This document shows positions 1-64,000 of a stretch of DNA of 64,000 nt, one piece after another. Below the pieces are notes generated by a model. It ran no database searches. It saw only the letters and a program-made list of their open reading frames with translations, and was not told the origin of the DNA. The stretch covers positions 62,001 to 126,000 of the IMG/VR virus record IMGVR_UViG_3300037042_006844. One strand, written 5' to 3'. The position numbers were made by a program, and so were the translations under genes. The number at the start of each line of letters is the position of its first letter. Position 1 is the stretch's first letter.

Positions 1-752
1 CCGAAAATTTTGGCTACGTTTTTTTCCCAATAATCAATGAGCAATTTCATAAATTCTTGGGTTTGAACTTTGCGATGATGATCGTCTTCGGTTTGAAGGC
101 AAACGGTATCTTCACTGGGCATTTCGCTGATTTCAACGTGCTGGTTGAACCGTTTGTAATTATTGTTGTTGTGGAAAATCAAATAGTTTTTGGCTACAAT
201 GCTGAAATAGCTGAAAGCCTTTCCCTTTTCGGGGGCATATTTGTTCATATTTGCCACAAGATGGGCGACCGTTTCACGTTGAATTTCGAGCGGGCCTGAA
301 TCGAAATATGTGAATTTGAACGTATTATAAATGTTCTCTACCAGCTTTTCAAAACTGAATTTGATTCGCTCGTTGTAGATGTTGTTGCGGATGTCCCAAT
401 CCGGTTGGGCATTATATTCAACAACAGCTTCTTGGGTAGCTTTGCTAAAATAGATTTTTTCTTTCTTATTTCTACCCCGACGACGAGGACGTTTCCCTTC
501 ATCATCGTAGGGTTCTGAAGCCACTTCAACGTTAATGGCAGAGGGGTCTTGTTTTACAGACTCTATCACTTCAACATCGCTGTCACGTTGAACACTGATG
601 TTGAGAGGTGCTGTTGATTTTACCAGTTTTGGTTTTTTAACCTTTACCTTATAGACTACAGTAGTTTTTCTCTTCTTGTCTTTAGGTGGTGTAGACAAAA
701 GTTTAGCACTCTTCGATTTGGAAGATGGTTTCCTTTTATCCTTGTTTTTCAT
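1..752 (-). CDS. T4 gp55-like late-transcription sigma factor (3' end runs off window)
   Basis: Not in ORF track. Manual translation from ATG 752: Lys-rich N-terminus, then ...IYFSKATQEAVVEYN...KLVENIYNTFKFTYFD...NMNKYAPEKGKAFSYFSIVAKNYLI, resembling gp55-family sigma region 2. Confidence 0.7.
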   Translation of the reverse strand, partial: MKNKDKRKPSSKSKSAKLLSTPPKDKKRKTTVVYKVKVKKPKLVKSTAPLNISVQRDSDVEVIESVKQDPSAINVEVASEPYDDEGKRPRRRGRNKKEKIYFSKATQEAVVEYNAQPDWDIRNNIYNERIKFSFEKLVENIYNTFKFTYFDSGPLEIQRETVAHLVANMNKYAPEKGKAFSYFSIVAKNYLIFHNNNNYKRFNQHVEISEMPSEDTVCLQTEDDHHRKVQTQEFMKLLIDYWEKNVAKIF

Positions 753-1206
753 CTGCGGCAATACTGTCGTCATTGGAATTTATCCTTTTGTTATATTCAG
801 TGATGATAGCTAGCATGTCTTGAAAAAGAAACCCAACTTCATCATCTTTCTCAAACATACCACGTTCATCGATAGATTTCAACTGATTATATACGTTTTT
901 AGTAAGTTTTCCGAAATCAGTGACCCATTTTACGAGTTCCGTATTCATTTTTTCGGATTCTTCCAGGTTATTTTGAATCGTATCCAGTCGATCCAATGAC
1001 GTTTTCAATGAAATATGCAGAAATGCCGCGACACCCGTGCTCAAAATCTGTGTGAGATCATTTTGTGCTCGATCAACCATTTCTGCTTGATATACTTTTT
1101 CTAGAGCCTTTTTAAGAGCAGCGTTGGTTTTGCGGAGTGACAAATATAGGTAGGTGCTAAATCCGATAGCTAGCACTACGAGTGTAACAAGTATAGTTGT
1201 AATCAT
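736..1206 (-). CDS. hypothetical membrane-anchored coiled-coil protein
   Basis: N-terminal TM helix, coiled coil, FEKDDEVGFLF motif. Confidence 0.7.
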   Translation of the reverse strand: MITTILVTLVVLAIGFSTYLYLSLRKTNAALKKALEKVYQAEMVDRAQNDLTQILSTGVAAFLHISLKTSLDRLDTIQNNLEESEKMNTELVKWVTDFGKLTKNVYNQLKSIDERGMFEKDDEVGFLFQDMLAIITEYNKRINSNDDSIAADEKQG

Positions 1207-1214
1207 AATAGGAA

Positions 1215-1352
1215 TTATAGGTCGTCGCCAGAGTCATCAGTTTCTACGAACTCGTTGATGAATTCAATAGCATCCTCAATTAAGGACCAATCGTTGCTTT
1301 GGTTTGATTCAAGAAGGATACGACGCAGTTCTAAAAGTTCTTGGTTATTCAT
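1215..1352 (-). CDS. small acidic hypothetical protein (45 aa)
   Basis: Manual ORF MNNQELLELRRILLES...DDSGDDL*, fills gap in operon. Confidence 0.55.
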   Translation of the reverse strand: MNNQELLELRRILLESNQSNDWSLIEDAIEFINEFVETDDSGDDL

Positions 1353-1412
1353 GGGTCTAATACAGTAATATATAGTTTCCAGAATGAAAAACCAATTTTT
1401 ATTTTAGAGTTT

Positions 1413-2420
1413 TTAGAAACTAAACATTCCTCTAACCCCAGTTCCTTTACCTTTAGTATGTTTGATAACTTGCTTTTCAACGGGCACCTCTACAATTTTT
1501 TCGACCTCTCGCACAACGTCAACAGGCACCTCCACAATTTTTTCCACCTCTTTTATAACCTCGACTGGCTTTTCGACTTCGACGATTTTTTCCACTTCTC
1601 TGATTGTTTCGTGGATTTGTGGCTCATTATATTCATGTAACGCCGCTTCCGACTTCTCACTTATGTTGTATGCCAGCAACAACACAATTGCCAATGGATC
1701 AAACACCGTGATCAACACTACAATGAACCATTTGACTATCGTTCGGATGTTTGTGTTAAACTCTTCTGCCACGAATTTGAACGTGGTGATGTCTTTTTTC
1801 TGGCTGTTGTCAATTTTCAGCTTGAAAACGTCATCGTCAATTTTACTGGATTTATCGCCAGCTTCTTTTAGTTTGGCATTCTCGGTTTCAATTTGTTTAT
1901 TTAGATCAGTGATTTGATCGTTGATCTGATTCTGAATATTTTGCATTTGAATCGGATTACGAGCGATCAATGCGTTGGTAAGAGTCTCACTTAATCTGGA
2001 TTCTTGTGAGCTTCGCAGCACCATCAACTTATCAACATTGAGTTTCACATTGTCCAGCTTTTTGTTTTCTTGAGTTTTTTGTGCTTCCAAAGCAGTGATT
2101 TTGGTATTGGACAACTCGGTTTCGAGAGAGCTTTTTTGAAAAGCAGCGGTCAGATATCCAAAAATACCCAGTGAAGTAATGCACATAAGAACCACAACCG
2201 CTGTGATCATATACAATTTCATCAGTTTGTTGGCAACATGCCAGTATCGGAATAGCCAAGATGTGGTTACGAGCTTGCCAAGTTCCAATGATCCGGCCAT
2301 AATCATTGCTGCAACGATGGCACCAGAGAACAAAAGCCCAATACCATATACGCTAAAAAATGCTGCGCAGCCCGCTATCAATAGCGAGGTAAATATTACT
2401 AAATGTTTGAATTTGAACAT
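1413..2420 (-). CDS. conserved phage membrane protein with long coiled coil and C-terminal EVEK repeats
   Basis: 3 N-terminal TM helices, LELGKLV motif, coiled coil, VFDPLAIVLL helix; TATTTAT motif upstream of ATG 2420. Confidence 0.75.
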   Translation of the reverse strand: MFKFKHLVIFTSLLIAGCAAFFSVYGIGLLFSGAIVAAMIMAGSLELGKLVTTSWLFRYWHVANKLMKLYMITAVVVLMCITSLGIFGYLTAAFQKSSLETELSNTKITALEAQKTQENKKLDNVKLNVDKLMVLRSSQESRLSETLTNALIARNPIQMQNIQNQINDQITDLNKQIETENAKLKEAGDKSSKIDDDVFKLKIDNSQKKDITTFKFVAEEFNTNIRTIVKWFIVVLITVFDPLAIVLLLAYNISEKSEAALHEYNEPQIHETIREVEKIVEVEKPVEVIKEVEKIVEVPVDVVREVEKIVEVPVEKQVIKHTKGKGTGVRGMFSF

Positions 2421-2500
2421 ACCATTATAAATATTAACAAAAAAGAAAACCCCTTGCACAATCGCAAGGGGTCCGACGTAGGGTTACACTATATGGTGAG

Positions 2501-4378
2501 TTAGTATTTGTTAACAGGATGATATGTCCCATTGTGACCAATAGCTTTGCCGCCCATTAAAAATCTGTGGTTATGGCAATTCAAATGCATATACTCGCCA
2601 TCTTGCATGTATAAAGAATTGCTATCAATAATCAGTTTATCACCTTTGGAATTTTCAACCATATCGCCAGCAACCAGTGTTTTGACTGATCTCCAAACAC
2701 CGTTTCCGATATACCACAAATGACTTTCATCGACATCGAACGCATCTCCGTCGATTACGGTTCTCCAAATTGGCGCGGTTTCCAAATATGCCATCGTGAC
2801 CAAATTCCAAACACCATCCTCAGAATCACGCAGATGCATTCCCACTTTGATTTCGCTCGCAGGAATAAAACCGAGTTCTTGAGTTTCCATCAACTGCCAT
2901 GCTGCTGGGCAACCTCCACCCGTTCCCCCACCACTTGTTACACAAACGTTTTTGTTCATGGTTGCTGTGATATATCCAGTCAATGGAGTTGTTCCAGAAC
3001 TAAATACAGCTGTGTATGTGCCTTTCGCAGAAAAACTTGAGCTTTGATAAGGGTCTGCCCAATGCAGTTTACCAAATGCAAATGACACTTTTTTGCTTGC
3101 TCCAGGAGCCAGAGCACCAAATGAAGCTGGAGAAAACTCTGGATCAAGCTGTATGCCAGCAATCGGCAATCCATTGGCTGTGTTAAACCAATCGGGATTC
3201 AACGTGACTGTCATATTACCGACATTTCCAACTGGATTTGCGATAATCACACTGCCCGTAAACCGAATATTGGAAATATCTGGCAAAGTCGAACTTGGTT
3301 GTGCAGGATAAAAACAATTCTGCGTTACAGCAACGTTGTTAACAGCGTTTGTTGGCAGCGATCCCCCACAACCAGCACCAGTTGATGATGGTGCCAACGC
3401 AAAAGTTTTGATTGATGCTTGCCCCGCTGTGGTCACAACCTCATCAATACCATACTCGTAGGTGATTCCTCCGGTCCCACCTGTGCAAGTCACCAAACCC
3501 GCATAATATCTACCACCACCTACTAAATTTGCAATGAACCCTTCGAACGTAAATGTTCGTGTTCCTCCAGCAGGCCACGATGTTGTTGTGTAAATTCGAT
3601 TGTAGCCAGTGAGTGGAAGACTGTCTGGGTTTGCAACAAAACCCGGAATTTTATTAACAATCGTGATCAAATCGGATTTTCTGTTACCATCCAAACTAGA
3701 AACGCCGATTACATTAATAATACTATCTCTTGCAGCAGTAATGTTGGTTGTATTGTTGGATGCACATGCCAAACTGCTACCCACCGTCGATGATGCGTTG
3801 CATGACCCCGTGAAAAAACTTGAGGTAAACGCATTTGAAGCAACATCTTTCAACACAACTTTGTAAATTCTAGTATTCACCAAATTTGAAATATATTCTT
3901 CAGAATCATTGGCTCGCACATACGAAGATTGTTTTTCAAGTCCAGTTGACAAATTTGTGGGCTTCGAATAAACGCTGTATCGATACGCTCGACTCGATGT
4001 TTCTTTTGTCAAATAGTTTGCGTTATACACAACACTATCTGGATAAAACTGAGCATACCAAACTCCAAATCCACTGCTTGGGCTGGCTTTGATTGATGCG
4101 CTGAGATAATTTGCCCCATAGAACTCACTCATTTTCACATCTTTAGTGGTATCATAACTCACCAAACCGACACCCACACCAGCGTCACTTTTCACATTGT
4201 CGTTCGGATCACCAGTAAATGCTTTGAGTCTGGCGAGTGATGCCGACAGTGAAATGTTTTGGGTAGGCACCACCAAATCCACATTCTCCAATAACTGATT
4301 TACTGAAGAATATGGCGATCCAGAGGCAAGTTGGGTAAACGAAATCGGTCCACTTCTATTTAAGCGTTTAACAGACAT
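2501..4378 (-). CDS. virion/tail-associated protein with C-terminal Hint (intein-like) domain
   Basis: S/T/G-rich body, Gly linker, then C-PAAWQL...IKVG...DESH...LVAGD...HN. Confidence 0.7.
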   Translation of the reverse strand: MSVKRLNRSGPISFTQLASGSPYSSVNQLLENVDLVVPTQNISLSASLARLKAFTGDPNDNVKSDAGVGVGLVSYDTTKDVKMSEFYGANYLSASIKASPSSGFGVWYAQFYPDSVVYNANYLTKETSSRAYRYSVYSKPTNLSTGLEKQSSYVRANDSEEYISNLVNTRIYKVVLKDVASNAFTSSFFTGSCNASSTVGSSLACASNNTTNITAARDSIINVIGVSSLDGNRKSDLITIVNKIPGFVANPDSLPLTGYNRIYTTTSWPAGGTRTFTFEGFIANLVGGGRYYAGLVTCTGGTGGITYEYGIDEVVTTAGQASIKTFALAPSSTGAGCGGSLPTNAVNNVAVTQNCFYPAQPSSTLPDISNIRFTGSVIIANPVGNVGNMTVTLNPDWFNTANGLPIAGIQLDPEFSPASFGALAPGASKKVSFAFGKLHWADPYQSSSFSAKGTYTAVFSSGTTPLTGYITATMNKNVCVTSGGGTGGGCPAAWQLMETQELGFIPASEIKVGMHLRDSEDGVWNLVTMAYLETAPIWRTVIDGDAFDVDESHLWYIGNGVWRSVKTLVAGDMVENSKGDKLIIDSNSLYMQDGEYMHLNCHNHRFLMGGKAIGHNGTYHPVNKY

Positions 4379-4384
4379 ACGTTA

Positions 4385-5701
4385 TTATTTCGATTCCAAA
4401 GCTGCAATTCTGTCGGTAAGCTCGGTAATTTGCTGTTGTTGCTCCTGAACAGTTTTGATCAAAAGAGGAATGAATGATGTGTATTTGACCGTTTTATAAC
4501 CATGCATATCCTCACGAACAAATTCTGGGTATATTTCTTCAACGTCTTGTGCGAGCAAACCAAAATCTGGCAACCGGTTGGCATCCCAAACAAAAGACAC
4601 GGGATTCAATGGCTCCAATTTTTCATAAGCGTCTTCGATTGGAAAAATCTCATCTTTCAAACGCTCATCGGATGATGCGAACGTAGATGCTGCGATAACG
4701 TCTCCCGCCACATCCAACTGACCACTGCCGCTAAGTCGTGCCAATTTGGTCATTGCACTACCAGACGTTACCAACCAAACATTGGTATTCGGATTATAAC
4801 CAACAGGCCAGCCGTATGAACTGCTCAAATGAACATGGCATTGCGCATCGACCAACGTGGATTTTGGAAAATGTCCGATGCCGAACAAACGCTGCCGAAT
4901 TCCCATAACGGTCCAGCCACTTTTTCCAATTTTTGCAGCCACATCAGGCGTCCAAAGAGTATCTTTGCCTCCTTGTTGAGTGGCATTCGATGCATATGAT
5001 CCAGAATAGAAAATGGCAAAGTTTCTACCAGTTCGAATATAACTGCTGGATGCCTGCAAACCAATATCATACATGTCGTAAGAACGAGAATATTGTATGA
5101 AATGAGGACCATACATACCAAAAATTGCTCCCTGATTCATCTGCAATGGGCGGGATATGTTGATTCTACCAGTGCCATTATTTCCACCAACGGCAGCACC
5201 AGGGTTTGGTGCCAGCAAGTTATAAATTGTCCAATTGCTATATGTCAGAGTGTTGGTGCCATTCCAATATGTGGCGCAATTCAACAGTCCAGTGCCAGTT
5301 GGGCAACCTGTAGCTACGTTTGCAGTTAATGCATTCGTTGCGTTTGCAGCCCAGCTTGATGTTCCATGAAACGCAACTTTTGTGTTAAAATGGCTTGATG
5401 CACTAATGTAGCCTTTGAAGCTGCCAGTGAAACTACCAGTGAAATGACCTTTGGCACTACCAGAAAAACTGCCAGAATACGAACCGCTCGGCACTGATGC
5501 CATGAACGTCACTAAATCTTTGCAAGTCGCACGACGAGAATACAAATTTGTGCTGGTCGGCGCATCCGTTATTCCATTCTGGATCAGAAGAAATAAATCG
5601 TTTGGTCGAATTTTGTTGCCGGTTGCTGTTCGACCATTGATAGCACTCAAATTGCTAATTTTGATGGTCTGAACGTTTAGACTATTACAAGGGCTTGCCA
5701 T
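4385..5701 (-). CDS. tail fibre protein with C-terminal intramolecular chaperone (peptidase S74)
   Basis: SDERLKDEI...GLLAQDVEEIYPEFV...coiled-coil end; SGSF repeats. Confidence 0.85.
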   Translation of the reverse strand: MASPCNSLNVQTIKISNLSAINGRTATGNKIRPNDLFLLIQNGITDAPTSTNLYSRRATCKDLVTFMASVPSGSYSGSFSGSAKGHFTGSFTGSFKGYISASSHFNTKVAFHGTSSWAANATNALTANVATGCPTGTGLLNCATYWNGTNTLTYSNWTIYNLLAPNPGAAVGGNNGTGRINISRPLQMNQGAIFGMYGPHFIQYSRSYDMYDIGLQASSSYIRTGRNFAIFYSGSYASNATQQGGKDTLWTPDVAAKIGKSGWTVMGIRQRLFGIGHFPKSTLVDAQCHVHLSSSYGWPVGYNPNTNVWLVTSGSAMTKLARLSGSGQLDVAGDVIAASTFASSDERLKDEIFPIEDAYEKLEPLNPVSFVWDANRLPDFGLLAQDVEEIYPEFVREDMHGYKTVKYTSFIPLLIKTVQEQQQQITELTDRIAALESK

Positions 5702-5736
5702 ATGTTAATGATAAGTATTGTTTGAAATTATTATTA

Positions 5737-7101
5737 TTAATAATATCCGATCAATCGGATATAACCAGATTGGCTGTCGGTCACATTGCCGGTGACGCTA
5801 TAACACAAAATGCCAGTGGCAGCATTAATCGGAAAACTTCCTTGTCCGCCCGACGCGGTTCCATCATTCGTTCCAGATGCACGACACGCAACTAAAAGAT
5901 ACGTGTCGAAAGTGGTCGGATGTTTGATCGTTATAGTTGATATCGGGTCAGCGTCTGGACCAGTCATTGCTAAATAACCATCCAATATTACAGTTTTTGT
6001 TCCAATTGGAACTCCATGTGATGAGCAGTCAAGTGTTGCATCCACCACGGCTGTCCCCACATCGGTCTGTGTGAGAAATTGATACGGAACTATAAAAGTC
6101 GGTCCAGTTATGCCGCCAGGAGATAGTGCATCCGCTATTTTTGCATGACTTGCACTTGTTGCTCGTCTTGCATAGCTTCCACTGAACGAATAGCTTGCGC
6201 TACGAGCCACACTGCTGCTGCGAGCATAACTTGCGCTGCCATTGAACTTGCCAGAATACAATATGAATGATGCTGTATTTGCACTTAATGCAGTATCAAC
6301 GGTTAACGCGTGGAGTGCTGTTGATGCATAACCGGTTTTTAATGCGTAACTTGCGCTGCCGTTGCCAGCACCAGTATAACGCAAATAAGATGATGAGCGA
6401 GACTGTGAAGCGTAACTTGCGCTACCCGCCAACGTTGCGTAATCGGCAAGAGTGGTGTGAGTTACGCAAGACAGAGTGGTATCAGCAACATTCGCATGGC
6501 TCGATGATAATACGTAACTTGCCGTCCCATAAAACTGCGCATATTTAGCTGCTCCAGTTCCACTTTCCAACACCAACGCGTTTGATGTGGAATAAACATC
6601 CCCCGTGGCATTACCAGTAACGTTGCCCACGACATTACCAGCAACGTTTCCAGTCAAATTACCAGCAACGTTTCCAGTCAAATTACCCGTTACACCATTT
6701 GATGCTGTGATCAAGCCACTGACGGTTAATCCAGAATTAACAAACATGCCGCCGCTGGCGGTGAGAGTGATTTGACCCGTCGATCCGAGTGTAACCGTGT
6801 TGAACCCTGTGGCGGAAAATGCTGTTCCTTTGACTGAAAATTGATTGTTTAATGCCGTCAACCAACCATCCAATTTCGCAAAACCACCTTTGAACGACCC
6901 CGTGAATCGATTCGTTGGATCAGTAAAATTCACAGCGTTGGTCTGAACAAGAGCCGTCACTGTAGTCGCCAACTGGCTGAACGTAATGTTCTTGGTTTGA
7001 TTGTTCGCAATATCTTGAACAACCAACAAATCACCATTAGCTGGGCTTGGAAGGTTATCCAAGCTTTGAATTACTCTACCTTTATTAGACAAAATAGCCA
7101 T
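5737..7101 (-). CDS. tail fibre-like protein
   Basis: GNLTGNV and ASYA repeats, adjacent to S74 fibre gene. Confidence 0.7.
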   Translation of the reverse strand: MAILSNKGRVIQSLDNLPSPANGDLLVVQDIANNQTKNITFSQLATTVTALVQTNAVNFTDPTNRFTGSFKGGFAKLDGWLTALNNQFSVKGTAFSATGFNTVTLGSTGQITLTASGGMFVNSGLTVSGLITASNGVTGNLTGNVAGNLTGNVAGNVVGNVTGNATGDVYSTSNALVLESGTGAAKYAQFYGTASYVLSSSHANVADTTLSCVTHTTLADYATLAGSASYASQSRSSSYLRYTGAGNGSASYALKTGYASTALHALTVDTALSANTASFILYSGKFNGSASYARSSSVARSASYSFSGSYARRATSASHAKIADALSPGGITGPTFIVPYQFLTQTDVGTAVVDATLDCSSHGVPIGTKTVILDGYLAMTGPDADPISTITIKHPTTFDTYLLVACRASGTNDGTASGGQGSFPINAATGILCYSVTGNVTDSQSGYIRLIGYY

Positions 7102-7123
7102 ACGTTATACATATAACTATTAA

Positions 7124-7834
7124 TCACGTTAGGTTTTTGAGTTTTTTTAGTATGAATTTAACAAGTCCGCTTCGAACCACATCGTCTTCGTCAAACTTAA
7201 AAATATGAATTCCATTGGCACGACTATCATCGTCGCCAAATATATCCATAATTGGAACAAATCCACTTTTTCCGTTGATATCCGATTGACCAGGATCGCC
7301 GCACACATACAACTTGCTAAACTCGCCAACACGGGTGATTAATGTTATCAACTCTTTACGAGTCATATTTTGAGCTTCATCAGCCACAATGCATTTGGCA
7401 TTCCAGTTTAGACCACGCAAAAAGTTAGCGGGAGCACCATGAATGCGCTCTTCCTTCCTAAGCTTGTCGATGTCACATTTTTGCAATAGTTCTTCCAGCT
7501 TATCGACCAAAGGTTGAATATACGGACCCATTTTTTCATCCATTTCACCTGGAAGAAATCCCAATTTACTGTCACTACTTTCAACGGCAGTTCGAATATA
7601 AATCAATTCGCTGACCCGTTTGTCGTTGATCAAGTGAAGTCCAGCTAAAATGGACGTATAAGTTTTTGCCGTTCCGGCTGGACCGGATATGAACACCAGT
7701 TTTGTATGTTTATCTCGAAGTATTTCTATGAGCTGTTTTTGTTTCTCGGTCAATTCGACACTTTTAATTTGTATTGTGTCTCTTATTTTTGAGTTTTGAT
7801 GGACTTTTGGGCTTGTGTCTTTTCTTTTGCTCAT
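7124..7834 (-). CDS. phoH: PhoH family ATPase
   Basis: GPAGTAKT Walker A, LGFLPG, FLRG, DEAQN, GDxxQSD, VRSGLVK. Confidence 0.95.
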   Translation of the reverse strand: MSKRKDTSPKVHQNSKIRDTIQIKSVELTEKQKQLIEILRDKHTKLVFISGPAGTAKTYTSILAGLHLINDKRVSELIYIRTAVESSDSKLGFLPGEMDEKMGPYIQPLVDKLEELLQKCDIDKLRKEERIHGAPANFLRGLNWNAKCIVADEAQNMTRKELITLITRVGEFSKLYVCGDPGQSDINGKSGFVPIMDIFGDDDSRANGIHIFKFDEDDVVRSGLVKFILKKLKNLT

Positions 7835-8141
7835 TAGGTTTATCTTTGGTTAATAGAAGATTCTGCACTGCAACGAGCCGACCACAAAACTCATATTGTT
7901 CGGTGGAAATGTAATACTTGTAGATGTTATCCAAATTTTCTTTGAAACTGGACACATTCAATATTACCATATAATCGGTATTTTTGAAGCTGAAGACTTC
8001 TACGTTTGACAAATTGTTTCTGATTGCGTGTTCTATAGATGAGACCACTTGTTCAACCAGTTCAGGTTTATGTTTTCCAACAAATTCGTCCAACGTATTG
8101 AACGCTGCTGGTAGCTCCTTAGCACGAAACTGTTTTGTCAT
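7764..8141 (-). CDS. hypothetical protein
   Basis: ORF with TATTTAT motif upstream; EQYEFC motif. Confidence 0.65.
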   Translation of the reverse strand: MTKQFRAKELPAAFNTLDEFVGKHKPELVEQVVSSIEHAIRNNLSNVEVFSFKNTDYMVILNVSSFKENLDNIYKYYISTEQYEFCGRLVAVQNLLLTKDKPNEQKKRHKPKSPSKLKNKRHNTN

Positions 8142-8227
8142 ACCTTAATAAATAGATAAACGAAAAAGAATAAGGGCACCATTATTTTGGTGCCCTTTGC
8201 GGTTAAGTGAAATGTTGCAGCTATTTA

Positions 8228-8470
8228 TTAAATACGCTTCGGCTTTACACTTTTCTTTTTTGGCGCAACTTCCCCAGTCACTTCCCCGACAACTTCCACG
8301 GCAGGTTTAGATGGCTTTGGTGCAGACAAAGAAGACAGCGTTCTTTTTGCGGTTGCTTTCCATGCGTTTTTGGTTTTGTTGCTAGCATAAGCATATCCAA
8401 AACCATCTTGCAATAAACATGCAACTTCTGAGTCTGATTTTGCCGACTTAATTTTTTCTCGTAGTCCCAT
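8228..8470 (-). CDS. hypothetical protein
   Basis: ORF followed by terminator hairpin. Confidence 0.6.
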   Translation of the reverse strand: MGLREKIKSAKSDSEVACLLQDGFGYAYASNKTKNAWKATAKRTLSSLSAPKPSKPAVEVVGEVTGEVAPKKKSVKPKRI

Positions 8471-8487
8471 AATAATAATAATAAGTG

Positions 8488-8706
8488 TTACTTGTTGTTT
8501 CGTTTTGAAAGGTCTAGAATTTCTAGCTTACTACCATCAGGCCACCGTTTGATCACACGTTTCCAATGATCAAGTTCGGGTTGAGCTTCATCTCGGGTCG
8601 TGTATTCCTCATCGGAAACACGGGAGCCATTACGAACCACGACATAACGATCAGTCATTGGCTCTGCTAGTGTCTCGGTTTTTCTACCACTATATTTCAT
8701 TTGCAT
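8488..8706 (-). CDS. hypothetical protein
   Basis: ORF in operon. Confidence 0.6.
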   Translation of the reverse strand: MQMKYSGRKTETLAEPMTDRYVVVRNGSRVSDEEYTTRDEAQPELDHWKRVIKRWPDGSKLEILDLSKRNNK

Positions 8707-8873
8707 TATGTTACCTCACTATGTTGTTTTTTTGTTGATACATGTTTGTTATGTAGTCATGGGAGTATCAGCCCTCACAACTGATTCTCTAGCCACCGAT
8801 AACTCATCTTATGGCAAATTATTTGGATGTCAAGATATAAAAAAGCCACGCTAATTTCATTTATTGCGTGGCT

Positions 8874-9059
8874 TTACGGTGTTGGCGTGGTTGAACTTCC
8901 TTCTTCAACTACGGCTTTAATTTCACTTTCGATTTCTTTGATGCGCTCTTTGTAACCTGCGGCTACATCCTTGAAATCTTTTTTTGTAAAAAGTAGCTTC
9001 TCGGTCAATTCGTATACTTTTTTCTCTGCGTCAGTTTTTGATAATTTGATTGTGCTCAT
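8874..9059 (-). CDS. small coiled-coil hypothetical protein
   Basis: ATGA overlap with upstream gene. Confidence 0.6.
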   Translation of the reverse strand: MSTIKLSKTDAEKKVYELTEKLLFTKKDFKDVAAGYKERIKEIESEIKAVVEEGSSTTPTP

Positions 9060-9469
9060 AACTTTTGTAAATCGATGGTTTGTTTAACTGCCTCCATCGG
9101 AATATAAGTAGTAACAAAATTTCCCTCGTCAACAGTTTTTAAGTCTGGCAATTTGTTTTTATCCACCACGATAATAACTCCGTTGTTTTTGTCTCTGTAG
9201 TTTACCAGAGCGAACCTTGCAGCTAATTTGAAATCACTAGCCAAATAACTGCCATGTATATTGCGAGTGTTACCCTTTCCTTTCGAGGTAACTTTACCAT
9301 GTTTTTGCAATATGTCCAGTTCTTTTTTACTCATACCTCTAAATAATTCGTCGGGACCAAACGTATCCATTTGATCCAACTTATCAGCAACATCTTTGAG
9401 TTTGCCTTGCGGCTCCCAAACGAGGTAATCGTAAATGCTGCGTTCGTATAGCAATCTGTAGCGTTTCAT
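9056..9469 (-). CDS. possible ADP-ribosyltransferase-fold protein
   Basis: LFRGM ... GSYLASD..LAARFA resembles R-S-type ART strands. Confidence 0.4.
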   Translation of the reverse strand: MKRYRLLYERSIYDYLVWEPQGKLKDVADKLDQMDTFGPDELFRGMSKKELDILQKHGKVTSKGKGNTRNIHGSYLASDFKLAARFALVNYRDKNNGVIIVVDKNKLPDLKTVDEGNFVTTYIPMEAVKQTIDLQKL

Positions 9470-9587
9470 ATCAATAAATAGGCATGTGGGCACAAAAAAA
9501 GGTCAGCACATTATATGCTGACCTTTGAAATGGTGGACGTGGGGAATTATTTTTGACATTTTCTCATCACCTCCACTATTTATTGGT

Positions 9588-10169
9588 ATGGCAAAAACTC
9601 AAGTAAAATGCGAATCATGTGGAAATCTTTTTCAAAAAGAAAACAAAGAAATCAACCGTTGTAAAAAACGAGGTATCGTTGGGCACTATTGCAGTAATTC
9701 ATGTGTAGCAAAACATAGAAACTCAACAAGGACAAAACAGTATTGGGAAAAGCAATACGCTAAACACCCCACACTAAAAGGATTGGCAAACAATCGAGAA
9801 GACATATATTCTCCGTTCAGACCATTCCTAAACAAAGGACGAGCATCACTCAAAAAGAATGGATGTGATATTGATGTGGAATATCTAAAGAAACTTTGGG
9901 ATGAACAGCGAGGAAAGTGTCCATATACTGGTGTTCAAATGATATTGCCGAAAAACACACTGGATCACACAACAGTAAAATCACTGAAAAAAGCAAGTCT
10001 TGATCGTATAGATTCCTCTCAGAGTTATATCAAAGGAAATATTGAATTTGTTTGTATGGCAGTCAATTTAGCAAAAAACAATTTCACAAAAAAAGCCATG
10101 ACTTCATTTTTACGCGAAGTCATGGAATCTATGAATGCTCTTAGTGTTAATCAAGTGCAACCAACGTGA
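9588..10169 (+). CDS. HNH/His-Cys-type homing endonuclease inserted at the tmRNA 3' end
   Basis: Zn-finger CxxC...YCSxxC N-terminus; GKCPYTG...SLDRIDSSQSYIKGNIEFVC..VNLAK. Confidence 0.8.
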   Translation: MAKTQVKCESCGNLFQKENKEINRCKKRGIVGHYCSNSCVAKHRNSTRTKQYWEKQYAKHPTLKGLANNREDIYSPFRPFLNKGRASLKKNGCDIDVEYLKKLWDEQRGKCPYTGVQMILPKNTLDHTTVKSLKKASLDRIDSSQSYIKGNIEFVCMAVNLAKNNFTKKAMTSFLREVMESMNALSVNQVQPT

Positions 10170-10190
10170 CGGTGGCATTCTTCTGCACTC

Positions 10191-10571
10191 TGGACGTAAC
10201 GGGAGTTGAACCCGTGTCTTTAAGAACTGTTAGCTCCGGACTACATGTGTATGCAGTTTGAATTTGTTAGGAAATGCAATCGAAACTACCAAAAATGCAC
10301 TTCTTAGGATTTGCTGTATTTCGATTGAAACCACAGATCAACTTTTTCAATCATAGTTCGTAAATGACATTTGTTTCGGCTACCGAACGATCACCGAACA
10401 AACGGACAACCTTTATTAGGCTGCAACTGCTGCGACATTCTCGTAAGAGAAGTCATAGCTCACTACATTTTCCTTAGCGGTTAATGTTTAGATAGATTTT
10501 TTAGGAAGCCAACTATCATCTTCCACATGCCCATTGCGAACGCACTCTTAAATCGAAACCAGTATACGCCC
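10191..10571 (-). ncRNA. ssrA: tmRNA, tag peptide AKENVVSYDFSYENVAAVAA*
   Basis: Acceptor GGGCGTA/TACGTCC with G3.U70, T arm GGGTTCAACTCCC, tag ORF 10478-10416 ending AA*; CCA not encoded. Confidence 0.92.
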
Positions 10572-10600
10572 GTAATTATTTGTATCAAAGATCAAAAAAT

Positions 10601-10672
10601 TGGTTGCTGGAGTGAGTGTCGATCCCACTTGACAAACCTTATGAGAGTTCGTCCCTTGCCGAAGGTCCAGCA
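10601..10672 (-). tRNA. atypical tRNA-CAT (Met/Ile2)
   Basis: Acceptor TGCTGGA/TCCAGCA-A-CCA, loop ctCATaa, tiny D arm, T loop ATCGACA. Confidence 0.65.
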
Positions 10673-10716
10673 GTTTCTGCTAACTGTTTATAACTATAAC
10701 AGAACCCAGATAAAAG

Positions 10717-11616
10717 TCAAGTGGAAAGTGTATTTTCACACGGCTCATACAGTTTTATGTAGTCTTTTCCATATTTTTTCTCCACATATTGTATAAACGG
10801 ACCGATGTCATTTTTGCCAATCACTTGTAATTTATGAGGAAAATATGCAAATTTTGCCTCAACCTTATCGTCCATATATCCTTTCACTTCCACATAATCA
10901 CCATTCTCCAAAATAAAATCTGGAAAAAATTTTAACTTTTTTCCAGCAAATTCATATTGAAATCCGTCGGTATTTCTTTTGAAATTTACGCCATGTTCCA
11001 ATTGATAAACTACCCATGCCAATTCCCACGAACTATTACAATAATACCCTTTATACCACCCTTGCTTCCCGCGACCTCCCTTGACACGATATCCACCCGA
11101 TTTGCCTTTCATATATCCGGTTTTTACCGCCCACTCACCATAACATTTATGAGAGCAACAGATTCTTTTAGATTTTTTAGTTTTGTAAAATGGCAGTTGA
11201 CATATAGGGCAGTTCAAATAGTTGCCGGTTTTTGGATTGTTTTTATAAAATCCAATTATTGTTTTGGATTTGTCGGATAATATTTTCTTTTCAACATCAG
11301 TCCACCTATGATGCCCACCATTTTTTTGGGTATAAATTGCAGCACATTTTGATGAACAATAATTATTATCATACCTTTTCTCAAATGGGATAGCGGAATT
11401 ACAATGTAAACATTTTTTAGGGGATTTATAATATTCTTCCCGCCGCATCTCGTGTTTTTGTGGAAGATGGTCCGCAATTGTGTGTTTGTTGTGCTCTCTG
11501 CTACAAACATTAGAACAGAAATGATTTTTATATCCTTTCTTACCCATTCTTTTTATTTCGGAAATGGATTTTGGAAATTCTATACTACATTGGGAACAAT
11601 TTACTGGTATTTTCAT
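10717..11616 (-). CDS. homing endonuclease, PD-(D/E)xK type with Zn-finger repeats
   Basis: Three CxxC..CSxxC units; SSWE...FFPDFIL...YVEVKGY. Confidence 0.75.
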   Translation of the reverse strand: MKIPVNCSQCSIEFPKSISEIKRMGKKGYKNHFCSNVCSREHNKHTIADHLPQKHEMRREEYYKSPKKCLHCNSAIPFEKRYDNNYCSSKCAAIYTQKNGGHHRWTDVEKKILSDKSKTIIGFYKNNPKTGNYLNCPICQLPFYKTKKSKRICCSHKCYGEWAVKTGYMKGKSGGYRVKGGRGKQGWYKGYYCNSSWELAWVVYQLEHGVNFKRNTDGFQYEFAGKKLKFFPDFILENGDYVEVKGYMDDKVEAKFAYFPHKLQVIGKNDIGPFIQYVEKKYGKDYIKLYEPCENTLST

Positions 11617-11637
11617 ATATCAATAAATAGCAATTTG

Positions 11638-11757
11638 TGGAGCGAAAAGAAGGTTTTTGAACTGACTATTTTAGTTAGATTTGGTTCACATGGAGAATTT
11701 TGAAATCTCGCATTATCAGTTTGGAAGACTGACGCTCTACCATTGAGCTATACCCGC
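11638..11757 (-). pseudogene. degenerate tRNA-Gly(TCC)
   Basis: Perfect 5' half GCGGGTATAGCTCAATGGTAGAGC..ctTCCaa; T arm and 3' acceptor scrambled; CGCTCCA end displaced. Confidence 0.6.
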
Positions 11758-11803
11758 ATTGACCACAACTAAAGTCTATCACACAGTGTGTGCGAAGTCA
11801 AGC

Positions 11804-12652
11804 CTACTTTCGTCTTAATATCATCTTCAAATGAATATCGTCCCGCAAAGGAATATCGAAATCTTTTGAAAACGAACTCTGAATTGGCTTAAACTTAAAT
11901 CGCTTCTCGTAAATTATTTTATACGTCTTGCCATACTCTGGCATTATTTTATTCAAAATTGCTTCGTAGGTTAAAGGCAAATAGTCCTCCAGACGTTCCC
12001 GCGACCAATTCTCTTTATACCTATACATCAACACGAACCTCACAAAATTTTTATAATCTTTGTCGATGCTGCCCCATTTTGCTTCGTAATCTTTCACCAA
12101 TTCTGGATCGGCAACTTTCTTTACACGCTCGACATCTTTTTTGAAATTGAAAACTTTTTGTAAATTTTCAGATGGTATGGTATCACGAATCACTATAAAC
12201 TCAAATCCCGCGTTGAAAATGTTGTTCCAAAATTGAGTAACGCCATCTGGCGAAGAATACGAATACACTTCGTGAATAACAGACGATAGCAACAAAGTTG
12301 GACTTTTATATTTGTGAACATTCGATGCGACTTCTGACCAATTGTTTGTAAATTTGATATTTGGATACGATGATGTTGACGCACCAATCATTTCTGGAGA
12401 AATATCATATCCAATCAATGCAATGCTTGGATTGGATTGGTGTATCTGACTCAACACATAGCCGTTGGCAGACCCAAAATCCACAATCAAATCTGGTTTG
12501 ATGTGATGCAGAAAAAATAGTTTGTCACTGACACCTTTTGCCATACCACTTAAATACGATCCCAGATCAGTAAAAGGATCATTCAGCTCTTCGTCTATGG
12601 GTTTGTTAACAAAAATTTCCCATAGAATTTCATCTAATCTATGCGATGCCAT
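11804..12652 (-). CDS. class I SAM-dependent methyltransferase
   Basis: IVDFGSANG, GYDISPEMI, SSVIHEVYSY. Confidence 0.8.
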   Translation of the reverse strand: MASHRLDEILWEIFVNKPIDEELNDPFTDLGSYLSGMAKGVSDKLFFLHHIKPDLIVDFGSANGYVLSQIHQSNPSIALIGYDISPEMIGASTSSYPNIKFTNNWSEVASNVHKYKSPTLLLSSVIHEVYSYSSPDGVTQFWNNIFNAGFEFIVIRDTIPSENLQKVFNFKKDVERVKKVADPELVKDYEAKWGSIDKDYKNFVRFVLMYRYKENWSRERLEDYLPLTYEAILNKIMPEYGKTYKIIYEKRFKFKPIQSSFSKDFDIPLRDDIHLKMILRRK

Positions 12653-12703
12653 GTATGCTATAAATAGTTGAACGCTGTCATAAAACTCGACATATTTATA
12701 ACT

Positions 12704-13114
12704 ATGCCAACATCAAAATTAAAATCGGTCCTTCGCCAATTGCTGCGAGAAATTCACGAAGAGCAATCCAATATCAAACTCGACAAAAAGAACGTGTCGT
12801 TCAAAGAAATTTCGTATATTTCTGCCAAAAAAATGTTTAGGATGGAAGTTGCATTGGTAAACGTGCCACGTCATCTTGATAATCCAGATGAAATGGCACA
12901 AGCATTCAAAGATTTTCTTGAAGCGACATATCCAAAAAACACACAATTTAGCACACCAGTATTTGATGCGTTTTATGACAACAAACGCAAATCATACAAA
13001 GTGACTCGCGAAACAGACTGGCAAGTAAGTCCCGGAGCCATTGCAAATCCACATGGATGGGGTTCCTCAAAAGGTAATGCGGTCACTGCTGTCACTTTTG
13101 TAACATCACCATAA
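12704..13114 (+). CDS. hypothetical protein
   Basis: TATTTATA motif before ATG; LKSVLRQLLRE N-terminus. Confidence 0.6.
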   Translation: MPTSKLKSVLRQLLREIHEEQSNIKLDKKNVSFKEISYISAKKMFRMEVALVNVPRHLDNPDEMAQAFKDFLEATYPKNTQFSTPVFDAFYDNKRKSYKVTRETDWQVSPGAIANPHGWGSSKGNAVTAVTFVTSP

Positions 13115-13120
13115 AAGTTT

Positions 13121-13369
13121 TGACGTAGCTGTAGCCGATGTCCTGTTCTATTCCTACATTTATCTCAGCATTGCTGCTGGTTGTTCGTTAAAAACAACTG
13201 CTCCAACCTTGTCCTAATAACGTGCAGCACTACACTCGGACACTTTAGGATTACTGCTAATTTGTGGTAATAACGAGTTAAAAACTCTTCCAACATCTGC
13301 TGTGCAGCATCGAACTTCCTCTAACACTGAATGGTCAAATCCAATGCCAGCGTAGGATCGCTTGCGTCA
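13121..13369 (-). ncRNA. rnpB: RNase P RNA (compact, ~250 nt)
   Basis: P1 GACGCAAGC/GCTACGTC; GAGGAAGTTCGATG pairs with CATCGGCT (P4 with bulged U); P2 TCCTAC/GTAGGA after AGATAAAT; P3 hairpin. Confidence 0.85.
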
Positions 13370-13456
13370 AAATTAAATAATTCTTTATATAAAGGGCATC
13401 ATTGCCAATTCATATTCATATTTATATACTCAATCGGTCAACCCCGATTTGCAACA

Positions 13457-14089
13457 ATGAACACAATGAAAACCACAATGATGAAACTTGTTTTAACGAT
13501 GATGTTAACATCATTCTGTTTGGTATCAAACGGAGGCACCATTTTTGGAACCTCGCATGACCTCGGCACAAAAGGCTGGGGAACAACAGAAACATGTAAA
13601 TTTTGTCACGCGCCACATCAAAACCAAGCTGTAGCAAACGCTCCCCTTTGGAATCGCACGTTAACAGTTCAAACATATGTTCTATATGGCAGTCCTTCTT
13701 ATAAAGGAAAAGGTAATCAGCCCGGAGTAGAATCGTTGATGTGTTTGAGTTGTCACGATGGAACTGTCGCACTTGATTCTTTTGGAAACGGTGGAATCAT
13801 ACAACAAGGCACTCATATGATCGGTGAAAATCGAATGATTGGTGGTAAAGGCACCCTTGCCCACGATCATCCAATCGCATTTGCATATGATGCAGCACTA
13901 TTGGCAGAAGATAATAAACTAGTTCAGCCAGTGTCGGCAGCATTCGTTGATGCAAGCCATAATATTCCATTGTATGCAACCAAAATGGAATGTGCTTCAT
14001 GCCATGACCCGCACGATAATGGTTTCGGCAATTTTTTGCGTATGGACAATTCAGCAAGTGGATTGTGCATAAAATGCCATTTGAAATAA
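13457..14089 (+). CDS. secreted multiheme cytochrome c (doubled-CXXCH / cytochrome c3-like family)
   Basis: Signal peptide; four CXXCH (CKFCH, CLSCH, CASCH, CIKCH), CHxPH and DHPI motifs. Confidence 0.9.
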   Translation: MNTMKTTMMKLVLTMMLTSFCLVSNGGTIFGTSHDLGTKGWGTTETCKFCHAPHQNQAVANAPLWNRTLTVQTYVLYGSPSYKGKGNQPGVESLMCLSCHDGTVALDSFGNGGIIQQGTHMIGENRMIGGKGTLAHDHPIAFAYDAALLAEDNKLVQPVSAAFVDASHNIPLYATKMECASCHDPHDNGFGNFLRMDNSASGLCIKCHLK

Positions 14090-14139
14090 CACTCGAAGTA
14101 TCTAAACAACAAAAGCCATCTTTTACGATGGCTTTTTGT

Positions 14140-14349
14140 TTATATTTTCTCGACGAGGATTTGTTCCCCTAGTGATTTGTTCATGCAAACCTTTGTATTG
14201 CAAATCATACAAATCAAATTGGTAGATATTACACTGATGACTACTCCCTTCACTAGCCCCATCTCTTGCAAGCGTTGACTGTCTATTTTAATTTGAACTA
14301 GCTTGCCCTTCTCACCCAGCTTCAAATCGGTTAATCTACAGAGGCTCAT
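14140..14349 (-). CDS. feoA: FeoA family protein
   Basis: LTDLKLGEKGKLV...RLQEMGLVKGVVI...ILVE. Confidence 0.85.
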   Translation of the reverse strand: MSLCRLTDLKLGEKGKLVQIKIDSQRLQEMGLVKGVVISVISTNLICMICNTKVCMNKSLGEQILVEKI

Positions 14350-14594
14350 TAAATTTCAGTCAGTGTTTGATGAACGTGCCCTGTGGCAACTAGATTTTTT
14401 CTCGTAACATATGATCACTAGTTACAATTTTTTCTAAAATTACACCCTTAACTGACGTATAAATAGATGCTACGATAAAATTTGCTAGCAACATGCGTTC
14501 TTGGTGGTATTTATCGTCCTATATGAATTAGACGTTTATTTTGGATTCCACAAACACTTTACTGTGTTTACCATGTATCTATCGTAACAAAAAT

Positions 14595-14668
14595 TGGCAG
14601 GGGATGAAGGAATCGAACCTTCACTAGTTGATCCAAAGTCAACTGCACTACCATTATGCAAATCCCCA
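14595..14668 (-). tRNA. tRNA-Gln(TTG)
   Basis: cloverleaf, CCA. Confidence 0.9.
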
Positions 14669-14681
14669 GTTCTAAAAAAAT

Positions 14682-14755
14682 TGGTGCGGGATGAGAGAAT
14701 TGAACTCTCCACTCAACATTGGCAATGTCGTGTTATACCGATTAACTAATCCCGC
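14682..14755 (-). tRNA. tRNA-Gly(GCC)
   Basis: cloverleaf, CCA. Confidence 0.9.
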
Positions 14756-14759
14756 ACTA

Positions 14760-14847
14760 TGGAGTGTTGTGTAGGAATCGAACCTACTCCGTGTTTTACC
14801 ACATCCGTTTTGCAGACGGCTGACTTCCCATTCGTCATCAACAACAC
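14760..14847 (-). tRNA. tRNA-Cys(GCA) with long variable arm
   Basis: ctGCAaa loop, U73, extra arm TGTGGTAAAACACG. Confidence 0.8.
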
Positions 14848-14871
14848 AAATTAAACACACCAAACTAAAAA

Positions 14872-14947
14872 TGGTGGACCTGACAGGGATCGAACCTGCT
14901 ACATTCTGCTTGCAAAGCAGACGCTCTCCCAAATGAGCTACAAGCCC
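14872..14947 (-). tRNA. tRNA-Ala(TGC)
   Basis: cloverleaf, G3.U70, CCA. Confidence 0.92.
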
Positions 14948-14953
14948 AGAAAA

Positions 14954-15047
14954 TGGCGGAAGCGAAGGGTGCTGCCCCCTTAGTCGTTTTTTAGACGACG
15001 GCAGTTTAGCAAACTGCTGTGAAAACCTAACTATTCACGTCACTTCC
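14954..15047 (-). tRNA. tRNA-Ser(GCT)
   Basis: long arm, G73, atypical T loop. Confidence 0.8.
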
Positions 15048-15053
15048 AAAAAA

Positions 15054-15143
15054 TGGCGGTATACAGAGGACTCCAACCCCAGCCCCTTGCGGGACCAATC
15101 TGATTTCGAATCAGTTCTAGCACGACTGTCTAGTTTATATACC
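15054..15143 (-). tRNA. tRNA-Ser(CGA)
   Basis: long arm, G73, CCA. Confidence 0.8.
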
Positions 15144-15171
15144 AAAAATGGCGGATGAGCCATGCTCCATA

Positions 15172-15678
15172 TTAAATTTTCTTTTCTACCGTATAACCGT
15201 TGTGTATAAGAACCTCTTTACACAATTTTATAAAATCTTCTACTAACAAATCGCCTTTTGCCATATTAGCTTCTTTACAAGCCAACCCTAAATTTGTTAT
15301 TTCACATCCACCATTTTTCGACACAGGAATAATATGGTCACAATTATAGGTTTTTGGTTCTAATAAGTCAATCTTTCTTCCTGTTAAGTAACATACAGGA
15401 GTTTCTAACACTTTCTCTTTGAATTCTTTTGAAGAAAAGACTAGATCGGCTCTTTTTCCTTTACAATTTCTATTTCCATTTATAAAACTAAAATTGTCTT
15501 TTTTCCTTTTAAGAATTCCATTTAGAGTTTTTTTATAACTCTTAAATCTAATTTTTGACTTTTCTTTTTGTCCTATACCGCAATGATATGCTATAGTTCC
15601 TTTAGAACAACCTAAAAGTTTTCGTATTTCAGCATACGATCTGCCTTCACTTCTCAATCTTAATATGTTTTCTTTCAT
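15172..15678 (-). CDS. HNH homing endonuclease with N-terminal HTH
   Basis: GRSYAEIRKLLGCSKGTI; CYLTG...DHIIPVSKNG..EITNLGLACKEANMAK. Confidence 0.85.
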   Translation of the reverse strand: MKENILRLRSEGRSYAEIRKLLGCSKGTIAYHCGIGQKEKSKIRFKSYKKTLNGILKRKKDNFSFINGNRNCKGKRADLVFSSKEFKEKVLETPVCYLTGRKIDLLEPKTYNCDHIIPVSKNGGCEITNLGLACKEANMAKGDLLVEDFIKLCKEVLIHNGYTVEKKI

Positions 15679-15750
15679 ACTAATACATATGAAAGAGTTC
15701 GAATAAAAATCAATAAAAATATTCGAACCAGTATTTTTATTTTCAAAGAG

Positions 15751-15838
15751 CGGAAGCCAAGGGAATCGAACCCCTGCCGCCTTTCGACGGTTTAGTTTTC
15801 AAGACTAACGCAGCAAACCAACATCTGACCTGACTTCC
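15751..15838 (-). tRNA. tRNA-Ser(TGA), no encoded CCA
   Basis: long arm, ctTGAaa, 3' end abuts HNH cassette. Confidence 0.85.
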
Positions 15839-15844
15839 GTAAAT

Positions 15845-15919
15845 TGGTGGAGCCTAGCGGTTACGCTCCGCTGACCTCGCATTGCAAGTGCGATGTGTTA
15901 CTATTAGCACCAAGACCCC
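15845..15919 (-). tRNA. tRNA-Ala(TGC)
   Basis: G3.U70, atypical T loop AGCGTAA. Confidence 0.8.
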
Positions 15920-15928
15920 ATTAAACTG

Positions 15929-16005
15929 TGGTGCGAACGATGGGAGTCGAACCCATACTGTAGAAATTTTAAGTTTCTTGTCTCCTTCCGTTGGACTACG
16001 TTCGC
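15929..16005 (-). tRNA. tRNA-Leu(TAA), short variable loop
   Basis: cloverleaf, CCA. Confidence 0.88.
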
Positions 16006-16011
16006 AAAAAT

Positions 16012-16089
16012 TGGTAGCATCGACTGGATTCGAACCAGCACTGTTTTCATTTTGAGTGAAACGCCTCCTTCCAATTGGGCTACGATGCC
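16012..16089 (-). tRNA. tRNA-Leu(CAA), short variable loop
   Basis: cloverleaf, CCA. Confidence 0.88.
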
Positions 16090-16092
16090 ATT

Positions 16093-16337
16093 ATGAACTA
16101 CCCACCCGCTAAAGCAAGTGGGTTTCCCCGTTGCTCTAACATTAGGGTTTCTATAGGGTAGTTCCTACCCTTTACAAACTCTGTTTTTGGAAATGAGAAG
16201 TCCAAGATATTCTTGGCCGCATTCACATCTCTATCGTGATTTGTGTTACAATTGAGAAAGTATCAAACTATTGTCAATGGGTCGCATTCATCCCAAACCC
16301 TATAGGGAATTGGGTTTTCTGCTCCCACAAAGATAAA
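16093..16337 (-). mobile_element. internally deleted IS200/IS605 element (TnpB C-terminal remnant plus both ends)
   Basis: Reads NCNTNHDRDVNAAKNIL; right end hairpin ...GGGTAGTTCAT; left end TTTAT..TGGGAGCAGAAAA. Confidence 0.8.
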
Positions 16338-16351
16338 TTACAAAAAAATCG

Positions 16352-16912
16352 TCAAAACTTTTCGAGTGTGATTACGTCCAGCCCATTTTTCCATGCGTTT
16401 AGGTAATTCTCACTTTTTTGTTTGTTCCGCATATCCCACACGGTTGTTGCACCTACGCACGGATCAATCAACTCAAGCAAACTTGGAGTCCAAGTCGGAT
16501 CAACGATGTCTTCAAGAACTAAAATACCACCAGATTTAACTTTTGGCAAGTAGTTTTTCAAAAAGAACACCATCGACTCATATGAATGAGGACCGTCGTC
16601 TATCACTATATCAAAAAAATTGTTCTGAAACAAATTCGCGGATTCAATCGTGTATCCGTCTCTTTGCATAAACGTAATTCGACTTTTGTCTACGAAATTA
16701 CAATCGTTTATGTCCATCCCATATATTTGGGCATTTGTAAAAAAATCTCTCCATGTTGTGATCGATCCGCCGCTTCCGACTCCCAACTCTAGCACGTTTG
16801 CTGTGGAGTGTTGTCTAGGAGAAAAGAGTTTATCATAAAACTCGTCATAATATCCTAAAACTTCTTTGTCGGTTCGCGGTCCTATTTGAATTGAAAACTC
16901 TTTGAATGTCAT
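16352..16912 (-). CDS. class I SAM methyltransferase (TDK...VLELGV...IDDGPH family)
   Basis: LELGVGSG, YGMDI, IDDGPH, GGILVLED. Confidence 0.85.
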   Translation of the reverse strand: MTFKEFSIQIGPRTDKEVLGYYDEFYDKLFSPRQHSTANVLELGVGSGGSITTWRDFFTNAQIYGMDINDCNFVDKSRITFMQRDGYTIESANLFQNNFFDIVIDDGPHSYESMVFFLKNYLPKVKSGGILVLEDIVDPTWTPSLLELIDPCVGATTVWDMRNKQKSENYLNAWKNGLDVITLEKF

Positions 16913-16949
16913 ATGTTCAACAATACATAGATCGTCAATAACTAAAAAG

Positions 16950-17027
16950 TGGTGGCACCGACAGGATTTGAACCCGCACATTTTCCGGTCTAAACGGAAC
17001 GTCTCCTTCCAGTTGGACTACAGTGCC
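16950..17027 (-). tRNA. tRNA-Leu(TAG), short variable loop
   Basis: cloverleaf, CCA. Confidence 0.88.
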
Positions 17028-17039
17028 TCTAGTAAAAAA

Positions 17040-17117
17040 TGGTGGTGATGACTGGATTCGAACCAGCACTGTTTACCTCCTCAAGGTAACGCCTCCTTCC
17101 AATTGGGCTACATCACC
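17040..17117 (-). tRNA. tRNA-Leu(GAG), short variable loop
   Basis: cloverleaf, CCA. Confidence 0.88.
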
Positions 17118-17127
17118 GATCTTAAAA

Positions 17128-17205
17128 TGGTCCACCCGCACAGATTTGAACTGTGGTTATTCTTGCTCCCAGGGCAAGTGCCATACCAGGCTAGGCGACG
17201 GATGG
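17128..17205 (-). tRNA. tRNA-Pro(TGG)
   Basis: cloverleaf, CCA. Confidence 0.85.
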
Positions 17206-17211
17206 AATAAA

Positions 17212-17285
17212 TGGTAGGCAGTAGTGGAGTCGAACCACTCATTTACGGATGTAAACCGAACGTTATACCGATTAACTAACCGCCC
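17212..17285 (-). tRNA. tRNA-Val(TAC)
   Basis: cloverleaf, CCA. Confidence 0.88.
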
Positions 17286-17319
17286 ACACTAAAATTGTTA
17301 ACTGTCACTACATTTCAAC

Positions 17320-17420
17320 TTTACCGCCATATGGGTTCTGCTTTCGGCATATCACCCAGTGACCGATCAAGTGTTTTGCTTTTCAGCGGGGACACCAGAG
17401 AGAGTTTCAACCCCAACCAC
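17320..17420 (-). ncRNA. conserved structured leader of tRNA array 1
   Basis: Shares TTGAAACTC and TTGATnGGTC..TGGGTG.TATGCCGAAAGCAGAACCCATA with 35568-35685. Confidence 0.6.
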
Positions 17421-17426
17421 ATATAC

Positions 17427-17454
17427 ATCTTACCATATCTCACCAACTTGTCAA
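17427..17454 (-). promoter_or_regulatory. sigma70-type promoter of tRNA array 1
   Basis: TTGACA-16 bp-TAAGAT. Confidence 0.75.
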
Positions 17455-17479
17455 CAGGCTTTTTGCAAAACATTTCAAC

Positions 17480-17614
17480 AAAAAAACCGTTGGTCATTTT
17501 AAGACCAACGGTTACTTGAGAATGTTCGGGAAAAAGCAACCATCAGCCTCAGGTCAAACTAGGTTGACCCGCGAGCACTAACAAGGATGATTGCAGACTG
17601 TTTTTCATGTTCAT
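17480..17614 (-). promoter_or_regulatory. leader-peptide attenuator 1 (MNMKNSLQSSLLVLAGQPSLT*)
   Basis: ORF 17614-17549; 15-bp antiterminator 17548-17534 with 17517-17503; terminator 17513-17480. Confidence 0.8.
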
Positions 17615-17723
17615 TAATACATATAACGAAAATTTGAAAAACGTTAAAAATTTCTGTATTTACACAACAAAAAACCGTTGGATTGCTCCAACGGTCGCGG
17701 AAATGGATTGATAATCTATTATC

Positions 17724-18428
17724 TTAGAATGTCAATCTGAGACCCGCACAATACACCAAATCGTTTTCAAACTGCTTTAGTGCAAATGCTTTAGTTGTGG
17801 TTTGCCAATTGCCATTGTCATACCAAGCAACTTCGGCGTATGGGGTAACTGTTCCCCATTTATATGCAAACGGACGAGTCAACGTTGCCTTGGCATTCAA
17901 AGCTTCGTAGTCAGTCATCTTGCCCCATTCGACTGCTGGAGTAAGAACCAGACCGAGGAAGAGTTTTTGAGCACGTTCAGCACCCACAAAATAACCATTC
18001 TGATTTAGTTCAAAATTGAATGCTCCACGAACATATGGGGTGATCCAAGGGTTCGCAATCGCCAGCTTTGCGCCAGCTTCGGTTGAATTTCCGATGCCAC
18101 TTGACACGGTTTGATGGCGCAGAACAGTTGCATCTGCACGAAACGAGATGTTGGTTGAGACTGGAAGGCTTCTGCCAAGACCCAACAACCAGTGGCTTTG
18201 ATCTTGACTGCCATTTGCCAATAGCAATCCGCTGACATACACATCAGCATACTTGAGTGATTTCACTGCACCAATTCCGGCGTATGGAGTATCGGTGGCA
18301 TAGGTAACGCCGTTAACCACGTATGCAGTTGTATAACCACCTTCGACGGCAACAGTTGCGACATCTGCCGCACGGACAATAGTTACAGCCGCCAGTAGTG
18401 TTAATACGAACAATGTTAGTTTCTTCAT
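17724..18428 (-). CDS. outer-membrane beta-barrel protein (TorF-like putative porin)
   Basis: Signal peptide, amphipathic strands, C-terminal GLRLTF. Confidence 0.75.
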   Translation of the reverse strand: MKKLTLFVLTLLAAVTIVRAADVATVAVEGGYTTAYVVNGVTYATDTPYAGIGAVKSLKYADVYVSGLLLANGSQDQSHWLLGLGRSLPVSTNISFRADATVLRHQTVSSGIGNSTEAGAKLAIANPWITPYVRGAFNFELNQNGYFVGAERAQKLFLGLVLTPAVEWGKMTDYEALNAKATLTRPFAYKWGTVTPYAEVAWYDNGNWQTTTKAFALKQFENDLVYCAGLRLTF

Positions 18429-18706
18429 AGTCTATCTTACTTATCTTTCTTTTTGTTGTGTTTGTTGTTGTTTAGAACTGCTCACCACATCAACATTTTT
18501 TACCACTATCGTTTTTTGGACAATAGTAGGATTGTTGTTGTGTGTTGCACAGTCCTCCGTTTTTAGAAACTATGCAGCACCCACTGCTTAGTCCAAAAAA
18601 TCTGCTAAAAAATCGTCTAACGTATCCTAACATAAAGCATCCTTTCATACTACATTGTGGCAATATATATCATTGCGTATGCTATAGATATGTTTTATTT
18701 TGGGAC

Positions 18707-19042
18707 TCAGGATTGCTTGCGAAGCTTGCGTTGAATGGTTTTATCTTTTTCTGGCATGTAGGCATAGAACGCAGTATTCTTCGTAGAATCTTCTTCAAGA
18801 ATGCGAATCGTGTCCATAGAAATACCAGCAATTTTTACTATTGCGCTTCGAATAAATTCAAAATTGCTGCTACCAGAAGTTATGATGCCCATGCCATAAG
18901 CTAGTGGACGATAACTGACTTCTTGAATTCCATAATGATTTTTCAAGGTATTGCGAACCAATGTTTTCAACCCATCGTTGAAAACAGCAGCAGCAATTTC
19001 TTGCATACTCATATTGTTGTTTATAATGATACTGTCATTCAT
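18707..19042 (-). CDS. hypothetical protein
   Basis: ORF behind TTGACG..TATAAT promoter. Confidence 0.6.
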   Translation of the reverse strand: MNDSIIINNNMSMQEIAAAVFNDGLKTLVRNTLKNHYGIQEVSYRPLAYGMGIITSGSSNFEFIRSAIVKIAGISMDTIRILEEDSTKNTAFYAYMPEKDKTIQRKLRKQS

Positions 19043-19139
19043 ACATGCTTATATTATACCGAATTTTGTTTCCGTCAAGAGAAAAAAATACACCCGCCCG
19101 AAAGCAGGTGTATTTTCGTTATAAAACTGAATTTAGATT

Positions 19140-22100
19140 TTAGAAAAATTTTCTATAGTCTGAGAGCGAAAACCCTTCGCCCCAAGCTTTTCGCTTTGGT
19201 TCTGGCTTTGCCTCCGGGCGAGTTGCTTTTGTTGCTGCGCCCAATGTTTTAGATGTGTCTGTTGGCCCATCTGCTGGTTTCTCTGCTGGTTTCTCTGCTT
19301 TGCCAGCAGAAACGGCTGTGTTATAAATATTTTTTGGATTTTTGCGGTTAAACACTTGACGCAACGATCCAGCCACCGCAATGATGTCGGTCATAGCTTT
19401 TGTCAATTCTGTATTGAATGTCATAATCTCATTGCTGGTAACTTCTTTAAGAAAGTCCTTGTCTGCTTCAAGTTCTTTTTTAATGGCAGCGGGATTGCCA
19501 ACGCTTTGTTGGAAACCAGCCGAGCTTTTTACAATGGAATTATAAACTGAGTTCAGAAAAACTTTCAGTGCAACCAAACCTTTTGCATCGGTTGCTTTTG
19601 CTGCCATCAAAGTTTGAAGACGTTGCGGCAAATTTTTGAATACAGTGTCTGCTTTCAACGTTGCAAGTTGTTTGCTCAACTCGGGATTGCTATAACCAGT
19701 TGCTCCCGCTGCTGGTTTTGCACCTGCTGGTGCGCCAGCTTCTTTGAACACGTTCGGCTCTTCTTGATCCTCATCTCGCTCTTTTCGCTCTTTCCGAATT
19801 GGCATTCCCGCTGGCGCAGTTCCCGCTGGCTTTGGAGCGGGTGCTGGTGCTGCTGCTGGAGCGGATGCTGTTGGTGATCCAAGCAAATCTAAACCTTGTG
19901 TTGCTTTATCGACAATAGGGTTGACTTTACCATCCGTCTTTTTATTGACCACAACGTCACCCAGAGTATAGATATTGGTTGCCAAATCACGCAACACTGG
20001 TTTTGTCAATGTCGTTGGATTTGTGCGGTTCAACAATTCTCCAAGATCGATCATGCGTGACAAAAACACTTTGACAGTTTTGATTTTGTTTGCGTCCAAT
20101 GGAGTGTTACCACCTGGCAATGCTGCTGGAGGAGTTCCTGGAGGAGGAGTTGCTGGATTTGGGTCTTTCGGAGGATCAACTGGAATGGTTTTTGGATCAG
20201 TTGGTGCCGTTGGACTTGGATTAGGGTTGGCGGGCGTAGGCGTTTCTGTTGGAGGAACGGTCAACGGTTCTGGCAACGGCTTGCTTGCTTCGGGAGTTGC
20301 GCCATACAGCCAGCTTCTAACCTTCGTCAAATATGGATAAACGCCAGGGAATACTTTGTCTTTGGTTTTGAAAAAGTCCAGAATGTCTTTCTCGGTTTTC
20401 ATACCAAGCTGACTTTCCATATTATTCAAAAATTTCAAATAATCGCTCTCAACTTGTTTGTAATCGAGTCGGGCATTTTTACCACCGACTTTTGGACCAC
20501 CAAACATGAAATTCTTTGCAGCGGTCAATGGGTTGGCTTCTGAAATAATTGCCAATCCAGTTCCGTCTGCTTTCAATTCGGCTTTGAGGTAATCAATTTC
20601 GGCTTGTTGTTTTGACACCGCTCGCTCTTGCAATCCAAACTTTTTCTTCAAAGCACCAGTAACACCTTTGCGCATCATTTGGTTTGCAACGTTCGGGTTC
20701 GCCAACAATGCTTGTGCCTCTGCTGGAGTGGTAACGTTATTTAACCAACCGTTAATTGCTCGTTGAGGAATTCCAGTCTGTTGTTCTGCGCCCTTGATAT
20801 CACTGAAATCACGCAACGCATTCAATGCCGAAATTTTTGGTTGCAACGCTGCCATATTAACACTGGTTGGAGCCATTGCTGCTGCTGCTGCGCCGCCTCC
20901 TGGCAAACCTTGATTTGCAGCCAACGCAGACACATTGTTGGGGTCTGTGCCAGCTAATGGATATTCTCCAGTTGGTTGCGCGTCAAGGGAAGCTTGAGCT
21001 GGGTCTGTTGTTGCGAATGGATATGCTCCAGGGCCTTCACCATCAACGGGTGCTACTGGTGCTGCGGATGTTACGGCATCGTCACCCGTGGCTGGAACAT
21101 CCGTCCCAGCCATACTCGAAGCATCGCCAGTCTCGCCAGTAGCAGGAGTGTCGCCAATGCTATACTCTGCTTCTGGATCTGGAACGGGTTCGGAATACGG
21201 AACGTCTGTTCCCGCTGCTTGTGAAGGATCGGTGGTTCCAGTTACACCACTAGCTGGATCATCACCGATGCTATAATCTGCGGCTGGACTTGCTGGACCT
21301 GGCAATGCGGCTCCACCTGGATCGGCACCACCCAGCCAGCCAGCAATTTGGTCATAAAACATACCCAGCAATTTACCAACGGCAATACCAGAACCAGACA
21401 CCATTGCACCTTTCGCAGCAGCTTGAGCAGGAGTTTCACCTTTGACCATGCCCAAAAGAGTTCTTAAAGCTGTGCCGATCAAGAATTTTTTAAGAAGCGG
21501 AATAGCCACCAAGGCTCCGCCTCCGCTAGAAAGTGCCATAACAGACACCAAACCTCCCACAATCATATTGGATAGTGTAGGATGTTGACGAGCAAAAATA
21601 CCCAACTCGTCGAGAATATTGTCGGCACCTTTAACCAGACCAGTGCTGCGCAATTTATCGATCAACTGTTGAATGTGACCCATACCAGCTTGAACTTCTG
21701 CCGGTGTAGGAGGAGCACTCAACTTGGGATTTTTGGAAAGATTGGCGAAACGTTTACCAATCAAAGCACCAACTTTATCAATATTGACTGGATTGGTTTT
21801 TTGATCTTCGGCAGTCGGTGTAAATGGACTTGGTCCACCACCAACAATTTTCTCCGTATTCTTTTTGAGAGTGCCAAACAAATTTTGAACCATTTGTTGG
21901 TTTTTAGCATCGCCAAACCCCTTGCCTAGCGGCGTTGTCATGTAGGATTTGGCACGGGCTAAACCACGTTGGAAAATATCTTCTTTTAGAACTGGGTGCT
22001 CATTAAGATATTCGCACAAAATATCTACTTGAATGTCGTGAGCAGTTTGTTCACCCAACTGAATAGCGTAATACAGGTTTTGTTTTTTGTCCAAACCTGA

Positions 22101-22205
22101 ATAAATTTCAGAGAGTAGTTTTTTAGAAGTGGATTGTGAAGCAACGAACTCGGTGACGAGATTCCTTACTAAAGTATCTTTTGCTAGTTGTTTGAATTGT
22201 GCCAT
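19140..22205 (-). CDS. large Pro/Ala-rich hypothetical protein (probable virion/internal protein)
   Basis: 1021 aa, hydrophobic Gly-rich segment, internal YSIGD and TDP repeats. Confidence 0.75.
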   Translation of the reverse strand: MAQFKQLAKDTLVRNLVTEFVASQSTSKKLLSEIYSGLDKKQNLYYAIQLGEQTAHDIQVDILCEYLNEHPVLKEDIFQRGLARAKSYMTTPLGKGFGDAKNQQMVQNLFGTLKKNTEKIVGGGPSPFTPTAEDQKTNPVNIDKVGALIGKRFANLSKNPKLSAPPTPAEVQAGMGHIQQLIDKLRSTGLVKGADNILDELGIFARQHPTLSNMIVGGLVSVMALSSGGGALVAIPLLKKFLIGTALRTLLGMVKGETPAQAAAKGAMVSGSGIAVGKLLGMFYDQIAGWLGGADPGGAALPGPASPAADYSIGDDPASGVTGTTDPSQAAGTDVPYSEPVPDPEAEYSIGDTPATGETGDASSMAGTDVPATGDDAVTSAAPVAPVDGEGPGAYPFATTDPAQASLDAQPTGEYPLAGTDPNNVSALAANQGLPGGGAAAAAMAPTSVNMAALQPKISALNALRDFSDIKGAEQQTGIPQRAINGWLNNVTTPAEAQALLANPNVANQMMRKGVTGALKKKFGLQERAVSKQQAEIDYLKAELKADGTGLAIISEANPLTAAKNFMFGGPKVGGKNARLDYKQVESDYLKFLNNMESQLGMKTEKDILDFFKTKDKVFPGVYPYLTKVRSWLYGATPEASKPLPEPLTVPPTETPTPANPNPSPTAPTDPKTIPVDPPKDPNPATPPPGTPPAALPGGNTPLDANKIKTVKVFLSRMIDLGELLNRTNPTTLTKPVLRDLATNIYTLGDVVVNKKTDGKVNPIVDKATQGLDLLGSPTASAPAAAPAPAPKPAGTAPAGMPIRKERKERDEDQEEPNVFKEAGAPAGAKPAAGATGYSNPELSKQLATLKADTVFKNLPQRLQTLMAAKATDAKGLVALKVFLNSVYNSIVKSSAGFQQSVGNPAAIKKELEADKDFLKEVTSNEIMTFNTELTKAMTDIIAVAGSLRQVFNRKNPKNIYNTAVSAGKAEKPAEKPADGPTDTSKTLGAATKATRPEAKPEPKRKAWGEGFSLSDYRKFF

Positions 22206-22370
22206 AAATATGTCTGGTTAACATATAAATATATGAAAAATTGAGACGGGGGAAAAAAAAGAAGAAAAAAAAGAAGAAAAAGAAGATCCTTCGCGTGAGA
22301 CTACCGTTTTGGGTGTTGACCTTTGGTTGTGATTTTTTGACGTTTTAAGTGAGTCTGCTATTTATATATA

Positions 22371-22916
22371 ATGGACCATATATATCAAAATCCACAATTT
22401 GGAGAAAACTGGTTCACGTATCCAAACCTTTACAGAGACATGGTAAAAAAATTTCCGTCTGGCAGTAAATTTGTTGAAATTGGATCGTGGAAAGGAAAAT
22501 CGGCTGCGTTCATGGCAGTAGAAATAGCCAACTCAGGAAAAAATATTGAATTCACATGCGTCGATACGTTTCACAACTGCCAATGGTTTCCTCTCCCAGA
22601 GGGAGCGCAGCTATATGACGTATTCAAAAATAATATGCGACCGTTGGAGCGATACTATCGGGATTTACGAATGTCATCTTTGGATGCCGCCAAATTGTTT
22701 GAAAATGCCTCTCTCGATTTTGTTTTCATCGATGCCCAGCACGAATACGAATTCGTAAAAAACGACATCGTTGCTTGGCTACCAAAAATTAAAGCTGGAG
22801 GAATTTTAGCTGGTCACGATTATCTAAAACAATGGTCTGGTATAATATCGGCAGTAAACGAATTGCTATCTCCGAAAATCGAAGTATCGGAGCTTTGTTG
22901 GATACACTCTGTATAA
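22371..22916 (+). CDS. class I SAM methyltransferase (Methyltransf_24-like)
   Basis: VEIGSWKGKS, FIDAQHEYE, GGILAGHDY. Confidence 0.9.
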   Translation: MDHIYQNPQFGENWFTYPNLYRDMVKKFPSGSKFVEIGSWKGKSAAFMAVEIANSGKNIEFTCVDTFHNCQWFPLPEGAQLYDVFKNNMRPLERYYRDLRMSSLDAAKLFENASLDFVFIDAQHEYEFVKNDIVAWLPKIKAGGILAGHDYLKQWSGIISAVNELLSPKIEVSELCWIHSV

Positions 22917-22954
22917 CAAAAAAAGCAACAAACTAAGTTTGTTGCTTCTTAAAT

Positions 22955-23029
22955 TGGCTGGCACTGTAGGACTTGCACCTACAATCTCTCGGTTCAGAGC
23001 CGATTGCGATTCTATTACGCTAAGTGCCA
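22955..23029 (-). tRNA. tRNA-Gln(CTG)
   Basis: cloverleaf, CCA. Confidence 0.82.
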
Positions 23030-23031
23030 AT

Positions 23032-23105
23032 TGGAGCCTAATACTGGAATCGAACCAGTGTTTGATCATTACGAGTGAACTGTTTTACCACTAAACTAAT
23101 CAGGC
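23032..23105 (-). tRNA. tRNA-Thr(CGT)
   Basis: cloverleaf, CCA. Confidence 0.88.
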
Positions 23106-23139
23106 ATAAATGTATTCTCTGACAGATTTTTTCAAAAAA

Positions 23140-23213
23140 TGGAGCCTCCAGCGGGTAACGCTCCTGCGTTTCAGCTTTACCAAAGCCGTGTAATACTTTT
23201 ATACTATGGAGGC
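23140..23213 (-). tRNA. tRNA-Thr(GGT)
   Basis: cloverleaf, atypical T loop. Confidence 0.8.
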
Positions 23214-23331
23214 ATTGAAAGGGCGACGACACGTTTTTGGAACCATGTCGTCGCATCTCCCGTAATGACATTTTCGGCACTCATACGTCCAAATTGACGT
23301 TCCATAGTCATCACTCCCCTTCAGGAGAAAT

Positions 23332-23410
23332 TGGTAGGCATGGTAGGGATCGAACCTACATTGATCCAATTATACGCCAACTGTTTCGAAGACAGTGCTA
23401 TTACATGCCC
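23332..23410 (-). tRNA. D-armless tRNA-Arg(TCG)-like RNA
   Basis: Acceptor, anticodon and T arms intact; 7-nt linker instead of D arm; expanded variable region. Confidence 0.65.
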
Positions 23411-23453
23411 GTTCTAAATCTATATATACATATTACCAGACTTTTGATAGATG

Positions 23454-24611
23454 TCAATCCGAAAGTTTTGATAAAATCGCATCGACGTATTTATCCACTC
23501 TGGACTGTGCCATTTCTTGTGGTAAATTAGGTTCTGCTTGAATACGATCCAAATATCTTTGCATCCGCCCAAACAAATCTTCACAGTCAATTTCGTCTTT
23601 TGTCCAATGCCACGCTTTGAGAGCAGTTTCATAGTTGACGAGAATTTTGCAATATTTGAAAGCTATGTCGGGTCCACTCAAACGAAGGTATGTTGCTTCT
23701 TCAGACTCGATTGGATATCCAAAATGATATTGCGTATATCCGCCGCCGAAATGTAACATCTCCCGATCTTTATTGGCTATTGAATCGAAAACAACACTGT
23801 CTCCGTCAATACCTGGTATGGCAAACATGTTGGTCAAAATTGATGCATTGTCCATCGTTCCCATTTTATCGTCGCCATAAAACCGTCGAAAAAATGTTGA
23901 AAACATCCATAAAGTTTCATCTCCAGCACCATCACAAGTAATTTCCAAATCGATATCCTCAAATTTTGTGCCTTTTGGATACCGAGAATAGCCAAAAAAA
24001 TTGGACAGTTTAGATATGGCGCAATAATCCGATTGCCATTCTTCCCAAACTCGATTCACAACATACGATTTTATCAAACTACGATCATAACAATCCATGA
24101 TGTGTGATAAAGATTTAAGGTCTGTCAAGAACAAAAACGAATGATAATGTGATTGCGACTGATTGCAGAAAAGTGGTCTGTTGATCATATGCCCGAAGCA
24201 TTTGTAGTCGCCAATTTCTAGTTTTGAAAATATGCGGTCGATGTATCCTTTTTTCATTATCAATACATCTTCGTCCATAAAACACAAAGTAGCATCGGTG
24301 TGTCTATGAAATGCGACTTGAGCAGCATTATACAGAATGTGAGGGTGTGTAGATACGGTGCGATCATCTCTGAACGTATCAAAATAAAAATACCGCAGCT
24401 TATTGTTACCGTGCTTTTTGTTGGTCAAATCACATATTTTTTGGTTTGCGGAACCCAATTGAGGATGTGCATTGAATTTCGCGCCACCATTGGCTATATA
24501 AACTTCATCGACCTCATCCATGATGAACTGTTCATAAAACCTCACCCATAAATTGACCATTTGGGGATTTCCATAACCTGTTACTATTAAAACTCTTGGT
24601 TTATCACGCAT
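23454..24611 (-). CDS. GT-A fold glycosyltransferase-like protein
   Basis: LCFMDEDVLI DxD motif; paralog of 36979-38148. Confidence 0.55.
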   Translation of the reverse strand: MRDKPRVLIVTGYGNPQMVNLWVRFYEQFIMDEVDEVYIANGGAKFNAHPQLGSANQKICDLTNKKHGNNKLRYFYFDTFRDDRTVSTHPHILYNAAQVAFHRHTDATLCFMDEDVLIMKKGYIDRIFSKLEIGDYKCFGHMINRPLFCNQSQSHYHSFLFLTDLKSLSHIMDCYDRSLIKSYVVNRVWEEWQSDYCAISKLSNFFGYSRYPKGTKFEDIDLEITCDGAGDETLWMFSTFFRRFYGDDKMGTMDNASILTNMFAIPGIDGDSVVFDSIANKDREMLHFGGGYTQYHFGYPIESEEATYLRLSGPDIAFKYCKILVNYETALKAWHWTKDEIDCEDLFGRMQRYLDRIQAEPNLPQEMAQSRVDKYVDAILSKLSD

Positions 24612-24643
24612 ATGGCAATAAATAGACCACGCTCAAACGTAAA

Positions 24644-24720
24644 TGGCGGTCACAGTGGGATTTGAACCCACATTCGTCTCGTTAGGACCGAGATGCTGTA
24701 TCCATTTTAGCTATGCGACC
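24644..24720 (-). tRNA. tRNA-Arg(CCT)
   Basis: cloverleaf, CCA. Confidence 0.85.
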
Positions 24721-24721
24721 T

Positions 24722-25459
24722 TCAAAAAAGCTTTCCATTGTGGGACTTCAAATGATCAATCAATATTTGATTTTCTGAACCATGCGTCACTCCCAAAGTT
24801 TTATACCGAACCAGTTTTGCTTCTTCTTTTTCAAGCAGATTTCCAAACCATTTGAAATGGTGGGTAAAAGAAGGTTTTTCAAATTTCACGCCGACTCGAT
24901 TGTAATTTTCAGTGAAATGGTGTCCCGAACTGACTGCCATTGACTGTTTTGCCAACGTGACTTTGAAATCCCATGCTTTCAACAACGCACCCGTAAGGTT
25001 CATTTCTACTGGAAATTGCTCCCATATCGTTGGAGTAGGTGTTATATGCAACGGAATGCTACCATCCTGGGTAACACGATCCACCATCTGCCCCCACACA
25101 AAATCTGAATTTGACATGCTCACATCCCGTATTAAACTGTGCATGTCATCGTAACCGGGAGTAACATGAAGTTCATCCAAATCAGCTGGAATATACCAAT
25201 CAGTCGGAGACATTTCAAGCCTAACACGATTTGCGAACCGCGCATCCATGTCTGGACTGAATAAGTCGTTGCATGATGGGCAGACCCGAATATTACTATC
25301 CACGTATTGGAGCATTTCATTGTATGTGGGATTCTCTTTACCTCGACTCACACCAAACACAAAATCTGTAACGCCGATTTTTTTGTAATGGTCAATGAAA
25401 TGTGGGATCAATTCGATATTCGCATGAAGCGAGCAAATAACTGTAATATGTATTGGCAT
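24722..25459 (-). CDS. glycosyltransferase family 2-like protein
   Basis: LIPHFIDHY..IGV, WYIPADLDE, HHFKW. Confidence 0.8.
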   Translation of the reverse strand: MPIHITVICSLHANIELIPHFIDHYKKIGVTDFVFGVSRGKENPTYNEMLQYVDSNIRVCPSCNDLFSPDMDARFANRVRLEMSPTDWYIPADLDELHVTPGYDDMHSLIRDVSMSNSDFVWGQMVDRVTQDGSIPLHITPTPTIWEQFPVEMNLTGALLKAWDFKVTLAKQSMAVSSGHHFTENYNRVGVKFEKPSFTHHFKWFGNLLEKEEAKLVRYKTLGVTHGSENQILIDHLKSHNGKLF

Positions 25460-26228
25460 GATACATATAAATAGATTGGAATCTGATGTCGTGGATATTT
25501 GCAATTTGCGATGCAAACACTGCGCCCATTTTGCGCAGGTGTATAAAAAGAACCAATATTCGTTTGACGAGTTCAAAAACGACCTCAACGTTTTATCCAA
25601 AGTTCTTCACACCGACAGTTTTTATTTATGCGGAGGTGAGCCTTTGATGCTGGGGAAAAATGTTGAAAAATACATTGCCTGCATTCGTGAGTCGGGGATA
25701 TCGGATAAGGTTGGATTCATTACTAATGGAATACTTTTACCAAAATTTGAGCACGTCATACCTACTGTGGACGAAATAGTGTTATCCGTGTATAAAAGTC
25801 GCCATTACAATTCGTTGATCAAATGGATGGATGAAAAGCTGGACTTGTATCCAAACATTACTGTGGTAACGAGAAACACATTTGAAACTATTTACGATCC
25901 GAGCATGACCAAAGAGGAATCAGATTGCAGCTGGAAATATTGCGAAGCAAAAAAAACATGCAATTTTCTGTATAAAGGCAATTACTATAAATGCGCCCAG
26001 TCTATAAAAATACTTGATCTATTTAAGCATCTCGGAATGTCAAAGCCACCCATACAAACTGATAACGGTGTTGATTTATATGCAGAAAATCTCGAATCAA
26101 GACTGGCGACGTTTATCAACACTGACATCAAACTACACACTTGCAATGTTTGCAGAGTTGGATATCTTTGGGCGCCTGGAGGCAAAACTGAACCGTGGCG
26201 CGAGTTGACAGAGAATGAATTGGTGTGA
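25458..26228 (+). CDS. radical SAM protein
   Basis: CNLRCKHC, GGEP, ITNG, C-terminal Cys cluster. Confidence 0.9.
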   Translation: MIHINRLESDVVDICNLRCKHCAHFAQVYKKNQYSFDEFKNDLNVLSKVLHTDSFYLCGGEPLMLGKNVEKYIACIRESGISDKVGFITNGILLPKFEHVIPTVDEIVLSVYKSRHYNSLIKWMDEKLDLYPNITVVTRNTFETIYDPSMTKEESDCSWKYCEAKKTCNFLYKGNYYKCAQSIKILDLFKHLGMSKPPIQTDNGVDLYAENLESRLATFINTDIKLHTCNVCRVGYLWAPGGKTEPWRELTENELV

Positions 26229-26230
26229 TT

Positions 26231-26998
26231 TCAAAAAAGTCTGCCACCGTGGGATTTCAGATGATCGACCAACCTTTGGTTCTCCGTATAATAACCCAAC
26301 CCTAGATTTTTATACCGAGCCAATTTTGTTTCTTCTTTTTCAAGCAAATTTCCAAACCATTTGAAATGGTGGGTCAAAGATGACTTTTTGAATTGATAGT
26401 TTAGCCAACTATAACCGTCTCTGCAATGCTCTGACACTTTGTAGTATTCTGTCCAATGATGCCCTTCCCAAATTGCTATTGGTTGTTTGACAATCGAAAT
26501 TTTTTCATCGCACGCCCATAGCAACGATTTTGTGATATTCGTTTGATTCGGAAATTGCTCCCATATCGTTGGAGTAGGTGTTATGTGCAACGGAATGCTG
26601 CCATCGTGAGTGGTGCGGTCAACGAGCGTTCCTCTCAAAAAATCGGTGTTGAATAAATCCATATCGTGGATCAAATCGTGAACATTATCATACCCAGGAA
26701 CAACGTGAAACTCATCCAAATCAGCTGGAATATACCAATCATTCGGAGATAATTCTTCTCGGATGCGGTTTGCAAATGCCGCTTCTGGTGCTCCGCTCAA
26801 CGGTTCATCATACGATTTACATAGTCGAATAGTAGGATCATTGTATTGAGCGATTTGATCCCATACAGGGTTATTTACACCATTCCAAATTCCCAATACG
26901 AAATTGGTCACTCCAAACTTCTTATAGTGATCTAGGAAATGAGGAAGTAACTCTATATTAGTATGAATCGAGCAAATAACGGTGATATTTATTGGCAT
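26231..26998 (-). CDS. glycosyltransferase family 2-like protein
   Basis: Close paralog of 24722-25459. Confidence 0.8.
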   Translation of the reverse strand: MPINITVICSIHTNIELLPHFLDHYKKFGVTNFVLGIWNGVNNPVWDQIAQYNDPTIRLCKSYDEPLSGAPEAAFANRIREELSPNDWYIPADLDEFHVVPGYDNVHDLIHDMDLFNTDFLRGTLVDRTTHDGSIPLHITPTPTIWEQFPNQTNITKSLLWACDEKISIVKQPIAIWEGHHWTEYYKVSEHCRDGYSWLNYQFKKSSLTHHFKWFGNLLEKEETKLARYKNLGLGYYTENQRLVDHLKSHGGRLF

Positions 26999-27028
26999 GT
27001 ATATATATAGATTAGTCGGTTTGAAAAT

Positions 27029-28408
27029 ATGCTGATACCATTAATAATACCGCCCGCGCCTTATTTGACCAACCCAAAAGCTTTGATGCCGCTCGGGATA
27101 CTGTATGTTGCTGGTTACATCGAAAGTCAAAAAGATACTTGCGTGTTGATTGATTTGGGCGGCGTTGATGATTACGTGTCGCACACAATAAAAGAGCTTA
27201 AAAGCTTGCCGAAATTTTCTTATGTTGGCATAACCGCAACAACTGGGCAAATATATTATGTGTTGAAAATTGTAAAAGAGATTCGAAAAGAATTTCCAGA
27301 TGTGAAAATCATTGGTGGCGGACCGCATTTTACTCACGCTTGCATTGCCCATAAAAAGAATCCAACAAGAGTGCAAAAATTCGTTGACGATTTCAATCAA
27401 TATTTCGACACGTATGTTCTTGGAGACGGAGAAAAAGCATTTTATGAGGCAATGGCAACAAACAAAAAAGTTGTTGATGCAACGGCACCATCAAGTCCGT
27501 CATACATTTCCACAGAAGAATTGGTGAACCTACCGTTCCCAGCCAGACATTTGCTCGATATCAAATCATACCAATACGATTTTGGCTGCAAATCCGTGGT
27601 CACAAACAACGCCATTAGTTTGATGTCACAACGTGGATGCCCGTATGGATGCCGATTTTGTTCAAGCAGAGTGGACAGATATAGTCGGCTGATCCGAAAA
27701 TCACCAGTGGATAAAACAATAGATGAAGTCAGATTACTATATACCACTTATGGATATACGGACTTCGCATTTTATGACGATGAGTTGAATGTTCATCCAG
27801 AACTAAACTCATTTCTCACAAAATTCAAAGATATTCAAATGGAGCTTGGGGTTGAGTTTAGGTTCAGAGCGTTTTTGAAGTCCAACATTGTGACAAAAAA
27901 TCAAATGAAAGAGCTAAAAAATGCTGGCATGACTGTTGCCATCATCGGCGGCGAATCTGGTTCTGAAAGAATGCTTAAAAACATGAACAAAAAATCAACG
28001 GTTGAACAGAATACAAAATTTGTTGATTATGCCAAAGAATATGGTGTGTATGCAAAATGCATTATGTCATTGGGACATCCTGGAGAATCAGACGAAACTC
28101 TGCAAGAAACGGAAAACTGGCTGGAGAAAGTCCAACTAGCCGATGTCAATTTTACCATCATATCGTGCCTACCATCTTCATTCTATTATGATAGTGCTTT
28201 CAAAAGAGACGACGGCATTTGGGTTTATACTGTTCCAGAAACCAAAGATCGGTTATACAGTTTCGATGTGGATTTCCACTCCAAACCAAACATACTGAAT
28301 GGAAATTTGGATTATGGATACGAATCCACTGTGTATACAGACTTCTTAAAACCAGAAGATTTGGTTAAATGGCACTCTCATTTGGAGAGAAAATTCAAAC
28401 CCGCGTAA
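27029..28408 (+). CDS. B12-binding radical SAM protein
   Basis: PLGILYVAG, GGPH, GDGE, RGCPYGCRFC, ESGS. Confidence 0.92.
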   Translation: MLIPLIIPPAPYLTNPKALMPLGILYVAGYIESQKDTCVLIDLGGVDDYVSHTIKELKSLPKFSYVGITATTGQIYYVLKIVKEIRKEFPDVKIIGGGPHFTHACIAHKKNPTRVQKFVDDFNQYFDTYVLGDGEKAFYEAMATNKKVVDATAPSSPSYISTEELVNLPFPARHLLDIKSYQYDFGCKSVVTNNAISLMSQRGCPYGCRFCSSRVDRYSRLIRKSPVDKTIDEVRLLYTTYGYTDFAFYDDELNVHPELNSFLTKFKDIQMELGVEFRFRAFLKSNIVTKNQMKELKNAGMTVAIIGGESGSERMLKNMNKKSTVEQNTKFVDYAKEYGVYAKCIMSLGHPGESDETLQETENWLEKVQLADVNFTIISCLPSSFYYDSAFKRDDGIWVYTVPETKDRLYSFDVDFHSKPNILNGNLDYGYESTVYTDFLKPEDLVKWHSHLERKFKPA

Positions 28409-28426
28409 CGGATATAGGCAAAAAAA

Positions 28427-28504
28427 TGGCGGACACGGCAGGACTTGAACCTGCGACAAATCGCTTCGTAGGCGATTGCTCTAATCCAACTGAGCTACGT
28501 GTCC
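28427..28504 (-). tRNA. tRNA-Arg(ACG)
   Basis: cloverleaf, CCA. Confidence 0.92.
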
Positions 28505-28511
28505 GAAAAAA

Positions 28512-28589
28512 TGGTAACTCTGGTAGGGATCGAACCTACATTATCCAATTATGCGCTATCCGGATAGAAGCCGGTGCCATTACAGAGTC
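28512..28589 (-). tRNA. D-armless tRNA-Arg(TCT)-like RNA
   Basis: Same architecture as 23332-23410. Confidence 0.65.
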
Positions 28590-28598
28590 ATTGTAAAT

Positions 28599-28674
28599 TG
28601 GTTGCCCCAGTTGGCTTTGCTCCAACCACCTTCGCCTTATCAAGACGCTGCTCTACTAAATGAGCTATGGGGCA
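28599..28674 (-). tRNA. tRNA-Ile(GAT)
   Basis: cloverleaf, atypical T loop. Confidence 0.8.
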
Positions 28675-28683
28675 GTTATAAAT

Positions 28684-28758
28684 TGGCGGGCATAACGAGA
28701 ATCAAACTCGCCTTGTTCGATAGACAGTCGAACCGATGACTCAGCCTCTTCTATGCCC
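28684..28758 (-). tRNA. tRNA-Asp(GTC)
   Basis: ctGTCta, G73, weak D arm. Confidence 0.72.
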
Positions 28759-28860
28759 ATATTATGTATTTGATCTTTTGCCACGGAAGCTTTTCACACC
28801 GTGAATATTGCATCAAACACATAACAAAATTGGATTTTTCAAAGGATTTCACGTTTAACG

Positions 28861-28937
28861 TTCCTGTGATGGGATTTGAACCCACATCTATGCCCCACAC
28901 TGGGGTTGCTCTGTCTCTGCAATTGAGCTACACACGT
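28861..28937 (-). pseudogene. tRNA-like sequence, 5-nt anticodon loop, no CCA
   Basis: Good D and T arms, broken acceptor. Confidence 0.45.
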
Positions 28938-29012
28938 CTATCTTCTGAGTATAAATCACCAGTCATGAGCCGGTGCAAACCTCTTTGGTCAGCTTAACCA
29001 AATAACTTAAAT

Positions 29013-29088
29013 TGGGGTGATATATGGGTGCTGCCCCCATTCCTTCGGCTTCACAAGCCAAAATACTAGCTGGTATACGAATATCACC
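29013..29088 (-). tRNA. tRNA-His(GTG)
   Basis: G-1:C73, atypical T loop. Confidence 0.8.
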
Positions 29089-29110
29089 ATTGCTAAAACT
29101 GTCTTAAAAC

Positions 29111-29461
29111 TTATCGGTCATCCCGAATGTCTGGCATATCCACATCAACGGGTTCGCCAGAACTTGGATCGGGTTCGTTGTCAAGGAACGGTTGGATGCG
29201 ACTCCAATATTTATCTGACAACTTGCCGTAACCATGTCTCCACGCCATGCTTCTGGCGAGGTCTTCAATGGTTTCGTCCTTCCATCCGCGTTCTTGGCGC
29301 GTCTGCCAGAGTTGCTTTATAGTATTAGCAAGCTCTTCGTCGCTCATATAGGACAACCGTTGTTTGTGTTTAATTACGCTGCTTGGCATTCCGCCTTCGG
29401 CAACGTTTTCGTTCAGACGAAATACATTACCACCAGTTTTTTGATATAGTTTTTGGCTCAT
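29111..29461 (-). CDS. hypothetical protein
   Basis: TATTTATA motif before ATG. Confidence 0.6.
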   Translation of the reverse strand: MSQKLYQKTGGNVFRLNENVAEGGMPSSVIKHKQRLSYMSDEELANTIKQLWQTRQERGWKDETIEDLARSMAWRHGYGKLSDKYWSRIQPFLDNEPDPSSGEPVDVDMPDIRDDR

Positions 29462-29515
29462 ATAACATATAAATATGTTTGAACCTCATTAAAAAACAAA
29501 AATCACAAAAATCAA

Positions 29516-29725
29516 TCAAGATTGATCAGATTTTGAAATTTTCTTCGCATGAACTTCTCGATGTATCTTTGGCGTTATCCAAACTCGCCCAGCGAGATGG
29601 TCCGGCCAAACGGACACAGAGTAATATTTGTTATCGGGGATGTCGCACCATTTGCGTAGTTGAGCATCCATTCCGAGCGGATCAGCAACATAAGCGGCGT
29701 ATTGTTGTGCTGTTAATGTTTTCAT
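29516..29725 (-). CDS. hypothetical protein
   Basis: small ORF within array. Confidence 0.45.
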   Translation of the reverse strand: MKTLTAQQYAAYVADPLGMDAQLRKWCDIPDNKYYSVSVWPDHLAGRVWITPKIHREVHAKKISKSDQS

Positions 29726-29889
29726 AAATTGGTGCTGTGCTCTCCACGCCGTCACTCTGTTTTACCGAATTTACCGGTCGGCAGTCATTTATGGGGTCAG
29801 TTACCCATTAGTTATTCAGGAGTTGCACCCGAGTATATTACGACTTTCACGTAAGCACTACTACATGTGTTACTTTGATAACTAAAAAA

Positions 29890-29967
29890 TGGTGGACCGG
29901 GTGGGATTTGAACCCACAACATATCGGGTAAGAGCCGATTACTCTAATCCAGTTGAGCTACCGATCC
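29890..29967 (-). tRNA. tRNA-Lys(CTT)
   Basis: cloverleaf, CCA. Confidence 0.9.
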
Positions 29968-29985
29968 ATTGTAATTGTTGTAAAG

Positions 29986-30058
29986 TGGTCCTCCCATCTG
30001 GACTTGAACCAGAACACTGCGCTAATCAGGCACAGGGACTGCATTATCGTATAGGAGG
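29986..30058 (-). tRNA. atypical tRNA-Ile(GAT)
   Basis: acceptor/T/anticodon arms present, unpaired D region. Confidence 0.6.
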
Positions 30059-30064
30059 ATAAAT

Positions 30065-30191
30065 TGGTGCAAGTGGTGGGTAATGCTCCCACACGAATCG
30101 TCTGGTTAAAAGCCAGTTGCCCGAAAAGCCAGTTGCCCGAAAAGCCAGTTGCCCGAAAAGCCAGTTGCCCGTCTATTGTGGCTTCACTTGC
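30065..30191 (-). tRNA. tRNA-Lys(TTT) interrupted by internal 16-bp x4 tandem repeat
   Basis: Removing 3 copies restores cloverleaf with ctTTTaa. Confidence 0.65.
30108..30171. repeat. tandem repeat AAAAGCCAGTTGCCCG x4
   Basis: exact copies. Confidence 0.95.
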
Positions 30192-30240
30192 GTAAATCTT
30201 CGATATGTCAATGACCTAAAATCATCTTAGCAGACTTTTT

Positions 30241-30645
30241 TCAAACGTCAACAACCTTTTTTCTAACACAGTTCATCACGTTTCTAGCACGTTTGGACGG
30301 AGATGGAAACATGAACGGTCTGCTTTTACCGTTTACATACGGTGGGGTTTTTCCAACGCTTGTGTATTGCGCTGCTGTTATGTCAATTATTTTGCCATCA
30401 ATATTTTGCAGCCACCAATGACTGATGTTGTTACTATCTTTGGCTTGAAACGGTTTGAATGTTTCGATCAACTGAAATTCTTTCATTAAACAATACAACG
30501 CTTCGGTTGCAACATAGCAATGACCATACATTGGATTGCCAGCATTTGTTTTGCGATATTCGGGCTTCAATAACTTGGGATGCAAACAGCTTGTTATGGC
30601 ATCGACCAACTGTATAACTTTTGAGTTTGTAGTAGTGTCTATCAC
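30241..30645 (-). CDS. hypothetical protein with GHCY...HWWL..D motif (papain/transglutaminase-like triad)
   Basis: motif spacing. Confidence 0.55.
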   Translation of the reverse strand: MIDTTTNSKVIQLVDAITSCLHPKLLKPEYRKTNAGNPMYGHCYVATEALYCLMKEFQLIETFKPFQAKDSNNISHWWLQNIDGKIIDITAAQYTSVGKTPPYVNGKSRPFMFPSPSKRARNVMNCVRKKVVDV

Positions 30646-30768
30646 AATAATACATATGATAGACTACCGCGAAATCATTCACCGTCCCGTGACACCACAG
30701 GTCCATAGATATACTCCGATTCATCTATGTTAAACTTGAGCAATATCAAGCACGATTACTACTAAAAC

Positions 30769-30842
30769 TGGTGGCAATGGCGGGACTTGAACCCACAACT
30801 TGTGCAGTTATCAACGCACTACTCTAATTGAGTTACATCGCC
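30769..30842 (-). tRNA. tRNA-Ile(GAT)
   Basis: cloverleaf, bulged anticodon stem. Confidence 0.72.
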
Positions 30843-30848
30843 AAAAAA

Positions 30849-30926
30849 TGGTGGTTCTGACAGGATTCGAACCTGCACTACCTAGCTTCTGAGACTAGTG
30901 CCTCCTTCCAATTGGGCTACAGAACC
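30849..30926 (-). tRNA. tRNA-Leu(CAG), short variable loop
   Basis: cloverleaf, CCA. Confidence 0.88.
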
Positions 30927-31146
30927 AAAAATGTTTACTGGATTTCACATTGTTCCATTACATTATTTTTCATCACGTTCATGAAAATTAATACAACGTC
31001 TATCAGTGTCCATACGGTTATTACATCGCAGTGTTCGCACTATACATCATGGAATCGCACCATGTCCTCCCAGCGTATTGGCTGCTGTGCTACTATTACA
31101 CCAATGTATAACAACACTTTGCGCCTTCATCCGTATGTTAAAAAAA

Positions 31147-31238
31147 TGGTGGTGGAGGTGAGATTCGCACTCACATTGTTTACCACAAGGGTATGGGTTT
31201 TACAGACCCACGCTTTCAACTATTCAGACCACTCCACC
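31147..31238 (-). tRNA. tRNA-Tyr(GTA)
   Basis: long arm, CCA. Confidence 0.82.
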
Positions 31239-31243
31239 ACAAA

Positions 31244-31789
31244 CTAGCTAAAATTGTATTCTAAAATTTTCTCAATGGCTACTATTCCTTTGTCGTTAAT
31301 CTCTCTGGTTCCAACACCAGCAAAATTTTCGGTCAATTTTGGAATATAGTCAATGACTTCAAATTCTCCCAATGCATAGTTGAATTTGTTCCATTTATTA
31401 CCCTCTTGGTCAAAAACAAATGTAGGTTTCTGATTGTCAATAGCCATTTGAACCGCCCAACCAGTGCCACCACTGACCTTTTTCTTATCTAAAAATTTAC
31501 CTACAGCGAATATGGATTCGGCATTTTTGACTTGAAACCAATTTCTTGCTAACAAGTTCTGAATATACCGGGCTTGTCCTTGTGGATAACGTTTCATTGC
31601 TTTATTGGCAATTAAAACGTGTTCAAATCCTTCATTTAGTTGTTCGGCGGATAAGATTTCTCTGTTCTGGCCTTCTTGTTTATGACCACCAAAAGAATAA
31701 GCGATGGTTTTAACGCCATATTTATTGCCTTCGTTTTCCCATTCCATATCGGCTCCGGGACAGCCGCCACTATGACAAATATAACTCAT
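31244..31789 (-). CDS. SLOG-superfamily (DprA/MoCo-carrier-like) Rossmannoid protein
   Basis: HSGGCPGAD, RN, GGTGWA, FAGVGTRE. Confidence 0.7.
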   Translation of the reverse strand: MSYICHSGGCPGADMEWENEGNKYGVKTIAYSFGGHKQEGQNREILSAEQLNEGFEHVLIANKAMKRYPQGQARYIQNLLARNWFQVKNAESIFAVGKFLDKKKVSGGTGWAVQMAIDNQKPTFVFDQEGNKWNKFNYALGEFEVIDYIPKLTENFAGVGTREINDKGIVAIEKILEYNFS

Positions 31790-31811
31790 AACTATTCAAA
31801 ATTATCAACAT

Positions 31812-32336
31812 TTAATTATACCGAGATGGAGGTGGAGCATCAGCTTCACCAGCAGCTACAAGATCCATGTATTTTTTATAATATTTTTCATGATCTGGCA
31901 ATTCTTTCACACCTTTCCAATCGTGGGGAAGCGATTCTTTTTTGAAAGGAAGTGCTTGCCGTCTATCTTTCATTACGAATACGTCGTATGGATAGTCCAC
32001 ATATTCAAACATCGAAAGATTCTCGTGTATTACGCTTATATTTTTATCAATTACGCCTCTTAAATGGGCAGTTATGATGTATTTTCGCCCGTAATACCCA
32101 GCAGCGATTTTATCGTCAGTAAAAAATATTTCCCCTTTGCTTTGAAATGTAGGACGACCGTGTGTTCCTGGAGTTTTTAATCCAAAATGAAATAACGGAA
32201 AGTTCTTATTGGTTCCGTGATAGAACAATTTTGGAGCACCATTACCATCCAATAGAATTGGATACTCTATCTCATCGAATTGCGCTTCTTCTTCCGTCAT
32301 TAATCGGAACGTATTTATGTCGGTTCGTTTGAACAT
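31812..32336 (-). CDS. ADP-ribosyltransferase-like protein
   Basis: LFYHGT...IFFTDDK.AAGYY. Confidence 0.55.
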   Translation of the reverse strand: MFKRTDINTFRLMTEEEAQFDEIEYPILLDGNGAPKLFYHGTNKNFPLFHFGLKTPGTHGRPTFQSKGEIFFTDDKIAAGYYGRKYIITAHLRGVIDKNISVIHENLSMFEYVDYPYDVFVMKDRRQALPFKKESLPHDWKGVKELPDHEKYYKKYMDLVAAGEADAPPPSRYN

Positions 32337-32375
32337 GTCTATAAATATTTGCAAACTGAACTATAATCTAAAAAT

Positions 32376-32450
32376 TGGCCCGATAGGTTGGTAACGCTCC
32401 AACATCCTCCGTTCTTCAGACGGATGCTAATCGATTTCAGCTACTATCGG
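32376..32450 (-). tRNA. tRNA-Phe(GAA)
   Basis: cloverleaf, atypical T loop. Confidence 0.78.
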
Positions 32451-32458
32451 ATAAAAAA

Positions 32459-32534
32459 TGGCCCGGCAGATTGGTAACTCTCCAATATCCTTCGCTCGCA
32501 AGAGCGAATACTCTTATATTTAAGCTACTACCGG
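32459..32534 (-). tRNA. tRNA-like RNA with non-canonical anticodon arm
   Basis: Body paralogous to adjacent tRNA-Phe; arm TTCGCTC-TTGC-GAGCGAA; CCA intact. Confidence 0.55.
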
Positions 32535-32542
32535 ATAAAAAA

Positions 32543-32620
32543 TGGTGGACGTAGAGGGATTCGAACCCTCAACTTCTAGGTTATACACCAATTACTCTAA
32601 TCCAATTGAGTTATACGTCC
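32543..32620 (-). tRNA. tRNA-Ile(TAT)
   Basis: cloverleaf, loop tgTATaa. Confidence 0.7.
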
Positions 32621-32624
32621 AATA

Positions 32625-32699
32625 TGGGGTGATATGCGGGTTACGATCCCGCACAAACAGTTCCACAAACTGTTATGCTACCACTACATCAATATCACC
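32625..32699 (-). tRNA. tRNA-His(GTG)
   Basis: G-1:C73, CCA. Confidence 0.82.
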
Positions 32700-32791
32700 A
32701 TTACTATATCTAGAATCGTTGGAGCACTGTGTAGGAATCGAACCGACATACATCTTTCGATTGCTACACTACATTTGTAGTGCATTGCCAA

Positions 32792-33037
32792 TTATCTATA
32801 GTTTATATCACTAAAATCTGACTCTTCAACGCGGTCACTCGTATCAACTAACTCTGCTACTCTCATCCAATTTTTGCAATCGTAGTTTCCACATAAAAGA
32901 GAATAGTCACTCAGAGCACTGTCTGATCCTTGATATGCTTTCATTTTCTCTCCACAGTCTGGACACCGCATATCAAACCACTCACACCGCCCTCTACTTT
33001 CTATTTCATCCCGTGTAATATTTTTCATATTTTTCAT
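32792..33037 (-). CDS. small Zn-ribbon hypothetical protein
   Basis: CPDC...CGNYDC. Confidence 0.45.
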   Translation of the reverse strand: MKNMKNITRDEIESRGRCEWFDMRCPDCGEKMKAYQGSDSALSDYSLLCGNYDCKNWMRVAELVDTSDRVEESDFSDINYR

Positions 33038-33046
33038 AACTAAAAT

Positions 33047-33135
33047 TGGTGGTAGTGACAGGATTCGAACCTGTAAGTTTAGCCAGTGGCAATGCGTTTA
33101 CAGCGCATCTCCTTCGCCAATTTGGATACACTACC
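33047..33135 (-). tRNA. tRNA-Tyr(GTA)
   Basis: long arm, CCA. Confidence 0.9.
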
Positions 33136-33167
33136 ATTACCCTCAAAGCGTGATGCTTTGAGGAAAG

Positions 33168-33255
33168 CTCTAGGAGTTGGACTTGAACCAACGACGGGGT
33201 TATTCACCCTACAGATTAACAGTCTGTTGCCTGCTACCAACTCGGCTACCCTAGA
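33168..33255 (-). tRNA. tRNA-Asn(GTT) with long variable arm, no CCA
   Basis: ctGTTaa, G73, extra arm GGGTGAATAACCC. Confidence 0.78.
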
Positions 33256-33273
33256 ATTAAACTACACTAAAAA

Positions 33274-33347
33274 TGGCTCCCGAAGATGGACTCGCACCAC
33301 CACAAACTGGGTAACAGCCAGCCGTGCTACTTTGACACTACTCGGGA
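33274..33347 (-). tRNA. tRNA-Asn(GTT)
   Basis: cloverleaf, CCA. Confidence 0.82.
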
Positions 33348-33367
33348 ATACTACTACTAGTATAAAA

Positions 33368-33443
33368 TGGCCCTCCATGCGAGACTCGCACTCGCTACTG
33401 CATCGTGACAGGATGCTATGATAAACTCATTCAACAATGAAGG
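33368..33443 (-). tRNA. tRNA-Asp(GTC)
   Basis: ctGTCac, G73. Confidence 0.75.
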
Positions 33444-33590
33444 GTAACTACTAAAATTGTTCCACGTTATTTGGCAAGAAGGTGGACAAACTTACCCGTG
33501 ACGTTCTCGCTCTCTGGGTCTCGTCATGCGCTTGGACTTTGAATTTAAGGGTTATTCCAAGTAACCTGTGTTTCCTTAGCTTTCGGAAAT

Positions 33591-33667
33591 TGGAGCATCG
33601 TGTGGGTAACGCTCCCACTCAGTATCTTGTTTGGAAGACAAGTGCCTCACTTCTCAGCCAACGATGC
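33591..33667 (-). tRNA. tRNA-Gly(TCC)
   Basis: cloverleaf, U73. Confidence 0.8.
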
Positions 33668-33677
33668 GTTTATAAAA

Positions 33678-33753
33678 TGGCATCCACCATAGGAATCGAA
33701 CCTACCCACTGAGATTTGGAGTCTCTGTCGCCAGCCTTGGAACATGGGTGGAT
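33678..33753 (-). tRNA. tRNA-Trp(CCA)
   Basis: ctCCAaa, G73. Confidence 0.8.
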
Positions 33754-33764
33754 ATATCATAAAT

Positions 33765-33840
33765 TGGTGGTCCAGTAGGGAGTTAAACCCTAAATTCAAC
33801 GTTCGTAATGTTGTGTGATATTCAGTTTCACCACCGGACC
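33765..33840 (-). tRNA. tRNA-Arg(ACG)
   Basis: cloverleaf, CCA. Confidence 0.78.
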
Positions 33841-33845
33841 GTAAA

Positions 33846-33920
33846 TGGTAGTCTATGTGGGTGCTGCCCCCACGTTTCCAGTTTGAAAAACTAGCGAACT
33901 AGCTGATGTTCGAATAGACC
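33846..33920 (-). tRNA. tRNA-Glu(TTC)
   Basis: cloverleaf, atypical T loop. Confidence 0.78.
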
Positions 33921-33929
33921 ATTGTAAAT

Positions 33930-34006
33930 TGGAAACCCCACTTGGATTCACACCAAGGTTTCTGGCTCAGAGCACACAGAAGTCCTAATCACTAGACGAT
34001 AGGGTT
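33930..34006 (-). tRNA. Glu-like tRNA body with expanded 12-nt anticodon loop
   Basis: TTCTG-TGTGCTCTGAGC-CAGAA; acceptor and CCA intact. Confidence 0.5.
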
Positions 34007-34010
34007 AAAT

Positions 34011-34086
34011 TGGCAACCTCACTCGGAGTCGAACCGAGTTCCCCGGACTGAGAATCCAGAATCCTTTCCTATTAGACGATGAGGTC
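34011..34086 (-). tRNA. tRNA-Glu(CTC)
   Basis: cloverleaf, CCA. Confidence 0.9.
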
Positions 34087-34095
34087 GTTGTAAAT

Positions 34096-34187
34096 TGGAG
34101 CCTCCAGTCAGACTCGAACTGACAAAGGATGATTAATCCATTCTTGATTACAAATCAAGGCCGATAACCAATTCCGGGCATGGAGGC
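34096..34187 (-). tRNA. tRNA-Thr(TGT) with long variable arm
   Basis: ttTGTaa, extra arm GGATTAATCATCC. Confidence 0.8.
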
Positions 34188-34253
34188 AGTAAATTTTCTA
34201 TACTTTATTTATGGAAATTACCTCAGTAATTCCGTCATCGCCCTATGTATATA

Positions 34254-34853
34254 TTATTTCTTAATCACGCAAGTAAGGCTTGCGTTAAGATGAAATGTTC
34301 CATCACGATTGTAGTGATGCCGTTCACGAAATTCGCTGCGAATTGCATTCAATGCAGCATCTTGCGAATCGAGATCGTTTGCGAGAAAATCATAAGTAGT
34401 TGGCAGTCTGTCAACATACTCTGATCCCGCAGCAAAAGATGTGTGTAAATCCTCCATCACAAAATATCCATTGGGCTTAACTTTTGGCCAATAATATTTC
34501 AACGCATCTTGCTGATGTGACATGTAATGACTTCCGTCATCCATCATGATATCAATCTCGCCATCTGCAAACGTGCTGTAAACTTCTTCCAGCAAAGCGT
34601 TTTTCGTAATGTAAACAAAACGATCATGTAACGGAACCTCTGGACGATAGCCGCAATCAATTCCGTAGATGGTTGCGTTTGGAAAATATTCCAACCATGT
34701 TTGAGTGCTCGCCCCAAAATAAACACCGATTTCAACTACTTTTCGAACGTCATATCGAATCGGTCCAAAAAACTGCTCGTAAAAATCCATGTATCTGTGA
34801 CCCCAGGCTTTATCAGTCTGGTATTTTATTCCAATGTCTTGTAGTAATCCCAT
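34254..34853 (-). CDS. class I SAM methyltransferase
   Basis: TDK..H.Y, VEIGV, DDGSH, MEDL. Confidence 0.85.
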   Translation of the reverse strand: MGLLQDIGIKYQTDKAWGHRYMDFYEQFFGPIRYDVRKVVEIGVYFGASTQTWLEYFPNATIYGIDCGYRPEVPLHDRFVYITKNALLEEVYSTFADGEIDIMMDDGSHYMSHQQDALKYYWPKVKPNGYFVMEDLHTSFAAGSEYVDRLPTTYDFLANDLDSQDAALNAIRSEFRERHHYNRDGTFHLNASLTCVIKK

Positions 34854-34884
34854 ATACTATTAAATAGTGTCATTTGAAATTAAA

Positions 34885-35529
34885 CTATAGTTTTTCAATC
34901 ACACAAGTAATACTGCTCGGATAGTGGAACGTTCCGTCACGATTATAAAAATGTTTTGCACCAAACTCCGTGTCACGGATGTTGTTCAACTCAGCGTCTT
35001 GCGTAACGGCATTGTTTTTCAAAAAATCATAAGTGGTTGGTAATCGATCTCGATTTGCGAGCAGCCTTCGCTGTGAAGGTGGCAGACAACTTTCGGAATC
35101 TGCTCGTATGGCGGATGTGGATAAATCTTCCATCACAAAATAGCCGCCATGTTTGATCTTTGACCAGTAAAATTTAATTGCGTCGTGCTGATGTGATATT
35201 TTATGACTACCATCATCAATCAGAATATCGATGTCATTATCGGTGAATGAAGAATAAACTTCTTCCAGCAAAGCGTTTTTCGTAACGTAAACAAATCTGT
35301 CATGTGGAGAAACTAATTCGCAGTGTATGCAATCGATTCCATAAATCGTGGCGTTTGGAAAATAATCCAACCACACTCTGATACTGGAACCACGATGCAC
35401 ACCAATCTCAATAACTTTGCGGACATCAAACCGTATCGGACCAAAAAATTGTTCATAGAAATCCATGTATTTGTGATACGTGGCTTTGTCAGTTTGATAT
35501 TGCATTCCTAAATCGTGAAGTAAACCCAT
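34885..35529 (-). CDS. class I SAM methyltransferase (tandem paralog)
   Basis: Highly similar to 34254-34853. Confidence 0.85.
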   Translation of the reverse strand: MGLLHDLGMQYQTDKATYHKYMDFYEQFFGPIRFDVRKVIEIGVHRGSSIRVWLDYFPNATIYGIDCIHCELVSPHDRFVYVTKNALLEEVYSSFTDNDIDILIDDGSHKISHQHDAIKFYWSKIKHGGYFVMEDLSTSAIRADSESCLPPSQRRLLANRDRLPTTYDFLKNNAVTQDAELNNIRDTEFGAKHFYNRDGTFHYPSSITCVIEKL

Positions 35530-35567
35530 GCTGTATACATATACAGAAAATAGCGATCTCAACCGCA

Positions 35568-35685
35568 CTTTCATCGCCCTATGGGTTCTGCTTTCGGCAT
35601 AACACCCACGGACCAATCAATTGATTTTCCCAGACTTTACCTTTTTCACTGGCGGCGGCTCAACAGATGGAGTTTCAAGCCCGTT
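35568..35685 (-). ncRNA. conserved structured leader of tRNA array 2
   Basis: Second copy of 17320-17420 element. Confidence 0.6.
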
Positions 35686-35701
35686 TCTAAATTGTTCTTA
35701 C

Positions 35702-35821
35702 AGTCTATCAGCTTTTTATCACTTGTCAACTGTCTTTTTTCGCTCACCTTTCGGCTCGCTCGTTGGTCAACCTTTCGTCGCTCAACTATAATAATCTTAT
35801 CACACTTCCTATCACTGTCAA
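35702..35821 (-). promoter_or_regulatory. tandem sigma70 promoters of tRNA array 2
   Basis: TTGACA-16-TAAGAT (35821-35794) and TTGACA-16-TAGACT (35729-35702). Confidence 0.7.
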
Positions 35822-35846
35822 CGATCTTCTTTCAAAAAAATTCCAA

Positions 35847-35986
35847 CAAAAAACCGTCACTCATTTCTGGGTGACGGTTGATATTCTTTCTTCAGTTATG
35901 TATACAAAATATCAGCGTCCACCCTTTCTTGTAAAGGTGGTATTATACCAATCACGCTTAATGTCATGTTTACAAACGACTTGCAT
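35847..35986 (-). promoter_or_regulatory. leader-peptide attenuator 2 (MQVVCKHDIKRDWYNTTFTRKGGR*)
   Basis: ORF 35986-35912; protector hairpin, antiterminator over stop codon, terminator AACCGTCAC/GTGACGGTT + U tract. Confidence 0.8.
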
Positions 35987-36017
35987 ACACAAATATATAT
36001 CTGCGACTTTGCGAAAC

Positions 36018-36881
36018 TTAACGTTTTTTTGCAGATTTTTTCGCTCTACGCAATTCTAATGCAACTGCTTCTCTCACAAGAGATTTCAACTCAGCAGAAG
36101 TAATTGTTTCGCCCATTGCTTCTGGATCGGGGTCTCCTCCGTATGGGTCGCCGTATCCAAATGGTGATGGTTCATCACTACGCACACGATATTCTGGTCC
36201 ACGGCCTGGCTCATCGCGATCAATGTTTGGAGTTTTGTGGCGTTTTTCGTAAAACCTTGGATATGCATGAGGAAGATCAGCATAAACCAATTCTGGGTCG
36301 ATTTTGATGTTGAAACGCAAAACACCTTTGCCAGTCATCTTGCTGGTATCAACATTCCTCCAATTGTTATCGATCACCGTAACACCAGAAGTTCCGTCAA
36401 CAAGTTTAATAGCTTCCAATTCATCTTTGATTTTTTTGGCTGCTTGGCTCCAAACTTTTGGGTTGATGCCGTCCACATAAAAATTGATTGTGCCATTTTT
36501 ATCAAACGCAGAATCACCATCTGGCGACATCCAAGTAGGAGACAATTTAGCTTGGGGATCGGCATTTTTAATGAACGTCCACACACTATCGTCGATATCG
36601 TGAATAACGTTGAGCACACCAGCAGAATCATCTGGCATACTATAATCCGTAGATTCGTCCACAGACTTCGATCCTTTTAATTTTGCAAGCTTCTTCTTTA
36701 GCATCGCTACATATCGCTCGACTGAGCCATAGTTTTTCTTGGCGAATGCCTTGGGTGGATTTGCAATTAATGCCTCTAGGCTTTTAATGTCGGCGGCAGA
36801 ATCATCCGCTGCCCCTTTACCTTTGTATTCTTCGGCAATCAATGCACGGAGCAGTTTTTTAAGTTGGTCTTTTTTGGTCAT
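36018..36881 (-). CDS. hypothetical protein
   Basis: LKKLLRALIAEE and LKSLVRE motifs common in huge-phage virion proteins. Confidence 0.7.
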   Translation of the reverse strand: MTKKDQLKKLLRALIAEEYKGKGAADDSAADIKSLEALIANPPKAFAKKNYGSVERYVAMLKKKLAKLKGSKSVDESTDYSMPDDSAGVLNVIHDIDDSVWTFIKNADPQAKLSPTWMSPDGDSAFDKNGTINFYVDGINPKVWSQAAKKIKDELEAIKLVDGTSGVTVIDNNWRNVDTSKMTGKGVLRFNIKIDPELVYADLPHAYPRFYEKRHKTPNIDRDEPGRGPEYRVRSDEPSPFGYGDPYGGDPDPEAMGETITSAELKSLVREAVALELRRAKKSAKKR

Positions 36882-36978
36882 AAATTTGGTTTCTTAACTA
36901 GTTTACGAAAATCCTTAGCGTCCATAATTTATAAATATAACAACAAAACGAATTCTTACCGAAAATCAATCAAAATGA

Positions 36979-38148
36979 TCACACACCAGCAATGTGCTTA
37001 AAAGCGTCCGTATAAACATTCTTATCGAATATGCTATTACCCGACGCATCCATCAAATCGTCGATTTTCATTTTGTTTAAGAAATAGTCGTCTGTGATCG
37101 CAAAATTTTCTTCGTATGCTGGAACAAATTGTGCAAACTCGGCGTTGTTTTTGACCACATCAAATATGAGTTTATAAACATAATAGCGTCGATAGATTTC
37201 CAACACAGTGCTATGATATCCCGAATCTTTAATATAGTGGTCCATTTCTGAAAATATAGACTGCTCCAACAAGTTCGTCTGCTTGAATGCGAACCTATAC
37301 AAACACGAAGCACTTCCAATGTGATATTGGAATTGTTGCAACATCAACGCTTGTGGATTTGGCTGCAAATGCCAATTTCGGACGTGGTATCCGCCATGAA
37401 AATAATACGCAAACTGATCTTCATATGTGGGTGTTCCCGCAGCATATGTTTGTAAATCGTGTGCTTTATTGATCCGATTAAGAAGCTCAGATGAAAATTT
37501 GACAAACGTGTCCATTGCGGTTTCTATTTCAAACGTATATGGCCTGCCACGCAAAACAATTTGATCCCCTGGCATGTGGCTATGTGCTTCCAGAATATCG
37601 TTTGGATTGAAACACGATTTGCGAATCAAAAGAGTTGTTGGTTGAAAATGCGGAAATGTAAACGGCCTTAAATTTTCGAACAGATTATCTTCCTGCATAA
37701 TTTGTCGTTCGAAACTGATAAAATGCTCGTTATTGGTGCAGCCACGGGTCGCCCCCACAACATCCAAATCATTACTACCGATGCGGCGCATGAAACGCTG
37801 CAACAAATCAGCGTTCAATATAAAATCGTCATCTTCCATGATCAATATTGTATCACGAATCTCCGCCCAATGTTTTTCAAGCAAATATCGAATGTTGACT
37901 CCGTGATTTGCCATTGTCGGTTCGAGAAAATCAAACGTTACAGCTGGGTCGTTGGCACTCAGCCCAGTAAAAAAGTCACGAACAATTTTCAGTTCGGCAT
38001 CGTCTCTTCGATCCGGCCCCTCCGAAACAGCAATAAAAAGGTTGTCGAATAACGGATTCAATCTGGCTCTCCAGTTAAGTATTCGGAGATACATCAACAA
38101 TGGATCGCTCACAGAAATCAACAACTGCGTGGAGTTTTTAACGTTCAT
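36979..38148 (-). CDS. GT-A fold glycosyltransferase-like protein
   Basis: ILIMEDDDFI; paralog of 23454-24611. Confidence 0.55.
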   Translation of the reverse strand: MNVKNSTQLLISVSDPLLMYLRILNWRARLNPLFDNLFIAVSEGPDRRDDAELKIVRDFFTGLSANDPAVTFDFLEPTMANHGVNIRYLLEKHWAEIRDTILIMEDDDFILNADLLQRFMRRIGSNDLDVVGATRGCTNNEHFISFERQIMQEDNLFENLRPFTFPHFQPTTLLIRKSCFNPNDILEAHSHMPGDQIVLRGRPYTFEIETAMDTFVKFSSELLNRINKAHDLQTYAAGTPTYEDQFAYYFHGGYHVRNWHLQPNPQALMLQQFQYHIGSASCLYRFAFKQTNLLEQSIFSEMDHYIKDSGYHSTVLEIYRRYYVYKLIFDVVKNNAEFAQFVPAYEENFAITDDYFLNKMKIDDLMDASGNSIFDKNVYTDAFKHIAGV

Positions 38149-38188
38149 ATTGTAACATGATCTACTATATATAGTTAAATGTTACGTT

Positions 38189-38995
38189 ATGAAACGAGAT
38201 ATCGCCATATTCACCATAGTTAAAAACGAACCATATTTTCTTCCGAAATGGATCGAATATTATAGCAAATCGTTCGACAAACGCGACATGTATGTATTGG
38301 ACAACGAAAGCACAGACGGCAGCACCAACAATTTGTGCGTCAACGTTGAGAAAGTTATTACCGCCAGTGTAAACCCAAACAACCTCAATTACATTTGGAT
38401 AACTGACGTGGTCAAAGCACAATTTCAAAAGCTTTTGAACTCTTATAATTATGTTTTCTATGTTGACGTTGATGAATTCGTCATTTCCACCGAAACTCCA
38501 AATCTACGCAATTATTTGGACAGACAGATTGCCGAAGGCAGAAAATGCTTCATATCCAACGGTTGGTTTCTGATCCACTATCCCGAAAAAAACGAGATCG
38601 GTTTTGACTACAACAAATCAATGTTGAGTCAACGCCAATATGCGTATCAATTTAATCACTATGACAAGCCGTTTTGCGCAAACTACTTTTTGGATTTTGC
38701 CGCTGGGCAGCATTTTGCCCACACCGAACTTCCCTATTCCAGCACAAGACGCACCGACCCAGAAATATTATTGCTCCACGCCAAATTGTTTGATATGGAA
38801 TACAGCGTTAATCGCTATAAACAACAAATGCACATGTTTGACCAAATCGAGCCTGGAGTTTTTGACAACGACCACCATTGGATCATTAAAAAAGAGTATG
38901 ATTCGTTTTTAGATTATCATTACAAACATCGGTTTGATGATACCGTGGAGCATTTGGAACAGTTGTTGCATTACGATTACACAAACCTATTCTGA
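38189..38995 (+). CDS. glycosyltransferase family 2-like protein
   Basis: TIVKNE..FLPKWIEYY, DNESTDGST, VDVDEF. Confidence 0.88.
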   Translation: MKRDIAIFTIVKNEPYFLPKWIEYYSKSFDKRDMYVLDNESTDGSTNNLCVNVEKVITASVNPNNLNYIWITDVVKAQFQKLLNSYNYVFYVDVDEFVISTETPNLRNYLDRQIAEGRKCFISNGWFLIHYPEKNEIGFDYNKSMLSQRQYAYQFNHYDKPFCANYFLDFAAGQHFAHTELPYSSTRRTDPEILLLHAKLFDMEYSVNRYKQQMHMFDQIEPGVFDNDHHWIIKKEYDSFLDYHYKHRFDDTVEHLEQLLHYDYTNLF

Positions 38996-38999
38996 CCAC

Positions 39000-39794
39000 A
39001 TGAAAAAAGATGTCGCCATATTTACGATAGTCAAAAACGAACCCTACTTTCTTCCGAAGTGGATCAAATACTACAGTCAATTTTTTGATAAATGCGACAT
39101 GTCGGTTCTCGATGACGCGACCAATGATGGCAGCACCGACAATCTTGACATCGACGTAGTGAAACTGCCAATCCGCAGCAAACTTGATTACGGACAGAAC
39201 GGATTCTATATCAGAGAGCGGTTTGCGCAATTATTGGAAAGATACCATTACGTGTTCTGCACAGACGTAGATGAATTCATTACTCCGACTCACTCACCCA
39301 ATCTGAGGATGTATATTGACAACGAAATTTCTACAGGCAGAAACTGTTTTATTGCCACAGGATGGATAATTGTTCACTATCCAGAAAAAGGCGATTTCGC
39401 GTTTGATTATACAAAACCCATATTGAACCAACGGCAGAACGTCAATGATTCTCCGCCATACAATAAACCTTACGGTGCCAACTATGTTTTGAGCTACAAC
39501 ATTGGTCAACACACAGCATCCAATGAACAACCATATTCACAAGAACAGCGCAGTGATCCAAACGTCATTTTAATTCACGCCAAGTTATTTGACATGGATT
39601 TTAGCATCAATCGTTACCGCCACACATTCAGAACATACGATACCATATTGCCAACGGTCCCCGCAATAGAAAAAGATTTTGTTCTGCATGGCGAAGATGC
39701 CGAATTTATCAAATATCATTACACACAACGCTTCAATGGAACTGTGCGTAATTTGGATAAACTGTTGTATTTCGATTTCAAAAACATGTTCTAG
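39000..39794 (+). CDS. glycosyltransferase family 2-like protein (tandem paralog)
   Basis: same motifs. Confidence 0.88.
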   Translation: MKKDVAIFTIVKNEPYFLPKWIKYYSQFFDKCDMSVLDDATNDGSTDNLDIDVVKLPIRSKLDYGQNGFYIRERFAQLLERYHYVFCTDVDEFITPTHSPNLRMYIDNEISTGRNCFIATGWIIVHYPEKGDFAFDYTKPILNQRQNVNDSPPYNKPYGANYVLSYNIGQHTASNEQPYSQEQRSDPNVILIHAKLFDMDFSINRYRHTFRTYDTILPTVPAIEKDFVLHGEDAEFIKYHYTQRFNGTVRNLDKLLYFDFKNMF

Positions 39795-39797
39795 GCA

Positions 39798-39850
39798 GTG
39801 AACTACACCGACCCTAAAGGGATAGGGGTTTTACGCTCCCAAGATATAAA
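39798..39850 (-). mobile_element. miniature IS200/IS605-derived palindromic element (PATE-like)
   Basis: GTGAACTAC...hairpin...TTTTACGCTCCC..ATAAA, same ends as 16093-16337. Confidence 0.6.
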
Positions 39851-39894
39851 AAACCCCAGCCTTGCGACTGGGGTTTTGCGTCTAACACTTGTTG

Positions 39895-40914
39895 CTATTT
39901 ATCGTTGAGCAAATAGTTGTTGCTGATTGCTTTGAAACTGAAATTCTCGGTCAATCCTCGAACGACCACACCTTCACGATCTGCGTTTGGATTCAACATG
40001 CTTTTTCCATCTGCATACGCCAACATGTTGTCCACCAAAGCCTCGGCGGGTAATACATAAGCCCACTCCATGACTGGAACCATGTTCAACTTTAACGTTT
40101 CCAATGTATCTTTCAACTCGCTCACAGTCATTCTACGACCTTCGTCGATGTAATATCCCGTAAAGAAAAACACTGTGCGTTTGGCCAATCCGTATAAATT
40201 ACCTTGAATGCCTGGACCAACCAATTCACCTTGCAACGCAATGTTTTTACGCAACTCGGTCAACTTCCCTGGCATTTGTAGTTCATTTGCTGCTTGCCAG
40301 AACGCATTTCCCTCACTGGGTTTCAATTCGAGGTTTCGGCTGCATACTCCAAACTCACCGTTGCGAAAATATGCGGTAAAACTTGAACCGTCCAATTTTT
40401 CAGTAACATATGCATTTTGCCCCCGCAAATCAATCATACAATCACTTGCATAATTCTGAATACGTTCCTCGTCGGTCTTTGGAATAAAAGAAGGAAACCA
40501 TCCCTTTACTTCTCCAGACAATTGTGCTGGACCTCCAGCTTCGTATTTTATCACGTTCAATGCCACGGTTAAATCATCTCCCTCTTTTAGATTAGGAAGG
40601 CTCCAAGGCAGCGGAGTCAATAGACCTTGAGAAATTTGTCCACACAAACGAACAGTTTTCAAACGAAATCCCTCTTGTCCATTTGCCATTTTTTTGAAGC
40701 AACGTGCTCTCAAAAATTCAAATTGCGGCATTACTGGCAAAAAACTGTCGATCTCATAATAAACAGCAAGATCGCCCACGTTAAATTCATTCTTTTTGAC
40801 AACAACTTTCCATCCCTTGACAGTTGCTACAACAATAGCGTCAGCACCAACAATGGGTTGAATGTCGAGGATTTTAACTACACTGGCTAATTTACGTTCT
40901 GGTTCCATACACAT
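39895..40914 (-). CDS. ATP-dependent RNA ligase, DRB0094/Rnl5-like family
   Basis: RKLAS N-domain, YEIDS, KTDEERIQN, TEKLDGSS, QGELVGPGIQGN, EGVV, FKAISN. Confidence 0.92.
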   Translation of the reverse strand: MCMEPERKLASVVKILDIQPIVGADAIVVATVKGWKVVVKKNEFNVGDLAVYYEIDSFLPVMPQFEFLRARCFKKMANGQEGFRLKTVRLCGQISQGLLTPLPWSLPNLKEGDDLTVALNVIKYEAGGPAQLSGEVKGWFPSFIPKTDEERIQNYASDCMIDLRGQNAYVTEKLDGSSFTAYFRNGEFGVCSRNLELKPSEGNAFWQAANELQMPGKLTELRKNIALQGELVGPGIQGNLYGLAKRTVFFFTGYYIDEGRRMTVSELKDTLETLKLNMVPVMEWAYVLPAEALVDNMLAYADGKSMLNPNADREGVVVRGLTENFSFKAISNNYLLNDK

Positions 40915-40928
40915 AACAATTTTTTCTA

Positions 40929-41011
<83 letters not shown>

Positions 41012-41016
41012 GACTC

Positions 41017-41280
41017 TCAATGTTTCTTGCGTCGAAGATTTACATACTCTGGTGATGATGTGGCATACGCTATATCATCATTCAACTTTACAATTCTTAG
41101 TCCATTGCCAAAAAACATTGCGGCGGCGACTATAATATCCCACACGCTGTGCAAGATTTGCCCTTCCAGAAAATGATTAGCTGCCACAAATATTGCAAAT
41201 CCCGACATGATCACCACAACCCAACAATACCATCCACTATTGGTAATGTTCCTATATATCGTTAAAAGTTTTTTCACCAT
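41017..41280 (-). CDS. small membrane protein
   Basis: two hydrophobic helices. Confidence 0.5.
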   Translation of the reverse strand: MVKKLLTIYRNITNSGWYCWVVVIMSGFAIFVAANHFLEGQILHSVWDIIVAAAMFFGNGLRIVKLNDDIAYATSSPEYVNLRRKKH

Positions 41281-41312
41281 GACAATAATTATAAACCGCG
41301 ATGTTGAAAGTG

Positions 41313-41558
41313 TCAATCCAATTCCGTCTGTGTCTGATTTTTTCGAATGTATTGATGTCGAGCCAGGCCAAACATTATACACCCCAATATTATCATGTAT
41401 GCACAACCAACGTATTTACCCTCTTCGAATTTAGCACCCGCTGTGAAAAAGTCAAGAGTCCCCAAAAAAACCCCCAACCGCCCCACCCAAGGGTTTTCGA
41501 ATAATTTGGCTGCTGTTGCAACCACAACCGATATCCCACTTATAATCATCAATTTCAT
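41313..41558 (-). CDS. small membrane protein
   Basis: hydrophobic. Confidence 0.45.
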   Translation of the reverse strand: MKLMIISGISVVVATAAKLFENPWVGRLGVFLGTLDFFTAGAKFEEGKYVGCAYMIILGCIMFGLARHQYIRKNQTQTELD

Positions 41559-41596
41559 GCAGTTCCCCCTTATTATTATTAGTATTATTAGTATTA

Positions 41597-41782
41597 TTAA
41601 GCCCCATTATTATTATTATCATTCCCATCTACATATACCATTGCTATGACTGCTCCTGTGAGCAACATGCACGTTGGTATGGTTGGATGAGGACTCACTG
41701 ACGCAATGAAATATGCTCCAGCCGAGGTCAACACCGCCAAATACATTCTGCAACACAACTCCAATATATACTTACGGTTCAT
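41597..41782 (-). CDS. small membrane protein
   Basis: hydrophobic. Confidence 0.45.
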   Translation of the reverse strand: MNRKYILELCCRMYLAVLTSAGAYFIASVSPHPTIPTCMLLTGAVIAMVYVDGNDNNNNGA

Positions 41783-41799
41783 ACAATTAAATAGCTATC

Positions 41800-42108
41800 T
41801 TAATCACCATCGACATCATAATTATGTTTGGCTGGAAACAGACTCTCCACCAATTCGTTGTGTTGTTGCTGCAACACAGACATTTTTGCAGCAATGATCT
41901 CCATGTCTTTCAAAATTTTGGCGTGACGGATTCCTTTTTTGGAATTGGCTTTGTAAATTGTGGTATAAACAAATCCGCCTGAAGTTCCGATCATGGGGTT
42001 GAAACAATTTATGGTCGAGTCCAACAGTTCTTCCACCGTCATTTCGCACATGCCCCAGAATGAATCGGCAACATAAACTTTATCTCCAACTTTATATTTT
42101 TTGTTCAT
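41800..42108 (-). CDS. hypothetical protein
   Basis: KYKVGDKVYV SH3-like start. Confidence 0.55.
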   Translation of the reverse strand: MNKKYKVGDKVYVADSFWGMCEMTVEELLDSTINCFNPMIGTSGGFVYTTIYKANSKKGIRHAKILKDMEIIAAKMSVLQQQHNELVESLFPAKHNYDVDGD

Positions 42109-42492
42109 ATGTTATGGTCCGTGGCTATTGTGTTCGTCGTGATAAAAATCAACATCAATATCGTTTGGTATGCTGAGTTTGTCAAACAGTTTTTTAAGAA
42201 ATTTCGCGGATATTGTAATTAGTAGTGTGACGATCAACCAAGGCCAACAAAACATCGCCTCCACGCCATCTAATGGAGCATAAAATCTGTTGATGAGTAT
42301 TGCGAATAATACCCCGATCAAAAAATAGACTATGATAATTGCTGTCAGTCCCATTGCCAGTTTTGCTAGTTCAATCAAAAACACACTCATTCGTCGTCTT
42401 TCATTAGGTATTGAATCACCGATATCATTATTATTGTAGTAAAAAACAGAACGACACACAAACCCATGTCGGTCATGTCGGTATTTTCGGAA

Positions 42493-42729
42493 TTAAAATT
42501 CATCGTCATCCTTTGCAGCCGCTTTTCTGGATTTATCGTCGTCCTTCTTGCCGCATTTATATTCGAAAATGCTAAATGCCTCTTTAGCGTTTCTGCCATG
42601 CGCCCAATCGTCCATGCTGCAATTGGGTCTTGGATTTTTGCAATATATAGTCACCCCATCGGTGGGGTCGTATCTTTGACCAGTGACGATTGTGAGATCG
42701 CCTTTGCAATTTGGACACTTGTATTTCAT
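42493..42729 (-). CDS. small Zn-ribbon protein
   Basis: CPNC...CKNPRPNC. Confidence 0.55.
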   Translation of the reverse strand: MKYKCPNCKGDLTIVTGQRYDPTDGVTIYCKNPRPNCSMDDWAHGRNAKEAFSIFEYKCGKKDDDKSRKAAAKDDDEF

Positions 42730-42960
42730 ATGTTATTATGATACCATCTATTTCAGTTTTGTCAACGACTTGCGTCCCACAACATATACCCGCCCAAAAA
42801 TACAGCGATGGGTCCAAGCAATATGGTGTATAACATGCGGGTTCGTATCTGTGGATCGTGTGAACCGTTGTATATTTTATATGCATGTATGATTATAAAA
42901 TATCCGCACAAACCCATTGTGCCATGCAGCCATAAATATTGTGCAATGTTCATATGTTTT

Positions 42961-43344
42961 TCAATCGCTGTGATCTGTGTCAGTCCACCAACTTTTGGAA
43001 CTACCTGCTATAAAACTTTCGGTTGTTGGATAGTAAACGTCCATAACATGTTTTGCATGGTTCATTTGTTTCCATGGAACTTTTGAACATTTGCTTCGAA
43101 GGTCGTCCAACTCGCCGAGAAGCCGTTTTTCGTTGAGGGCATCCACAATCAATTTAACATCGGCAACGTTCTCTTCGAACTCACAATAACCATTGATCAA
43201 TCTTTTTGGTATGGACTGTCCCACTATTTTTTCGTATACACAATACTCTTTGCCTCCGAGGGTGTCTGGCAGGTCGTCAAACTCGGCGAAATACCACGGT
43301 AATGATGACTCCTCCCCAACGGGATATGTTGTTGTTTTGCTCAT
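42961..43344 (-). CDS. hypothetical protein
   Basis: ORF in operon. Confidence 0.5.
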   Translation of the reverse strand: MSKTTTYPVGEESSLPWYFAEFDDLPDTLGGKEYCVYEKIVGQSIPKRLINGYCEFEENVADVKLIVDALNEKRLLGELDDLRSKCSKVPWKQMNHAKHVMDVYYPTTESFIAGSSKSWWTDTDHSD

Positions 43345-43581
43345 AAATCTGTTTTGCTGCTTAATTTAATGTATAAATATCTGGCGATCAATGCTATGAA
43401 TGCCGCCAAAACAAGTTCTGATGCCCACCACATTTTCCAAGAAAACGCCACGGTCAATGCTGGACACGCAAAGTTCCAAGCTTGCGTAACCAAATATGGC
43501 AGAAATGCGGCTACGAAAAGTCCAATAATTGCAACGCCAGCGATTATTGCGGCTAGTATCAATAAACTCGTTATCATAACA

Positions 43582-43905
43582 TTAAATATGTTTGAAGACT
43601 TCATTTTCTGCTTTTTTCCAAACTCTGGCTTGGTTGATCGCCAATTTTGCTTCGGCAAACCGCAACAAATCATCGGTGTTGAAACCGTTTCTTCGTGCAG
43701 CATCCATGAGCAATAGATAACAATCAGCCCATTCCATGATGTCATTGGGACTGTCAATCAATTCCTGCACTTCTTCTTTCAGATGATGCAGTGGACCGAG
43801 ACATCCCCTTTCAGCGGGTGTTCCAAATGCTTTGGACGAAAATTCAAAATATCGTTGCCAAAATTCGTTGTATTTTTCGAGGTCGCTAAGTTGTGGTGAG
43901 TTCAT
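43582..43905 (-). CDS. dATP/dGTP pyrophosphohydrolase-like protein (DUF550, MazG-like)
   Basis: FG...GPLHHLKEEVQE...EWAD...DAARR.G...KLAINQARVW. Confidence 0.8.
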   Translation of the reverse strand: MNSPQLSDLEKYNEFWQRYFEFSSKAFGTPAERGCLGPLHHLKEEVQELIDSPNDIMEWADCYLLLMDAARRNGFNTDDLLRFAEAKLAINQARVWKKAENEVFKHI

Positions 43906-44114
43906 GTTTGTCCTACTAAATATCGTTGTCCTCGTTTCCAACCACTGGGATTATCAAGTTGAGGGCATCCCAAATTTTCATTTTCCACTTTGGTTTTGCC
44001 ATGTCCAATAATATTGGAATAACCACCACTGTCTGCTTCGTATAATACTACTTTCTAACGAAGTTCCTCTGGTGTCATTTTATTTAATGCTTTCAATAAT
44101 GCGTTGTATGTCAT
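43902..44114 (-). pseudogene. 70-codon gene with in-frame TAG at codon 20
   Basis: MTYNALLKALNKMTPEELR*KVVLYEAD...; frame ends in ATGA overlap with next gene. Confidence 0.6.
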
Positions 44115-44376
44115 AGGTTTTTATGTTATGCTTTTTCTTTTGGTGGCCCCGGAAACCTGTTTATATGCCAAAAATTTGTGATGGGACTCTCAATCAATTC
44201 AGTTTGACAATCCAGCAACATTCCAGCTACGATATCCCTGTAGATTTCACTTCGATCACATAGTGGTTGTTCGGGCATTTCAAGCCGATTCATGCGATCC
44301 AAAACATCTTCCAACACAGCAATCTTCACGGTCAATTCAGTATAATTAGACATATATATGTGAAAAAAGAAAACGG

Positions 44377-44793
44377 TCAGCCCCAAATATCACTGTAATA
44401 CAGTCCCAAATAACGCAGTCCCATCCTGTATCTATTTTCCCAAGCAGTCACCTGAGCAGCATATTCATCATAGTCACTGGATATACGACTCGGAATTTTA
44501 TTCCATAGTGCCTCACCAGTGTCATATGCCAATGCAAATTGAATATGTTCAAGAATGATTCTCCATTCATCAATGGTCATGGTTCCATCAATCTCTCCTG
44601 TAAAGTTCAGATTGCGCAATGGTGGAATGTGGGTGCTGATGCCAAGATTTTCAATAAGATATGTCACCCTGGGCAACATATATACACTGAATTGAACGTG
44701 CAATCCATACATGTCCATGCGATTGCATCCATATTTCCATCGGTCATATATCAAACTTCGAAACAAATTTTTCATAGCTCTAGGTATCATCAT
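44377..44793 (-). CDS. hypothetical protein
   Basis: conserved-looking C-terminus GLRYLGLYYSDIW. Confidence 0.6.
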   Translation of the reverse strand: MMIPRAMKNLFRSLIYDRWKYGCNRMDMYGLHVQFSVYMLPRVTYLIENLGISTHIPPLRNLNFTGEIDGTMTIDEWRIILEHIQFALAYDTGEALWNKIPSRISSDYDEYAAQVTAWENRYRMGLRYLGLYYSDIWG

Positions 44794-44854
44794 GTTATAA
44801 CAACCATGTTACCATCCAAATCACAGAATGTCAATGACCCTCAACAGGAATAGG

Positions 44855-45310
44855 AATAAAATAGGAACAGCATTGACGGCTTTGATGGACAAATAAATAA
44901 AATAGGAACAGCATTGACGGCTTTGATGGATATGCTCATTGATGGATATGCGAAATCGATCATGAAAATGCCGCCACAGTGTTAAATTGAAAAATCCCAT
45001 AAATGAAACAAAAAGTATGTGTCCAAATCATTGATTTCACACAAGCCAACAATGAGCATGTGTCTGTCAAAGCCAGCAATGAGCATGTGTTGATTCAAAG
45101 CCCATCACAATGAGCATATGTTGATTCAAAGCCCAAAAACTGCCATGTGTCTGTCAAAGCCCATCACAATGAGCATATGTTGATTCAAAGCCCAAAAACT
45201 GCCATGTGTCTGTCAAAGCCCATCACAATGAGCATATGTTGATTCAAAGCCCATCACAATGAGCATATGTTGATTCAAAGCCCAAAAACTGCCATGTGTG
45301 CTAGAAAGCT
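44855..45310. repeat. direct-repeat block (35-bp x2, then ~9 tandem 27-31-bp units)
   Basis: units AAGCCCATCACAATGAGCATATGTTGATTCA and AAGCCCAAAAACTGCCATGTGTCTGTCA. Confidence 0.9.
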
Positions 45311-45528
45311 CTCGCGGGCAGGGGTCGAGACCCGGCCTGCCATGTTCAGAACCACTTGACGGGAGTCCCCCTACCCCCTCCCCCCCATACTTGGCGTTTT
45401 GAGGCAGGGATATATACCCCCACCCCCGTCAAGTGTATAAACTGGGCAGGGGTGCGGCATACCCCTACCCGTTGTGAGTTTATATTGGCACTGCCCCCAC
45501 AGCTTGTGTGCCAAGTGGCTGGGACTCT

Positions 45529-46062
45529 CTATGCCCACTCACTGAAGAAGCATTCCTTGCCGTCCCAAGGGTGAGCACTGCTGTAGCTGGTGAGGCGGAA
45601 GAACACGCGGTTGTCGAGCGTCAAGTTAATCTTGTATTGCTCCCCCTCGCCCAAAGTGCTCGGGTTTGGCAGCACCGGCATGGTGTAACCGCTCATCGCT
45701 CCATCGCGATGCGTAGTTCTGGCTGGCAGCTTCGCCAGCCGTGCCGTCTTGTCGGTGAGCTTGATCACCATGTAGAAGTCGATGTTGGTCTGGTCGTAGC
45801 CCCATGAGCAGACGAACACATCGCCCACCTTGACGTTGGGCTTGGGCGGGGTCGCGAGGGTGCAACTGTCAATGGGGATCTCGCGGGTATACATCAGATC
45901 GCGAGCGAACACCCGCAACTTGCCCGGGCTTTTGCTGCCAGCGTAGGTGATGACATAGACCGTGTCGCTCGGCATCACAACGTCGCCATACGCGTTGACG
46001 GTGGTGGTGGTGGTGACGAACTGACCCTTGCGGAAGGACTTGGTGGCTGTGTTTGTATTCAT
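45529..46062 (-). CDS. early hypothetical protein
   Basis: SWGYDQTNIDFYMV motif; own promoter. Confidence 0.7.
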   Translation of the reverse strand: MNTNTATKSFRKGQFVTTTTTVNAYGDVVMPSDTVYVITYAGSKSPGKLRVFARDLMYTREIPIDSCTLATPPKPNVKVGDVFVCSWGYDQTNIDFYMVIKLTDKTARLAKLPARTTHRDGAMSGYTMPVLPNPSTLGEGEQYKINLTLDNRVFFRLTSYSSAHPWDGKECFFSEWA

Positions 46063-46183
46063 ATCAATATTGTAGCACCCTTTTTATAGAAGTCAAGGGC
46101 TATCTGTCGTGGCCAAAAACCCACACTCTGCGGAATGTGGGGTCTGCTCGGTCTATACGATGTATCTATTACTATTAATACTA

Positions 46184-46387
46184 CTACTCGATGCGGACGC
46201 TGCGGTTTGCAGCAAAGTCAAACCGATAATTGACGGGGTCGGTGCTCTCGGCGGCTCGACCCGCATCAGGAACCCACCAGCGGCTCAGTAGCTCGTCTGC
46301 TGCTGCCGCTGCCTCTGCCTCGGTCGCAAAGCGCAGACCGTTGGTTGACCATTTGCCCTCTACCAGAACTTCGATTTTGTAGCTCAT
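46184..46387 (-). CDS. early hypothetical protein
   Basis: NGLRFATEAEA; own promoter. Confidence 0.65.
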   Translation of the reverse strand: MSYKIEVLVEGKWSTNGLRFATEAEAAAAADELLSRWWVPDAGRAAESTDPVNYRFDFAANRSVRIE

Positions 46388-46427
46388 TGTGTTAAGATTA
46401 TATCAGAAATGCCCGGGGTTGTCAAGC

Positions 46428-46619
46428 TCAGTCCACCTTGCCGCTGGCGTTGCGGATTTCAATGAACCGCTCATAGCTGTCCCACAGATCGGGAAATGCA
46501 GCCTTGAGGCGAGCGTAGTTGATGCTGTCAGCCGCCAATGCGGCCTGCGCGATGTTGGATGCGAATGAACCGCCATAACGCTTCATTGCCTTGAGGATTT
46601 TGATGTCGTGATCAGTCAT
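46428..46619 (-). CDS. early hypothetical protein
   Basis: YGGSFA...AD..N..RLKAAFPDLW. Confidence 0.7.
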   Translation of the reverse strand: MTDHDIKILKAMKRYGGSFASNIAQAALAADSINYARLKAAFPDLWDSYERFIEIRNASGKVD

Positions 46620-47013
46620 AAAATTGAATGGTTGCGCTGCCGTGTGGGGCAGCAGTGCCGTATTATTCCACCTCGGCGGGGTTGAGGATGCGGCTGATGG
46701 CGTGACGGGTCAACCCGTCGATGCCGTTGCCCTTGGTGCGCTTGTCACCAGCCGCGATGGCGTTGGCGACCAGGAACGCCGCGCTCTTGCCCTTGCAAGC
46801 CACGATCACCGTGTTGCTGCCGACCGCGAAGTGCCACTTGCGGCTCGCGGGCTTGAAGGTGACGTTGCCGACCGTGTAGGTTTTCGTAATGTTCATCGTG
46901 GTAATAGAATAACATACCCAGGAGCACAAGTCAACAGCTTTCGATAAAAAGTTACGAATATTTGAAACTAACTTGACCTCGCTGTGGCCACAGCTTCCTA
47001 GTTATATACGTAT

Positions 47014-47775
47014 ATGATATCCGCAATCTGTTGTATTTCTGATCGCCCTGATGATTTGTTGCCACACTTTTTCAAACACTATGTCAGCATGGGTGTTGAG
47101 CGTTTTTATTTTGGTATATACGGAGCAGAAAACAATGACATCTGGCGTAGTGTTCAGCGTTATGCTGGCGATTTGGATGTTCGATTGACCAAGTTATATA
47201 CCACATTGTTCTTTGATTCGGTTGCGGAATCGACATTCAAAACTGAAATATCGGCGCAGTTGCATCATCCATTATACAAAAATAGCTGGTATGTGCCAGT
47301 TGATATTGACGAGCTTCATACCATTGACGGCTATAATTGCTATCAGCATTTGACAGAAGATGTGCAGTCTGAAGGTGCTGATTATGTTAATGCTTGGATG
47401 TATGATCGTATTGCGAGTGACGGCAGCATTCCAGCCGCGATTCGACCCGACATTTCAATATGGGATCAGTTTCCACACTGTGATCAAATCAGTGTGAAAA
47501 TTCTTGAGGGAAAATCCTGTGTCAGCAAAGTGATGTTGGCAAAAACACCCATTCCAGTTCGATTGGGGCATCATGCTCCAGGACATATGGGAACCGAGGA
47601 TTTATATCGGAAATTCAGCCAAGAAGGTGTCACCCATCATTTCAAATGGTTCGGTAATGTTCAGCAACGAGAAGTATTCAAGTATGAATCGAACATCACC
47701 TACAATTTTACTTGGACGTGGGAACACCAGCGGGTGATTGACCACATTGCTGCTCGCGGTGGCCGGATGTTCTGA
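47014..47775 (+). CDS. glycosyltransferase family 2-like protein
   Basis: paralog of 24722/26231 genes: PHFFKHY, VDIDE, HHFKWFG. Confidence 0.8.
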   Translation: MISAICCISDRPDDLLPHFFKHYVSMGVERFYFGIYGAENNDIWRSVQRYAGDLDVRLTKLYTTLFFDSVAESTFKTEISAQLHHPLYKNSWYVPVDIDELHTIDGYNCYQHLTEDVQSEGADYVNAWMYDRIASDGSIPAAIRPDISIWDQFPHCDQISVKILEGKSCVSKVMLAKTPIPVRLGHHAPGHMGTEDLYRKFSQEGVTHHFKWFGNVQQREVFKYESNITYNFTWTWEHQRVIDHIAARGGRMF

Positions 47776-48402
47776 ATATATGTTCAGACCAGTTTGAAAA
47801 AAATGCCCGAATGGATCGTGGAGACAGATTACATGTTTCCGACTTCCGCGATGAGTCCCAACAGTTCATAGGGAATTAAACAGGACTCGCTAAACAGCTA
47901 AAACAACCATTATTTCCCATTGATTAGCCCATTCGGTAAATCAATTTAGCTGGCAGTAATCCATCTGGTGTATGTATTACATTTATGACGTATGGTGAAT
48001 TTCGGATTCCAGCCGAACTCAGTCCTCTAGCGTCTATTACCAGCCAAAGCCAAAAATTAAATTTGAGGATTTCACGCTTTATTCGTTCCGAATGAAGGGC
48101 TTTGACCCATATACCCCACTGGAGGGCGGGTGCTTTAGATTTAAGCTACATCGTCTATCTCAAAAAAATTGGTGGATGCTATCGTGACCCTTACGCCGGA
48201 TTTTTACCGGAGCAACATAATCTAACCCGTGGCAAAACGGAGATAACCTATGCTGCTACTCAAAGAAGGATCTGTGGTTTGCAATCACTTAGCCTTCTAA
48301 AAAATCAATATAGAGCTTTTCAACCCGCCCACTGAAGGGCTATGCTTAATCTTACATCACGCAAGGAATCACCCCTGGTGAAAGAGGCTCTATAAAATTG
48401 AA

Positions 48403-48473
48403 TGATGTCGGTGGGACTCGAACCCACATCAAGCCCTTGAACGGGCTTCTCTACCATTGAGCTACACACATCA
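48403..48473 (-). ncRNA. tRNA-like RNA, 6-nt anticodon loop, no CCA
   Basis: canonical D and T arms, arm AAGCCC-GTTCAA-GGGCTT. Confidence 0.5.
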
Positions 48474-48478
48474 AAAAA

Positions 48479-48554
48479 TGGTGGGAACATCGGGACTCGA
48501 ACCCGAAACCAATAGCTTAAAAGGCTACTGCTCTACCAATTGAGCTATATTCCC
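48479..48554 (-). tRNA. tRNA-Lys(TTT)
   Basis: canonical cloverleaf, CCA. Confidence 0.95.
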
Positions 48555-48628
48555 AAAATCGTATCAGTGAAACGAAGTGTCCCGAACTGTTGGCTTACAA
48601 TTTCACCGAAATTTCAAAAGAACAAAAA

Positions 48629-48916
48629 CTGTGCTGATGGAGCGGGACGCTTAGGCTAGTTTCACAACTTCGCTTCGGGCTTTATTGTTACTACCGCTCT
48701 CACCAACAAAGAAAGTATAGCAGGTCCACACGGAAGGGCAAGCCTTTTTTGAAAAAAGTTGCAATTATTTTCAAAATCTATCGAAATGGCTTTGTGGCCA
48801 CAAAGCCCGACACTCGCCGGGCTGTGCTGATGGAGCGGGACGCTTAGGCTAGTTTCACAACTTCGCTTCGGGCTTTATTGTTACTACCGCTCTCACCAAC
48901 AAAGAAAGTATAGCAG
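48629..48916 (-). repeat. 95-bp exact direct repeat x2 (48629-48723, 48822-48916), probable small RNA
   Basis: each begins at a -10 TATACT; 5'/3' ends pair. Confidence 0.8.
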
Positions 48917-49375
48917 ACCACCGGGGCAGTGTCAACAGCTTTCAACATAAAAAGCTGCAATTATTTTATGGCCATGCACCGCACCAAAAATAGCACTCAC
49001 CGCCGCTGAGATCGTTTGTGCTCCCAGCGCATTACAGTGAGTGCCACGAACAGGCACGGAATCAAAATAAAATACACAGCAAGGGTGTCCACCACGCCGC
49101 ACAGGACTTTGGTCATTCTGCTAGTCATTATAGTCATTTCTGAATGTATCTGTCAGCCGTTTGCATTGTTCTGGAGTGAAATATTCAAACTCAACAGTGC
49201 CATACTTGGCATCACTCTCGCCATGCTCGTATGCACCCTCATATGCCATTCTGTCAAGCTCGGCTAGCGGCGGCTTGATTCCAGCATAAATGGGAATGCC
49301 ACAAGCTCCATGTATGTATCCCCTTTCCCAGTAGGGATTCTCGATCAAAGCGTCTTTCAGTTTACTCATATAAAT

Positions 49376-49621
49376 TTAGGATTGTGTTGACCCGGAGAAA
49401 ACCGCTTCCATGAACCGCATTGCATCGCGTTTTGTCCACGACCAGCCCAAAAGCTCGGTTTCACCGATGCCGCGATACAACCGCCACGGGCTTTTGCTGC
49501 CCGGTTCTGCTCCTGGCTTGAAGATCAAACCGACCTCTTTGCCATTGACAGTCAAAACGTGCAGATTGGCAAGGCAACGGCTTTGTTTCTGCTCCCAGTT
49601 AAATTTGGTGCTCGATTTCAT
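49376..49621 (-). CDS. early hypothetical protein
   Basis: own promoter. Confidence 0.55.
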   Translation of the reverse strand: MKSSTKFNWEQKQSRCLANLHVLTVNGKEVGLIFKPGAEPGSKSPWRLYRGIGETELLGWSWTKRDAMRFMEAVFSGSTQS

Positions 49622-49663
49622 TGTGTTAAGATTATATCAGAAATGGCTGGCTGTGTCAATAGC

Positions 49664-49912
49664 CTATTCGCTCAACAAAAACAAACGACGACCATACACC
49701 CGAATCTCGTCCAATGCGACGCTGTCCCATGTGCCGTTCCAAATGTAGGCCTGCCAGCGCATCAATGCGGCAACAGCTTCGATTGTGGTGAACGTGGGCT
49801 TGAAATCTGGCAATGCAAACCCCTCCAGATGTGATTGATCAACGTGTGTCAAATTGGCGTTGCTGCGAGCGAGTTTATAAGCCCGATCAAATTGCGGTTT
49901 CGTCATACCCAA
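49664..49912 (-). CDS. early hypothetical protein
   Basis: own promoter. Confidence 0.55.
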   Translation of the reverse strand: MGMTKPQFDRAYKLARSNANLTHVDQSHLEGFALPDFKPTFTTIEAVAALMRWQAYIWNGTWDSVALDEIRVYGRRLFLLSE

Positions 49913-50024
49913 ATATACTACAGGAATCAGCCACGGATGTCAACAGCAAAATGATAAAAAGCTCTGGCCACAAAAAATCCGCACAGCTTTGCAGCCATGC
50001 GGATATATGTCGGATCAACCTGGG

Positions 50025-50102
50025 CTATATGCCCGCCAAACTGTCATATGTGGCGTAGTTGACCTTGGTGTCATCACTCCAATGCAAGTCTCGCTCAATC
50101 TT
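50025..50102 (-). pseudogene. displaced original 3' end of DUF2958 gene
   Basis: KIERDLHWSDDTKVNYATYDSLAGI* parallels KIERDRYWSPPDKEVEYWKLDSLVGA*. Confidence 0.75.
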
Positions 50103-50192
50103 TTTTCAACTTTTCTAATGTTTTATTTTCTAATGGAATATTTATTAATGGTATGGGAAGAAAAAAACTGAATCGAACAAAGGAAGAATTAA

Positions 50193-50882
50193 ATGCGCTC
50201 AATAGAATTAGACTCCGAAGATATTACGAAAACCATCGTGATGAAATCAAACAAAAAAACCTCAAACGATATTTTGAATCAAAAGAGCGGAGGAATATAC
50301 AAAATAGTAAACAAAATTGATGGTAAATATTATGTAGGGTCCACCAAAAATTTTAGCAGTAGATGGAAAGAGCATGTTTATGATCTAGCTAGAAATATCC
50401 ATCATAACAACTATCTTCAAAATGCGTGGAATAAATATGGTAAAAACAATTTTGCGTTTATCATTGCCGAAAAAATTGATGACATGACAAAACTAAGAAT
50501 GGTTGAACAGACGTATTTGAATATTGCCAAACTAACTGAATCACATGTTTATAATATAAACTGGACATCCAGTGGCGGGAGTCATTTTCTAGGAAAAAAA
50601 CACACAGCGGAAAGTAGACAGAAAATGTCATTGGCCAATAAAGGTAGAGTTATTTCAAATAAAACCAAATTGATCAAAAAAACTCAAAACACAGGAAACT
50701 CTAATCCAAACGCAGATCGTTCAATATATCACTGGAAAAATATATTTACTGGAGAAATATTTGTAGGCTCACGTTATGAGTTCCGTAAAACTCATAACGT
50801 CAGCAAATACAGCGACCGGGATATTATGGATGGTTCTTGTTACAGAACCAAATCTGGATGGACACTAAGCCCCAACCAGTGA
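50193..50882 (+). CDS. GIY-YIG homing endonuclease with NUMOD3 motif
   Basis: GIYKI..YYVGS, HHNNYLQNAWNKYG, GKKHTAESRQKMS. Confidence 0.92.
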   Translation: MRSIELDSEDITKTIVMKSNKKTSNDILNQKSGGIYKIVNKIDGKYYVGSTKNFSSRWKEHVYDLARNIHHNNYLQNAWNKYGKNNFAFIIAEKIDDMTKLRMVEQTYLNIAKLTESHVYNINWTSSGGSHFLGKKHTAESRQKMSLANKGRVISNKTKLIKKTQNTGNSNPNADRSIYHWKNIFTGEIFVGSRYEFRKTHNVSKYSDRDIMDGSCYRTKSGWTLSPNQ

Positions 50883-51173
50883 ATCCAACTTCCAATATTC
50901 AACTTCTTTGTCCGGCGGCGACCAGTAACGGTCTCTCTCAATTTTTAATTGAAATGGTCCTTTGATTGATTCCATCTCTTCAATAGTGGCAATAGAACCG
51001 TGCTCGACACAACCCATGCCCAGGTCGGCGTAGCCGTAGAGAATGCCATCCTCAATGCCAGTGATCAGCCAAGTGGCACTGCCCCACGGAGTGAACAGCT
51101 TGCAAACGGGACGGGTGCCGCGATAACCCGCCTTGACCAACCGCGCTTCGATTTCTTTAGTAAGTAGCTTCAT
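50865..51173 (-). CDS. DUF2958 family protein
   Basis: MKLLTKE..KLFTPWGSATWL...GYADLGMG..E.G...IERD. Confidence 0.85.
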   Translation of the reverse strand: MKLLTKEIEARLVKAGYRGTRPVCKLFTPWGSATWLITGIEDGILYGYADLGMGCVEHGSIATIEEMESIKGPFQLKIERDRYWSPPDKEVEYWKLDSLVGA

Positions 51174-51340
51174 CGTGGTAATAGAATAACATACCCAGGA
51201 GCTGAAGTCAACAGCTATCGTATAAAAAGTGCAATTTATTTTGCTGTGGCCAGGGTTACCGATCGGGAATATTTCGTTCCAAAGCGGCACCAAAACCGTC
51301 ATATGTTACCGCTCGGGAACTTTGCTGACCTCACTGGTTC

Positions 51341-51393
51341 ATGAACTACCCACCCGCTAAAGCAAGTGGATTTTCTGCTCCCACCAATATAAA
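51341..51393 (-). mobile_element. miniature IS200/IS605-derived element (PATE-like)
   Basis: First 29 bp identical to 16093-16121, fused directly to left-end motif. Confidence 0.7.
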
Positions 51394-51497
51394 TATAGCA
51401 GATTTGCCGTCCAGGGCAAGCAATTTCTTATAAATAATCCAGTTTTTTCTGGCCAGAAAGCCCAGCCGAAGCTGGGCGTTGCGGAGCCGATATAGGC

Positions 51498-51704
51498 TCA
51501 GTCCTCGTCGTTGCCAAAGACTTTGTCCTGGCATTTCTGGCACATGCCAGAGATACCATACTCCCGCTCGGAGATGGCATCGCGGAACGTGTCCGCCCGC
51601 CCACCGCAGCAGACGCATCCCTTGCTCGCGATGGCGAGGTCGCGACCCCTCCCGAACAGGGAGAAGGCGAGCTTTTCTTTGAAACTGTCCATGTCGTTCA
51701 TCAT
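51498..51704 (-). CDS. small Zn-finger early protein
   Basis: FRDAISEREYGISGMCQKCQDKVF. Confidence 0.7.
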   Translation of the reverse strand: MMNDMDSFKEKLAFSLFGRGRDLAIASKGCVCCGGRADTFRDAISEREYGISGMCQKCQDKVFGNDED

Positions 51705-52571
51705 GTGTAAAGAATACCAGAACCAACGGTGCGAGTCAACAGCAAAATGCGATTTTTATTATTATTAAAAATTTTCTCTGGCCATGAGCAGAATTTTGAA
51801 GCTCTGCTCTGGCATTGCAATCTAGCGAGGTCCGCCACGAATCACATACTTGATGGCACTGATTGTATTGCTGTTCCACTTGTAAACGTGGGCATCAACG
51901 TCAAGGTTCATGTGAGCAGCCATGTCCCAGGAATCATAGCCGCTGGTGAAGTTTTCAACCGCGATGCGCCGAGCTTTGGGAAACTTCCGCATAGCCGATT
52001 CGATGAGTTCAGAACGTGTTTTCATTGTGACTAAATTGTATCAGAAATGCCGGTAACGTCAAGCCCTTTCAATGAAAAAAGTTCTGGCCACAAGGGCATT
52101 GCCACCACAGCAACGCCCCGCGATGAAATCACATTGAGATGAGATGCAGATGTTTGTCGAAACCGTCGCAATAGCCCATTTTGAAACTGTCCATTGCAAT
52201 CGTATCGTTTTTGCGCTCGACCATGCGATACATGCTCCATCGATCTGGACGAGCATCGAATGAAATATCGGCATCCCGGAGGCCTGCTGCCATGCCGATG
52301 TAAAATATATCGGCGAGAAATTCAAACCGCTTGTCGATCATGTCTATATATTTGCTCATATTCTTATTTTGTCTCTTACCAGCATTCGAGGGCGTAACCC
52401 TCGACATCCGTCTCAAATTTCCGCATTGCCTCCGCAGCAGCTTTCAGCGCAGTATTGCCTTGTGCTCGAATGTGCCATCGTTCTCCGAAGCCATCGACGA
52501 GATACAGAAATGCTCTGTAGTCCCCTGGCATTTTCTCTTGAACTGCCAGCTCAAAAAATTTCAATTTTCCA

Positions 52572-52970
52572 CTATTCATCGACCGCAGCCACCTCGGGCA
52601 CCGGAACTTCCTTTTGCAGCAAAACCGCTTTGCCGTCGGCATAATGCAGAATGGCAATGGGGTCAGTCCACGAATCCCAAGCATCATTAACGTCATTCTG
52701 GACTTGCTTGACGATGTCCGTGACATGCTCACCGAAAGTCACCCGATCATATTGACCCACCCGGTGCCAGCGGCAGCCGCAGCATTTGCAATCCACACCA
52801 GAGGCAACACCGTCGAAATAGATGTCCACCGATTCAGCCCGGGCGTTGGCGAGGTCTGGAGTCTCGGCTTGAATATAGACTCGCCGACACACGTTCGCAT
52901 TCGTGCGGAAAGAACCGCCACTGTTATTTTGCAGAAACAGAAACCAAGGAATGTTGTTCGTCATGTCCAA
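52572..52970 (-). CDS. conserved phage hypothetical protein
   Basis: QNNSGG...IYFDG...DCKCCG.RW. Confidence 0.7.
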   Translation of the reverse strand: MDMTNNIPWFLFLQNNSGGSFRTNANVCRRVYIQAETPDLANARAESVDIYFDGVASGVDCKCCGCRWHRVGQYDRVTFGEHVTDIVKQVQNDVNDAWDSWTDPIAILHYADGKAVLLQKEVPVPEVAAVDE

Positions 52971-53096
52971 ATACTACAGGAACCAGTGGCACAAGTCAAC
53001 AGATTTCGATAAAAAGTGCAAAATAATTCAAAACAGCTGTGGCCACAAAAAAGCCCCAGTCACTCGACTGGAGCTTGAACCGTTATCTGGCTGGGT

Positions 53097-53795
53097 CTAT
53101 ACTGCGACCACAAACCCGCTTGTGTCGCGCTTTGCCTTGCCCTTGGCTTTCAGCCCGACCACCACACCATTAGGATCATTAAACCGCACATCCGAATCAT
53201 CACCGTTAATGACCGGGCGACCGAGATAAGTTGCGGGAAGGGTCTTGCCCGAAAACACCACGGCAACATTCATTCCCATGCTAACCGCTTTGGCAATCAC
53301 CGAGTCATTAGACTCGCTTTTGCTGAACGTGAGATGCAGATTCGCGGGTAATTTCTTCCGCCAGTCGAGCACGGAGGAATCTTTGGTGTAATCGTAGAAT
53401 TGCACGTTGGGGAAAATCTGCATTACATTCTTGCCGTTGAGCAGAACATCTTCCCATCGGATGTCAGATGTGCCATTGAGACGAACCGCAGGAATGAGAT
53501 TCTCCTTGGTTGCCTTTTTGATCAAAGCCGCGATGTCATCCACCAGATCCAGCATAAACTGGGTTTGATCCTTGACGAACCGGACAGTTTTGGCAATCCG
53601 TGCCGCTTTGACGTTCGAGAAGGCACCGCGACCCGCAGTAAACAAACAAGCGGAGCGGCACCCCTTGCTTGCGTGTTTGCAGGTGTTCATCACACCCGAT
53701 TCATCGGAAGGAGCGAGATACAGAATCCCAGTCAATACTCCAACTTTGACTCCCTTAACCGTTTTGGCATCGGCGTTAACAGATAGTAATTTCAT
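53097..53795 (-). CDS. gp88-like (radical-SAM-related) phage protein
   Basis: C...S.GC..AC, RLNGTSD, FYDYTK, HLTFS, GDDSD.RF.D. Confidence 0.75.
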   Translation of the reverse strand: MKLLSVNADAKTVKGVKVGVLTGILYLAPSDESGVMNTCKHASKGCRSACLFTAGRGAFSNVKAARIAKTVRFVKDQTQFMLDLVDDIAALIKKATKENLIPAVRLNGTSDIRWEDVLLNGKNVMQIFPNVQFYDYTKDSSVLDWRKKLPANLHLTFSKSESNDSVIAKAVSMGMNVAVVFSGKTLPATYLGRPVINGDDSDVRFNDPNGVVVGLKAKGKAKRDTSGFVVAV

Positions 53796-55078
53796 CGTTT
53801 TAATAGGATACAGGAACCAAGGGGGCAAGTCAATATCATTATGAATATTTTTGTGGATTTATTTTGCATTCCCCCGCACTTTGTTGTTGACAAACATGCT
53901 GCGCCCGGTCAGGCCCCCCGCGCAGCGCAAGCTGCTGCGCAGCAAGCACTTACGCAAGCGGAGCAGCCGAGCCTAGACAGTGAACGGTGGCTTGTAGGGG
54001 CGATTTGGGGTGACGAATGCGGACGTATTGAAATGCAACGCGTGGCATTCGTTGTAAGCGCGGCGATGCTCATCGGTGCCGTTTACGGCAATGCTGAGCA
54101 TCTCCTTGCTGCGCTCGTCGCCAGTGCTCCAAACCCGATGGTCATCCGACATATAAAAGAACCAGTCGTGGCGGCGGAGGTTTTCCCTATAAGTTTGTAT
54201 ATCGATCATCATTGTAAATATATTACATCACGCAATCGTGACGTGTCAACGCCAGAAACCTGGCCACAAAAAAGGGGCTTTGATATCAAAGCCCCGTGCA
54301 TCGTTCGATATATGTTCAGCAGAATCTAGAACTGCCAGCCGTTCTCGATCAGGCGGCAGCACGAATCGCACTTGTCATAGTGCCGCTGAATCTTGACTTG
54401 CTCGCCGCAAATCTTGCAGGTCTTCCAGACGGAGTTCTGCTCGACGTTGCGCCGAAACGCTTCGGTTTCCTCGTAGTCAGCGGGGTCGCAGTCTTCCCAG
54501 TGACCGTAATTGGAGTCGTAGTAGCTCATATGTATGCCTATCAGTTTACAGGGTTATTGGTGGAAATCAAGAATTTTTTTCAGAAATTTCAATAGTCGTC
54601 GGCGCGGTCTTGACAGTCGTCCTCTCCGGGGAGGTCGAGCATTTTGTCTTCCCGCCAAGTGGTCCCTCCCACGCACACATCGGCTTTGGGATATGCGGCT
54701 ACAGCTTCGGCGAGCGTGTCGAAATCATCGAGCCACTTGCGGCTTGCCCGACCAGCGAGCACGGATGAGCGAGGATATACCCCGTGCTCATACACCGTAA
54801 AAAGGCTGTTGCTGTATGTGTCGCCCCGACCCATCTCAATCGTCTGGTATGTTTTCATCTTGAAAAATTATATCAGATCCACGGTTGACCGCAATAGAAA
54901 TCGACACATTTTATACGATTGTGGATCTTCTTATGATGATGTTAGCATAGCTTATGTCCGCAGGCCCCCCGCGCAGCTTAAGCTGCTGCGCAGCAAGCAC
55001 TTACACAAACACATCGTAGATGTGCAAAAAAGCCGGAGCAGCTTGCGCCACTCCAGCTTGCAATGCCATGCTGGCAGT

Positions 55079-55618
55079 CTAGGCTTTCGCCTTGTAGATG
55101 ACTGCAAGGCGACCCCGCCCACTATCGGTCTTGACTCGCCCGACTTCAATGACCGTGCCAGCTTTGACGAGTTTCTGCAACCGCAGATACAATACTGGCT
55201 GAGTCAAACCAGTCTTGGCGATCAATGCTTTCATGGTGAACTTGCCCCGGGGCAGCACGATCTCTTTGGTGATCTTGCTCTTGCGTCCACGCCGCTTTGG
55301 TTGTCCAGCTTCGCTTTGCAGCTTCGCGACCACATTATCAAACATCACATTGGCTTGCTCCAGAGTTACTGGACTCCATGCACTTTTACCCCATGCAGCG
55401 GCTCCGGGATACTGCTCGTAAGTCACTTCAACTTTCTTGCCATTCGGCAATGGAGTCCCCGCAGCAATCGTCTTGATGACGAACACCTCGTAGTCGTAAT
55501 GTCTGCCGTCCTTCAGACGCTCATACAATGCAACGCCGCTTTCCTTGCGAAGCTGTTTGAAAACTTGATCGCCAGATCGGTCAGCGTTCATCGTAAACTC
55601 TTTTTGTAGCAATTTCAT
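55079..55618 (-). CDS. hypothetical protein with C-terminal winged helix
   Basis: RRGRK linker, wHTH ending GRGR...Y. Confidence 0.65.
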   Translation of the reverse strand: MKLLQKEFTMNADRSGDQVFKQLRKESGVALYERLKDGRHYDYEVFVIKTIAAGTPLPNGKKVEVTYEQYPGAAAWGKSAWSPVTLEQANVMFDNVVAKLQSEAGQPKRRGRKSKITKEIVLPRGKFTMKALIAKTGLTQPVLYLRLQKLVKAGTVIEVGRVKTDSGRGRLAVIYKAKA

Positions 55619-56933
55619 AAGTCTGTTATTATTCCAACACCAAATCAATTTCGTTCAAAAACACCGCATTCCATTTTCCTTCAAGATCCATCACCATCAC
55701 TAATTCTTCTTCGCACAGATCGTATGCAGCGAGCATGAAAGTTTTACTGGTTGAACTGTAGTCCGGGCGATTCCATCTTATGATGGCACCGACTTTCAAT
55801 TTTGAAATATCCATAAAAACTGCTCAATGGCTGTTGCGTTCACTGCGATGCCCGATAGTGCCGAAACCGTAGGCAGTCAAATACTTTCCATCATTCGCAA
55901 CTTTGTGTTCCTCCGGACTCGATTCGACAACGTGATCTTGTAATACGTTGCATTCTTTGTTGATTGCCAACAGAAACGCCATGCGTTCTTTGTATGAGGG
56001 CAAAGGAGTTGAGTTAGAATTATTATTATTGTTGTCGTTCATAAAATGTGTGTTATGTTAAATGTTCTGGTTCTTCATCCATTCATCGGCGCAAGAAATC
56101 CACGCCTCTGGTTCAACCATGCTGTCAGCCATGACATTCCGCAGTTCTTCCCGATTGTCGCACACCTGCTTGGCGTAGCGATGCAATGCTTCCAGCACAA
56201 ACACTTGATGCAAGCTGTTGCTGGACATGTATGCTTTCACAACTTCAATATTGCTTTTGCGCTTTGCTGTTCTCATAGATTTCATCGTTTGGTAATTATA
56301 CAGGAACCGTAGGTGATGTCAATGGAAAAAGAGAGTGGCGATGCCGACAATCAACACACCGAACACTATCCCGGAGAACACGCTCCCCAAAAAGTAGCCG
56401 ACACAAGCGCACACCACCACCAAAGCCAGTGGACGCACATTCAATCGAATGGATTTCATCATTGACCATACTATACAGGACCAGCGTCGCTTTGTCAACA
56501 GCTAACTAGTGGAATCCTGGCCAGCTAAAAAAGCAACAAAAAACCCGCCTTTTGGGCAGGTTTTGTATGCGTTTGGCTGCATTGCAGCTACGATTCGCTA
56601 TAACGCTTGCCGTATTTGGCATGGCGTTTATAGAGCTTTTGGCTCTCCAAACGCCGCATTGCGGGGTTCAACTCACCCCAAGACTTGCGAACCTTGACCG
56701 ACATGGGCTTGATTTTATATGATCGACTCATGCCAATAATTATACAGAACTTTGGAACAATGTCAATCCTGGTTTTCAGACTCATATTCGGACGGCTGAA
56801 CATGAGTTTTCTTGCTGGTGGTCTTGCCGTCTTTGTCGTTTTTACGTTTGCGATCCTGATTGCGATCCCACTTCTTGTGTCCCTTGTTGTCTCTGTAGCT
56901 CTTGCCCATACGATATAGATTCTTATGCCAGTC

Positions 56934-57227
56934 TTATGCTAGACGATAGATATTTGCTGGCTTGCCTCGACCGCCAGTTTTGAGGGTGCTATCCACAACG
57001 TAGCGTCCAGTGCTCACATTGCGAGCCACAAAAGCTCGAATGGTTGGTGATTTCACGGTTGGATTAAGTTTTTCCAGATCAACGATGGAGAATTTTCCAT
57101 CAGAAGTCTCAGTGATGTTGATTGGCTTGCGACCCAGCTTGGCGGGTGTTCGAGTCTTTGCAACCCGAGTGGTTACTGCGACTGTGGTTGTGGTTGGTGT
57201 TGATGTAACTGTATTTGTTGCTTCCAT
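56934..57227 (-). CDS. small winged-helix DNA-binding protein
   Basis: GRKP...GGRGKPANIY. Confidence 0.6.
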   Translation of the reverse strand: MEATNTVTSTPTTTTVAVTTRVAKTRTPAKLGRKPINITETSDGKFSIVDLEKLNPTVKSPTIRAFVARNVSTGRYVVDSTLKTGGRGKPANIYRLA

Positions 57228-57994
57228 ATGTTTGTTTTGTTTTGTTTTCTATCTTCTACAAGTTTATTCTATAATGTGTTTACTGTCAAGAACTTGAATA
57301 TTTTTATTTTGTGATCTTGCTGACCACGGTGTTTCCAAACGAACTGCGAGAGCCATTGCTGTTGTAGGTTTGGTTGGCTGGTTTGTTGTATGTGCCGACT
57401 GGCTTGCCTTTGCTGTCGTAGGCGCGTTCGTTGGTTTCGTCTTCGTTGATGTAGCCCAGATATTCACCCTTGCTACCATACTGGCGTTTGATGTTCATAA
57501 ATTTATATTTTGCTGGCGGGAGAGTTCGCCTTTGCCTTTTTGCTTTTGCGTTTCTCGGACGGCTTGAATGCTGCTGCTTCCGCTGCTATGCGGCTGATCA
57601 CGTCGGCCTGATCCATTCTCTGTTCAATATAGTCTAGAAATTCTCGTATGATGCATGTATCTCGTTTCGTTGCCAAATCTTCTTCAACCGCATTGCGTTT
57701 CCATTTTTGATAGGATTGCAAAACACCGTTGTAAGACTCCTTGTATACCGCTGGTGAGGTCATGTGTTTTTTGGTCACAGATATAAGTATCAAGGATGTG
57801 TTGCCAGATAATAAATTAAAAAGAACAGTGCAGCCATTATGATGGGCACCGCAAATACCATTACCCATCCAACCATTCGGGATGCTGCCAATGCAGATCG
57901 CTTTTCCTCTTCAAATTCAAATTGTTCACGTTCAGTGTCAGTCATATATAAAATGGGGCTTTTTAGCCTAACCCCAAGGACAGTCTGTTGTTGT

Positions 57995-58780
57995 TCAGTT
58001 CCGATACGTTCCGAACGGCAATGGCACAACCTTTGTATCATCGGGGCGAAGCTCCGTCACCAAAGTATTGCCATCCGTCGCGGGATCAACCAGGGCTTCA
58101 CCATCACCACCTGGTTCTGGCAGCACCAGAACATCCACCTCCTCGGTTGCCAGACCCAGAGCTTCACGGGTTTCCTTGCCTTCCTTGCTGTTCCAATCAA
58201 AGAAGATTTCATTAACATCCCCAGTTTCAAAAGTCTGCTCGCCCACGAATCCACCGCCTTCATCGGCAACTTGCTGCCAGAAGCTCAAAGTGGGATACTT
58301 GGCACTTGCAAACAAAAAGAACTCGGTTGCTGGACTCCATGCAGTTTGATAGCCGATTGTGGCTGTTGCAGTTCCGTTGTCACCGTCTGCGATGTCCCAG
58401 CCGGTAGCATCGTAGGCACCCCACTTGGTTCCCCAATTAGTGTTGCACCAGGAATACCAATCGGCACTACCATGCTCTGCCATTAGAGCATCATACTGTT
58501 CTTTGGTGATGCCGATACCCCAAGGTTTAGCCTCGGTGAGCGAATAGGCATCGAGTTTGCCCTCGGCTTTCAGCGTATTGTAAGCATCCCATAACGCAGC
58601 AATTTCCTCGGCGGTCTGGATTTTGGCTGGAGCAGATGTGCCAACCAACGCTTCTGGCATGGGATGCACACTTTGAAAATTGAATGTATTGTCTGGATCC
58701 TGACTGACCGCATTCACGAACCGTTCAACGTCGAGCTTGGGACCAGTAATCACAAGGTTGGTGCTAACATGATTAGGCAT
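57995..58780 (-). CDS. DUF1281/YubB ferredoxin-like domain protein
   Basis: MPNH..., WYSW..NWGTKW, TAWSP. Confidence 0.8.
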   Translation of the reverse strand: MPNHVSTNLVITGPKLDVERFVNAVSQDPDNTFNFQSVHPMPEALVGTSAPAKIQTAEEIAALWDAYNTLKAEGKLDAYSLTEAKPWGIGITKEQYDALMAEHGSADWYSWCNTNWGTKWGAYDATGWDIADGDNGTATATIGYQTAWSPATEFFLFASAKYPTLSFWQQVADEGGGFVGEQTFETGDVNEIFFDWNSKEGKETREALGLATEEVDVLVLPEPGGDGEALVDPATDGNTLVTELRPDDTKVVPLPFGTYRN

Positions 58781-59362
58781 AATATATTGTATTTTCTGTG
58801 TTTTCTGTGTTTTCTGTTCTACCGTCTAAATTAAGAATAAGGGATATTGTTAGGATGTCAACTTTGAAAATCAATCGACATCAGGATCGGCATCGATGTT
58901 AATCCGTGTAAATAGATTATCAGGCAGAAAATAAATAGTTTCGCGACTCTCGTCGAAATCGTGAGTGATGCCAAGGCTGTGAGTAGCGTCAGCCATAGTG
59001 ATCGGCTTTTCAGAAACCAGTTCATACAGAGCTGGTTTCTGCGATCCGGACCATAAAACCGCCGCCAGTTGTCGAAATTGTGGTGTAGTCATATATAAAA
59101 ATATCAGACATTGCTGTTCAGATCATCCGCGAGGTCGTGGTTGATCTCGAAAGAACCATGCACATATCCGCCATCCTCCGGCAAATTGCCATCCTCTGCC
59201 TCGGCACACGCATCCTCGTAAGTAGAAGCAAAAATTACCATATCCGCAGTCATCGTCCACGAAACGGGAATGATGAATTGTTTGAGTTTCGGTGTATCAG
59301 TAGTCATATCAGTCATATAAAAAGTGTAAGGGATATTGTTAAAATGTCAATAGCTGGTGTTC

Positions 59363-59710
59363 TCAATCAAAAATATTTCCGCCATCGCTCGACAGTTCGA
59401 TCCAGGGATTGTGCTTGCGAGCGAGCTTGAGCACTTCCACCACAACGGCATCGTAAGGCTTTCCGCGAGTCTTGCAACAATCAAAATCGATGGATTTGCG
59501 GTAAATGCAACACGTTTCGCAGCCGTCAGCCCCCTCGCCATTGAAATACAAACTGCCAAGCTCCACAGTGGGCTTTGTGCCCGGTTCTCTCAGACCGTTC
59601 ACGATTGGCACCGTGCTACGATCAAATACAGCTTGAGCATCCGCCAAAAACGCTTTCCATTGCTCATCGGTGAATGCCTTGCGCGATTTCCAGTAATGTG
59701 TGTATCCCAT
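59363..59710 (-). CDS. conserved phage hypothetical protein
   Basis: MGYTHYW...FNG...CKTRGKPYD...SSDG. Confidence 0.7.
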   Translation of the reverse strand: MGYTHYWKSRKAFTDEQWKAFLADAQAVFDRSTVPIVNGLREPGTKPTVELGSLYFNGEGADGCETCCIYRKSIDFDCCKTRGKPYDAVVVEVLKLARKHNPWIELSSDGGNIFD

Positions 59711-59782
59711 AAAATTGTTGAATGTAGTGGTTATTTGGGGCTTTTTGACCTGACCCCAAGGTTCTCCTTGGCGATCCAAAAC

Positions 59783-60217
59783 TCAAGCTGCAACCGCAGT
59801 GGACTCAACCGCAGAGGTTGCCTTGGTCTTGGAAAGATTCGCCCGATTGGCAGTCAGCACTCGGGTATTGATGAACAAATGAGCGGGCTTGCCCTTCTTA
59901 CCAGAGGTAACAGTCTTGGCAAGCTTGGTGAACTGCCCAGTCTTGACTCCCTCCAGAATGTGCTTGCGAACGGTGAGCTTGTTCACGCCAGCGTTCAGGG
60001 CGACCACATCTCGCATGGCGAAAGTCTTGTTGAGGATCAACTTCAACTCTGCCTTGGGGCGACCAACAGCACGCTTCACACCCTTCTTGCCCTTGACCTT
60101 ACCCTTACCCTTGCCCTTGGACTTGGACGGCTTGACTGCCACAGTGGGCAATACGGCATTGGCGGTAACATCCGCAACAGCAGCGGTCACGGGCAGAACA
60201 TTGGAATCAGAATTCAT
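59783..60217 (-). CDS. basic winged-helix DNA-binding protein
   Basis: Lys-rich, GRPK, GKKGKPAHLF. Confidence 0.6.
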   Translation of the reverse strand: MNSDSNVLPVTAAVADVTANAVLPTVAVKPSKSKGKGKGKVKGKKGVKRAVGRPKAELKLILNKTFAMRDVVALNAGVNKLTVRKHILEGVKTGQFTKLAKTVTSGKKGKPAHLFINTRVLTANRANLSKTKATSAVESTAVAA

Positions 60218-60458
60218 TTTTTTGTGTTTTGTTTTTCGTTGTGTGCCGCACGTTATTGTGCGTCGATCACACTACTAATATAACACGGTTCCATTAAACG
60301 TCAACAGTTTCCAACACTATTCCGCCATTTAGTTGCAAATCATTGATTATCAATAGCTTACACAGCCCGGCGGCCGGGTCACAGCATCCAAAACTTTTTT
60401 CAAAATAATTGCACGAAGCTGTTGACTTTGTCTGTGGATTTGCTATACTTTTCTCACG

Positions 60459-60806
60459 ATGAACGCAGAAACCAAGTCCTTCATTCAACTGAAACTGGCG
60501 ACCAATGTCGCATGGGCGACCCGCGCCGTGGCGATGATCTACACGCTCCAAACCGCCGATGAGCAGGAGAGCGGCACAACCCACAACCTCAACGGTGTCG
60601 GGTTCAGCGGGTGCGATGCTGAGATTTTGAGCAGCTTCGCGAAGCAACTCGCCAAGGGACGCACGTTGAGCGCAAAGCAGATGGCGATTGTGTTCCGCAA
60701 GATGCCGCGCTACTGGCGGCAAGTGGCGGGTTTCATCCCGCAGGACAAGATGGATGCCATTGAGGCGCAAGCCAAGCTGGCACTGCCCGTGGCAGCTAAG
60801 GCGTAG
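60459..60806 (+). CDS. conserved phage hypothetical protein
   Basis: QTADE...NGVGF...D...SFA..LSAKQ; promoter TTGACT..TATACT. Confidence 0.75.
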   Translation: MNAETKSFIQLKLATNVAWATRAVAMIYTLQTADEQESGTTHNLNGVGFSGCDAEILSSFAKQLAKGRTLSAKQMAIVFRKMPRYWRQVAGFIPQDKMDAIEAQAKLALPVAAKA

Positions 60807-61185
60807 CCCGCCAATACATAGCGAGTTGCCATGCTGCCGAAAGGCAGCTTTTTTGTGGCCAGGTTTCTTATCCATATTCAAGCTATTTGACACGGTGAAA
60901 ATCGATGTTACCATCTATCATATGAACGTATTCGATTTCTATAAATCTATCACCTGCAGCATTGCAGATTATTTGATCTTTATAGCATCAATGGCTGTGC
61001 TGTATCTGGCGTTTAGTGTGATCGTGACATTTCTGGTTGACCAGTTTTGCAAAATTATTATGTTCATTCGCGCCCCCATCCGCATCCCCGAAACCGACAG
61101 CAATAGTAATAAGAATAAAACAACTAATTCAGTGGAATAAGTTCCCGATTGACTTTCGCCGAATCGGGGTTATACTTTAGGAACA

Positions 61186-62544
61186 ATGAATTTGGATCAA
61201 TTGCTTGAACCTCAACGGGATCATGCTGTGCGTGGTCTCAACAGTCTGTTGCTCAACGGTGCTTTTGCCGATTTGAGCGAAACCGGTTGTGGCAAGACTT
61301 ATGTCGCATCATGGCTCGCCAAACACCTAAACGTCCCCGTGGTTGTCGTTTGCCCGAAAGTGGTCAAGCGCAACTGGACCAAAGTTTTGGGGTCGTTTGG
61401 CATCAAAGCCAATGTCGTTATCAATTTTGAGCTTCTCATGCGCGGCAACACTCCGCATTTGACGTTTAAGAATGGGAAGGACGACAACTCCAGTTTCTAT
61501 CAGATTCACTTCCCCAAGGATGCCCTTATCATCATCGATGAGGTTCACAAGTGCAAGGGTTGGAACAGCAAGAACAGCGATTTTCTGGTTGCTTGCAAGC
61601 AACAAGGTTTCAAGCTGTTGCTGTTGAGCGCAACTGCTGCGACCAATCCTTTGGAGATGCGTTCTTTTGGGTTTGCAACTCTGCTGCACGATCTCACGAA
61701 TTTTCGCAAGTTTCTGGCAGATGCTGGTGCATACACCAGTCGTTTCGGTGGATACCAGATTGATTTGACTTGTGACCGGACGCTCAAAGCGATGGGCAAC
61801 ATGCACCTTGATTTGTTCACCAAGCTGGAAATTGCTGGACGTATGACCCGCAAACAATTTGGCAAGATTTTCCCGGATAATCGGGTGATTGCCGATGCGT
61901 TTGACATGGGGACCAATACCGCCAAGATTCAGAAAGTGTATGAAATCATGGAGCGGGAGCTTGCGCAACTCGAAGAATCGAGCCGTCATTATAAGGAACA
62001 CCAGTTCGCTATCATGACCAAAGCTCGTCGTCTGGCGGAACTGCTCAAGGTTCCCACGATGGTCGAGATGATTGAGGATCTATTCGATGAAGGCATCAGC
62101 CCCGTTTGTTTCGTAAACTACACCGAGACTGTGGATGCGATTCGAAGCAAGCTGGAAAAGAACAGCAAGCTGGCGAATCACCTCAACTTTATTGTTGGTG
62201 GTCAGAGCGAAAAGGTGCGCAATGCTGGCATCGATGCTTTCCAGAACAATACTCGTCGGATCATGATTGCCAACCTTGCAGCTGGCAACGCGGGTGTGGA
62301 TTTGCACGATTTGCTGGGCGGGCATGGTCGTCATTCGATCATCAGCCCGAGCTTTAGCGCGATTCATTTGATCCAGGCTCTGGGTCGTATTCACCGTGCA
62401 GAGGGCAAAACCCCTTGCATCCAAACGATTCTGTTTGCTCTTGGCACGATTGAGGAAGTGGCATGTAAACGAGTTCAAGCCAAGATTAACAACACCGACA
62501 TGTTGAATGACGGTGATTTGACTAGTGGTATCAAGATTATATAA
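61186..62544 (+). CDS. superfamily 2 (SNF2-like) helicase
   Basis: TGCGKT, DEVH, SAT, QALGRIHR. Confidence 0.9.
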   Translation: MNLDQLLEPQRDHAVRGLNSLLLNGAFADLSETGCGKTYVASWLAKHLNVPVVVVCPKVVKRNWTKVLGSFGIKANVVINFELLMRGNTPHLTFKNGKDDNSSFYQIHFPKDALIIIDEVHKCKGWNSKNSDFLVACKQQGFKLLLLSATAATNPLEMRSFGFATLLHDLTNFRKFLADAGAYTSRFGGYQIDLTCDRTLKAMGNMHLDLFTKLEIAGRMTRKQFGKIFPDNRVIADAFDMGTNTAKIQKVYEIMERELAQLEESSRHYKEHQFAIMTKARRLAELLKVPTMVEMIEDLFDEGISPVCFVNYTETVDAIRSKLEKNSKLANHLNFIVGGQSEKVRNAGIDAFQNNTRRIMIANLAAGNAGVDLHDLLGGHGRHSIISPSFSAIHLIQALGRIHRAEGKTPCIQTILFALGTIEEVACKRVQAKINNTDMLNDGDLTSGIKII

Positions 62545-62937
62545 GAAACATATGGCAACGAAAATCGTAGCAGTTTGGTATCCATTGAATACTGTCCGGG
62601 CAGGCCGCCGGGAGGTCATGACCGTCGAGAGCGATGCCGACATCAAAAAAGCGTTCGGTCTTTTATTGTTCGACAAAGCTGCCAACAATCTGTTGGTGAA
62701 TTATGGTGGTAAACTGTATATCATCGAGGCAACCGACAGAATTAAACGCATTTACACCCGTCGAGTGACGGAGTATCATCCTTTGAGCGACATGGTCAAA
62801 ATCTAGGTCGCTCATCTTCAACGGGGTTAACCTCCCCGTTATCTACAAAAACAAAAGGTCATTTCATTGTGGTTTCTCGCCCGTCTAACCTAAAAAGACG
62901 GGCATTTCTTTTGTCCACATGCATATGTATATGATAT

Positions 62938-63165
62938 ATGCCACCACAACCGCCGCCAACAGAATGGAAAACCGGAAGCATCGACATACGAGGCTTGCAA
63001 ACCAAATTGCAATCCTATGTGATCGTGCGTTCCAAATACAATGACCCGAGCTTGCCGTTGCTGCAAGACTTGATTAATGCTATAATCGCCAACCTTCAGA
63101 GCCTACAAACGCAGATAAATACTGGAGCAACCGTGGTGAATCTGCACACGTTCTGGGGATTGTAA
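62938..63165 (+). CDS. hypothetical protein
   Basis: late-type motif upstream. Confidence 0.5.
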   Translation: MPPQPPPTEWKTGSIDIRGLQTKLQSYVIVRSKYNDPSLPLLQDLINAIIANLQSLQTQINTGATVVNLHTFWGL

Positions 63166-63292
63166 GCGCAATCCTGGCCAGGATTGTTATGCAAAAAGCC
63201 CCAACAGTGGAATAAATCCGTTGGGGCTTTGTCTTTCTGTGTGTCTCACAAAATCAACGGGAATATGACAAACTCGTTGGTCATGAAAGAAT

Positions 63293-63625
63293 CTAGTTTT
63301 TATCCCACCGCTTGCGCCATTTTTCTTTTTCTGATACCTTTTTGCCAGCCTCGGTGATTTCATATATCGGCTGACCATCGTCATCGCTGCCAACCACTTC
63401 TACATATCCTTTGCTGCAAAGATACTCCATCTGAATAGCATGGATGAATTGCGTGGCAAGCTCTCGATCCATACCAGTAGTTTTCATTAAATCACATAAT
63501 GTGTTTTCGATTGTGACTTCTGTTTCCACAGCATCTGAATCTTTTGATAAACAATGTGCTAGAAACTCGTCGTTTGTGCCAGAGAAAAAATCAGGGAATA
63601 TAGTGCTATTGATCAATCTGTTCAT
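63293..63625 (-). CDS. hypothetical protein
   Basis: ATGA overlap with upstream ORF. Confidence 0.55.
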   Translation of the reverse strand: MNRLINSTIFPDFFSGTNDEFLAHCLSKDSDAVETEVTIENTLCDLMKTTGMDRELATQFIHAIQMEYLCSKGYVEVVGSDDDGQPIYEITEAGKKVSEKEKWRKRWDKN

Positions 63626-64000
63626 ATGATTGATGTTACCGCCGATTTTTCGGGTGTCAACTTGAAAAACTCCCGATACGCCGACCGAGGAATTTTCTGT
63701 TTCGGATATAAATTCCGCAATTCTTTTCCCGCAACAAATCGAACTTTTATTGTTGGAAACTCGGTGATGTCGGTGATTATGTATATCAATTCATCATAAA
63801 TCTTTCGGTCTGCCGGTGACGCATGAACAGGATCATGAATCTTTCGACCACTGCCCACCATAAAGCTTGGAGCGAAATTGCAGCCACCTTTGGTAAAACA
63901 TTTATGTTCAAAATATGTTTGATCCACTTTGTGCATGTGATCAAAGCCAGATCCATTGACATAATCCAAACAGTCGAACCATTTGGTCAATTGCAATTGA
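63622..64000 (-). CDS. hypothetical protein (5' end outside window)
   Basis: open frame, possible nuclease-like. Confidence 0.5.
   Translation of the reverse strand, partial: QLQLTKWFDCLDYVNGSGFDHMHKVDQTYFEHKCFTKGGCNFAPSFMVGSGRKIHDPVHASPADRKIYDELIYIITDITEFPTIKVRFVAGKELRNLYPKQKIPRSAYREFFKLTPEKSAVTSII

What the first reader, a model, noticed from the sequence alone, without database searches (positions are those of the whole stretch)
9531..10200. Homing endonuclease inserted at the tmRNA 3' end with a replacement end
tmRNA ends TACGTCCA without CCA at 10191. Beyond the antisense HNH gene is AATTCCCCACGTCCACCA (9548-9531) followed by the terminator, i.e. the displaced original end. The element apparently supplies a new, cleavage-resistant 3' end.
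Basis: partly seen in the sequence, partly recalled or inferred. Interest (0 to 1): 0.6.

Follow-up and report, generated by a model that had tools for sequence, protein, structure and literature searches.

The report
Homing endonuclease cassette at phage tmRNA end
A 657-bp selfish DNA cassette carrying only a nuclease gene sits between the last base of a giant phage's tmRNA gene and its CCA tail, flanked by two copies of the gene's 3' end; sister phages lack it, and the same nuclease family sits beside tmRNA genes in many phages and in a cyanobacterium.

Summary
The window comes from a 303-kb phage record. Its tmRNA gene (10571-10191, minus strand) ends at the discriminator A with no CCA. A 193-aa ORF lies antisense at 9588-10169. 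A second, partial copy of the tmRNA 3' end with CCA lies at 9548-9531, just before the terminator.

Contigs from two other studies join 9533 directly to 10191. They are otherwise identical and carry one normal end with CCA plus the terminator. So 9534-10190 is a 657-bp presence/absence element bounded by a 7-nt repeat. A third sample holds both forms.

The ORF is a TRASH/FCS zinc finger fused to a PacI-like HNH domain, and it is under purifying selection. Relatives at 56-73% identity occupy the same position in other phages. In three near-identical pairs with and without the gene, the whole T-arm next to the gene is swapped, and in one of them (L017) the displaced copy keeps the native sequence. 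That is the pattern of co-conversion during homing.

Of the 80 best family members in IMG/VR, 46 abut a tmRNA gene and 13 a tRNA gene. A Calothrix chromosome shows the same arrangement.

Cleavage, immunity and RNA maturation remain untested. In the window's own lineage the functional end is not demonstrably foreign. Verdict: a real new variant of free-standing homing endonuclease.

The parts
10191..10571 (-). tmRNA gene. Tag AKENVVSYDFSYENVAAVAA. Ends at the discriminator A (10191); CCA is not encoded.
   Evidence: ARAGORN; Rfam RF00023, 116 bits. The acceptor 5' GGGCGTA pairs with 3' TACGTCC.
9534..10190 (.). The 657-bp presence/absence element. It is bounded by the 7-nt repeat ACGTCCA, so the junction can be shifted by up to 7 nt.
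   Evidence: Contigs of runs X2 and X7 join 9533 to 10191 with 0-1 other letters in the flanks. Run X6 holds both forms.
10153..10190 (-). Conserved hairpin that starts 1 nt after the discriminator. Its 5' arm is non-coding; its 3' arm lies in the last HNH codons.
   Evidence: RNAfold. In 11 loci helix 1 is 100% paired, with 3 covarying pairs; slid controls give 21-41% paired. G-U pairs fit the tmRNA-sense strand only.
9588..10169 (+). 193-aa homing-endonuclease-like gene: N-terminal TRASH/FCS zinc finger (C8, C11, C35, C39) and C-terminal PacI-like HNH (beta-beta-alpha-metal) domain with D139-R140, N151 and N160.
   Evidence: PHROG endonuclease/HNH families, 1.6e-18. Invariant columns. AlphaFold pLDDT 90. 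PacI best structural match, Z 7.4 over 109 residues, followed by many HNH domains. PacI motif alignment. dN/dS 0.09-0.26.
9568..9581 (-). Cassette-borne arm, AAATAGTGGAGGTG, next to the HNH start codon. It is the inverted complement of the displaced end.
   Evidence: Fold of 9525-9590: -18.1 kcal/mol, z -2.7 on the plus strand. A comparable stem between this arm and the displaced end is predicted in most of the 11 loci, and it is more stable on the HNH-sense strand in 10 of 11.
9531..9548 (-). Partial second copy of the tmRNA 3' end (T-loop tail, T-stem 3' strand, acceptor 3' strand, A, CCA). It has a 1-2-nt deletion and a C that would mispair with A7.
   Evidence: The variant in run X6 reads T-stem CCCGT plus CACGTCC plus ACCA, which is this lineage's own T-stem. 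All antisense relatives carry CAC(G/A)TCCACCA here.
9498..9526 (-). Native intrinsic terminator of the tmRNA gene, now 657 bp from the functional end.
   Evidence: It follows CCA directly in alleles without the gene: L013 and X2/X7.
10717..11616 (-). Second homing-endonuclease-like ORF (299 aa). It has the same zinc-finger N-terminus but a different, PD-(D/E)XK-like C-terminus. It is a neighbour, not part of the cassette.
   Evidence: 38% identity to HNH residues 3-50. Weak Phage_endo_I and PHROG endonuclease hits. Contigs of X2, X6 and X7 diverge at 10675 into an intact tRNA 3' end.

Best explanation
Positions 9534-10190 are a free-standing homing-endonuclease cassette inserted at the 3' end of the phage's tmRNA gene, between the discriminator base and CCA. 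Its only gene encodes a two-domain enzyme: a zinc-finger DNA-binding module and a PacI-like HNH nuclease.

Inferred mechanism. In a mixed infection the enzyme cuts the intact tmRNA gene of a phage that lacks the cassette. The cut is probably in or near the T-loop, because that is where the duplicated segment begins in the lineages examined. Repair copies the donor's T-arm, acceptor strand and the cassette. The recipient's own broken end, from the T-loop to CCA and the flank, survives on the far side as the displaced copy. The insertion separates the T-arm and acceptor from CCA and the flank, which would destroy the target and make carriers immune.

The gene stays usable because the copy next to the tmRNA body is complete up to the discriminator. 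A conserved hairpin follows it, and host 3' processing and the host CCA-adding enzyme must finish the RNA.

The displaced end pairs with a cassette-borne inverted copy just upstream of the nuclease start codon. This is probably a regulatory or terminator hairpin, or a protein-binding site.

Shown: the anatomy, the presence/absence polymorphism, co-conversion in sister lineages, the nuclease fold, and the family-wide linkage to tmRNA genes.
Inferred: cleavage, the cut position, immunity, RNA maturation, and the role of the hairpins.
For: 1. Polymorphism. Contigs from two other studies skip exactly 657 bp (9533 joined to 10191, 7-nt overlap), with 0-1 differences over 87-234 nt on one side and 485 nt on the other. 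One sample holds both forms. L003 (with the gene) and L022 (without) differ at 1 of 382 tmRNA positions.

2. Empty alleles have a single end. The 21 distinct alleles without the gene in this tmRNA group end in CCA followed directly by the flank. L013 has the same terminator as the window.

3. Co-conversion. In L017/L028, L005/L021 and L019/L030 the tmRNA bodies differ at 6-9 of about 360 positions, but the T-arm differs at 6-7 of 17 (Fisher p 1e-5 to 3e-7). The allele with the gene always carries the GCGAG/CTCGC arm. The remnant in L017/L077 is identical to the native end over 17 nt.

4. Nuclease. PHROG hits; PacI is the top structural match at Z 7.4, then Cas9, McrA and endonuclease VII HNH domains; motif alignment to PacI; dN/dS 0.09-0.26.

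5. Family-wide linkage. Five of six further homologs fetched (54-73% identity) lie next to a tmRNA gene. Of the 80 best IMG/VR loci, 46 abut a tmRNA gene (standard or permuted) and 13 a tRNA gene, in both orientations. The chromosome of Calothrix NIES-267 has a homolog 58 nt after its CCA-less tmRNA.

6. The nuclease genes are far more divergent (dS about 1 between L003 and L077) than the tmRNA genes they sit in. This points to independent acquisitions.

7. Precedent. T4 SegB, a free-standing endonuclease in a tRNA cluster, recognises the T-psi-C stem-loop motif (PMC2330249).
Against: - No enzyme activity, cut site or immunity has been measured.
- The catalytic histidine of canonical HNH enzymes is an invariant arginine in this family. 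This matches PacI, but activity is only inferred.
- In the window's lineage the empty allele has the same T-arm and acceptor as the functional end. Import of a new end is therefore not shown here, and gain cannot be told from loss.
- Across alleles, the association of the GCGAG arm with the gene is not significant (4 of 7 against 4 of 21, p 0.14). T-arm swaps also occur between two alleles that both lack the gene (L021/L054).
- The remnant keeps CACGTCCACCA intact, so if that alone were the target the carrier would not be immune.
- No CCA-adding enzyme or SmpB gene was found in the 89%-complete record, so maturation depends on an unknown host.
- One homolog (L164) has no tmRNA beside it.
Confidence: 0.78

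Rival explanations
1. The nuclease-like protein is not selfish. It is a dedicated partner of tmRNA, for example a factor for 3' maturation or for protecting the gene, and that is why it is kept next to tmRNA genes. The duplicated end would be a by-product.
For: The linkage to tmRNA genes is very consistent across phages and a cyanobacterium, in both orientations. Purifying selection is strong. A conserved hairpin joins the tmRNA end to the gene's last codons. The catalytic histidine is missing.
Against: Near-identical phages do well without it. Most tmRNA alleles of this group lack it. Flanking T-arms are swapped together with the gene. The gene is much more divergent than its host gene. A decayed remnant of the gene's C-terminal end seems to lie beside one tmRNA (L041).
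Confidence: 0.08
2. It is a miniature integrative element (a mini-island, or a cis-mobilisable remnant) placed by a tyrosine integrase acting in trans. Such elements regenerate the tRNA or tmRNA gene and leave a displaced 3' fragment.
For: Regenerated target plus displaced fragment is the hallmark of islands in tmRNA genes (PMC4383910). The repeats run from the T-loop to the 3' end.
Against: The 657-bp element holds one ORF and no integrase. The same single nuclease gene is the cargo in dozens of loci. In L017, L005 and L019 the replaced stretch (the whole T-arm, at least 30 nt) is longer than the displaced copy (about 17 nt), which conservative site-specific recombination would not produce. 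The hosts are phage genomes.
Confidence: 0.04
3. In the window's lineage specifically, the distal partial copy was carried in with the cassette from an earlier host and is not the local displaced end. Only CCA and the terminator would be native, and the functional end was never replaced.
For: The empty alleles in X2 and X7 are identical to the functional end plus CCA. The remnant has C where the local gene has T at acceptor position 66. In L003 the remnant differs from the local native end at 5 positions.
Against: The X6 variant of the remnant carries the T-stem CCCGT, the same T-stem as this lineage's functional end. In L077 the remnant is exactly native. The empty alleles could instead be revertants formed by recombination between the repeats.
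Confidence: 0.3
4. It is a degenerate group I intron in the tmRNA T-loop, with an antisense endonuclease gene. The distal copy would be the true 3' exon.
For: Group I introns, some with endonuclease genes, interrupt tmRNA genes in the T-loop at positions 2, 3, 7 and 8 (PMC11915505). The distal copy starts at about that position.
Against: There is no intron or ribozyme signal even at E<=10. Only about 20 and 55 nt are non-coding. The proximal end is complete, and in the window and L005 the 5' strand matches it (A7-U66), whereas the window's distal copy carries a deletion and a mispair.
Confidence: 0.01

Closest known systems
Free-standing phage homing endonucleases, especially T4 SegB (GIY-YIG) in the tRNA gene cluster, and mobE/SegF 'intronless homing'
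   Same: A lone nuclease gene between or next to genes, with presence/absence polymorphism among related phages and co-conversion of flanking markers. SegB's recognition site contains the conserved T-psi-C stem-loop motif of tRNA genes (PMC2330249; review PMC2988022; PMC2790892).
   Different: The nuclease type differs: a PacI-like HNH with a TRASH zinc finger. The target is the tmRNA gene. The insertion lies inside the gene's mature 3' terminus (between the discriminator and CCA) and is flanked by a duplicated gene end, so the RNA gene is regenerated rather than merely neighboured.
Genomic islands and prophages integrated in tmRNA/tRNA genes (Islander/TIGER type)
   Same: The element lies at the 3' part of the tmRNA gene. 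The gene is regenerated and a displaced 3' fragment marks the far end (PMC4383910).
   Different: There is no integrase. The element is only 657 bp with a single cargo gene. The replaced stretch and the displaced stretch differ in length. The regenerated end lacks CCA. The host is a phage genome.
[quoted passage not shown]
   Same: Mobile DNA that targets the T-loop region of tmRNA genes and leaves tmRNA function intact (PMC11915505).
   Different: There is no ribozyme and no splicing. Function is kept by a duplicated DNA end, and the endonuclease belongs to another family.
Restriction endonuclease PacI (PDB 3m7k/3ldy)
   Same: Best structural match (Z 7.4 over 109 residues). Shared motif with Asp-Arg in place of Asp-His, Gly-Tyr, Asn, and Cys..Asn..Lys.
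   Different: Sequence similarity is weak (E 0.11, 14% identity). This protein has an added N-terminal TRASH zinc finger. Its role is in a mobile element, not restriction, and its oligomeric state and target are unknown.

Membership tests
HNH (beta-beta-alpha-metal) nuclease superfamily | beta-beta-alpha-metal fold | tested here: met
   AlphaFold model, pLDDT 90. The best structural match is PacI (Z 7.4), followed by HNH domains of Cas9, Gme, McrA, endonuclease VII and Cap5.
HNH (beta-beta-alpha-metal) nuclease superfamily | Catalytic His at the end of the first strand (the first H of HNH) | tested here: not met
   That position is an invariant Arg (R140, motif SLDRID) in 66 homologs. PacI aligns with the same Asp-Arg. 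From memory, PacI is reported to use a tyrosine to start cleavage, and Y113 and Y147 are invariant here.
HNH (beta-beta-alpha-metal) nuclease superfamily | Conserved Asp/Asn metal and structural residues | tested here: met
   D139 and N160 are at least 90% conserved and N151 is invariant.
HNH (beta-beta-alpha-metal) nuclease superfamily | Match to curated HNH profiles | tested here: inconclusive
   No Pfam or NCBIfam hit. PHROG endonuclease / endonuclease VII / HNH families hit at 1.6e-18 to 8e-10.
Free-standing homing endonuclease gene | Presence/absence at one site in otherwise near-identical genomes | tested here: met
   X2 and X7 skip 657 bp; X6 holds both forms. L003 against L022.
Free-standing homing endonuclease gene | Co-conversion of flanking sequence together with the gene | tested here: met
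   T-arm swapped in 3 of 4 near-isogenic pairs, p 1e-5 to 3e-7. Not seen in the window's own lineage.
Free-standing homing endonuclease gene | Not inside an intron or intein | tested here: met
   No ribozyme signal. The ORF is antisense to the tmRNA gene.
Free-standing homing endonuclease gene | Site-specific cleavage of the empty allele, and immunity of the carrier | not testable with these tools
   Needs purified protein and DNA substrates.
Integrase-type island in a tmRNA gene | Tyrosine (or serine) integrase encoded in the element | tested here: not met
   The only ORF of 60 aa or more with homologs is the nuclease.
Integrase-type island in a tmRNA gene | Regenerated target plus displaced fragment of matching extent | tested here: not met
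   Both copies exist, but the replaced tract (at least 30 nt) is longer than the displaced copy (about 17 nt) in L017, L005 and L019.
Group I intron in the tmRNA T-loop | Ribozyme core and splice-compatible boundaries | tested here: not met
   No match at E<=10. Too little non-coding sequence.

The most novel reading that the evidence does not exclude
A large, undescribed family of PacI-like HNH/TRASH endonucleases (at least 546 loci in IMG/VR, plus cyanobacterial chromosomes) is specialised on tmRNA genes and acts as an integrase-free 'island'. Each cassette regenerates the RNA gene with a portable copy of its 3' end. It uses the displaced end as its downstream homology arm, so it can home into any tmRNA gene whatever lies beyond it. 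It has also recruited that displaced end, paired with an inverted copy, as an operator or hairpin that controls its own expression. Cycles of gain and precise loss between the repeats would explain the mosaic T-arms of phage tmRNA genes.
Probability: 0.3. Interest if true: 0.75.

Novelty: new variant of a known kind. Interest (0 to 1): 0.62.

Why it matters
tmRNA genes were known to host integrase-driven islands and T-loop group I introns. This adds a third way in: a lone nuclease gene that lands inside the mature 3' terminus and keeps the gene alive by duplicating its end and handing CCA addition to the host.

It gives a concrete, testable enzyme-target pair, with the natural empty and occupied alleles already in hand. 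It suggests a cut position. It links the T-psi-C motif recognition known for T4 SegB to a different nuclease family. It offers an explanation for T-arm mosaicism and CCA-less tmRNA genes in phages and some bacteria.

For annotation, it warns that tmRNA 3' fragments next to small nuclease genes are not island boundaries.

Tried and rejected
- Searches with the single protein in viral contigs, and DNA similarity to the phage collection, found nothing. Relatives came only through the large protein database, a tmRNA 5'-end pattern and a profile.
- Relatives cannot be drawn for a virus record.
- Pfam and NCBIfam give no nuclease name.
- Foldseek alone gave no match at E<=0.001. The exhaustive aligner was needed.
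- A breakpoint between window and L013 could not be placed, because their tmRNA bodies are only about 78% alike.
- Allele-level association of the GCGAG T-arm with the gene is not significant (p 0.14). Only the paired comparisons carry weight.
- An intron, an integrase island and an assembly artefact were considered and rejected (see rivals).
- Covariation in the hairpin that contains the displaced end was examined only by folding each locus. Loop lengths differ too much for a clean alignment, so its function is left open.
- A late-promoter-like ATAAATAG motif on the tmRNA-sense strand at the start of the nuclease gene was noted but not tested.
- No CCA-adding enzyme or SmpB gene was found in the record.
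- RNA runs held too little of the stretch, and the single read-laying run went to DNA contigs, so expression is unknown.

Full report
**Context.** The window is bases 62001-126000 of a 303,564-bp IMG/VR virus record that is 89% complete. It holds 32 tRNA calls and one tmRNA gene, together with PhoH and tail-like genes. It is therefore a huge phage. tmRNA genes are known in such phages (PMC7162821).

**Observation.**
- ARAGORN and Rfam place the tmRNA on the minus strand at 10571-10191.
- The acceptor stem is intact: GGGCGTA pairs with TACGTCC, including the G3-U pair. The discriminator A at 10191 is followed by GAG, not CCA.
- 30 of the 32 tRNA calls in the window encode CCA, so the missing CCA is unusual for this genome.
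- One ORF, 9588-10169 on the plus strand, lies antisense.
- Beyond its start codon, on the tmRNA-sense strand, comes a 14-nt arm (9581-9568), then an A-rich spacer, then AATTCCCCACGTCCACCA (9548-9531), then a strong terminator at 9526-9498.
- The 11-mer CACGTCCACCA is unique in the window.

**The empty allele exists.**
- Logan contigs from four runs were laid on 9300-10800.
- In runs X2 and X7, from two other studies, one contig joins 9533 to 10191 and skips 657 bp. Seven letters (ACGTCCA) fit either side. There are only 0-1 other differences over 87-234 nt on one side and 485 nt on the other.
- That allele reads ...CCCGT TACGTCC A CCA followed directly by the terminator, which is a normal tmRNA end.
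- Run X6 holds both forms. Contigs of the empty form break at the junction (a loose end before 10191 shows it). A separate 706-nt contig carries the cassette with 24 differences.
- The element is therefore 9534-10190, and it is polymorphic in natural populations of this phage.
- The X6 cassette has two insertions in the distal copy. With them it reads T-stem CCCGT, acceptor CACGTCC, then ACCA. This is the lineage's own T-stem, so the window's version is the same copy with a 2-nt deletion.

**Relatives.**
- A pattern from the tmRNA 5' end found 66 IMG/VR loci. The 21 distinct alleles of this tmRNA group that lack the gene end in CCA followed directly by the flank.
- L013 has nearly the same tag peptide as the window (one residue differs). 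It has the window's terminator immediately after CCA.
- Protein homologs at 54-73% identity were fetched from seven clusters. In five of the six in phage or metagenome contigs the gene lies antisense just after a tmRNA gene, with the same junction (CGTCCA, then RAGTRCAGA) and a distal CAC(G/A)TCCACCA. The sixth, L164, has the distal copy but no tmRNA gene beside it.

**Co-conversion.** Four pairs with the same tag peptide, one member with the gene and one without, were aligned.

| Pair (with / without) | Body mismatches | T-arm mismatches | Fisher p |
|---|---|---|---|
| L017 / L028 | 7 of 357 | 7 of 17 | 3e-7 |
| L005 / L021 | 9 of 372 | 6 of 17 | 1e-5 |
| L019 / L030 | 6 of 355 | 7 of 17 | 2e-7 |
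| L003 / L022 | 1 of 357 | 0 of 17 | 1 |

- In the first three pairs the allele with the gene carries the same arm, GCGAG-TTCGACT-CTCGC, and so does L160.
- In L017/L077 the distal copy is identical to the native end over 17 nt.
- The replaced tract (the whole T-arm plus acceptor strand, at least 30 nt) is longer than the displaced copy (about 17 nt, starting at T-loop position 6-7). That fits double-strand-break repair with asymmetric conversion, and does not fit an integrase crossover.
- Caveats. At allele level the arm is not significantly tied to the gene (p 0.14). Two alleles that both lack the gene also differ mainly in the T-arm (L021/L054). That could reflect earlier visits followed by loss.
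- In the window (against L013) and in L005 (against L021) the 5' strand reads A7 opposite U66, where the compared alleles without the gene have G7-C66. The 5' end therefore matches the proximal copy, which marks it as the functional one.

**The protein.**
- There is no Pfam or NCBIfam hit. PHROG endonuclease, endonuclease VII and HNH families match at 1.6e-18 to 8e-10.
- Sixty-six homologs share four invariant cysteines in an N-terminal TRASH/FCS-type zinc finger.
- They also share a C-terminal block, CPYTG ... SLDRID ... Y ... N ... N..K.
- The AlphaFold model is confident, with pLDDT 90.
- An exhaustive structural search ranks the PacI-DNA complex first (Z 7.4, 109 residues). Many HNH domains follow. 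Foldseek agrees weakly.
- A profile aligns the motif to PacI's VDRSD..GY..N..C..CN..K (E 0.11).
- The canonical histidine is an invariant arginine, as in PacI. From memory, PacI is reported to start cleavage with a tyrosine, and two tyrosines are invariant here.
- dN/dS is 0.09-0.26, so the protein is under selection.
- Its synonymous divergence (about 1 between L003 and L077) far exceeds that of the tmRNA genes it sits in. This implies separate acquisitions.

**The family.**
- The profile found at least 546 loci in IMG/VR.
- Of the best 80, 46 lie within about 150 nt of a tmRNA gene. These include standard and two-piece permuted forms, in either orientation. A further 13 lie within 100 nt of a tRNA gene.
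- In a second phage clade the gene lies in the sense orientation. There a decayed copy of the T-loop-to-discriminator segment sits between the functional end and the gene.
- L103 has a perfect 21-nt repeat on both sides.
- The Calothrix parasitica NIES-267 chromosome has a 326-aa homolog 58 nt after its CCA-less tmRNA. A hairpin there is again built on a copy of the 3'-terminal letters.

**Two conserved hairpins.**
- The first starts one base after the discriminator. It pairs non-coding letters with the last codons of the nuclease gene.
  - In 11 loci all 7 pairs of its outer helix are always formed, and 3 of them covary. Slid controls give 21-41% paired.
  - Its G-U pairs fit only the tmRNA-sense strand.
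  - I infer that it is a 3'-trailer structure for processing or protecting the CCA-less precursor.
- The second pairs the displaced end with the cassette arm next to the start codon.
  - A comparable stem is predicted in most of the 11 loci, and it is stronger on the nuclease-sense strand in 10 of them.
  - Its role is open: a leader hairpin, a terminator or a protein-binding site.

**How it most likely works.**
- The enzyme recognises the conserved block from the T-loop to CCA and the flank in an empty tmRNA gene.
- It cuts near the T-loop. Repair from a carrier then copies the T-arm, the acceptor strand and the cassette.
- The recipient's right-hand end is retained as the distal copy, and in later events that copy can serve as the downstream homology arm.
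- Splitting the T-arm and acceptor from CCA and the flank gives immunity.
- Recombination between the repeats would restore a normal gene with CCA, which may be what X2 and X7 show.
- Maturation needs host enzymes, since no CCA-adding enzyme or SmpB gene was found in the record.
- None of the biochemical steps is shown.

**Comparison with what is known.** The closest systems are:
- Free-standing phage homing endonucleases, above all T4 SegB, whose site contains the T-psi-C motif (PMC2330249; PMC2988022; PMC2790892).
- Integrase islands that regenerate tmRNA genes and leave a displaced fragment (PMC4383910).
- T-loop group I introns (PMC11915505).

The recent tmRNA census lists only islands, introns and permuted forms. 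I found no report of a free-standing endonuclease at the tmRNA terminus. This element works like the first kind, looks like the second, and shares its target region with the third.

**Verdict.** It is a real feature and a new variant of a known kind. It is proven for one sister lineage (L017), but not for the direction of events in this lineage, and not for resistance to cleavage.

Noticed in passing
window 10717-11616 (-), 11693-11757 (-), breakpoint at 10675/10676: A second homing-endonuclease-like ORF (299 aa) shares the zinc-finger N-terminus with the HNH gene but has a PD-(D/E)XK-like C-terminus. It follows a tRNA-Gly(UCC) that is cut off after the T-stem 5' strand and has no acceptor 3' strand. 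Contigs of X2, X6 and X7 diverge from the window at 10675 into an intact tRNA 3' end (...CTCGC TACCCGC T CCA). This looks like a second polymorphic insertion in a T-loop, this time without regenerating the gene.
   Followed up: partly
window about 10600-10672 (-): A 71-nt tRNA-like sequence lies directly upstream of the tmRNA. It has an acceptor ending ACCA and a possible CAU anticodon loop. It is conserved in L013 but called by neither ARAGORN nor Rfam. L009 has a tRNA-Met(CAT) at the equivalent place.
   Followed up: no
L021 vs L054; L041: Two alleles without the gene, with the same tag, differ almost only in the T-arm (4 of 17 against 2 of 372). L041, which also lacks the gene by the protein search, carries next to its tmRNA a short stretch resembling the 3' end of the sense-clade nuclease gene. 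This suggests past visits and decay.
   Followed up: partly
L100, L113, L115, L119, L131, L133, L137, L140, L148: Family members abut two-piece (permuted) tmRNA genes. Others abut tRNA-Ala, Leu, Ile, Arg, Ser or Cys genes.
   Followed up: no
L167 2062-3481 (Calothrix parasitica NIES-267 chromosome): A longer bacterial homolog (326 aa) lies 58 nt downstream of the chromosomal tmRNA gene, which also lacks encoded CCA. Several other heterocystous cyanobacteria have 310-335-aa homologs.
   Followed up: partly
L164: A 56%-identical homolog keeps the inverted repeat and a decayed displaced end. No tmRNA gene lies beside it in the 3.6-kb locus.
   Followed up: no
window 9577-9584 (-) and the same place in L003, L005, L077, L078, L160, L162: An ATAAATAG / TATAAATA motif, resembling a T4-type late promoter, lies on the tmRNA-sense strand directly at the nuclease start codon.
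   Followed up: no
window 13331-14089 (+): An ORF with several CXXCH motifs and multihaem cytochrome c Pfam hits (Paired_CXXCH_1, 6e-9) lies inside the phage's tRNA region.
   Followed up: no
L097 3489-3898, L153 3566-3979, L138 4241-4414, L143 3293-3395 and 4315-4469: GOLLD, RAGATH-9 and RAGATH-20 RNAs lie within 1-2 kb of family nuclease genes in related viral contigs.
   Followed up: no
window 33167-33255 and 48402-48473: These are the only two tRNA calls without encoded CCA. One is an over-long Asn call and one has an undetermined anticodon. They may be pseudogenes or further disrupted genes.
   Followed up: no

What the first reader, a model, noticed from the sequence alone, without database searches (positions are those of the whole stretch)
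13121..13369. Phage-encoded compact RNase P RNA
The catalytic core is recognisable with covarying P4 (GATG/CATC replacing GGG/CCC), P1, P2, P3 and AGATAAAT. It is only ~250 nt, implying a reduced specificity domain. The S domain normally reads the D/T elbow, and many tRNAs here have non-canonical T loops or lack D arms. This may be a co-adapted processing ribozyme (inference).
Basis: partly seen in the sequence, partly recalled or inferred. Interest (0 to 1): 0.75.

Follow-up and report, generated by a model that had tools for sequence, protein, structure and literature searches.

The report
Huge-phage gene for compact RNase P RNA
A 303-kb freshwater phage carries its own 251-nt copy of RNase P RNA, the ribozyme that trims tRNA precursors, with the full catalytic core but almost no substrate-recognition domain; it belongs to an apparently undescribed family found in many huge phages.

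Summary
Window 13120-13370 (minus strand, the strand of all 32 tRNAs and the tmRNA) lies in an ORF-free gap and encodes a 251-nt RNA with the complete bacterial type-A RNase P catalytic domain: P1-P6, P15-P18, J5/15, the CCA-binding GGU, CR-I, CR-IV and CR-V.

Rfam finds nothing in the window. However, the element belongs to a family of at least 30 copies in IMG/VR contigs. Family member L027 hits RF00010 at E=1e-13. A model built only from distant members scores the window at 162 bits (E~1e-52), and it also finds genuine bacterial RNase P RNAs at their Rfam coordinates. Helices covary strongly: 96% paired against 75% in shuffles, with 19 of 26 pairs showing double changes. The P2 and P6 pseudoknots covary too.

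The specificity domain is cut to about 40 nt. P4 carries family-specific compensatory swaps. The phage has no rnpA gene. Family members sit inside tRNA arrays, and two relatives are circularly permuted.

Catalysis is inferred, not shown. I found no prior report of a phage-encoded RNase P RNA.

The parts
13120..13370 (-). Whole RNase P RNA gene, P1 to P1, 251 nt. The covariance-model match spans 13117-13372.
   Evidence: R1 scores it at 162.2 bits, E~1e-52, and it is the only copy in the 303-kb genome. It lies in an ORF-free gap.
13380..13408 (-). Sigma-70-like promoter match: TTGGCA, 17-nt spacer, AAGAAT. It would place the transcription start at about 13373, the 5' end of P1.
   Evidence: Consensus scan, 9 of 12 matches. 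This is a consensus match only, not shown to be functional.
13360..13370 (-). P1 5' strand: UUGACG plus AGC.
   Evidence: Pairs with 13120-13129. 78-92% of cells are paired against 53-61% in shuffles, and every pair shows double changes.
13352..13357 (-). P2 5' strand: UCCUAC.
   Evidence: Pairs with GUAGGA at 13152-13157. 97% paired against 68% shuffled, and 6 of 6 pairs show double changes. This helix is not part of model R1.
13321..13350 (-). P3 hairpin.
   Evidence: Its base helix is 98-99% paired, and 4 of 5 pairs show double changes.
13308..13321 (-). CR-I and the P4 5' strand: GAGGAAGUUCGAUG, with a bulged U.
   Evidence: GAGGAAGUUC is invariant in the family. It aligns without gaps to the Rfam consensus GAGGAAAGUCC in relative L027.
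13304..13307 (-). P5 5' strand: CUGC.
   Evidence: Pairs with GCAG at 13254-13257. 100% paired against 66% shuffled, and 4 of 4 pairs show double changes.
13298..13302 (-). P6 pseudoknot 5' strand: CAGCA.
   Evidence: Pairs with UGCUG in the P17 loop at 13225-13229. 90% paired against 69% shuffled and 19-32% when slid, and 4 of 5 pairs show double changes.
13258..13297 (-). Remnant specificity domain of about 40 nt. It has a short P7 (13290-13292 with 13265-13267), an internal loop (AAG on one side, CGUUAUUA on the other) and one hairpin, GAGU-UUUUA-ACUC (13275-13287).
   Evidence: Anchor-based comparison shows the stem covarying in relatives: CGUGG/CCACG, UUUGG/CCAAA, GGUAG/CUACC. In L027's Rfam alignment, about 140 S-domain model positions collapse to 38 nt.
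13251..13257 (-). P5 3' strand (GCAG) followed by J5/15 (UAA).
   Evidence: The two As of J5/15 are invariant in the family and align to the Rfam consensus GCAA.
13202..13250 (-). P15, the L15 internal loop, P16 and P17. P15 is UCC/GGA, P16 is UGUCC/GGACA and P17 is GUG/CAC. The L15 3' side holds GGU at 13206-13208, the expected tRNA 3'-CCA binding site.
   Evidence: P15 is 100% paired with 3 of 3 double changes, and P17 is 90% paired. GGU is invariant. The region aligns to the Rfam P15-P17 consensus (..AAAUAGG..CGGGUAGG..) in L027.
13180..13198 (-). Extra hairpin between P15 and P18: GUUGUU-UUUAACG-AACAAC.
   Evidence: Relatives keep it with compensatory changes: GCAAUC/GAUUGC, GUCAUC/GAUGAC, GUUCCC/GGGAAC. 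It was read by eye and not scored formally.
13166..13179 (-). P18-like hairpin with a GNRA tetraloop: CAGCA-GCAA-UGCUG.
   Evidence: Relatives carry CAAUA-GAAA-UAUUG and CAGUA-GCAA-UACUG, among others. It is absent in the smallest members, L042 and L043.
13158..13165 (-). CR-IV / J18-2: AGAUAAAU.
   Evidence: Invariant in the family. It aligns to the Rfam consensus AGAUgAAU.
13152..13157 (-). P2 3' strand: GUAGGA.
   Evidence: See the P2 5' strand entry.
13132..13146 (-). CR-V and the P4 3' strand: ACAGGACAUCGGCUA.
   Evidence: Same length as the Rfam consensus ACAGAACCCGGCUUA and aligns to it. P4's distal pairs are 99% paired against 74% shuffled.
13120..13129 (-). P1 3' strand: GCU plus CGUCAA.
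   Evidence: See the P1 5' strand entry.

Best explanation
Window 13120-13370(-) is a phage gene for the RNA subunit of RNase P, derived from the bacterial type-A lineage.

Shown here: homology to bacterial RNase P RNA, and selection on the RNase P fold.

Inferred: the transcript folds into a complete catalytic domain. Coaxial P1/P4/P5 and P2/P3 stacks are tied together by the P4 and P6 pseudoknots, with the conserved J18/2 (AGAUAAAU), J2/4 plus CR-V (ACAGGAC) and J5/15 (UAA) strands around the bulged-U site of P4.

Inferred: it binds the acceptor stem of the phage's pre-tRNAs, pairs its L15 GGU with their genome-encoded 3'-CCA, and cuts off the short 5' leaders of the tightly packed tRNA arrays (spacers of 5-16 nt).

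Inferred: because the phage has no rnpA gene, the RNA most likely works with the host's RnpA protein.

Inferred: the specificity domain, which normally reads the T-loop/D-loop elbow, is reduced to a short stem and one hairpin. Substrate choice would therefore rest mainly on the acceptor stem, the CCA and the leader.

Inferred: the benefit to the phage is extra, or host-independent, capacity to mature its dozens of tRNAs during infection.
For: 1. An independent family model gives 162.2 bits, E~1e-52, for the window.

2. Family member L027 hits RF00010 at 53.2 bits, E=1e-13 to 1e-15, with P1, P2, P3, CR-I, P5, J5/15, P15-P17, CR-IV and CR-V aligned in order. The permuted members hit RF00011 at E=1.7e-13 and 2.1e-9.

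3. Reciprocal test: R1's top hit in four genuine bacterial RNase P loci falls at the RF00010 coordinates. E-values are 9e-11 (Saccharibacteria), 1e-8 (Flavobacterium) and about 0.01 for the other two.

4. Covariation: 96.2% of cells paired against 74.7% in shuffles (0 of 500 shuffles reach it), 19 of 26 pairs with double changes, and slid controls at 26-49%. P2 (97%) and P6 (90%), which are not in the model, covary too. RNAalifold recovers P1, P3, P4, P5 and P15 blind.

5. The invariant columns are GAGGAAGUUC, the J5/15 AA, the L15 GGU, AGAUAAAU, ACAG.AC and GGCUA.

6. 29 of 33 tRNA genes in the window encode CCA, which fits the retained GGU.

7. 24 of 25 family loci carry 2-29 tRNAs on the element's strand, against 0 of 10 chance loci. 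In seven loci a tRNA starts within about 10 nt of the element's 3' end.

8. Relatives' sequences occur in contigs from RNA libraries of independent freshwater metatranscriptomes.

9. The genome has no canonical RNase P RNA and no rnpA, and it does have a terminase.
Against: - No cleavage assay exists, so catalysis is inferred from conservation.
- Curated Rfam models do not detect the window copy at all, and relatives fall below the gathering scores (45-59 bits against 97-100).
- Two of the three proximal P4 pairs, next to the bulged U where catalytic metal ions are thought to bind (my knowledge), differ from the bacterial consensus. They read A-U, G-C, U.G where the Rfam consensus gives A-U, A-U, G-C.
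- The window copy has ACAGGAC where most members have ACAGAAC.
- Most of the S domain is missing, which in engineered bacterial ribozymes lowers activity and raises dependence on the protein (my knowledge).
- The phage supplies no protein subunit.
- In the window the gene is not inside a tRNA array. It sits between two opposite-strand ORFs and has only a weak promoter match.
- The RNA-library contigs come from relatives and could include DNA carry-over.
Confidence: 0.8

Rival explanations
1. It is an RNase-P-derived RNA that no longer cleaves tRNA and has another role. Examples: a decoy that sequesters the host RnpA protein or pre-tRNAs and so disables host RNase P, or a scaffold or regulator for the phage's tRNA transcripts.
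For: The specificity domain is nearly gone. The proximal P4 pairs differ from the bacterial consensus. No phage protein partner exists. Rfam scores are far below threshold.
Against: The strictly invariant positions are exactly the unpaired catalytic-core strands: AGAUAAAU, ACAG.AC, the J5/15 AA, the bulged U and the L15 GGU. A protein decoy would mainly need the protein-binding surface. The P4 changes are compensatory, so helix geometry is kept: 5 bp, a bulged U, then 3 bp. Most phage tRNA genes encode the CCA that GGU would read.
Confidence: 0.12
2. It is a decaying, non-functional fragment of a host rnpB gene picked up by the phage.
For: Phages do capture host genes. The element is shorter than cellular RNase P RNAs, and the window copy sits outside the tRNA array.
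Against: At least 30 copies occur in diverse viral contigs of 4-735 kb, and compensatory changes keep every helix paired. That indicates purifying selection on the structure. No cellular copy of this type turned up in 302 sampled Bacteroidota and Patescibacteria genomes, where the best scores were 20-47 bits against 75-211 for viral copies.
Confidence: 0.03
3. It is an unrelated large structured phage RNA, of the GOLLD or ROOL kind that also accompanies tRNAs, and it only resembles RNase P by chance.
For: GOLLD RNA occurs in the same tRNA array in relative L011. Rfam gives no RNase P hit on the window.
Against: Model-to-model links to RF00010 and RF00011 at E of 1e-9 to 1e-15, plus reciprocal hits on real RNase P genes. 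The order of helices and conserved strands is identical to type A. No GOLLD or ROOL hit falls on the element.
Confidence: 0.02
4. One reading: the ribozyme is co-adapted to phage tRNAs with unusual elbows. On this view the S domain was lost because the phage's tRNAs no longer present a canonical T-loop/D-loop elbow.
For: 9 of 33 tRNAs in the window have non-canonical T loops, for example GGAGCGUAACC or GGUGCAAGUCC, some with D loops lacking GG. The S domain is minimal.
Against: 24 of 33 tRNAs have canonical TTCRA T loops, and 32 of 33 align full-length to the tRNA model, so D arms are present. No correlation between S-domain size and tRNA elbow type across phages was tested. Family members with large insertions in the S-domain hairpin coexist with similar tRNA sets.
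Confidence: 0.25

Closest known systems
Bacterial RNase P RNA, class A (Rfam RF00010; the E. coli M1 RNA type)
   Same: The order and pairing of P1, P2, P3, P4, P5, P6, P15, P16, P17 and P18 are the same. So are the J5/15 As, the L15 GGU, CR-I, CR-IV and CR-V. P4 has the same geometry: 5 bp, a bulged U, then 3 bp. The P6 pseudoknot between L17 and the strand after P5 is the class-A hallmark.
   Different: The RNA is 251 nt against the 367-position class A model. P8, P9, P13 and P14 are missing and P10-12 is reduced to one hairpin. The proximal P4 pairs are A-U, G-C, U.G instead of A-U, A-U, G-C. There is an extra hairpin between P15 and P18. It is encoded by a phage with no rnpA. It scores below Rfam detection.
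Diverged or reduced RNase P RNAs of CPR bacteria (Lui et al. 2021, PMC8172020)
   Same: Both are type-A-derived with helices missing, and both are found only below Rfam thresholds. A Saccharibacteria RNase P RNA of 285 nt scores only 74 bits on RF00010 and is the best cellular match to the phage model in the reciprocal test.
   Different: The CPR RNAs are the cell's own housekeeping gene and often lack P16, P17, P18 and the GGU motif. The phage family keeps those and loses the S domain instead. Sampled CPR genomes score 20-47 bits on R1 against 75-211 for phage copies.
Archaeal type T RNase P RNA of Pyrobaculum / Thermoproteaceae, and engineered catalytic-domain-only bacterial ribozymes (from my own knowledge; the Thermoproteaceae loss of P12 is cited in PMC8172020)
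   Same: These are natural or engineered RNase P RNAs of about 200 nt that keep the catalytic domain and lack nearly all of the specificity domain. They show that such a design can be active.
   Different: Type T is archaeal, works with archaeal proteins and lacks the bacterial P15 GGU loop. The phage RNA is clearly bacterial type A. No Rfam type-T hit was seen.
Other phage-borne translation RNAs in tRNA arrays: tRNAs, tmRNA, GOLLD
   Same: Same genomic niche and strand. tmRNA lies 2.5-3 kb away in the window and in relatives, and GOLLD occurs in L011.
   Different: The fold and the inferred function differ. This would be an enzyme acting on the neighbouring gene products.

Membership tests
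Bacterial RNase P RNA (class A) | CR-I strand (consensus GAGGAAAGUCC) forming the 5' strand of P4 with a bulged U | tested here: met
   GAGGAAGUUC is invariant in the family. It aligns without gaps to the Rfam consensus. Two positions differ from the consensus, and both are compensated in the 3' strand.
Bacterial RNase P RNA (class A) | CR-IV (AGAUGAAU, J18/2) followed by the P2 3' strand, then CR-V (ACAGAAnnnGGCUUA) forming the P4 3' strand | tested here: met
   The window reads AGAUAAAU-GUAGGA-AUAGA-ACAGGACAUCGGCUA. These strings are invariant or near-invariant in the family and align to the consensus.
Bacterial RNase P RNA (class A) | Long-range P4 helix crossing P2 (a pseudoknot), supported by covariation | tested here: met
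   P4's distal pairs are 99% paired against 74% shuffled, with at least nine pairing states. P2 is 97% paired against 68%, with 6 of 6 pairs showing double changes.
Bacterial RNase P RNA (class A) | P15-L15-P16-P17 arm with the CCA-binding GGU, and the P6 pseudoknot between L17 and the strand 3' of P5 | tested here: met
   P15 is 100% paired, P17 90% and P6 90% (against 69% shuffled and 19-32% slid). GGU is invariant. P16 was poorly registered in the automatic alignment: 75% paired.
Bacterial RNase P RNA (class A) | Full specificity domain (P7-P14 with CR-II and CR-III) | tested here: not met
   Only about 40 nt is present: a short P7, an internal loop and one hairpin. In L027's alignment, about 140 Rfam model positions are replaced by 38 nt. 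A CR-II-like string, AGAGGGUGAAAAGGGUG, occurs only in the permuted relative L031.
Bacterial RNase P RNA (class A) | Score at or above the Rfam gathering threshold (100 bits for RF00010) | tested here: not met
   The window gives no hit. The best relative scores 53.2 bits, E=1e-13. Homology is established through the family model instead.
Bacterial RNase P RNA (class A) | Endonucleolytic 5' maturation of pre-tRNA, alone at high salt or with RnpA | not testable with these tools
The function is inferred from the conserved core.
Bacterial RNase P holoenzyme | Cognate RnpA protein subunit (PF00825) encoded in the same genome | tested here: not met
   G000 gives no match at E<=1, while the control search finds it in 10 of the 14 control genomes. 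Use of the host's protein is an inference. CheckV rates the genome 89% complete.
Bacterial RNase P RNA class B (RF00011) | Significant match to the class B model or architecture | tested here: inconclusive
   The window has no relevant hit. The permuted relatives L031 and L034 score best on RF00011, at 58.8 and 45.6 bits. The window-type members have the class-A P6/P16/P17 arrangement.
GOLLD / ROOL-type ornate phage RNAs | Match to RF02032 or related models | tested here: not met
   No such hit falls on the element in the window or in relatives. GOLLD is detected elsewhere in L011 at 203 bits, so the search does work.

The most novel reading that the evidence does not exclude
Huge phages carry an orthogonal, minimal RNase P ribozyme that takes over tRNA 5' maturation during infection. 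In this reading the ribozyme borrows, and possibly monopolises, the host RnpA protein. It releases itself from polycistronic tRNA transcripts through its own reaction. Having shed the elbow-reading S domain, it also accepts the phage's tRNAs with non-canonical T loops. The fold is plastic enough in phages to exist in naturally circularly permuted form.
Probability: 0.3. Interest if true: 0.88.

Novelty: new variant of a known kind. Interest (0 to 1): 0.8.

Why it matters
RNase P RNA is treated as a near-universal cellular housekeeping ribozyme. Surveys of huge phages list tRNAs, tmRNA, synthetases and ribosomal proteins, but not RNase P; the survey paper never mentions it.

A virus-borne RNase P RNA would add a catalytic RNA to the phage translation toolkit. 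It would also explain how arrays of dozens of tightly packed tRNAs are matured once the host is shut down.

The family offers natural minimal ribozymes of about 195-250 nt. They have a complete catalytic domain, a nearly absent specificity domain, a variant P4 metal-site helix and natural circular permutations. That is useful material for asking what the S domain and the conserved P4 bases are actually needed for.

The case also shows that curated models miss the family entirely. It is present but unannotated in the published 735-kb phage genome, so genome annotation pipelines need a new model.

Tried and rejected
- **Direct Rfam searches.** Gathering threshold on the window, then E<=10 on 12900-13600, gave no RNase P hit. 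Whole-genome RF00010 and RF00011 searches gave nothing relevant. Those E-values are multiplied over 4,227 families, so these are weak negatives.
- **Single-sequence folding.** z-scores of -1.45 and -1.93 are uninformative for a pseudoknotted RNA.
- **blastn of the window region and of the element against GenBank phages.** No match.
- **Mis-specified patterns (my errors).** One search had an extra N and returned only a chance coding hit, L012. Searches used NNNNGGCTA, one base too long. As a result the single genome-contig scan says nothing about cellular copies (its four loci were chance hits), and one search's zero result is void. The corrected permuted-form scan is.
- **Chance hits from the correct pattern.** L013, L015, L021, L024, L026, L028, L032, L033, L037, L038 and L045-L047 have no match to model R1. 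None of the nine I scanned for tRNAs (L013, L015, L021, L024, L032, L033, L038, L045, L047) has one. I discarded them all.
- **First automatic P1/P2 boundary finder.** It mis-set several members and was replaced.
- **P7 and P16 in alignment A2.** They were out of register, at 43% and 75% paired. I assessed P7 by anchors instead.
- **rnpA in the phage.** Absent.
- **RNA-library evidence.** Only contigs of relatives were available, without strand or end information. This is suggestive only.
- **Literature.** Seven searches found no report of a phage RNase P RNA. The library lacks most subscription journals, so prior description cannot be excluded.

Full report
**What is at the coordinates.** The window is part of a 303,564-bp IMG/VR virus record. 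The same contig carries a large-terminase domain. In the window, all 32 tRNA genes and a tmRNA lie on the minus strand. The reported interval sits in a gap with no credible ORF. The gap runs from the stop of a + strand ORF at 13114 to the likely start of a multihaem cytochrome c gene at 13457. I checked the coordinates base by base.

**Direct tests fail, family-level tests succeed.** Rfam's RNase P models give no hit on the window at gathering score, none at E<=10 on the 700-nt region, and nothing relevant across the whole genome. MFE z-scores are weak. A DNA pattern taken from the putative CR-IV/P2/CR-V segment found ten other viral contigs. A looser pattern that left the P4 bases free found 45 loci. 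About 30 of these are real copies: each has AGGAAGUUCnnnn 115-325 nt upstream, and the nnnn is complementary to the four bases after ACAGAAC.

I built a covariance model, R1, from 12 compact members that exclude the window and its close kin. R1 scores window 13117-13372(-) at 162.2 bits, E~1e-52, and this is the only copy in the genome. Thirty full-length members in the fetched loci score 75-211 bits.

**Link to RNase P.** Member L027 has the same architecture as the window copy and hits RF00010 at 53.2 bits (E=1e-13, or 1e-15 on the short region). The alignment runs through P1, P2, P3, GAGGAA..UC, P5, J5/15, P15-P17, CGGGUAG, AGAUAAAUG and AACAGAACCC.GGCUA in the canonical order. About 140 S-domain model positions are replaced by 38 nt. 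Two further members hit RF00011 at E=1.7e-13 and 2.1e-9.

The reciprocal test also works. R1's best hit in four genuine bacterial RNase P loci falls at the RF00010 coordinates: a Saccharibacteria MAG at E=9e-11, a Flavobacterium at E=1e-8, and two Bacteroidota MAGs at E~0.01.

**Covariation.** RNAalifold, working blind, recovers P1, P3, the long-range P4, P5 and P15. Of its 26 pairs, 18 show compensatory changes. On the 33-row model alignment, 96.2% of cells pair against 74.7% in shuffles (0 of 500 shuffles reach the observed value). 19 of 26 pairs have double-sided changes, and register-shifted controls give 26-49%.

I then counted helices that the model does not contain, using a structure defined on the window sequence:

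| Helix | % paired | Shuffled % | Note |
|---|---|---|---|
| P2 | 97 | 68 | 6 of 6 pairs with double changes |
| P6 pseudoknot | 90 | 69 | 19-32% when slid |
| P17 | 90 | 63 | |
| P15 | 100 | 81 | |
| P5 | 100 | 66 | |

P7 and P16 were out of register in that alignment. Anchor-based reading shows P7 covarying: CGUGG/CCACG, UUUGG/CCAAA, GGUAG/CUACC, AGUGG/CCACU.

The invariant columns of the family are GAGGAAGUUC, two As after P5 (J5/15), GGU in the 3' side of the P15 internal loop, AGAUAAAU, ACAG.AC and GGCUA. Those are the unpaired core strands of RNase P.

**Anatomy of the window copy.** P1 to P1 is 251 nt. In order:
- P1, P2 5', P3.
- CR-I and P4 5', P5 5', P6 5'.
- A 40-nt remnant S domain: a 3-bp P7, an internal loop (AAG / CGUUAUUA) and the hairpin GAGU-UUUUA-ACUC.
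- P5 3', J5/15 (UAA).
- P15, L15, P16, P17, with the L17 loop pairing back as P6.
- GGU, P15 3'.
- An extra hairpin, then a P18-like hairpin with a GCAA loop.
- AGAUAAAU, P2 3', AUAGA, ACAGGAC, P4 3', P1 3'.

Differences from cellular type A:
1. P8, P9, P13 and P14 are absent, and P10-12 is reduced to one hairpin. In relatives that hairpin is the site of insertions of up to about 130 nt.
2. The three P4 pairs proximal to the bulged U are invariably A-U, G-C and U.G (24 of 24 sequences). The Rfam consensus gives A-U, A-U and G-C. Helix length and the bulge are unchanged.
3. There is an extra hairpin before P18.
4. The smallest members, L042 and L043, lack both 3' hairpins and are about 170-180 nt from P1 to P1.

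**Context.** The phage has no rnpA. 29 of 33 tRNA genes encode CCA, usually followed by AUUU, and spacers within arrays are 5-16 nt. That matches a ribozyme that keeps its CCA-binding GGU.

24 of 25 family loci hold 2-29 tRNAs on the element's strand, against none in 10 chance-hit loci. In L016, L017, L035, L023, L025, L041 and L043 a tRNA begins within about 10 nt of the element's 3' end, and in L002 a tRNA ends 4 nt before its 5' end. In those phages the RNA would be cut out of the array transcript by tRNA processing itself. That is an inference.

In the window the gene stands apart from the arrays. A weak sigma-70-like match is positioned to start transcription at P1.

Seventeen freshwater metatranscriptomes hold conserved words of the element. 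Short contigs of relatives from four RNA libraries cover it, and one spans it end to end. This is consistent with expression but does not prove it.

**Distribution.** Members occur in viral contigs from 4 kb to 488 kb. One occurs in LR756501.1, the 735-kb uncultured phage record, at 147 bits, and that record has no annotation.

In 151 Bacteroidota and 151 Patescibacteria genomes, R1's best hits are 20-47 bits. Most are 310-350 nt long, the size expected for those organisms' own RNase P RNAs, although I checked that identity only for G001. No phage-type copy was found among the genomes searched. My one scan of the full genome collection was mis-specified and cannot be used (see Tried and rejected).

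Nine of 33 tRNAs have non-canonical T loops. However, 24 are canonical and 32 of 33 align full-length to the tRNA model, so the claim that D arms are missing is not borne out. The idea stays plausible but untested.

**Prior knowledge.** Seven literature searches found no description of a phage-encoded RNase P RNA, and the huge-phage survey does not mention RNase P. The nearest prior art is the report of diverged, helix-poor RNase P RNAs in CPR bacteria, found only below Rfam thresholds (PMC8172020). From my own knowledge, natural S-domain-less RNase P RNAs (archaeal type T) and engineered catalytic-domain ribozymes are active. That makes the inferred function feasible.

**Verdict.** This is a real feature and it was correctly identified. 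Homology to bacterial type-A RNase P RNA and selection on its fold are shown. Catalysis, use of the host protein and the benefit to the phage are inferred. It is a new variant of a known kind and of high interest.

Noticed in passing
L031:767-1060(-) and L034:2500-2760(+): Two viral contigs carry circularly permuted RNase P RNAs flanked by tRNAs on both sides. The order is: closing stem, AGAUAAAU, P2 3', ACAGAAC, P4 3', a 5-nt loop in place of P1, P2 5', P3, AGGAAGUUC, P4 5', an S-like region, closing stem. P2, P4 and the closing stem all pair. They hit RF00011 at E=1.7e-13 and 2.1e-9. L031 has a CR-II-like string, AGAGGGUGAAAAGGGUG. A corrected pattern scan found only these two.
   Followed up: partly
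L027:1903-2038(-): The 488-kb phage contig has a second, partial R1 hit (58.8 bits, model positions 60-220), about 330 nt downstream of its full copy and just before a tRNA. It contains AGAGAAAU...ACAGGAUCCCGCUUAC followed by GGGAAGUUC, so it may be a second rearranged or degenerate copy.
   Followed up: no
L011:8285-8748(-): A full GOLLD RNA (RF02032, 203 bits) with a tRNA nested inside it lies in the same tRNA array and on the same strand as that contig's RNase P RNA.
   Followed up: no
window 10188-10571(-): Phage tmRNA (116 bits) with tag peptide AKENVVSYDFSYENVAAVAA. Close relatives have tmRNAs with near-identical tags about 1 kb from their RNase P RNA.
   Followed up: no
window 13457-14089(+): The ORF next to the element encodes a signal-peptide-bearing multihaem cytochrome c (doubled CXXCH, cytochrome c7/c3 and MtrC-like domains). 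That is an unusual auxiliary gene for a phage.
   Followed up: partly
window 15848-15919, 22958-23029, 23143-23213, 28602-28674, 31150-31238, 32628-32698, 33277-33347, 33594-33667, 33768-33840 (all -): Nine tRNA genes have non-canonical T loops, for example GGAGCGUAACC, GGAGCGUUACC, GGUGCAAGUCC and GGAUCGUAACC, in place of GGUUCRANYCC. Several also have D loops without GG.
   Followed up: partly
window 30769-30842(-), 48402-48473(-), 11693-11750(-): Three odd tRNA-like genes. ARAGORN calls a four-base anticodon (gata) for the first and a two-base anticodon for the second. The third is a 58-nt truncated tRNA-like match covering model positions 8-63.
   Followed up: no
L002:10182-10256, L007:336-410, L023:3197-3272, L034:3475-3550, L043:9933-10005: Relatives carry tRNAs with a CUA anticodon (amber suppressors, which ARAGORN labels Pyl). 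This hints that some of these phages read TAG as a sense codon.
   Followed up: no
window 15172-15678(-), 10717-11616(-), 9525-10169(+): ORFs interspersed with the RNA genes. 15172-15678 has HNH and HTH domains. 10717-11616 has a weak phage endonuclease I match. 10717-11616 and 9525-10169 share Cys-rich N-termini, which suggests homing endonucleases.
   Followed up: partly
LR756501.1:181309-181541(-) (L065:2967-3199): The published 735-kb uncultured huge-phage genome contains an RNase P RNA of this family (147 bits). The record has no annotation, and no tRNA lies within 3 kb.
   Followed up: yes
G001:C5:18728-19012 (L059): The only RF00010 match in a 0.5-Mb Saccharibacteria MAG, presumably its own RNase P RNA, is 285 nt long and scores 74 bits, below the gathering score of 100. 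This agrees with the published report of diverged CPR RNase P RNAs.
   Followed up: partly

What the first reader, a model, noticed from the sequence alone, without database searches (positions are those of the whole stretch)
13457..18428. Multiheme cytochrome c, FeoA and an outer-membrane porin in a phage
A secreted tetraheme cytochrome, FeoA and a beta-barrel lie within 5 kb. These are rare phage cargo, pointing to manipulation of host iron/electron transfer in a diderm, probably low-oxygen host. They are not co-operonic, so a functional link is inference.
Basis: partly seen in the sequence, partly recalled or inferred. Interest (0 to 1): 0.6.

Follow-up and report, generated by a model that had tools for sequence, protein, structure and literature searches.

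The report
Jumbo phage carrying a nanowire-type cytochrome
A 303-kb T4-like phage from oxygen-poor lakes and sediments carries a gene, taken from Verrucomicrobia, for the four-heme subunit that bacteria polymerise into "nanowires"; a small iron-uptake helper (FeoA) lies next to it and a phage-family outer-membrane pore 3.6 kb away, and the three are separate cargo items, not one machine.

Summary
All three genes are real, intact and at the stated coordinates. The window is part of a 303,564-bp T4-like jumbo phage.

- **Cytochrome (13457-14089, +).** It is a full-length homologue of OmcE, the tetraheme subunit of solved cytochrome nanowires (E 4.5e-24 and 1e-22). All four CxxCH motifs and the four distal histidines are kept. 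It nests with 100/100 support in a clade whose named members are Verrucomicrobia, mostly "subdivision 3".
- **Cluster context.** In bacteria the gene always sits in a cluster with an NHL propeller, a large protein and multiheme cytochromes. The phage carries the subunit alone, at phage GC content, with its own promoter-like site and terminator.
- **Other phages.** Four further huge or jumbo phage lineages also carry a lone OmcE-like gene. One of them is this gene's sister.
- **FeoA (14140-14349, -).** It is a genuine Pfam FeoA. It recurs in 7 related phage contigs.
- **"Porin" (17724-18428, -).** It is a confidently modelled 12-strand outer-membrane barrel. Its family is found almost only in viruses (65 IMG/VR contigs) and it is a backbone gene of this phage clade.
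- **Assembly.** Misassembly is excluded by four independent ENA assemblies, plus Logan contigs from a further study that cover the stretch in pieces.

The three genes have different inheritance histories, so a joint system is not supported. The likely role of the cytochrome, supplying subunits to the host's electron-transfer apparatus, is inferred.

The parts
13402..13430 (+). Sigma-70-like promoter match (TTGCCA-17-TATACT), 27 nt upstream of the cytochrome start codon
   Evidence: One search gives 10 of 12 matches. This is a consensus match only: the number of such sites in the region is no higher than in shuffles. Its position inside the longer 13331 ORF favours 13457 as the true start.
13457..14089 (+). 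OmcE-family tetraheme c-type cytochrome, 210 aa, with a signal peptide. CxxCH motifs at C47/C50/H51, C96/C99/H100, C179/C182/H183 and C204/C207/H208. Distal His at H34, H54, H138 and H186.
   Evidence: ORF and motifs. Pfam and NCBIfam. PDB chains 7tfs_A (E 4.5e-24) and 9yuq (E 1.1e-22), aligned end to end. Invariant columns. Phylogeny.
14111..14136 (.). Hairpin with a 10-bp stem and T-runs on both strands, shared by the convergent cytochrome and FeoA genes as a bidirectional terminator
   Evidence: Terminator-like sites are enriched in the region: 16 found against 4.8 expected.
14140..14349 (-). FeoA, 69 aa, an SH3-like accessory protein of the Feo ferrous-iron transporter
   Evidence: Pfam PF04023 E 8.4e-10, full model length. 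Homologues at 52-58% identity in 7 related phage loci, 2.7-5.8 kb downstream of the barrel on the same strand. No FeoB in the phage.
14595..14947 (-). tRNA cluster Gln(ttg), Gly(gcc), Cys(gca), Ala(tgc)
   Evidence: Window 14589-15841, which holds this cluster and the HNH gene, is 98.6% identical to a distantly related huge phage.
15172..15678 (-). HNH homing endonuclease with an N-terminal HTH, lying in a 587-bp insertion (15163-15749) that other strains lack
   Evidence: Pfam. Absent from L076-L079. A contig joint skipping 15150-15750 in run X2. 100% protein identity in L005.
15929..16089 (-). Two tRNA-Leu genes (taa, caa)
16098..16332 (.). 235-bp strain-specific insertion or repeat element, with a partial second copy elsewhere in the genome
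   Evidence: Absent in L076-L079. Contig breaks and summed contig depth of 234 against 41 in run X1. An 82%-identical copy at G000:183411-183572.
16352..16981 (-). SAM-dependent methyltransferase (Methyltransf_24)
16950..17285 (-). tRNA cluster Leu(tag), Leu(gag), Pro(tgg), Val(tac)
17673..17696 (-). Terminator-like hairpin just downstream of the barrel gene
17724..18428 (-). 12-stranded outer-membrane beta-barrel, 234 aa, with a signal peptide and a C-terminal Phe. It belongs to a virus-restricted family distantly related to Gcw_chp/TorF putative porins.
   Evidence: AF2 pLDDT 90.3. Foldseek matches PcoB, KdgM and OmpG. The nearest ESM Atlas clusters are 96-100% viral, followed by a TorF-family cluster at TM 0.74. 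hhalign against a verrucomicrobial Gcw_chp protein gives 94.6% probability. 104 homologues. 65 IMG/VR loci.
18707..19042 (-). Conserved 111-aa ORF directly upstream of the barrel, possibly co-transcribed with it
   Evidence: Syntenic in 28 related loci. Promoter-like site at 19078-19051.
19140..22205 (-). 1021-aa Ala/Pro-rich protein, a conserved left-hand neighbour in the clade's backbone
   Evidence: No Pfam or PHROG match.

Best explanation
The stretch is the variable island of a 303-kb T4-like jumbo phage. The island is rich in tRNA genes and homing endonucleases and lies between the backbone genes orf111/barrel and orf145/PhoH. It holds three independent envelope or redox cargo genes.

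**1. A self-contained cytochrome cassette (promoter-like site, ORF, terminator).** It encodes an OmcE-family tetraheme cytochrome captured from a Verrucomicrobia lineage (its named clade members are mostly 'subdivision 3'). In those bacteria the gene heads a conserved cluster: subunit, NHL beta-propeller, a roughly 650-690-aa protein, then one or two large multiheme cytochromes. The phage took only the subunit.

Inferred mechanism: during infection the pre-protein is exported by Sec. The host's cytochrome-c maturation system attaches four hemes, since the phage has none of its own. The host's own cluster proteins then handle the mature subunit, which joins or replaces the host subunit in the extracellular or periplasmic electron-transfer structure. 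This would keep anaerobic respiration to external acceptors running while the phage replicates. The logic is the same as for cyanophage psbA: carry the subunit, not the machine.

**2. FeoA.** It probably stimulates the host's FeoB ferrous-iron transporter. That would be useful in Fe(II)-rich anoxic water and for a heme-hungry and Fe-S-hungry infection.

**3. The barrel.** It is a clade-wide phage gene. The host's BAM machinery would insert it into the host outer membrane as a small channel or a surface-modifying protein.

**Shown here:** the gene identities, the conserved ligand residues, the donor clade, the lone-subunit pattern, recurrence in other phages, and the integrity of the assembly.

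**Inferred:** export, heme attachment, polymerisation, and any physiological benefit.
For: **Identity**
- Full-length matches to the solved OmcE filaments 7tfs_A and 9yuq, with every CxxCH and distal His aligned. 9YUQ is the Desulfuromonas soudanensis OmcE nanowire (PMC13712944). That 7TFS is Geobacter OmcE is from my own knowledge.
- The phage protein keeps 49 of the 50 columns that are invariant in 28 cellular homologues, although it is only 55% identical to their consensus.

**Donor**
- In the careful IQ-TREE the gene lies in a 100/100 clade of 26 rows. Seven of the eight named rows are Verrucomicrobia, five of them titled 'subdivision 3'; the eighth is a 'Bifidobacteriaceae' bin that is probably mis-binned.
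- Best hits reach 63% identity.
- The phage's two monoheme cytochromes, elsewhere in the genome, are 50-55% identical to genes in all 5 MAGs of that clade that were searched, 4 of them titled subdivision 3.

**Ancient capture, not contamination**
- GC of the gene matches the phage.
- The phage branch is long, 0.86 against a median of 0.31.
- Independent assemblies keep the same arrangement.

**Lone subunit**
- 75 of the 80 bacterial loci, from many phyla, have an NHL-propeller homologue within 10 kb, in most of them directly downstream of the subunit. The large ORF and a multiheme cytochrome follow in many of them.
- Viral loci have only the subunit.
- The whole 303-kb genome has no homologue of the propeller, the large ORF or the extra cytochromes, and no CcsA/CcmF-type maturation gene.

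**Recurrence implies selection**
- The sister gene (98/90 support) sits on a roughly 194-kb jumbo-phage-like contig seen in many assemblies.
- Further lone copies are in records of 536 kb, 166 kb and 494 kb. The first groups with Myxococcales at full support and the second with Rhodocyclaceae at weaker support; the third is a long branch that could not be placed. Two of them lie in tRNA islands like this one.

**Cassette structure:**

**FeoA:**

**Barrel:**
Against: - There is no evidence of expression. No RNA run holds the stretch.
- Polymerisation is untested. The dimer-plus-heme prediction gave no verdict and the heme-free AF2 model is unusable at pLDDT 47.
- Petersen et al. (PMC13712944) accept an OmcE homologue as a likely nanowire only when the barrel and propeller genes are nearby. 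The phage fails this criterion by itself and depends on an unidentified host.
- The cellular subfamily it came from has never been shown to form filaments. It carries a ninth conserved His (PLWNH) that solved OmcEs lack.
- OmcE-like genes are rare in Verrucomicrobiota overall, 3 of 401 sampled genomes. The host must therefore belong to a narrow subset, and no direct host link such as a CRISPR spacer or Hi-C was obtained.
- Verrucomicrobial FeoA proteins are only 31-35% identical to the phage FeoA, so FeoA says nothing about the host.
- Whether cytochrome filaments are needed for electron transfer even in Geobacter is disputed (PMC11077965).
Confidence: 0.55

Rival explanations
1. The phage cytochrome is a soluble periplasmic tetraheme electron carrier or electron store, not a filament subunit. 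It would buffer or redirect periplasmic electron flow during infection, possibly together with the phage's two monoheme cytochromes.
For: The accessory genes thought to be needed for secretion or mounting are absent from the phage. Filament formation has never been shown for the verrucomicrobial subfamily. The phage also carries two secreted class-I cytochromes c at G000:166950-167624, which suggests a broader periplasmic redox kit. Petersen et al. note that OmcE-like tetrahemes are widespread and that not all need be nanowires.
Against: Every residue that defines the OmcE heme core is kept, including the N-terminal His (I did not verify which His is the inter-subunit ligand). Bacterial homologues are almost always next to the propeller, large-ORF and multiheme-cytochrome cluster. 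This argues that the family works with that apparatus and not alone.
Confidence: 0.2
2. The phage subunit acts against the host structure and does not support it. It could be a variant subunit that caps, remodels or masks host cytochrome filaments. The purpose would be to block superinfection, if the filament or its pore is the receptor, or to shut down host electron export.
For: The phage lineage evolves about three times faster than cellular ones. Both phage copies share a substitution (PLWNH to PLWNR) at a His that is conserved in 92 of the 95 sequences in which the motif could be read. Phage-encoded envelope proteins often serve exclusion. PMC13712944 itself raises phage recognition of nanowires.
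Against: The same Arg is found in both solved, functional OmcE filaments, so the change is not obviously disabling. All heme ligands are retained. Nothing is known about the receptor.
Confidence: 0.12
3. Cytochrome, FeoA and barrel form one phage-encoded porin-cytochrome or iron-handling system.
For: They lie within 5 kb of each other and all relate to the envelope, iron or heme.
Against: They sit in three transcription units on two strands. Their phyletic patterns differ: the barrel is in 65 loci, FeoA in 7, and the cytochrome was not found in the 38 barrel-carrying relatives that could be searched. A 12-strand barrel is far smaller than cytochrome-sheathing barrels such as the 26-strand MtrB (my knowledge). 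The phage barrel is unrelated to the large ORF of the bacterial cluster. The other phages with OmcE-like genes lack the barrel.
Confidence: 0.04
4. The cytochrome is bacterial DNA joined to a phage contig by misassembly or mis-binning.
For: The best homologues are bacterial. No GenBank phage has a match.
Against: Four independent ENA assemblies keep the same junctions. In a lake-water run from another study, a 22-kb contig carries the cytochrome and FeoA together with the phage DNA on their other side. Depth is even across the pieces. GC is that of the phage. The best bacterial identity is only 63%.
Confidence: 0.01

Closest known systems
OmcE tetraheme cytochrome nanowire subunits (Geobacter sulfurreducens, PDB 7TFS; Desulfuromonas soudanensis, PDB 9YUQ; PMC13712944, PMC9473688)
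   Same: Similar length (210 aa against 218-232). Both have a signal peptide, four CxxCH motifs and the same four distal His. The alignment runs end to end at E 1e-22 to 5e-24. Even the PLWNR motif matches. The closest bacterial relatives share the published cluster logic of propeller, large protein and multiheme cytochromes.
   Different: It is encoded by a phage, without any accessory gene. It derives from a verrucomicrobial subfamily, and Verrucomicrobiota are not among the five phyla listed in PMC13712944. Filament formation has not been shown. No glycosylation genes are linked to it.
Phage auxiliary metabolic genes that copy one subunit of a host membrane complex, such as cyanophage psbA (my knowledge), or amoC, a NapC/NirT multiheme cytochrome and the OprP porin in freshwater amoC-phages (bioRxiv 10.64898/2026.06.18.733297)
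   Same: Both are large freshwater phages. In both, the host-derived gene groups phylogenetically with the predicted host, only a part of the system is carried, and redox and porin genes occur in one genome.
   Different: This phage has no amoC. Its cytochrome belongs to the OmcE nanowire family, not NapC/NirT. Its barrel is a virus-specific family, not a host-like OprP. The cytochrome is fully ameliorated and only 63% or less identical to any bacterial gene.
Gcw_chp / TorF-family putative porins (PF09694) and 12-strand outer-membrane channels such as KdgM and PcoB
   Same: Similar size, a signal peptide, a 12-strand barrel and a C-terminal Phe. TM 0.74 to a TorF-family cluster. Foldseek E 6e-7 to 3e-5 against PcoB and KdgM. 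hhalign gives 94.6% probability against a verrucomicrobial Gcw_chp protein.
   Different: There is no direct Pfam or NCBIfam hit. The profile match covers only the N-terminal 60%. The nearest sequence and structure clusters are 96-100% viral. No close homologue was found in 401 Verrucomicrobiota genomes.
FeoA of the FeoABC ferrous-iron transporter (PF04023)
   Same: A full-length domain match above Pfam's threshold, and the usual size of about 70-75 aa.
   Different: No feoB partner is present in the phage. No GenBank phage has a match. T4 proteins with the same SH3-like topology are not iron proteins (PMC12152347), so an iron-unrelated role cannot be excluded.
Borgs and other Methanoperedens extrachromosomal elements that encode multiheme cytochromes (bioRxiv 10.1101/2023.08.02.551345, PMC13444090)
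   Same: These are also mobile elements that carry extracellular-electron-transfer cytochromes of their host.
   Different: Those are archaeal non-viral or unclassified elements with large multiheme cytochromes. Here a tailed bacterial virus carries a single tetraheme filament-type subunit.

Membership tests
OmcE-type tetraheme cytochrome (nanowire subunit family) | Four CxxCH heme-attachment motifs in a protein of about 200-230 aa | tested here: met
   The motifs are at C47-H51, C96-H100, C179-H183 and C204-H208.
OmcE-type tetraheme cytochrome (nanowire subunit family) | Four further conserved His that serve as distal (bis-His) ligands, as named in PMC13712944 | tested here: met
   H34, H54, H138 and H186 align with His in 7tfs_A and 9yuq. 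They are invariant in 30 homologues.
OmcE-type tetraheme cytochrome (nanowire subunit family) | Significant end-to-end sequence similarity to a structurally solved OmcE filament | tested here: met
   7tfs_A at E 4.5e-24 (query 10-210 against chain 8-232) and 9yuq at E 1.1e-22.
OmcE-type tetraheme cytochrome (nanowire subunit family) | N-terminal secretion signal | tested here: met
   Residues 1-26 have Lys residues followed by a hydrophobic stretch, modelled as a helix over residues 3-20. Homologues align from there on. No dedicated signal-peptide predictor was available.
OmcE-type tetraheme cytochrome (nanowire subunit family) | Neighbouring genes for a beta-propeller lipoprotein, a large outer-membrane barrel and multiheme cytochromes (the criterion of PMC13712944 for likely nanowire formers) | tested here: not met
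   These genes are absent within 10 kb and from the whole 303-kb phage genome. They are present next to the closest bacterial homologues. The barrel fold of the bacterial large ORF was not tested.
OmcE-type tetraheme cytochrome (nanowire subunit family) | Polymerisation, with a His from one subunit ligating a heme of the next | tested here: inconclusive
   The dimer with 4 hemes gave no verdict, score 0.02. Settling this needs cryo-EM or a prediction with 8-12 hemes.
OmcE-type tetraheme cytochrome (nanowire subunit family) | The OmcE fold | tested here: inconclusive
   The heme-free AF2 model has pLDDT 47 and is not fit for a fold search.
FeoA (PF04023) | A full-length FeoA domain scoring above Pfam's gathering threshold | tested here: met
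   39 bits against a cut-off of 23, covering profile positions 2-74 of 74.
FeoA (PF04023) | Encoded together with its partner FeoB | tested here: not met
   No FeoB_N match in the phage genome, although the control genomes all gave a match. It would have to act on a host FeoB.
Gcw_chp / TorF-family putative porin (PF09694) | A direct match to the family model | tested here: not met
   No Pfam or NCBIfam family for the phage protein.
Gcw_chp / TorF-family putative porin (PF09694) | Remote homology and a shared fold with family members | tested here: met
   hhalign gives 94.6% probability and E 6e-8 over 137 columns against a verrucomicrobial protein that itself matches PF09694 at E 1e-17. ESM Atlas gives TM 0.74 to a TorF-family cluster.
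Outer-membrane beta-barrel protein | A signal peptide, an even number of antiparallel strands closing a barrel, and a C-terminal aromatic residue | tested here: met
   12 strands at pLDDT 90.3. The sequence ends in Phe, and Phe is invariant in 32 homologues. 67 PDB outer-membrane barrels match at E <= 1e-3.
Porin-cytochrome trans-outer-membrane conduit (MtrAB / Pcc type) | A large barrel that sheathes a multiheme cytochrome, with the two genes co-encoded and co-inherited | tested here: not met
   The barrel has only 12 strands. The genes are in separate transcription units. There is no co-occurrence in relatives.
Phage auxiliary (host-derived) gene / moron | Nested within a host clade, flanked by phage genes, absent from close relatives, with its own transcription signals | tested here: met
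   The promoter is only a consensus match.

The most novel reading that the evidence does not exclude
Huge phages of anoxic habitats repeatedly capture only the polymerising subunit of OmcE-type cytochrome nanowires, in order to rewire their hosts' extracellular electron transfer.

In the verrucomicrobial phage lineage the capture came with a shared His-to-Arg change (PLWNH to PLWNR). This change turns the nine-His pattern, conserved in 92 of the 95 readable family sequences, into the eight-His pattern of proven filament formers.

On this reading the phage subunit would behave differently from the host's. For example, it might extend filaments that the host subunit caps or anchors. Infection would then change how far and how fast a cell exports electrons.
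Probability: 0.12. Interest if true: 0.85.

Novelty: new variant of a known kind. Interest (0 to 1): 0.62.

Why it matters
- **Gap in knowledge.** Cytochrome nanowires are central to microbial metal reduction, interspecies electron transfer and bioelectrochemistry. Their distribution and physiological role are still debated.
- **Extension to viruses.** I found no paper in the searchable library that describes a virus-encoded OmcE-type subunit. Finding lone subunit genes in at least five huge or jumbo phage lineages extends the idea of auxiliary metabolic genes to extracellular electron transfer. Three of these genes group with bacterial homologues of a different phylum each: Verrucomicrobiota and Myxococcota with full support, Pseudomonadota with weaker support.
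- **Evidence of usefulness.** It would be independent evolutionary evidence that the subunit alone is useful and limiting in vivo.
- **Ecological range.** It also flags OmcE-type clusters in Verrucomicrobia of stratified lakes. Verrucomicrobiota are not among the phyla listed in the 2026 survey.
- **Practical use.** Phage versions are compact natural variants for testing which residues control polymerisation.
- **The barrel.** It defines a sizeable, virus-restricted outer-membrane protein family of unknown role.

Tried and rejected
- **Complex prediction.** Two copies of the mature phage cytochrome with four hemes gave no verdict (score 0.02). This is evidence neither for nor against binding.
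- **AF2 of the cytochrome.** Run with a 30-sequence alignment but without heme, it reached pLDDT 47, so no fold search was run on it.
- **GenBank phage collection.** No match for any of the three proteins.
- **Single-sequence scan of IMG/VR with the cytochrome.** It found nothing. The alignment-based scan found 5 loci.
- **Barrel against the bacterial cluster's 234-aa ORF.** I asked whether the phage barrel equals the 234-aa ORF called in the bacterial OmcE cluster. It does not (BLASTP E 0.14). That "ORF" is the C-terminal part of the roughly 650-690-aa cluster protein.
- **amoC-phage hypothesis.** No AmoC match, but the control genomes did not give a match either, so this is weak.
- **Lipoprotein shared with the sister phage.** The gene next to the OmcE-like gene in L161 has a 41%-identical homologue at G000:129800-130390. 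It turned out to belong to a broad viral lipoprotein fold family, not to anything specific to cytochromes.
- **Word-based homologue search for FeoA.** It returned only 2 proteins, which is a limit of the method for a 69-aa query.
- **Alternative genetic code for the ORF-poor 44-64 kb part of the window.** The crude test was uninformative and no suppressor tRNA was seen. No other code was used anywhere.
- **Intra-species dN/dS.** There are too few SNPs, 1-3 synonymous and 1 nonsynonymous per gene.
- **The original OmcE structure paper (PMC9357133).** It is not held. I therefore could not verify which His makes the inter-subunit bond.

Full report
**1. What the window is**

The window is bases 62001-126000 of a 303,564-bp IMG/VR virus record, which CheckV rates 89% complete.
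- The record encodes a T4-type major capsid protein (Pfam Gp23, E 5e-72) and a large terminase (E 5.7e-15).
- The window itself has a tail-fibre gene at 4385-5701 and a baseplate-hub-like gene, plus PhoH.
- It also holds 32 tRNA genes and a tmRNA.

It is therefore a T4-like jumbo phage. None of the three proteins of the finding has a relative in 50,697 GenBank phage records.

**2.

- The cytochrome ORF (13331-14089, likely start 13457) has a signal peptide and four CxxCH motifs. It matches Paired_CXXCH_1 above threshold.
- FeoA (14140-14349, minus strand) matches PF04023 over the full model.
- The 234-aa ORF at 17724-18428 (minus strand) has no family hit. It folds with pLDDT 90.3 into a 12-strand barrel behind a signal helix. 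Its best PDB matches are outer-membrane channels PcoB, KdgM and OmpG.

The three genes sit in separate transcription units.
- The cytochrome has a promoter-like site at 13402-13430. It shares a bidirectional hairpin terminator (14111-14136) with the convergent FeoA.
- The barrel has its own terminator at 17673-17696.

**3. Not an assembly artefact**

- Four independent ENA assemblies (L076-L079), about 99% identical in DNA, keep the order cytochrome, FeoA, tRNAs, methyltransferase, barrel.
- Logan contigs of the probable source run cover the stretch with zero differences at depth 41-47.
- In a lake-water run from another study the stretch is covered in pieces at depth 12-13. One 22-kb contig carries the cytochrome and FeoA together with the phage DNA on their other side.
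- Twenty runs from nine studies hold the stretch or part of it. They are sediment, lake-water and freshwater metagenomes.
- The cytochrome's GC (41.7%) equals that of the genome (41.0%). Verrucomicrobial loci with its homologues have 57-66%.

**4. What the cytochrome is**

A search of PDB sequences gives two strong, end-to-end hits: 7tfs_A (E 4.5e-24) and 9yuq (E 1.1e-22).
- 9YUQ is the OmcE nanowire of Desulfuromonas soudanensis (PMC13712944).
- 7TFS is, to my knowledge, the Geobacter sulfurreducens OmcE filament.
- All four CxxCH motifs align, as do the four further His residues (H34, H54, H138, H186). That paper names these as the conserved heme ligands.

OmcE and OmcS filaments are held together partly by a His of one subunit ligating a heme of the next (PMC9473688).

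**5. Where it came from**

- The protein has more than 3,300 homologues. The best is 63% identical, and the named ones are Verrucomicrobiota.
The top ones are "Verrucomicrobia subdivision 3" MAGs whose isolate names indicate a lake survey.
- A careful IQ-TREE with 54 rows places the phage gene inside a 100/100 clade of 26 rows. Seven of its eight named members are Verrucomicrobia, five of them titled subdivision 3; the eighth is a "Bifidobacteriaceae" bin that is probably mis-binned (quick tree of 101 rows).
- Among 401 evenly sampled Verrucomicrobiota genomes, only 3 have such a gene at E <= 1e-20. The donor, and presumably the host, therefore belongs to a narrow subset.
- The phage's two monoheme cytochromes c (G000:166950-167624, outside the window) are 50-55% identical to genes in all five MAGs of that clade that were tested, four of them titled subdivision 3. 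I did not run a control in other phyla.

**6. The phage took only the subunit**

- 75 of the 80 bacterial loci have an NHL-propeller homologue within 10 kb, in most of them directly downstream of the OmcE-like gene. In many loci a roughly 650-690-aa protein without any Pfam family and one or two large multiheme cytochromes follow, and a sigma-54 two-component pair often lies upstream.
- This matches the published OmcE cluster of subunit, propeller lipoproteins, large barrel and two multiheme cytochromes. I could not fold the large protein, so its barrel nature is taken from the literature.
- None of these accessory genes occurs near the viral copies or anywhere in the 303-kb genome.
- The phage also lacks a CcsA/CcmF-type maturation gene.

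**7. It recurs in other huge phages**

- The sister of the window's gene (98/90 support) is P0038. It lies on a roughly 194-kb contig seen in many assemblies. That contig has a split RNA polymerase beta' gene, co-directional ORFans and a protease-like gene, so it looks like a jumbo phage.
- IMG/VR holds three more lineages with lone OmcE-like genes. They are a 536-kb record whose gene groups with Myxococcales at full support, a 166-kb record grouping with Rhodocyclaceae at weaker support, and a 494-kb lineage (three records) on a long branch that could not be placed.
- In the 536-kb and 494-kb phages the gene sits in a dense tRNA island, next to a tmRNA in one case, just as it does here.

Repeated capture of the subunit alone, together with retention of 49 of 50 family-invariant columns along a long phage branch, argues for selection on a heme-binding function in phages.

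**8. An unexplained detail**

- The single invariant column that the phage protein has changed is the His of a PLWNH motif, which is Arg in the phage.
- The sister phage copy carries the same change.
- Only one of the 93 non-phage sequences in which the motif could be read has it.
- Both solved OmcE filaments also have Arg there.
- The cellular subfamily thus conserves nine His for four hemes, while proven filament formers and the two phage proteins conserve eight.
- PMC13712944 speculates that a nine-His OmcE-like protein could act as a filament anchor or terminator.

I cannot tell whether this residue touches a heme.

**9. FeoA and the barrel**

*The barrel.*
- It has 104 homologues and occurs in 65 IMG/VR contigs.
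- The nearest ESM Atlas clusters are 96-100% viral.
- No close homologue was found in 401 Verrucomicrobiota genomes.
- Weak hits there are Gcw_chp/TorF-type putative porins, to which the phage family is remotely related (hhalign 94.6%; TM 0.74).

*Synteny.* The clade's backbone is the 1021-aa protein, orf111, the barrel, a variable island, orf145, orf125 and PhoH.

*FeoA.*
- It lies in the island in 7 relatives, where the barrel is 52-56% identical. It is missing in the closest relatives, where the barrel is 65% identical.
- The phage has no FeoB.
- The cytochrome was not found in any of the 38 searchable barrel-carrying records, two of which are complete.
- One 22.7-kb metagenome contig related to L005 does list an OmcE-like 202-aa gene 7 kb from a barrel gene.

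The three genes therefore have three different histories. Their proximity reflects a shared hotspot, not a shared function.

**10. The island is mobile**

Compared with the 99%-identical strains, this genome has extra segments at 9541-10190, 10676-11706 (a zinc-finger/endonuclease-like ORF), 15163-15749 (the HNH endonuclease) and 16098-16332. A 1.25-kb cassette holding four tRNAs and the HNH gene (14589-15841) is 98.6% identical to a distantly related 286-kb phage.

**11. Mechanism and verdict**

*Shown:* an intact, ancient, host-derived cassette for an OmcE-family subunit, in a phage of low-oxygen freshwater habitats, with parallels in other huge phages.

*Inferred:*
- export by Sec;
- heme attachment by the host;
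- use of the host's propeller, large-protein and multiheme-cytochrome apparatus;
- a benefit through sustained electron export.

FeoA plausibly boosts Fe(II) uptake through the host's FeoB. The barrel is a clade-wide outer-membrane protein of unknown substrate.

A soluble-carrier role or an exclusion role for the cytochrome cannot be excluded. Tests of polymerisation were uninformative.

The literature I could search describes phage NapC/NirT cytochromes and OprP porins, and cytochromes on archaeal elements. It describes no virus-encoded OmcE-type subunit.

I rate this a new variant of a known kind, the phage auxiliary gene, with interest 0.62.

Noticed in passing
window 14589-15841; L005:11035-12287: A 1.25-kb cassette of four tRNA genes and an HNH endonuclease is 98.6% identical in DNA to a distantly related 286-kb phage contig (GCA_902726265.1). 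The HNH protein is 100% identical, while that phage's barrel is only 53% identical. This looks like recent transfer by a homing endonuclease between co-occurring huge phages.
   Followed up: partly
window 9541-10190, 10676-11706, 15163-15749, 16098-16332, 23040-23327: These segments are present here but absent from the 99%-identical strains L076-L079. For the last segment only L077 extends far enough to show the gap. They hold a 214-aa ORF, a 299-aa zinc-finger/endonuclease-like ORF, the HNH gene and a 235-bp repeat element. The repeat has a partial copy at G000:183411-183572 and an excess of summed contig depth in the source run.
   Followed up: partly
window 13655-13657 (residue 67 of the cytochrome): The PLWNH motif reads PLWNR in this phage and in the sister jumbo-phage copy (P0038). 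Of the 95 family sequences in which the motif could be read, 92 have His and 3 have Arg: these two phage copies and one cellular sequence. Both solved OmcE filaments have Arg. This may mark a functional shift between a nine-His and an eight-His pattern.
   Followed up: partly
G000:166950-167276 and 167295-167624 (outside the window; L164:6950-7624): Two adjacent secreted monoheme class-I cytochromes c (Pfam Cytochrom_C / Cytochrome_CBB3). They are 50-55% identical to multi-copy genes in all five verrucomicrobial MAGs searched, four of them titled subdivision 3. A nicotinamide phosphoribosyltransferase-like gene and a PRPP-synthetase-like gene (assigned by eye only) lie just upstream at G000:162714-165958.
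   Followed up: partly
L006:9917-10534, L008:10001-10618, L007:10001-10636: Lone OmcE-like genes occur in IMG/VR records of 536 kb, 494 kb and 166 kb. In the first two the gene lies inside dense tRNA arrays (19 and 34 tRNA-type genes in 20 kb, including a tmRNA in L006). The L006 copy is sister to a Myxococcales gene and the L007 copy groups with Rhodocyclaceae.
   Followed up: partly
L161:10001-11139; G000:129800-130390 (L163:3800-4390): On the roughly 194-kb jumbo-phage-like contig, a 174-aa lipoprotein gene abuts the OmcE-like gene, its start codon overlapping the cytochrome's stop codon. This phage has a 41%-identical homologue 54 kb away from its own cytochrome. The fold family is widespread in viruses (lectin/transglutaminase-like look-alikes), so the link is probably a coincidence.
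   Followed up: yes
window 10191-10571 and the tRNA genes up to 48554: There is a tmRNA (tag AKENVVSYDFSYENVAAVAA) and 32 tRNA genes, all on the minus strand. Two have aberrant anticodon loops, at 30769-30842 (4-base 'gata') and 48402-48473. No suppressor tRNA was seen.
   Followed up: no
window 44000-64000: This part has higher GC (45-50%) and markedly fewer long ORFs under the standard code than the rest of the window. A crude stop-codon test did not point to a different code. The cause was not examined.
   Followed up: partly
L087 (CAYUGC010000120.1): A MAG labelled Bifidobacteriaceae carries a complete verrucomicrobial-type OmcE cluster and nests among the subdivision-3 sequences. The contig is probably mis-binned.
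   Followed up: no
L081:10088-11818 and L002:14164-15828: The N-terminal part of the large multiheme cytochrome of the bacterial cluster is itself homologous to the OmcE-like subunit (38-39% identity over about 170-200 residues). The cluster therefore contains a fused paralogue of its own subunit.
   Followed up: no
G000:1-127 and 302537-302663: The first 127 bases of the virus record recur exactly about 900 bp before its end. The length suggests an assembler k-mer overlap. The record may be a nearly closed circle or a terminally redundant genome, although it is labelled linear.
   Followed up: partly
L005:937-2354: A related huge phage carries a DUF2490 outer-membrane-barrel gene and a PstS-like phosphate-binding protein gene close to its copy of the barrel. 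Phages of this clade therefore collect several envelope and uptake genes.
   Followed up: no
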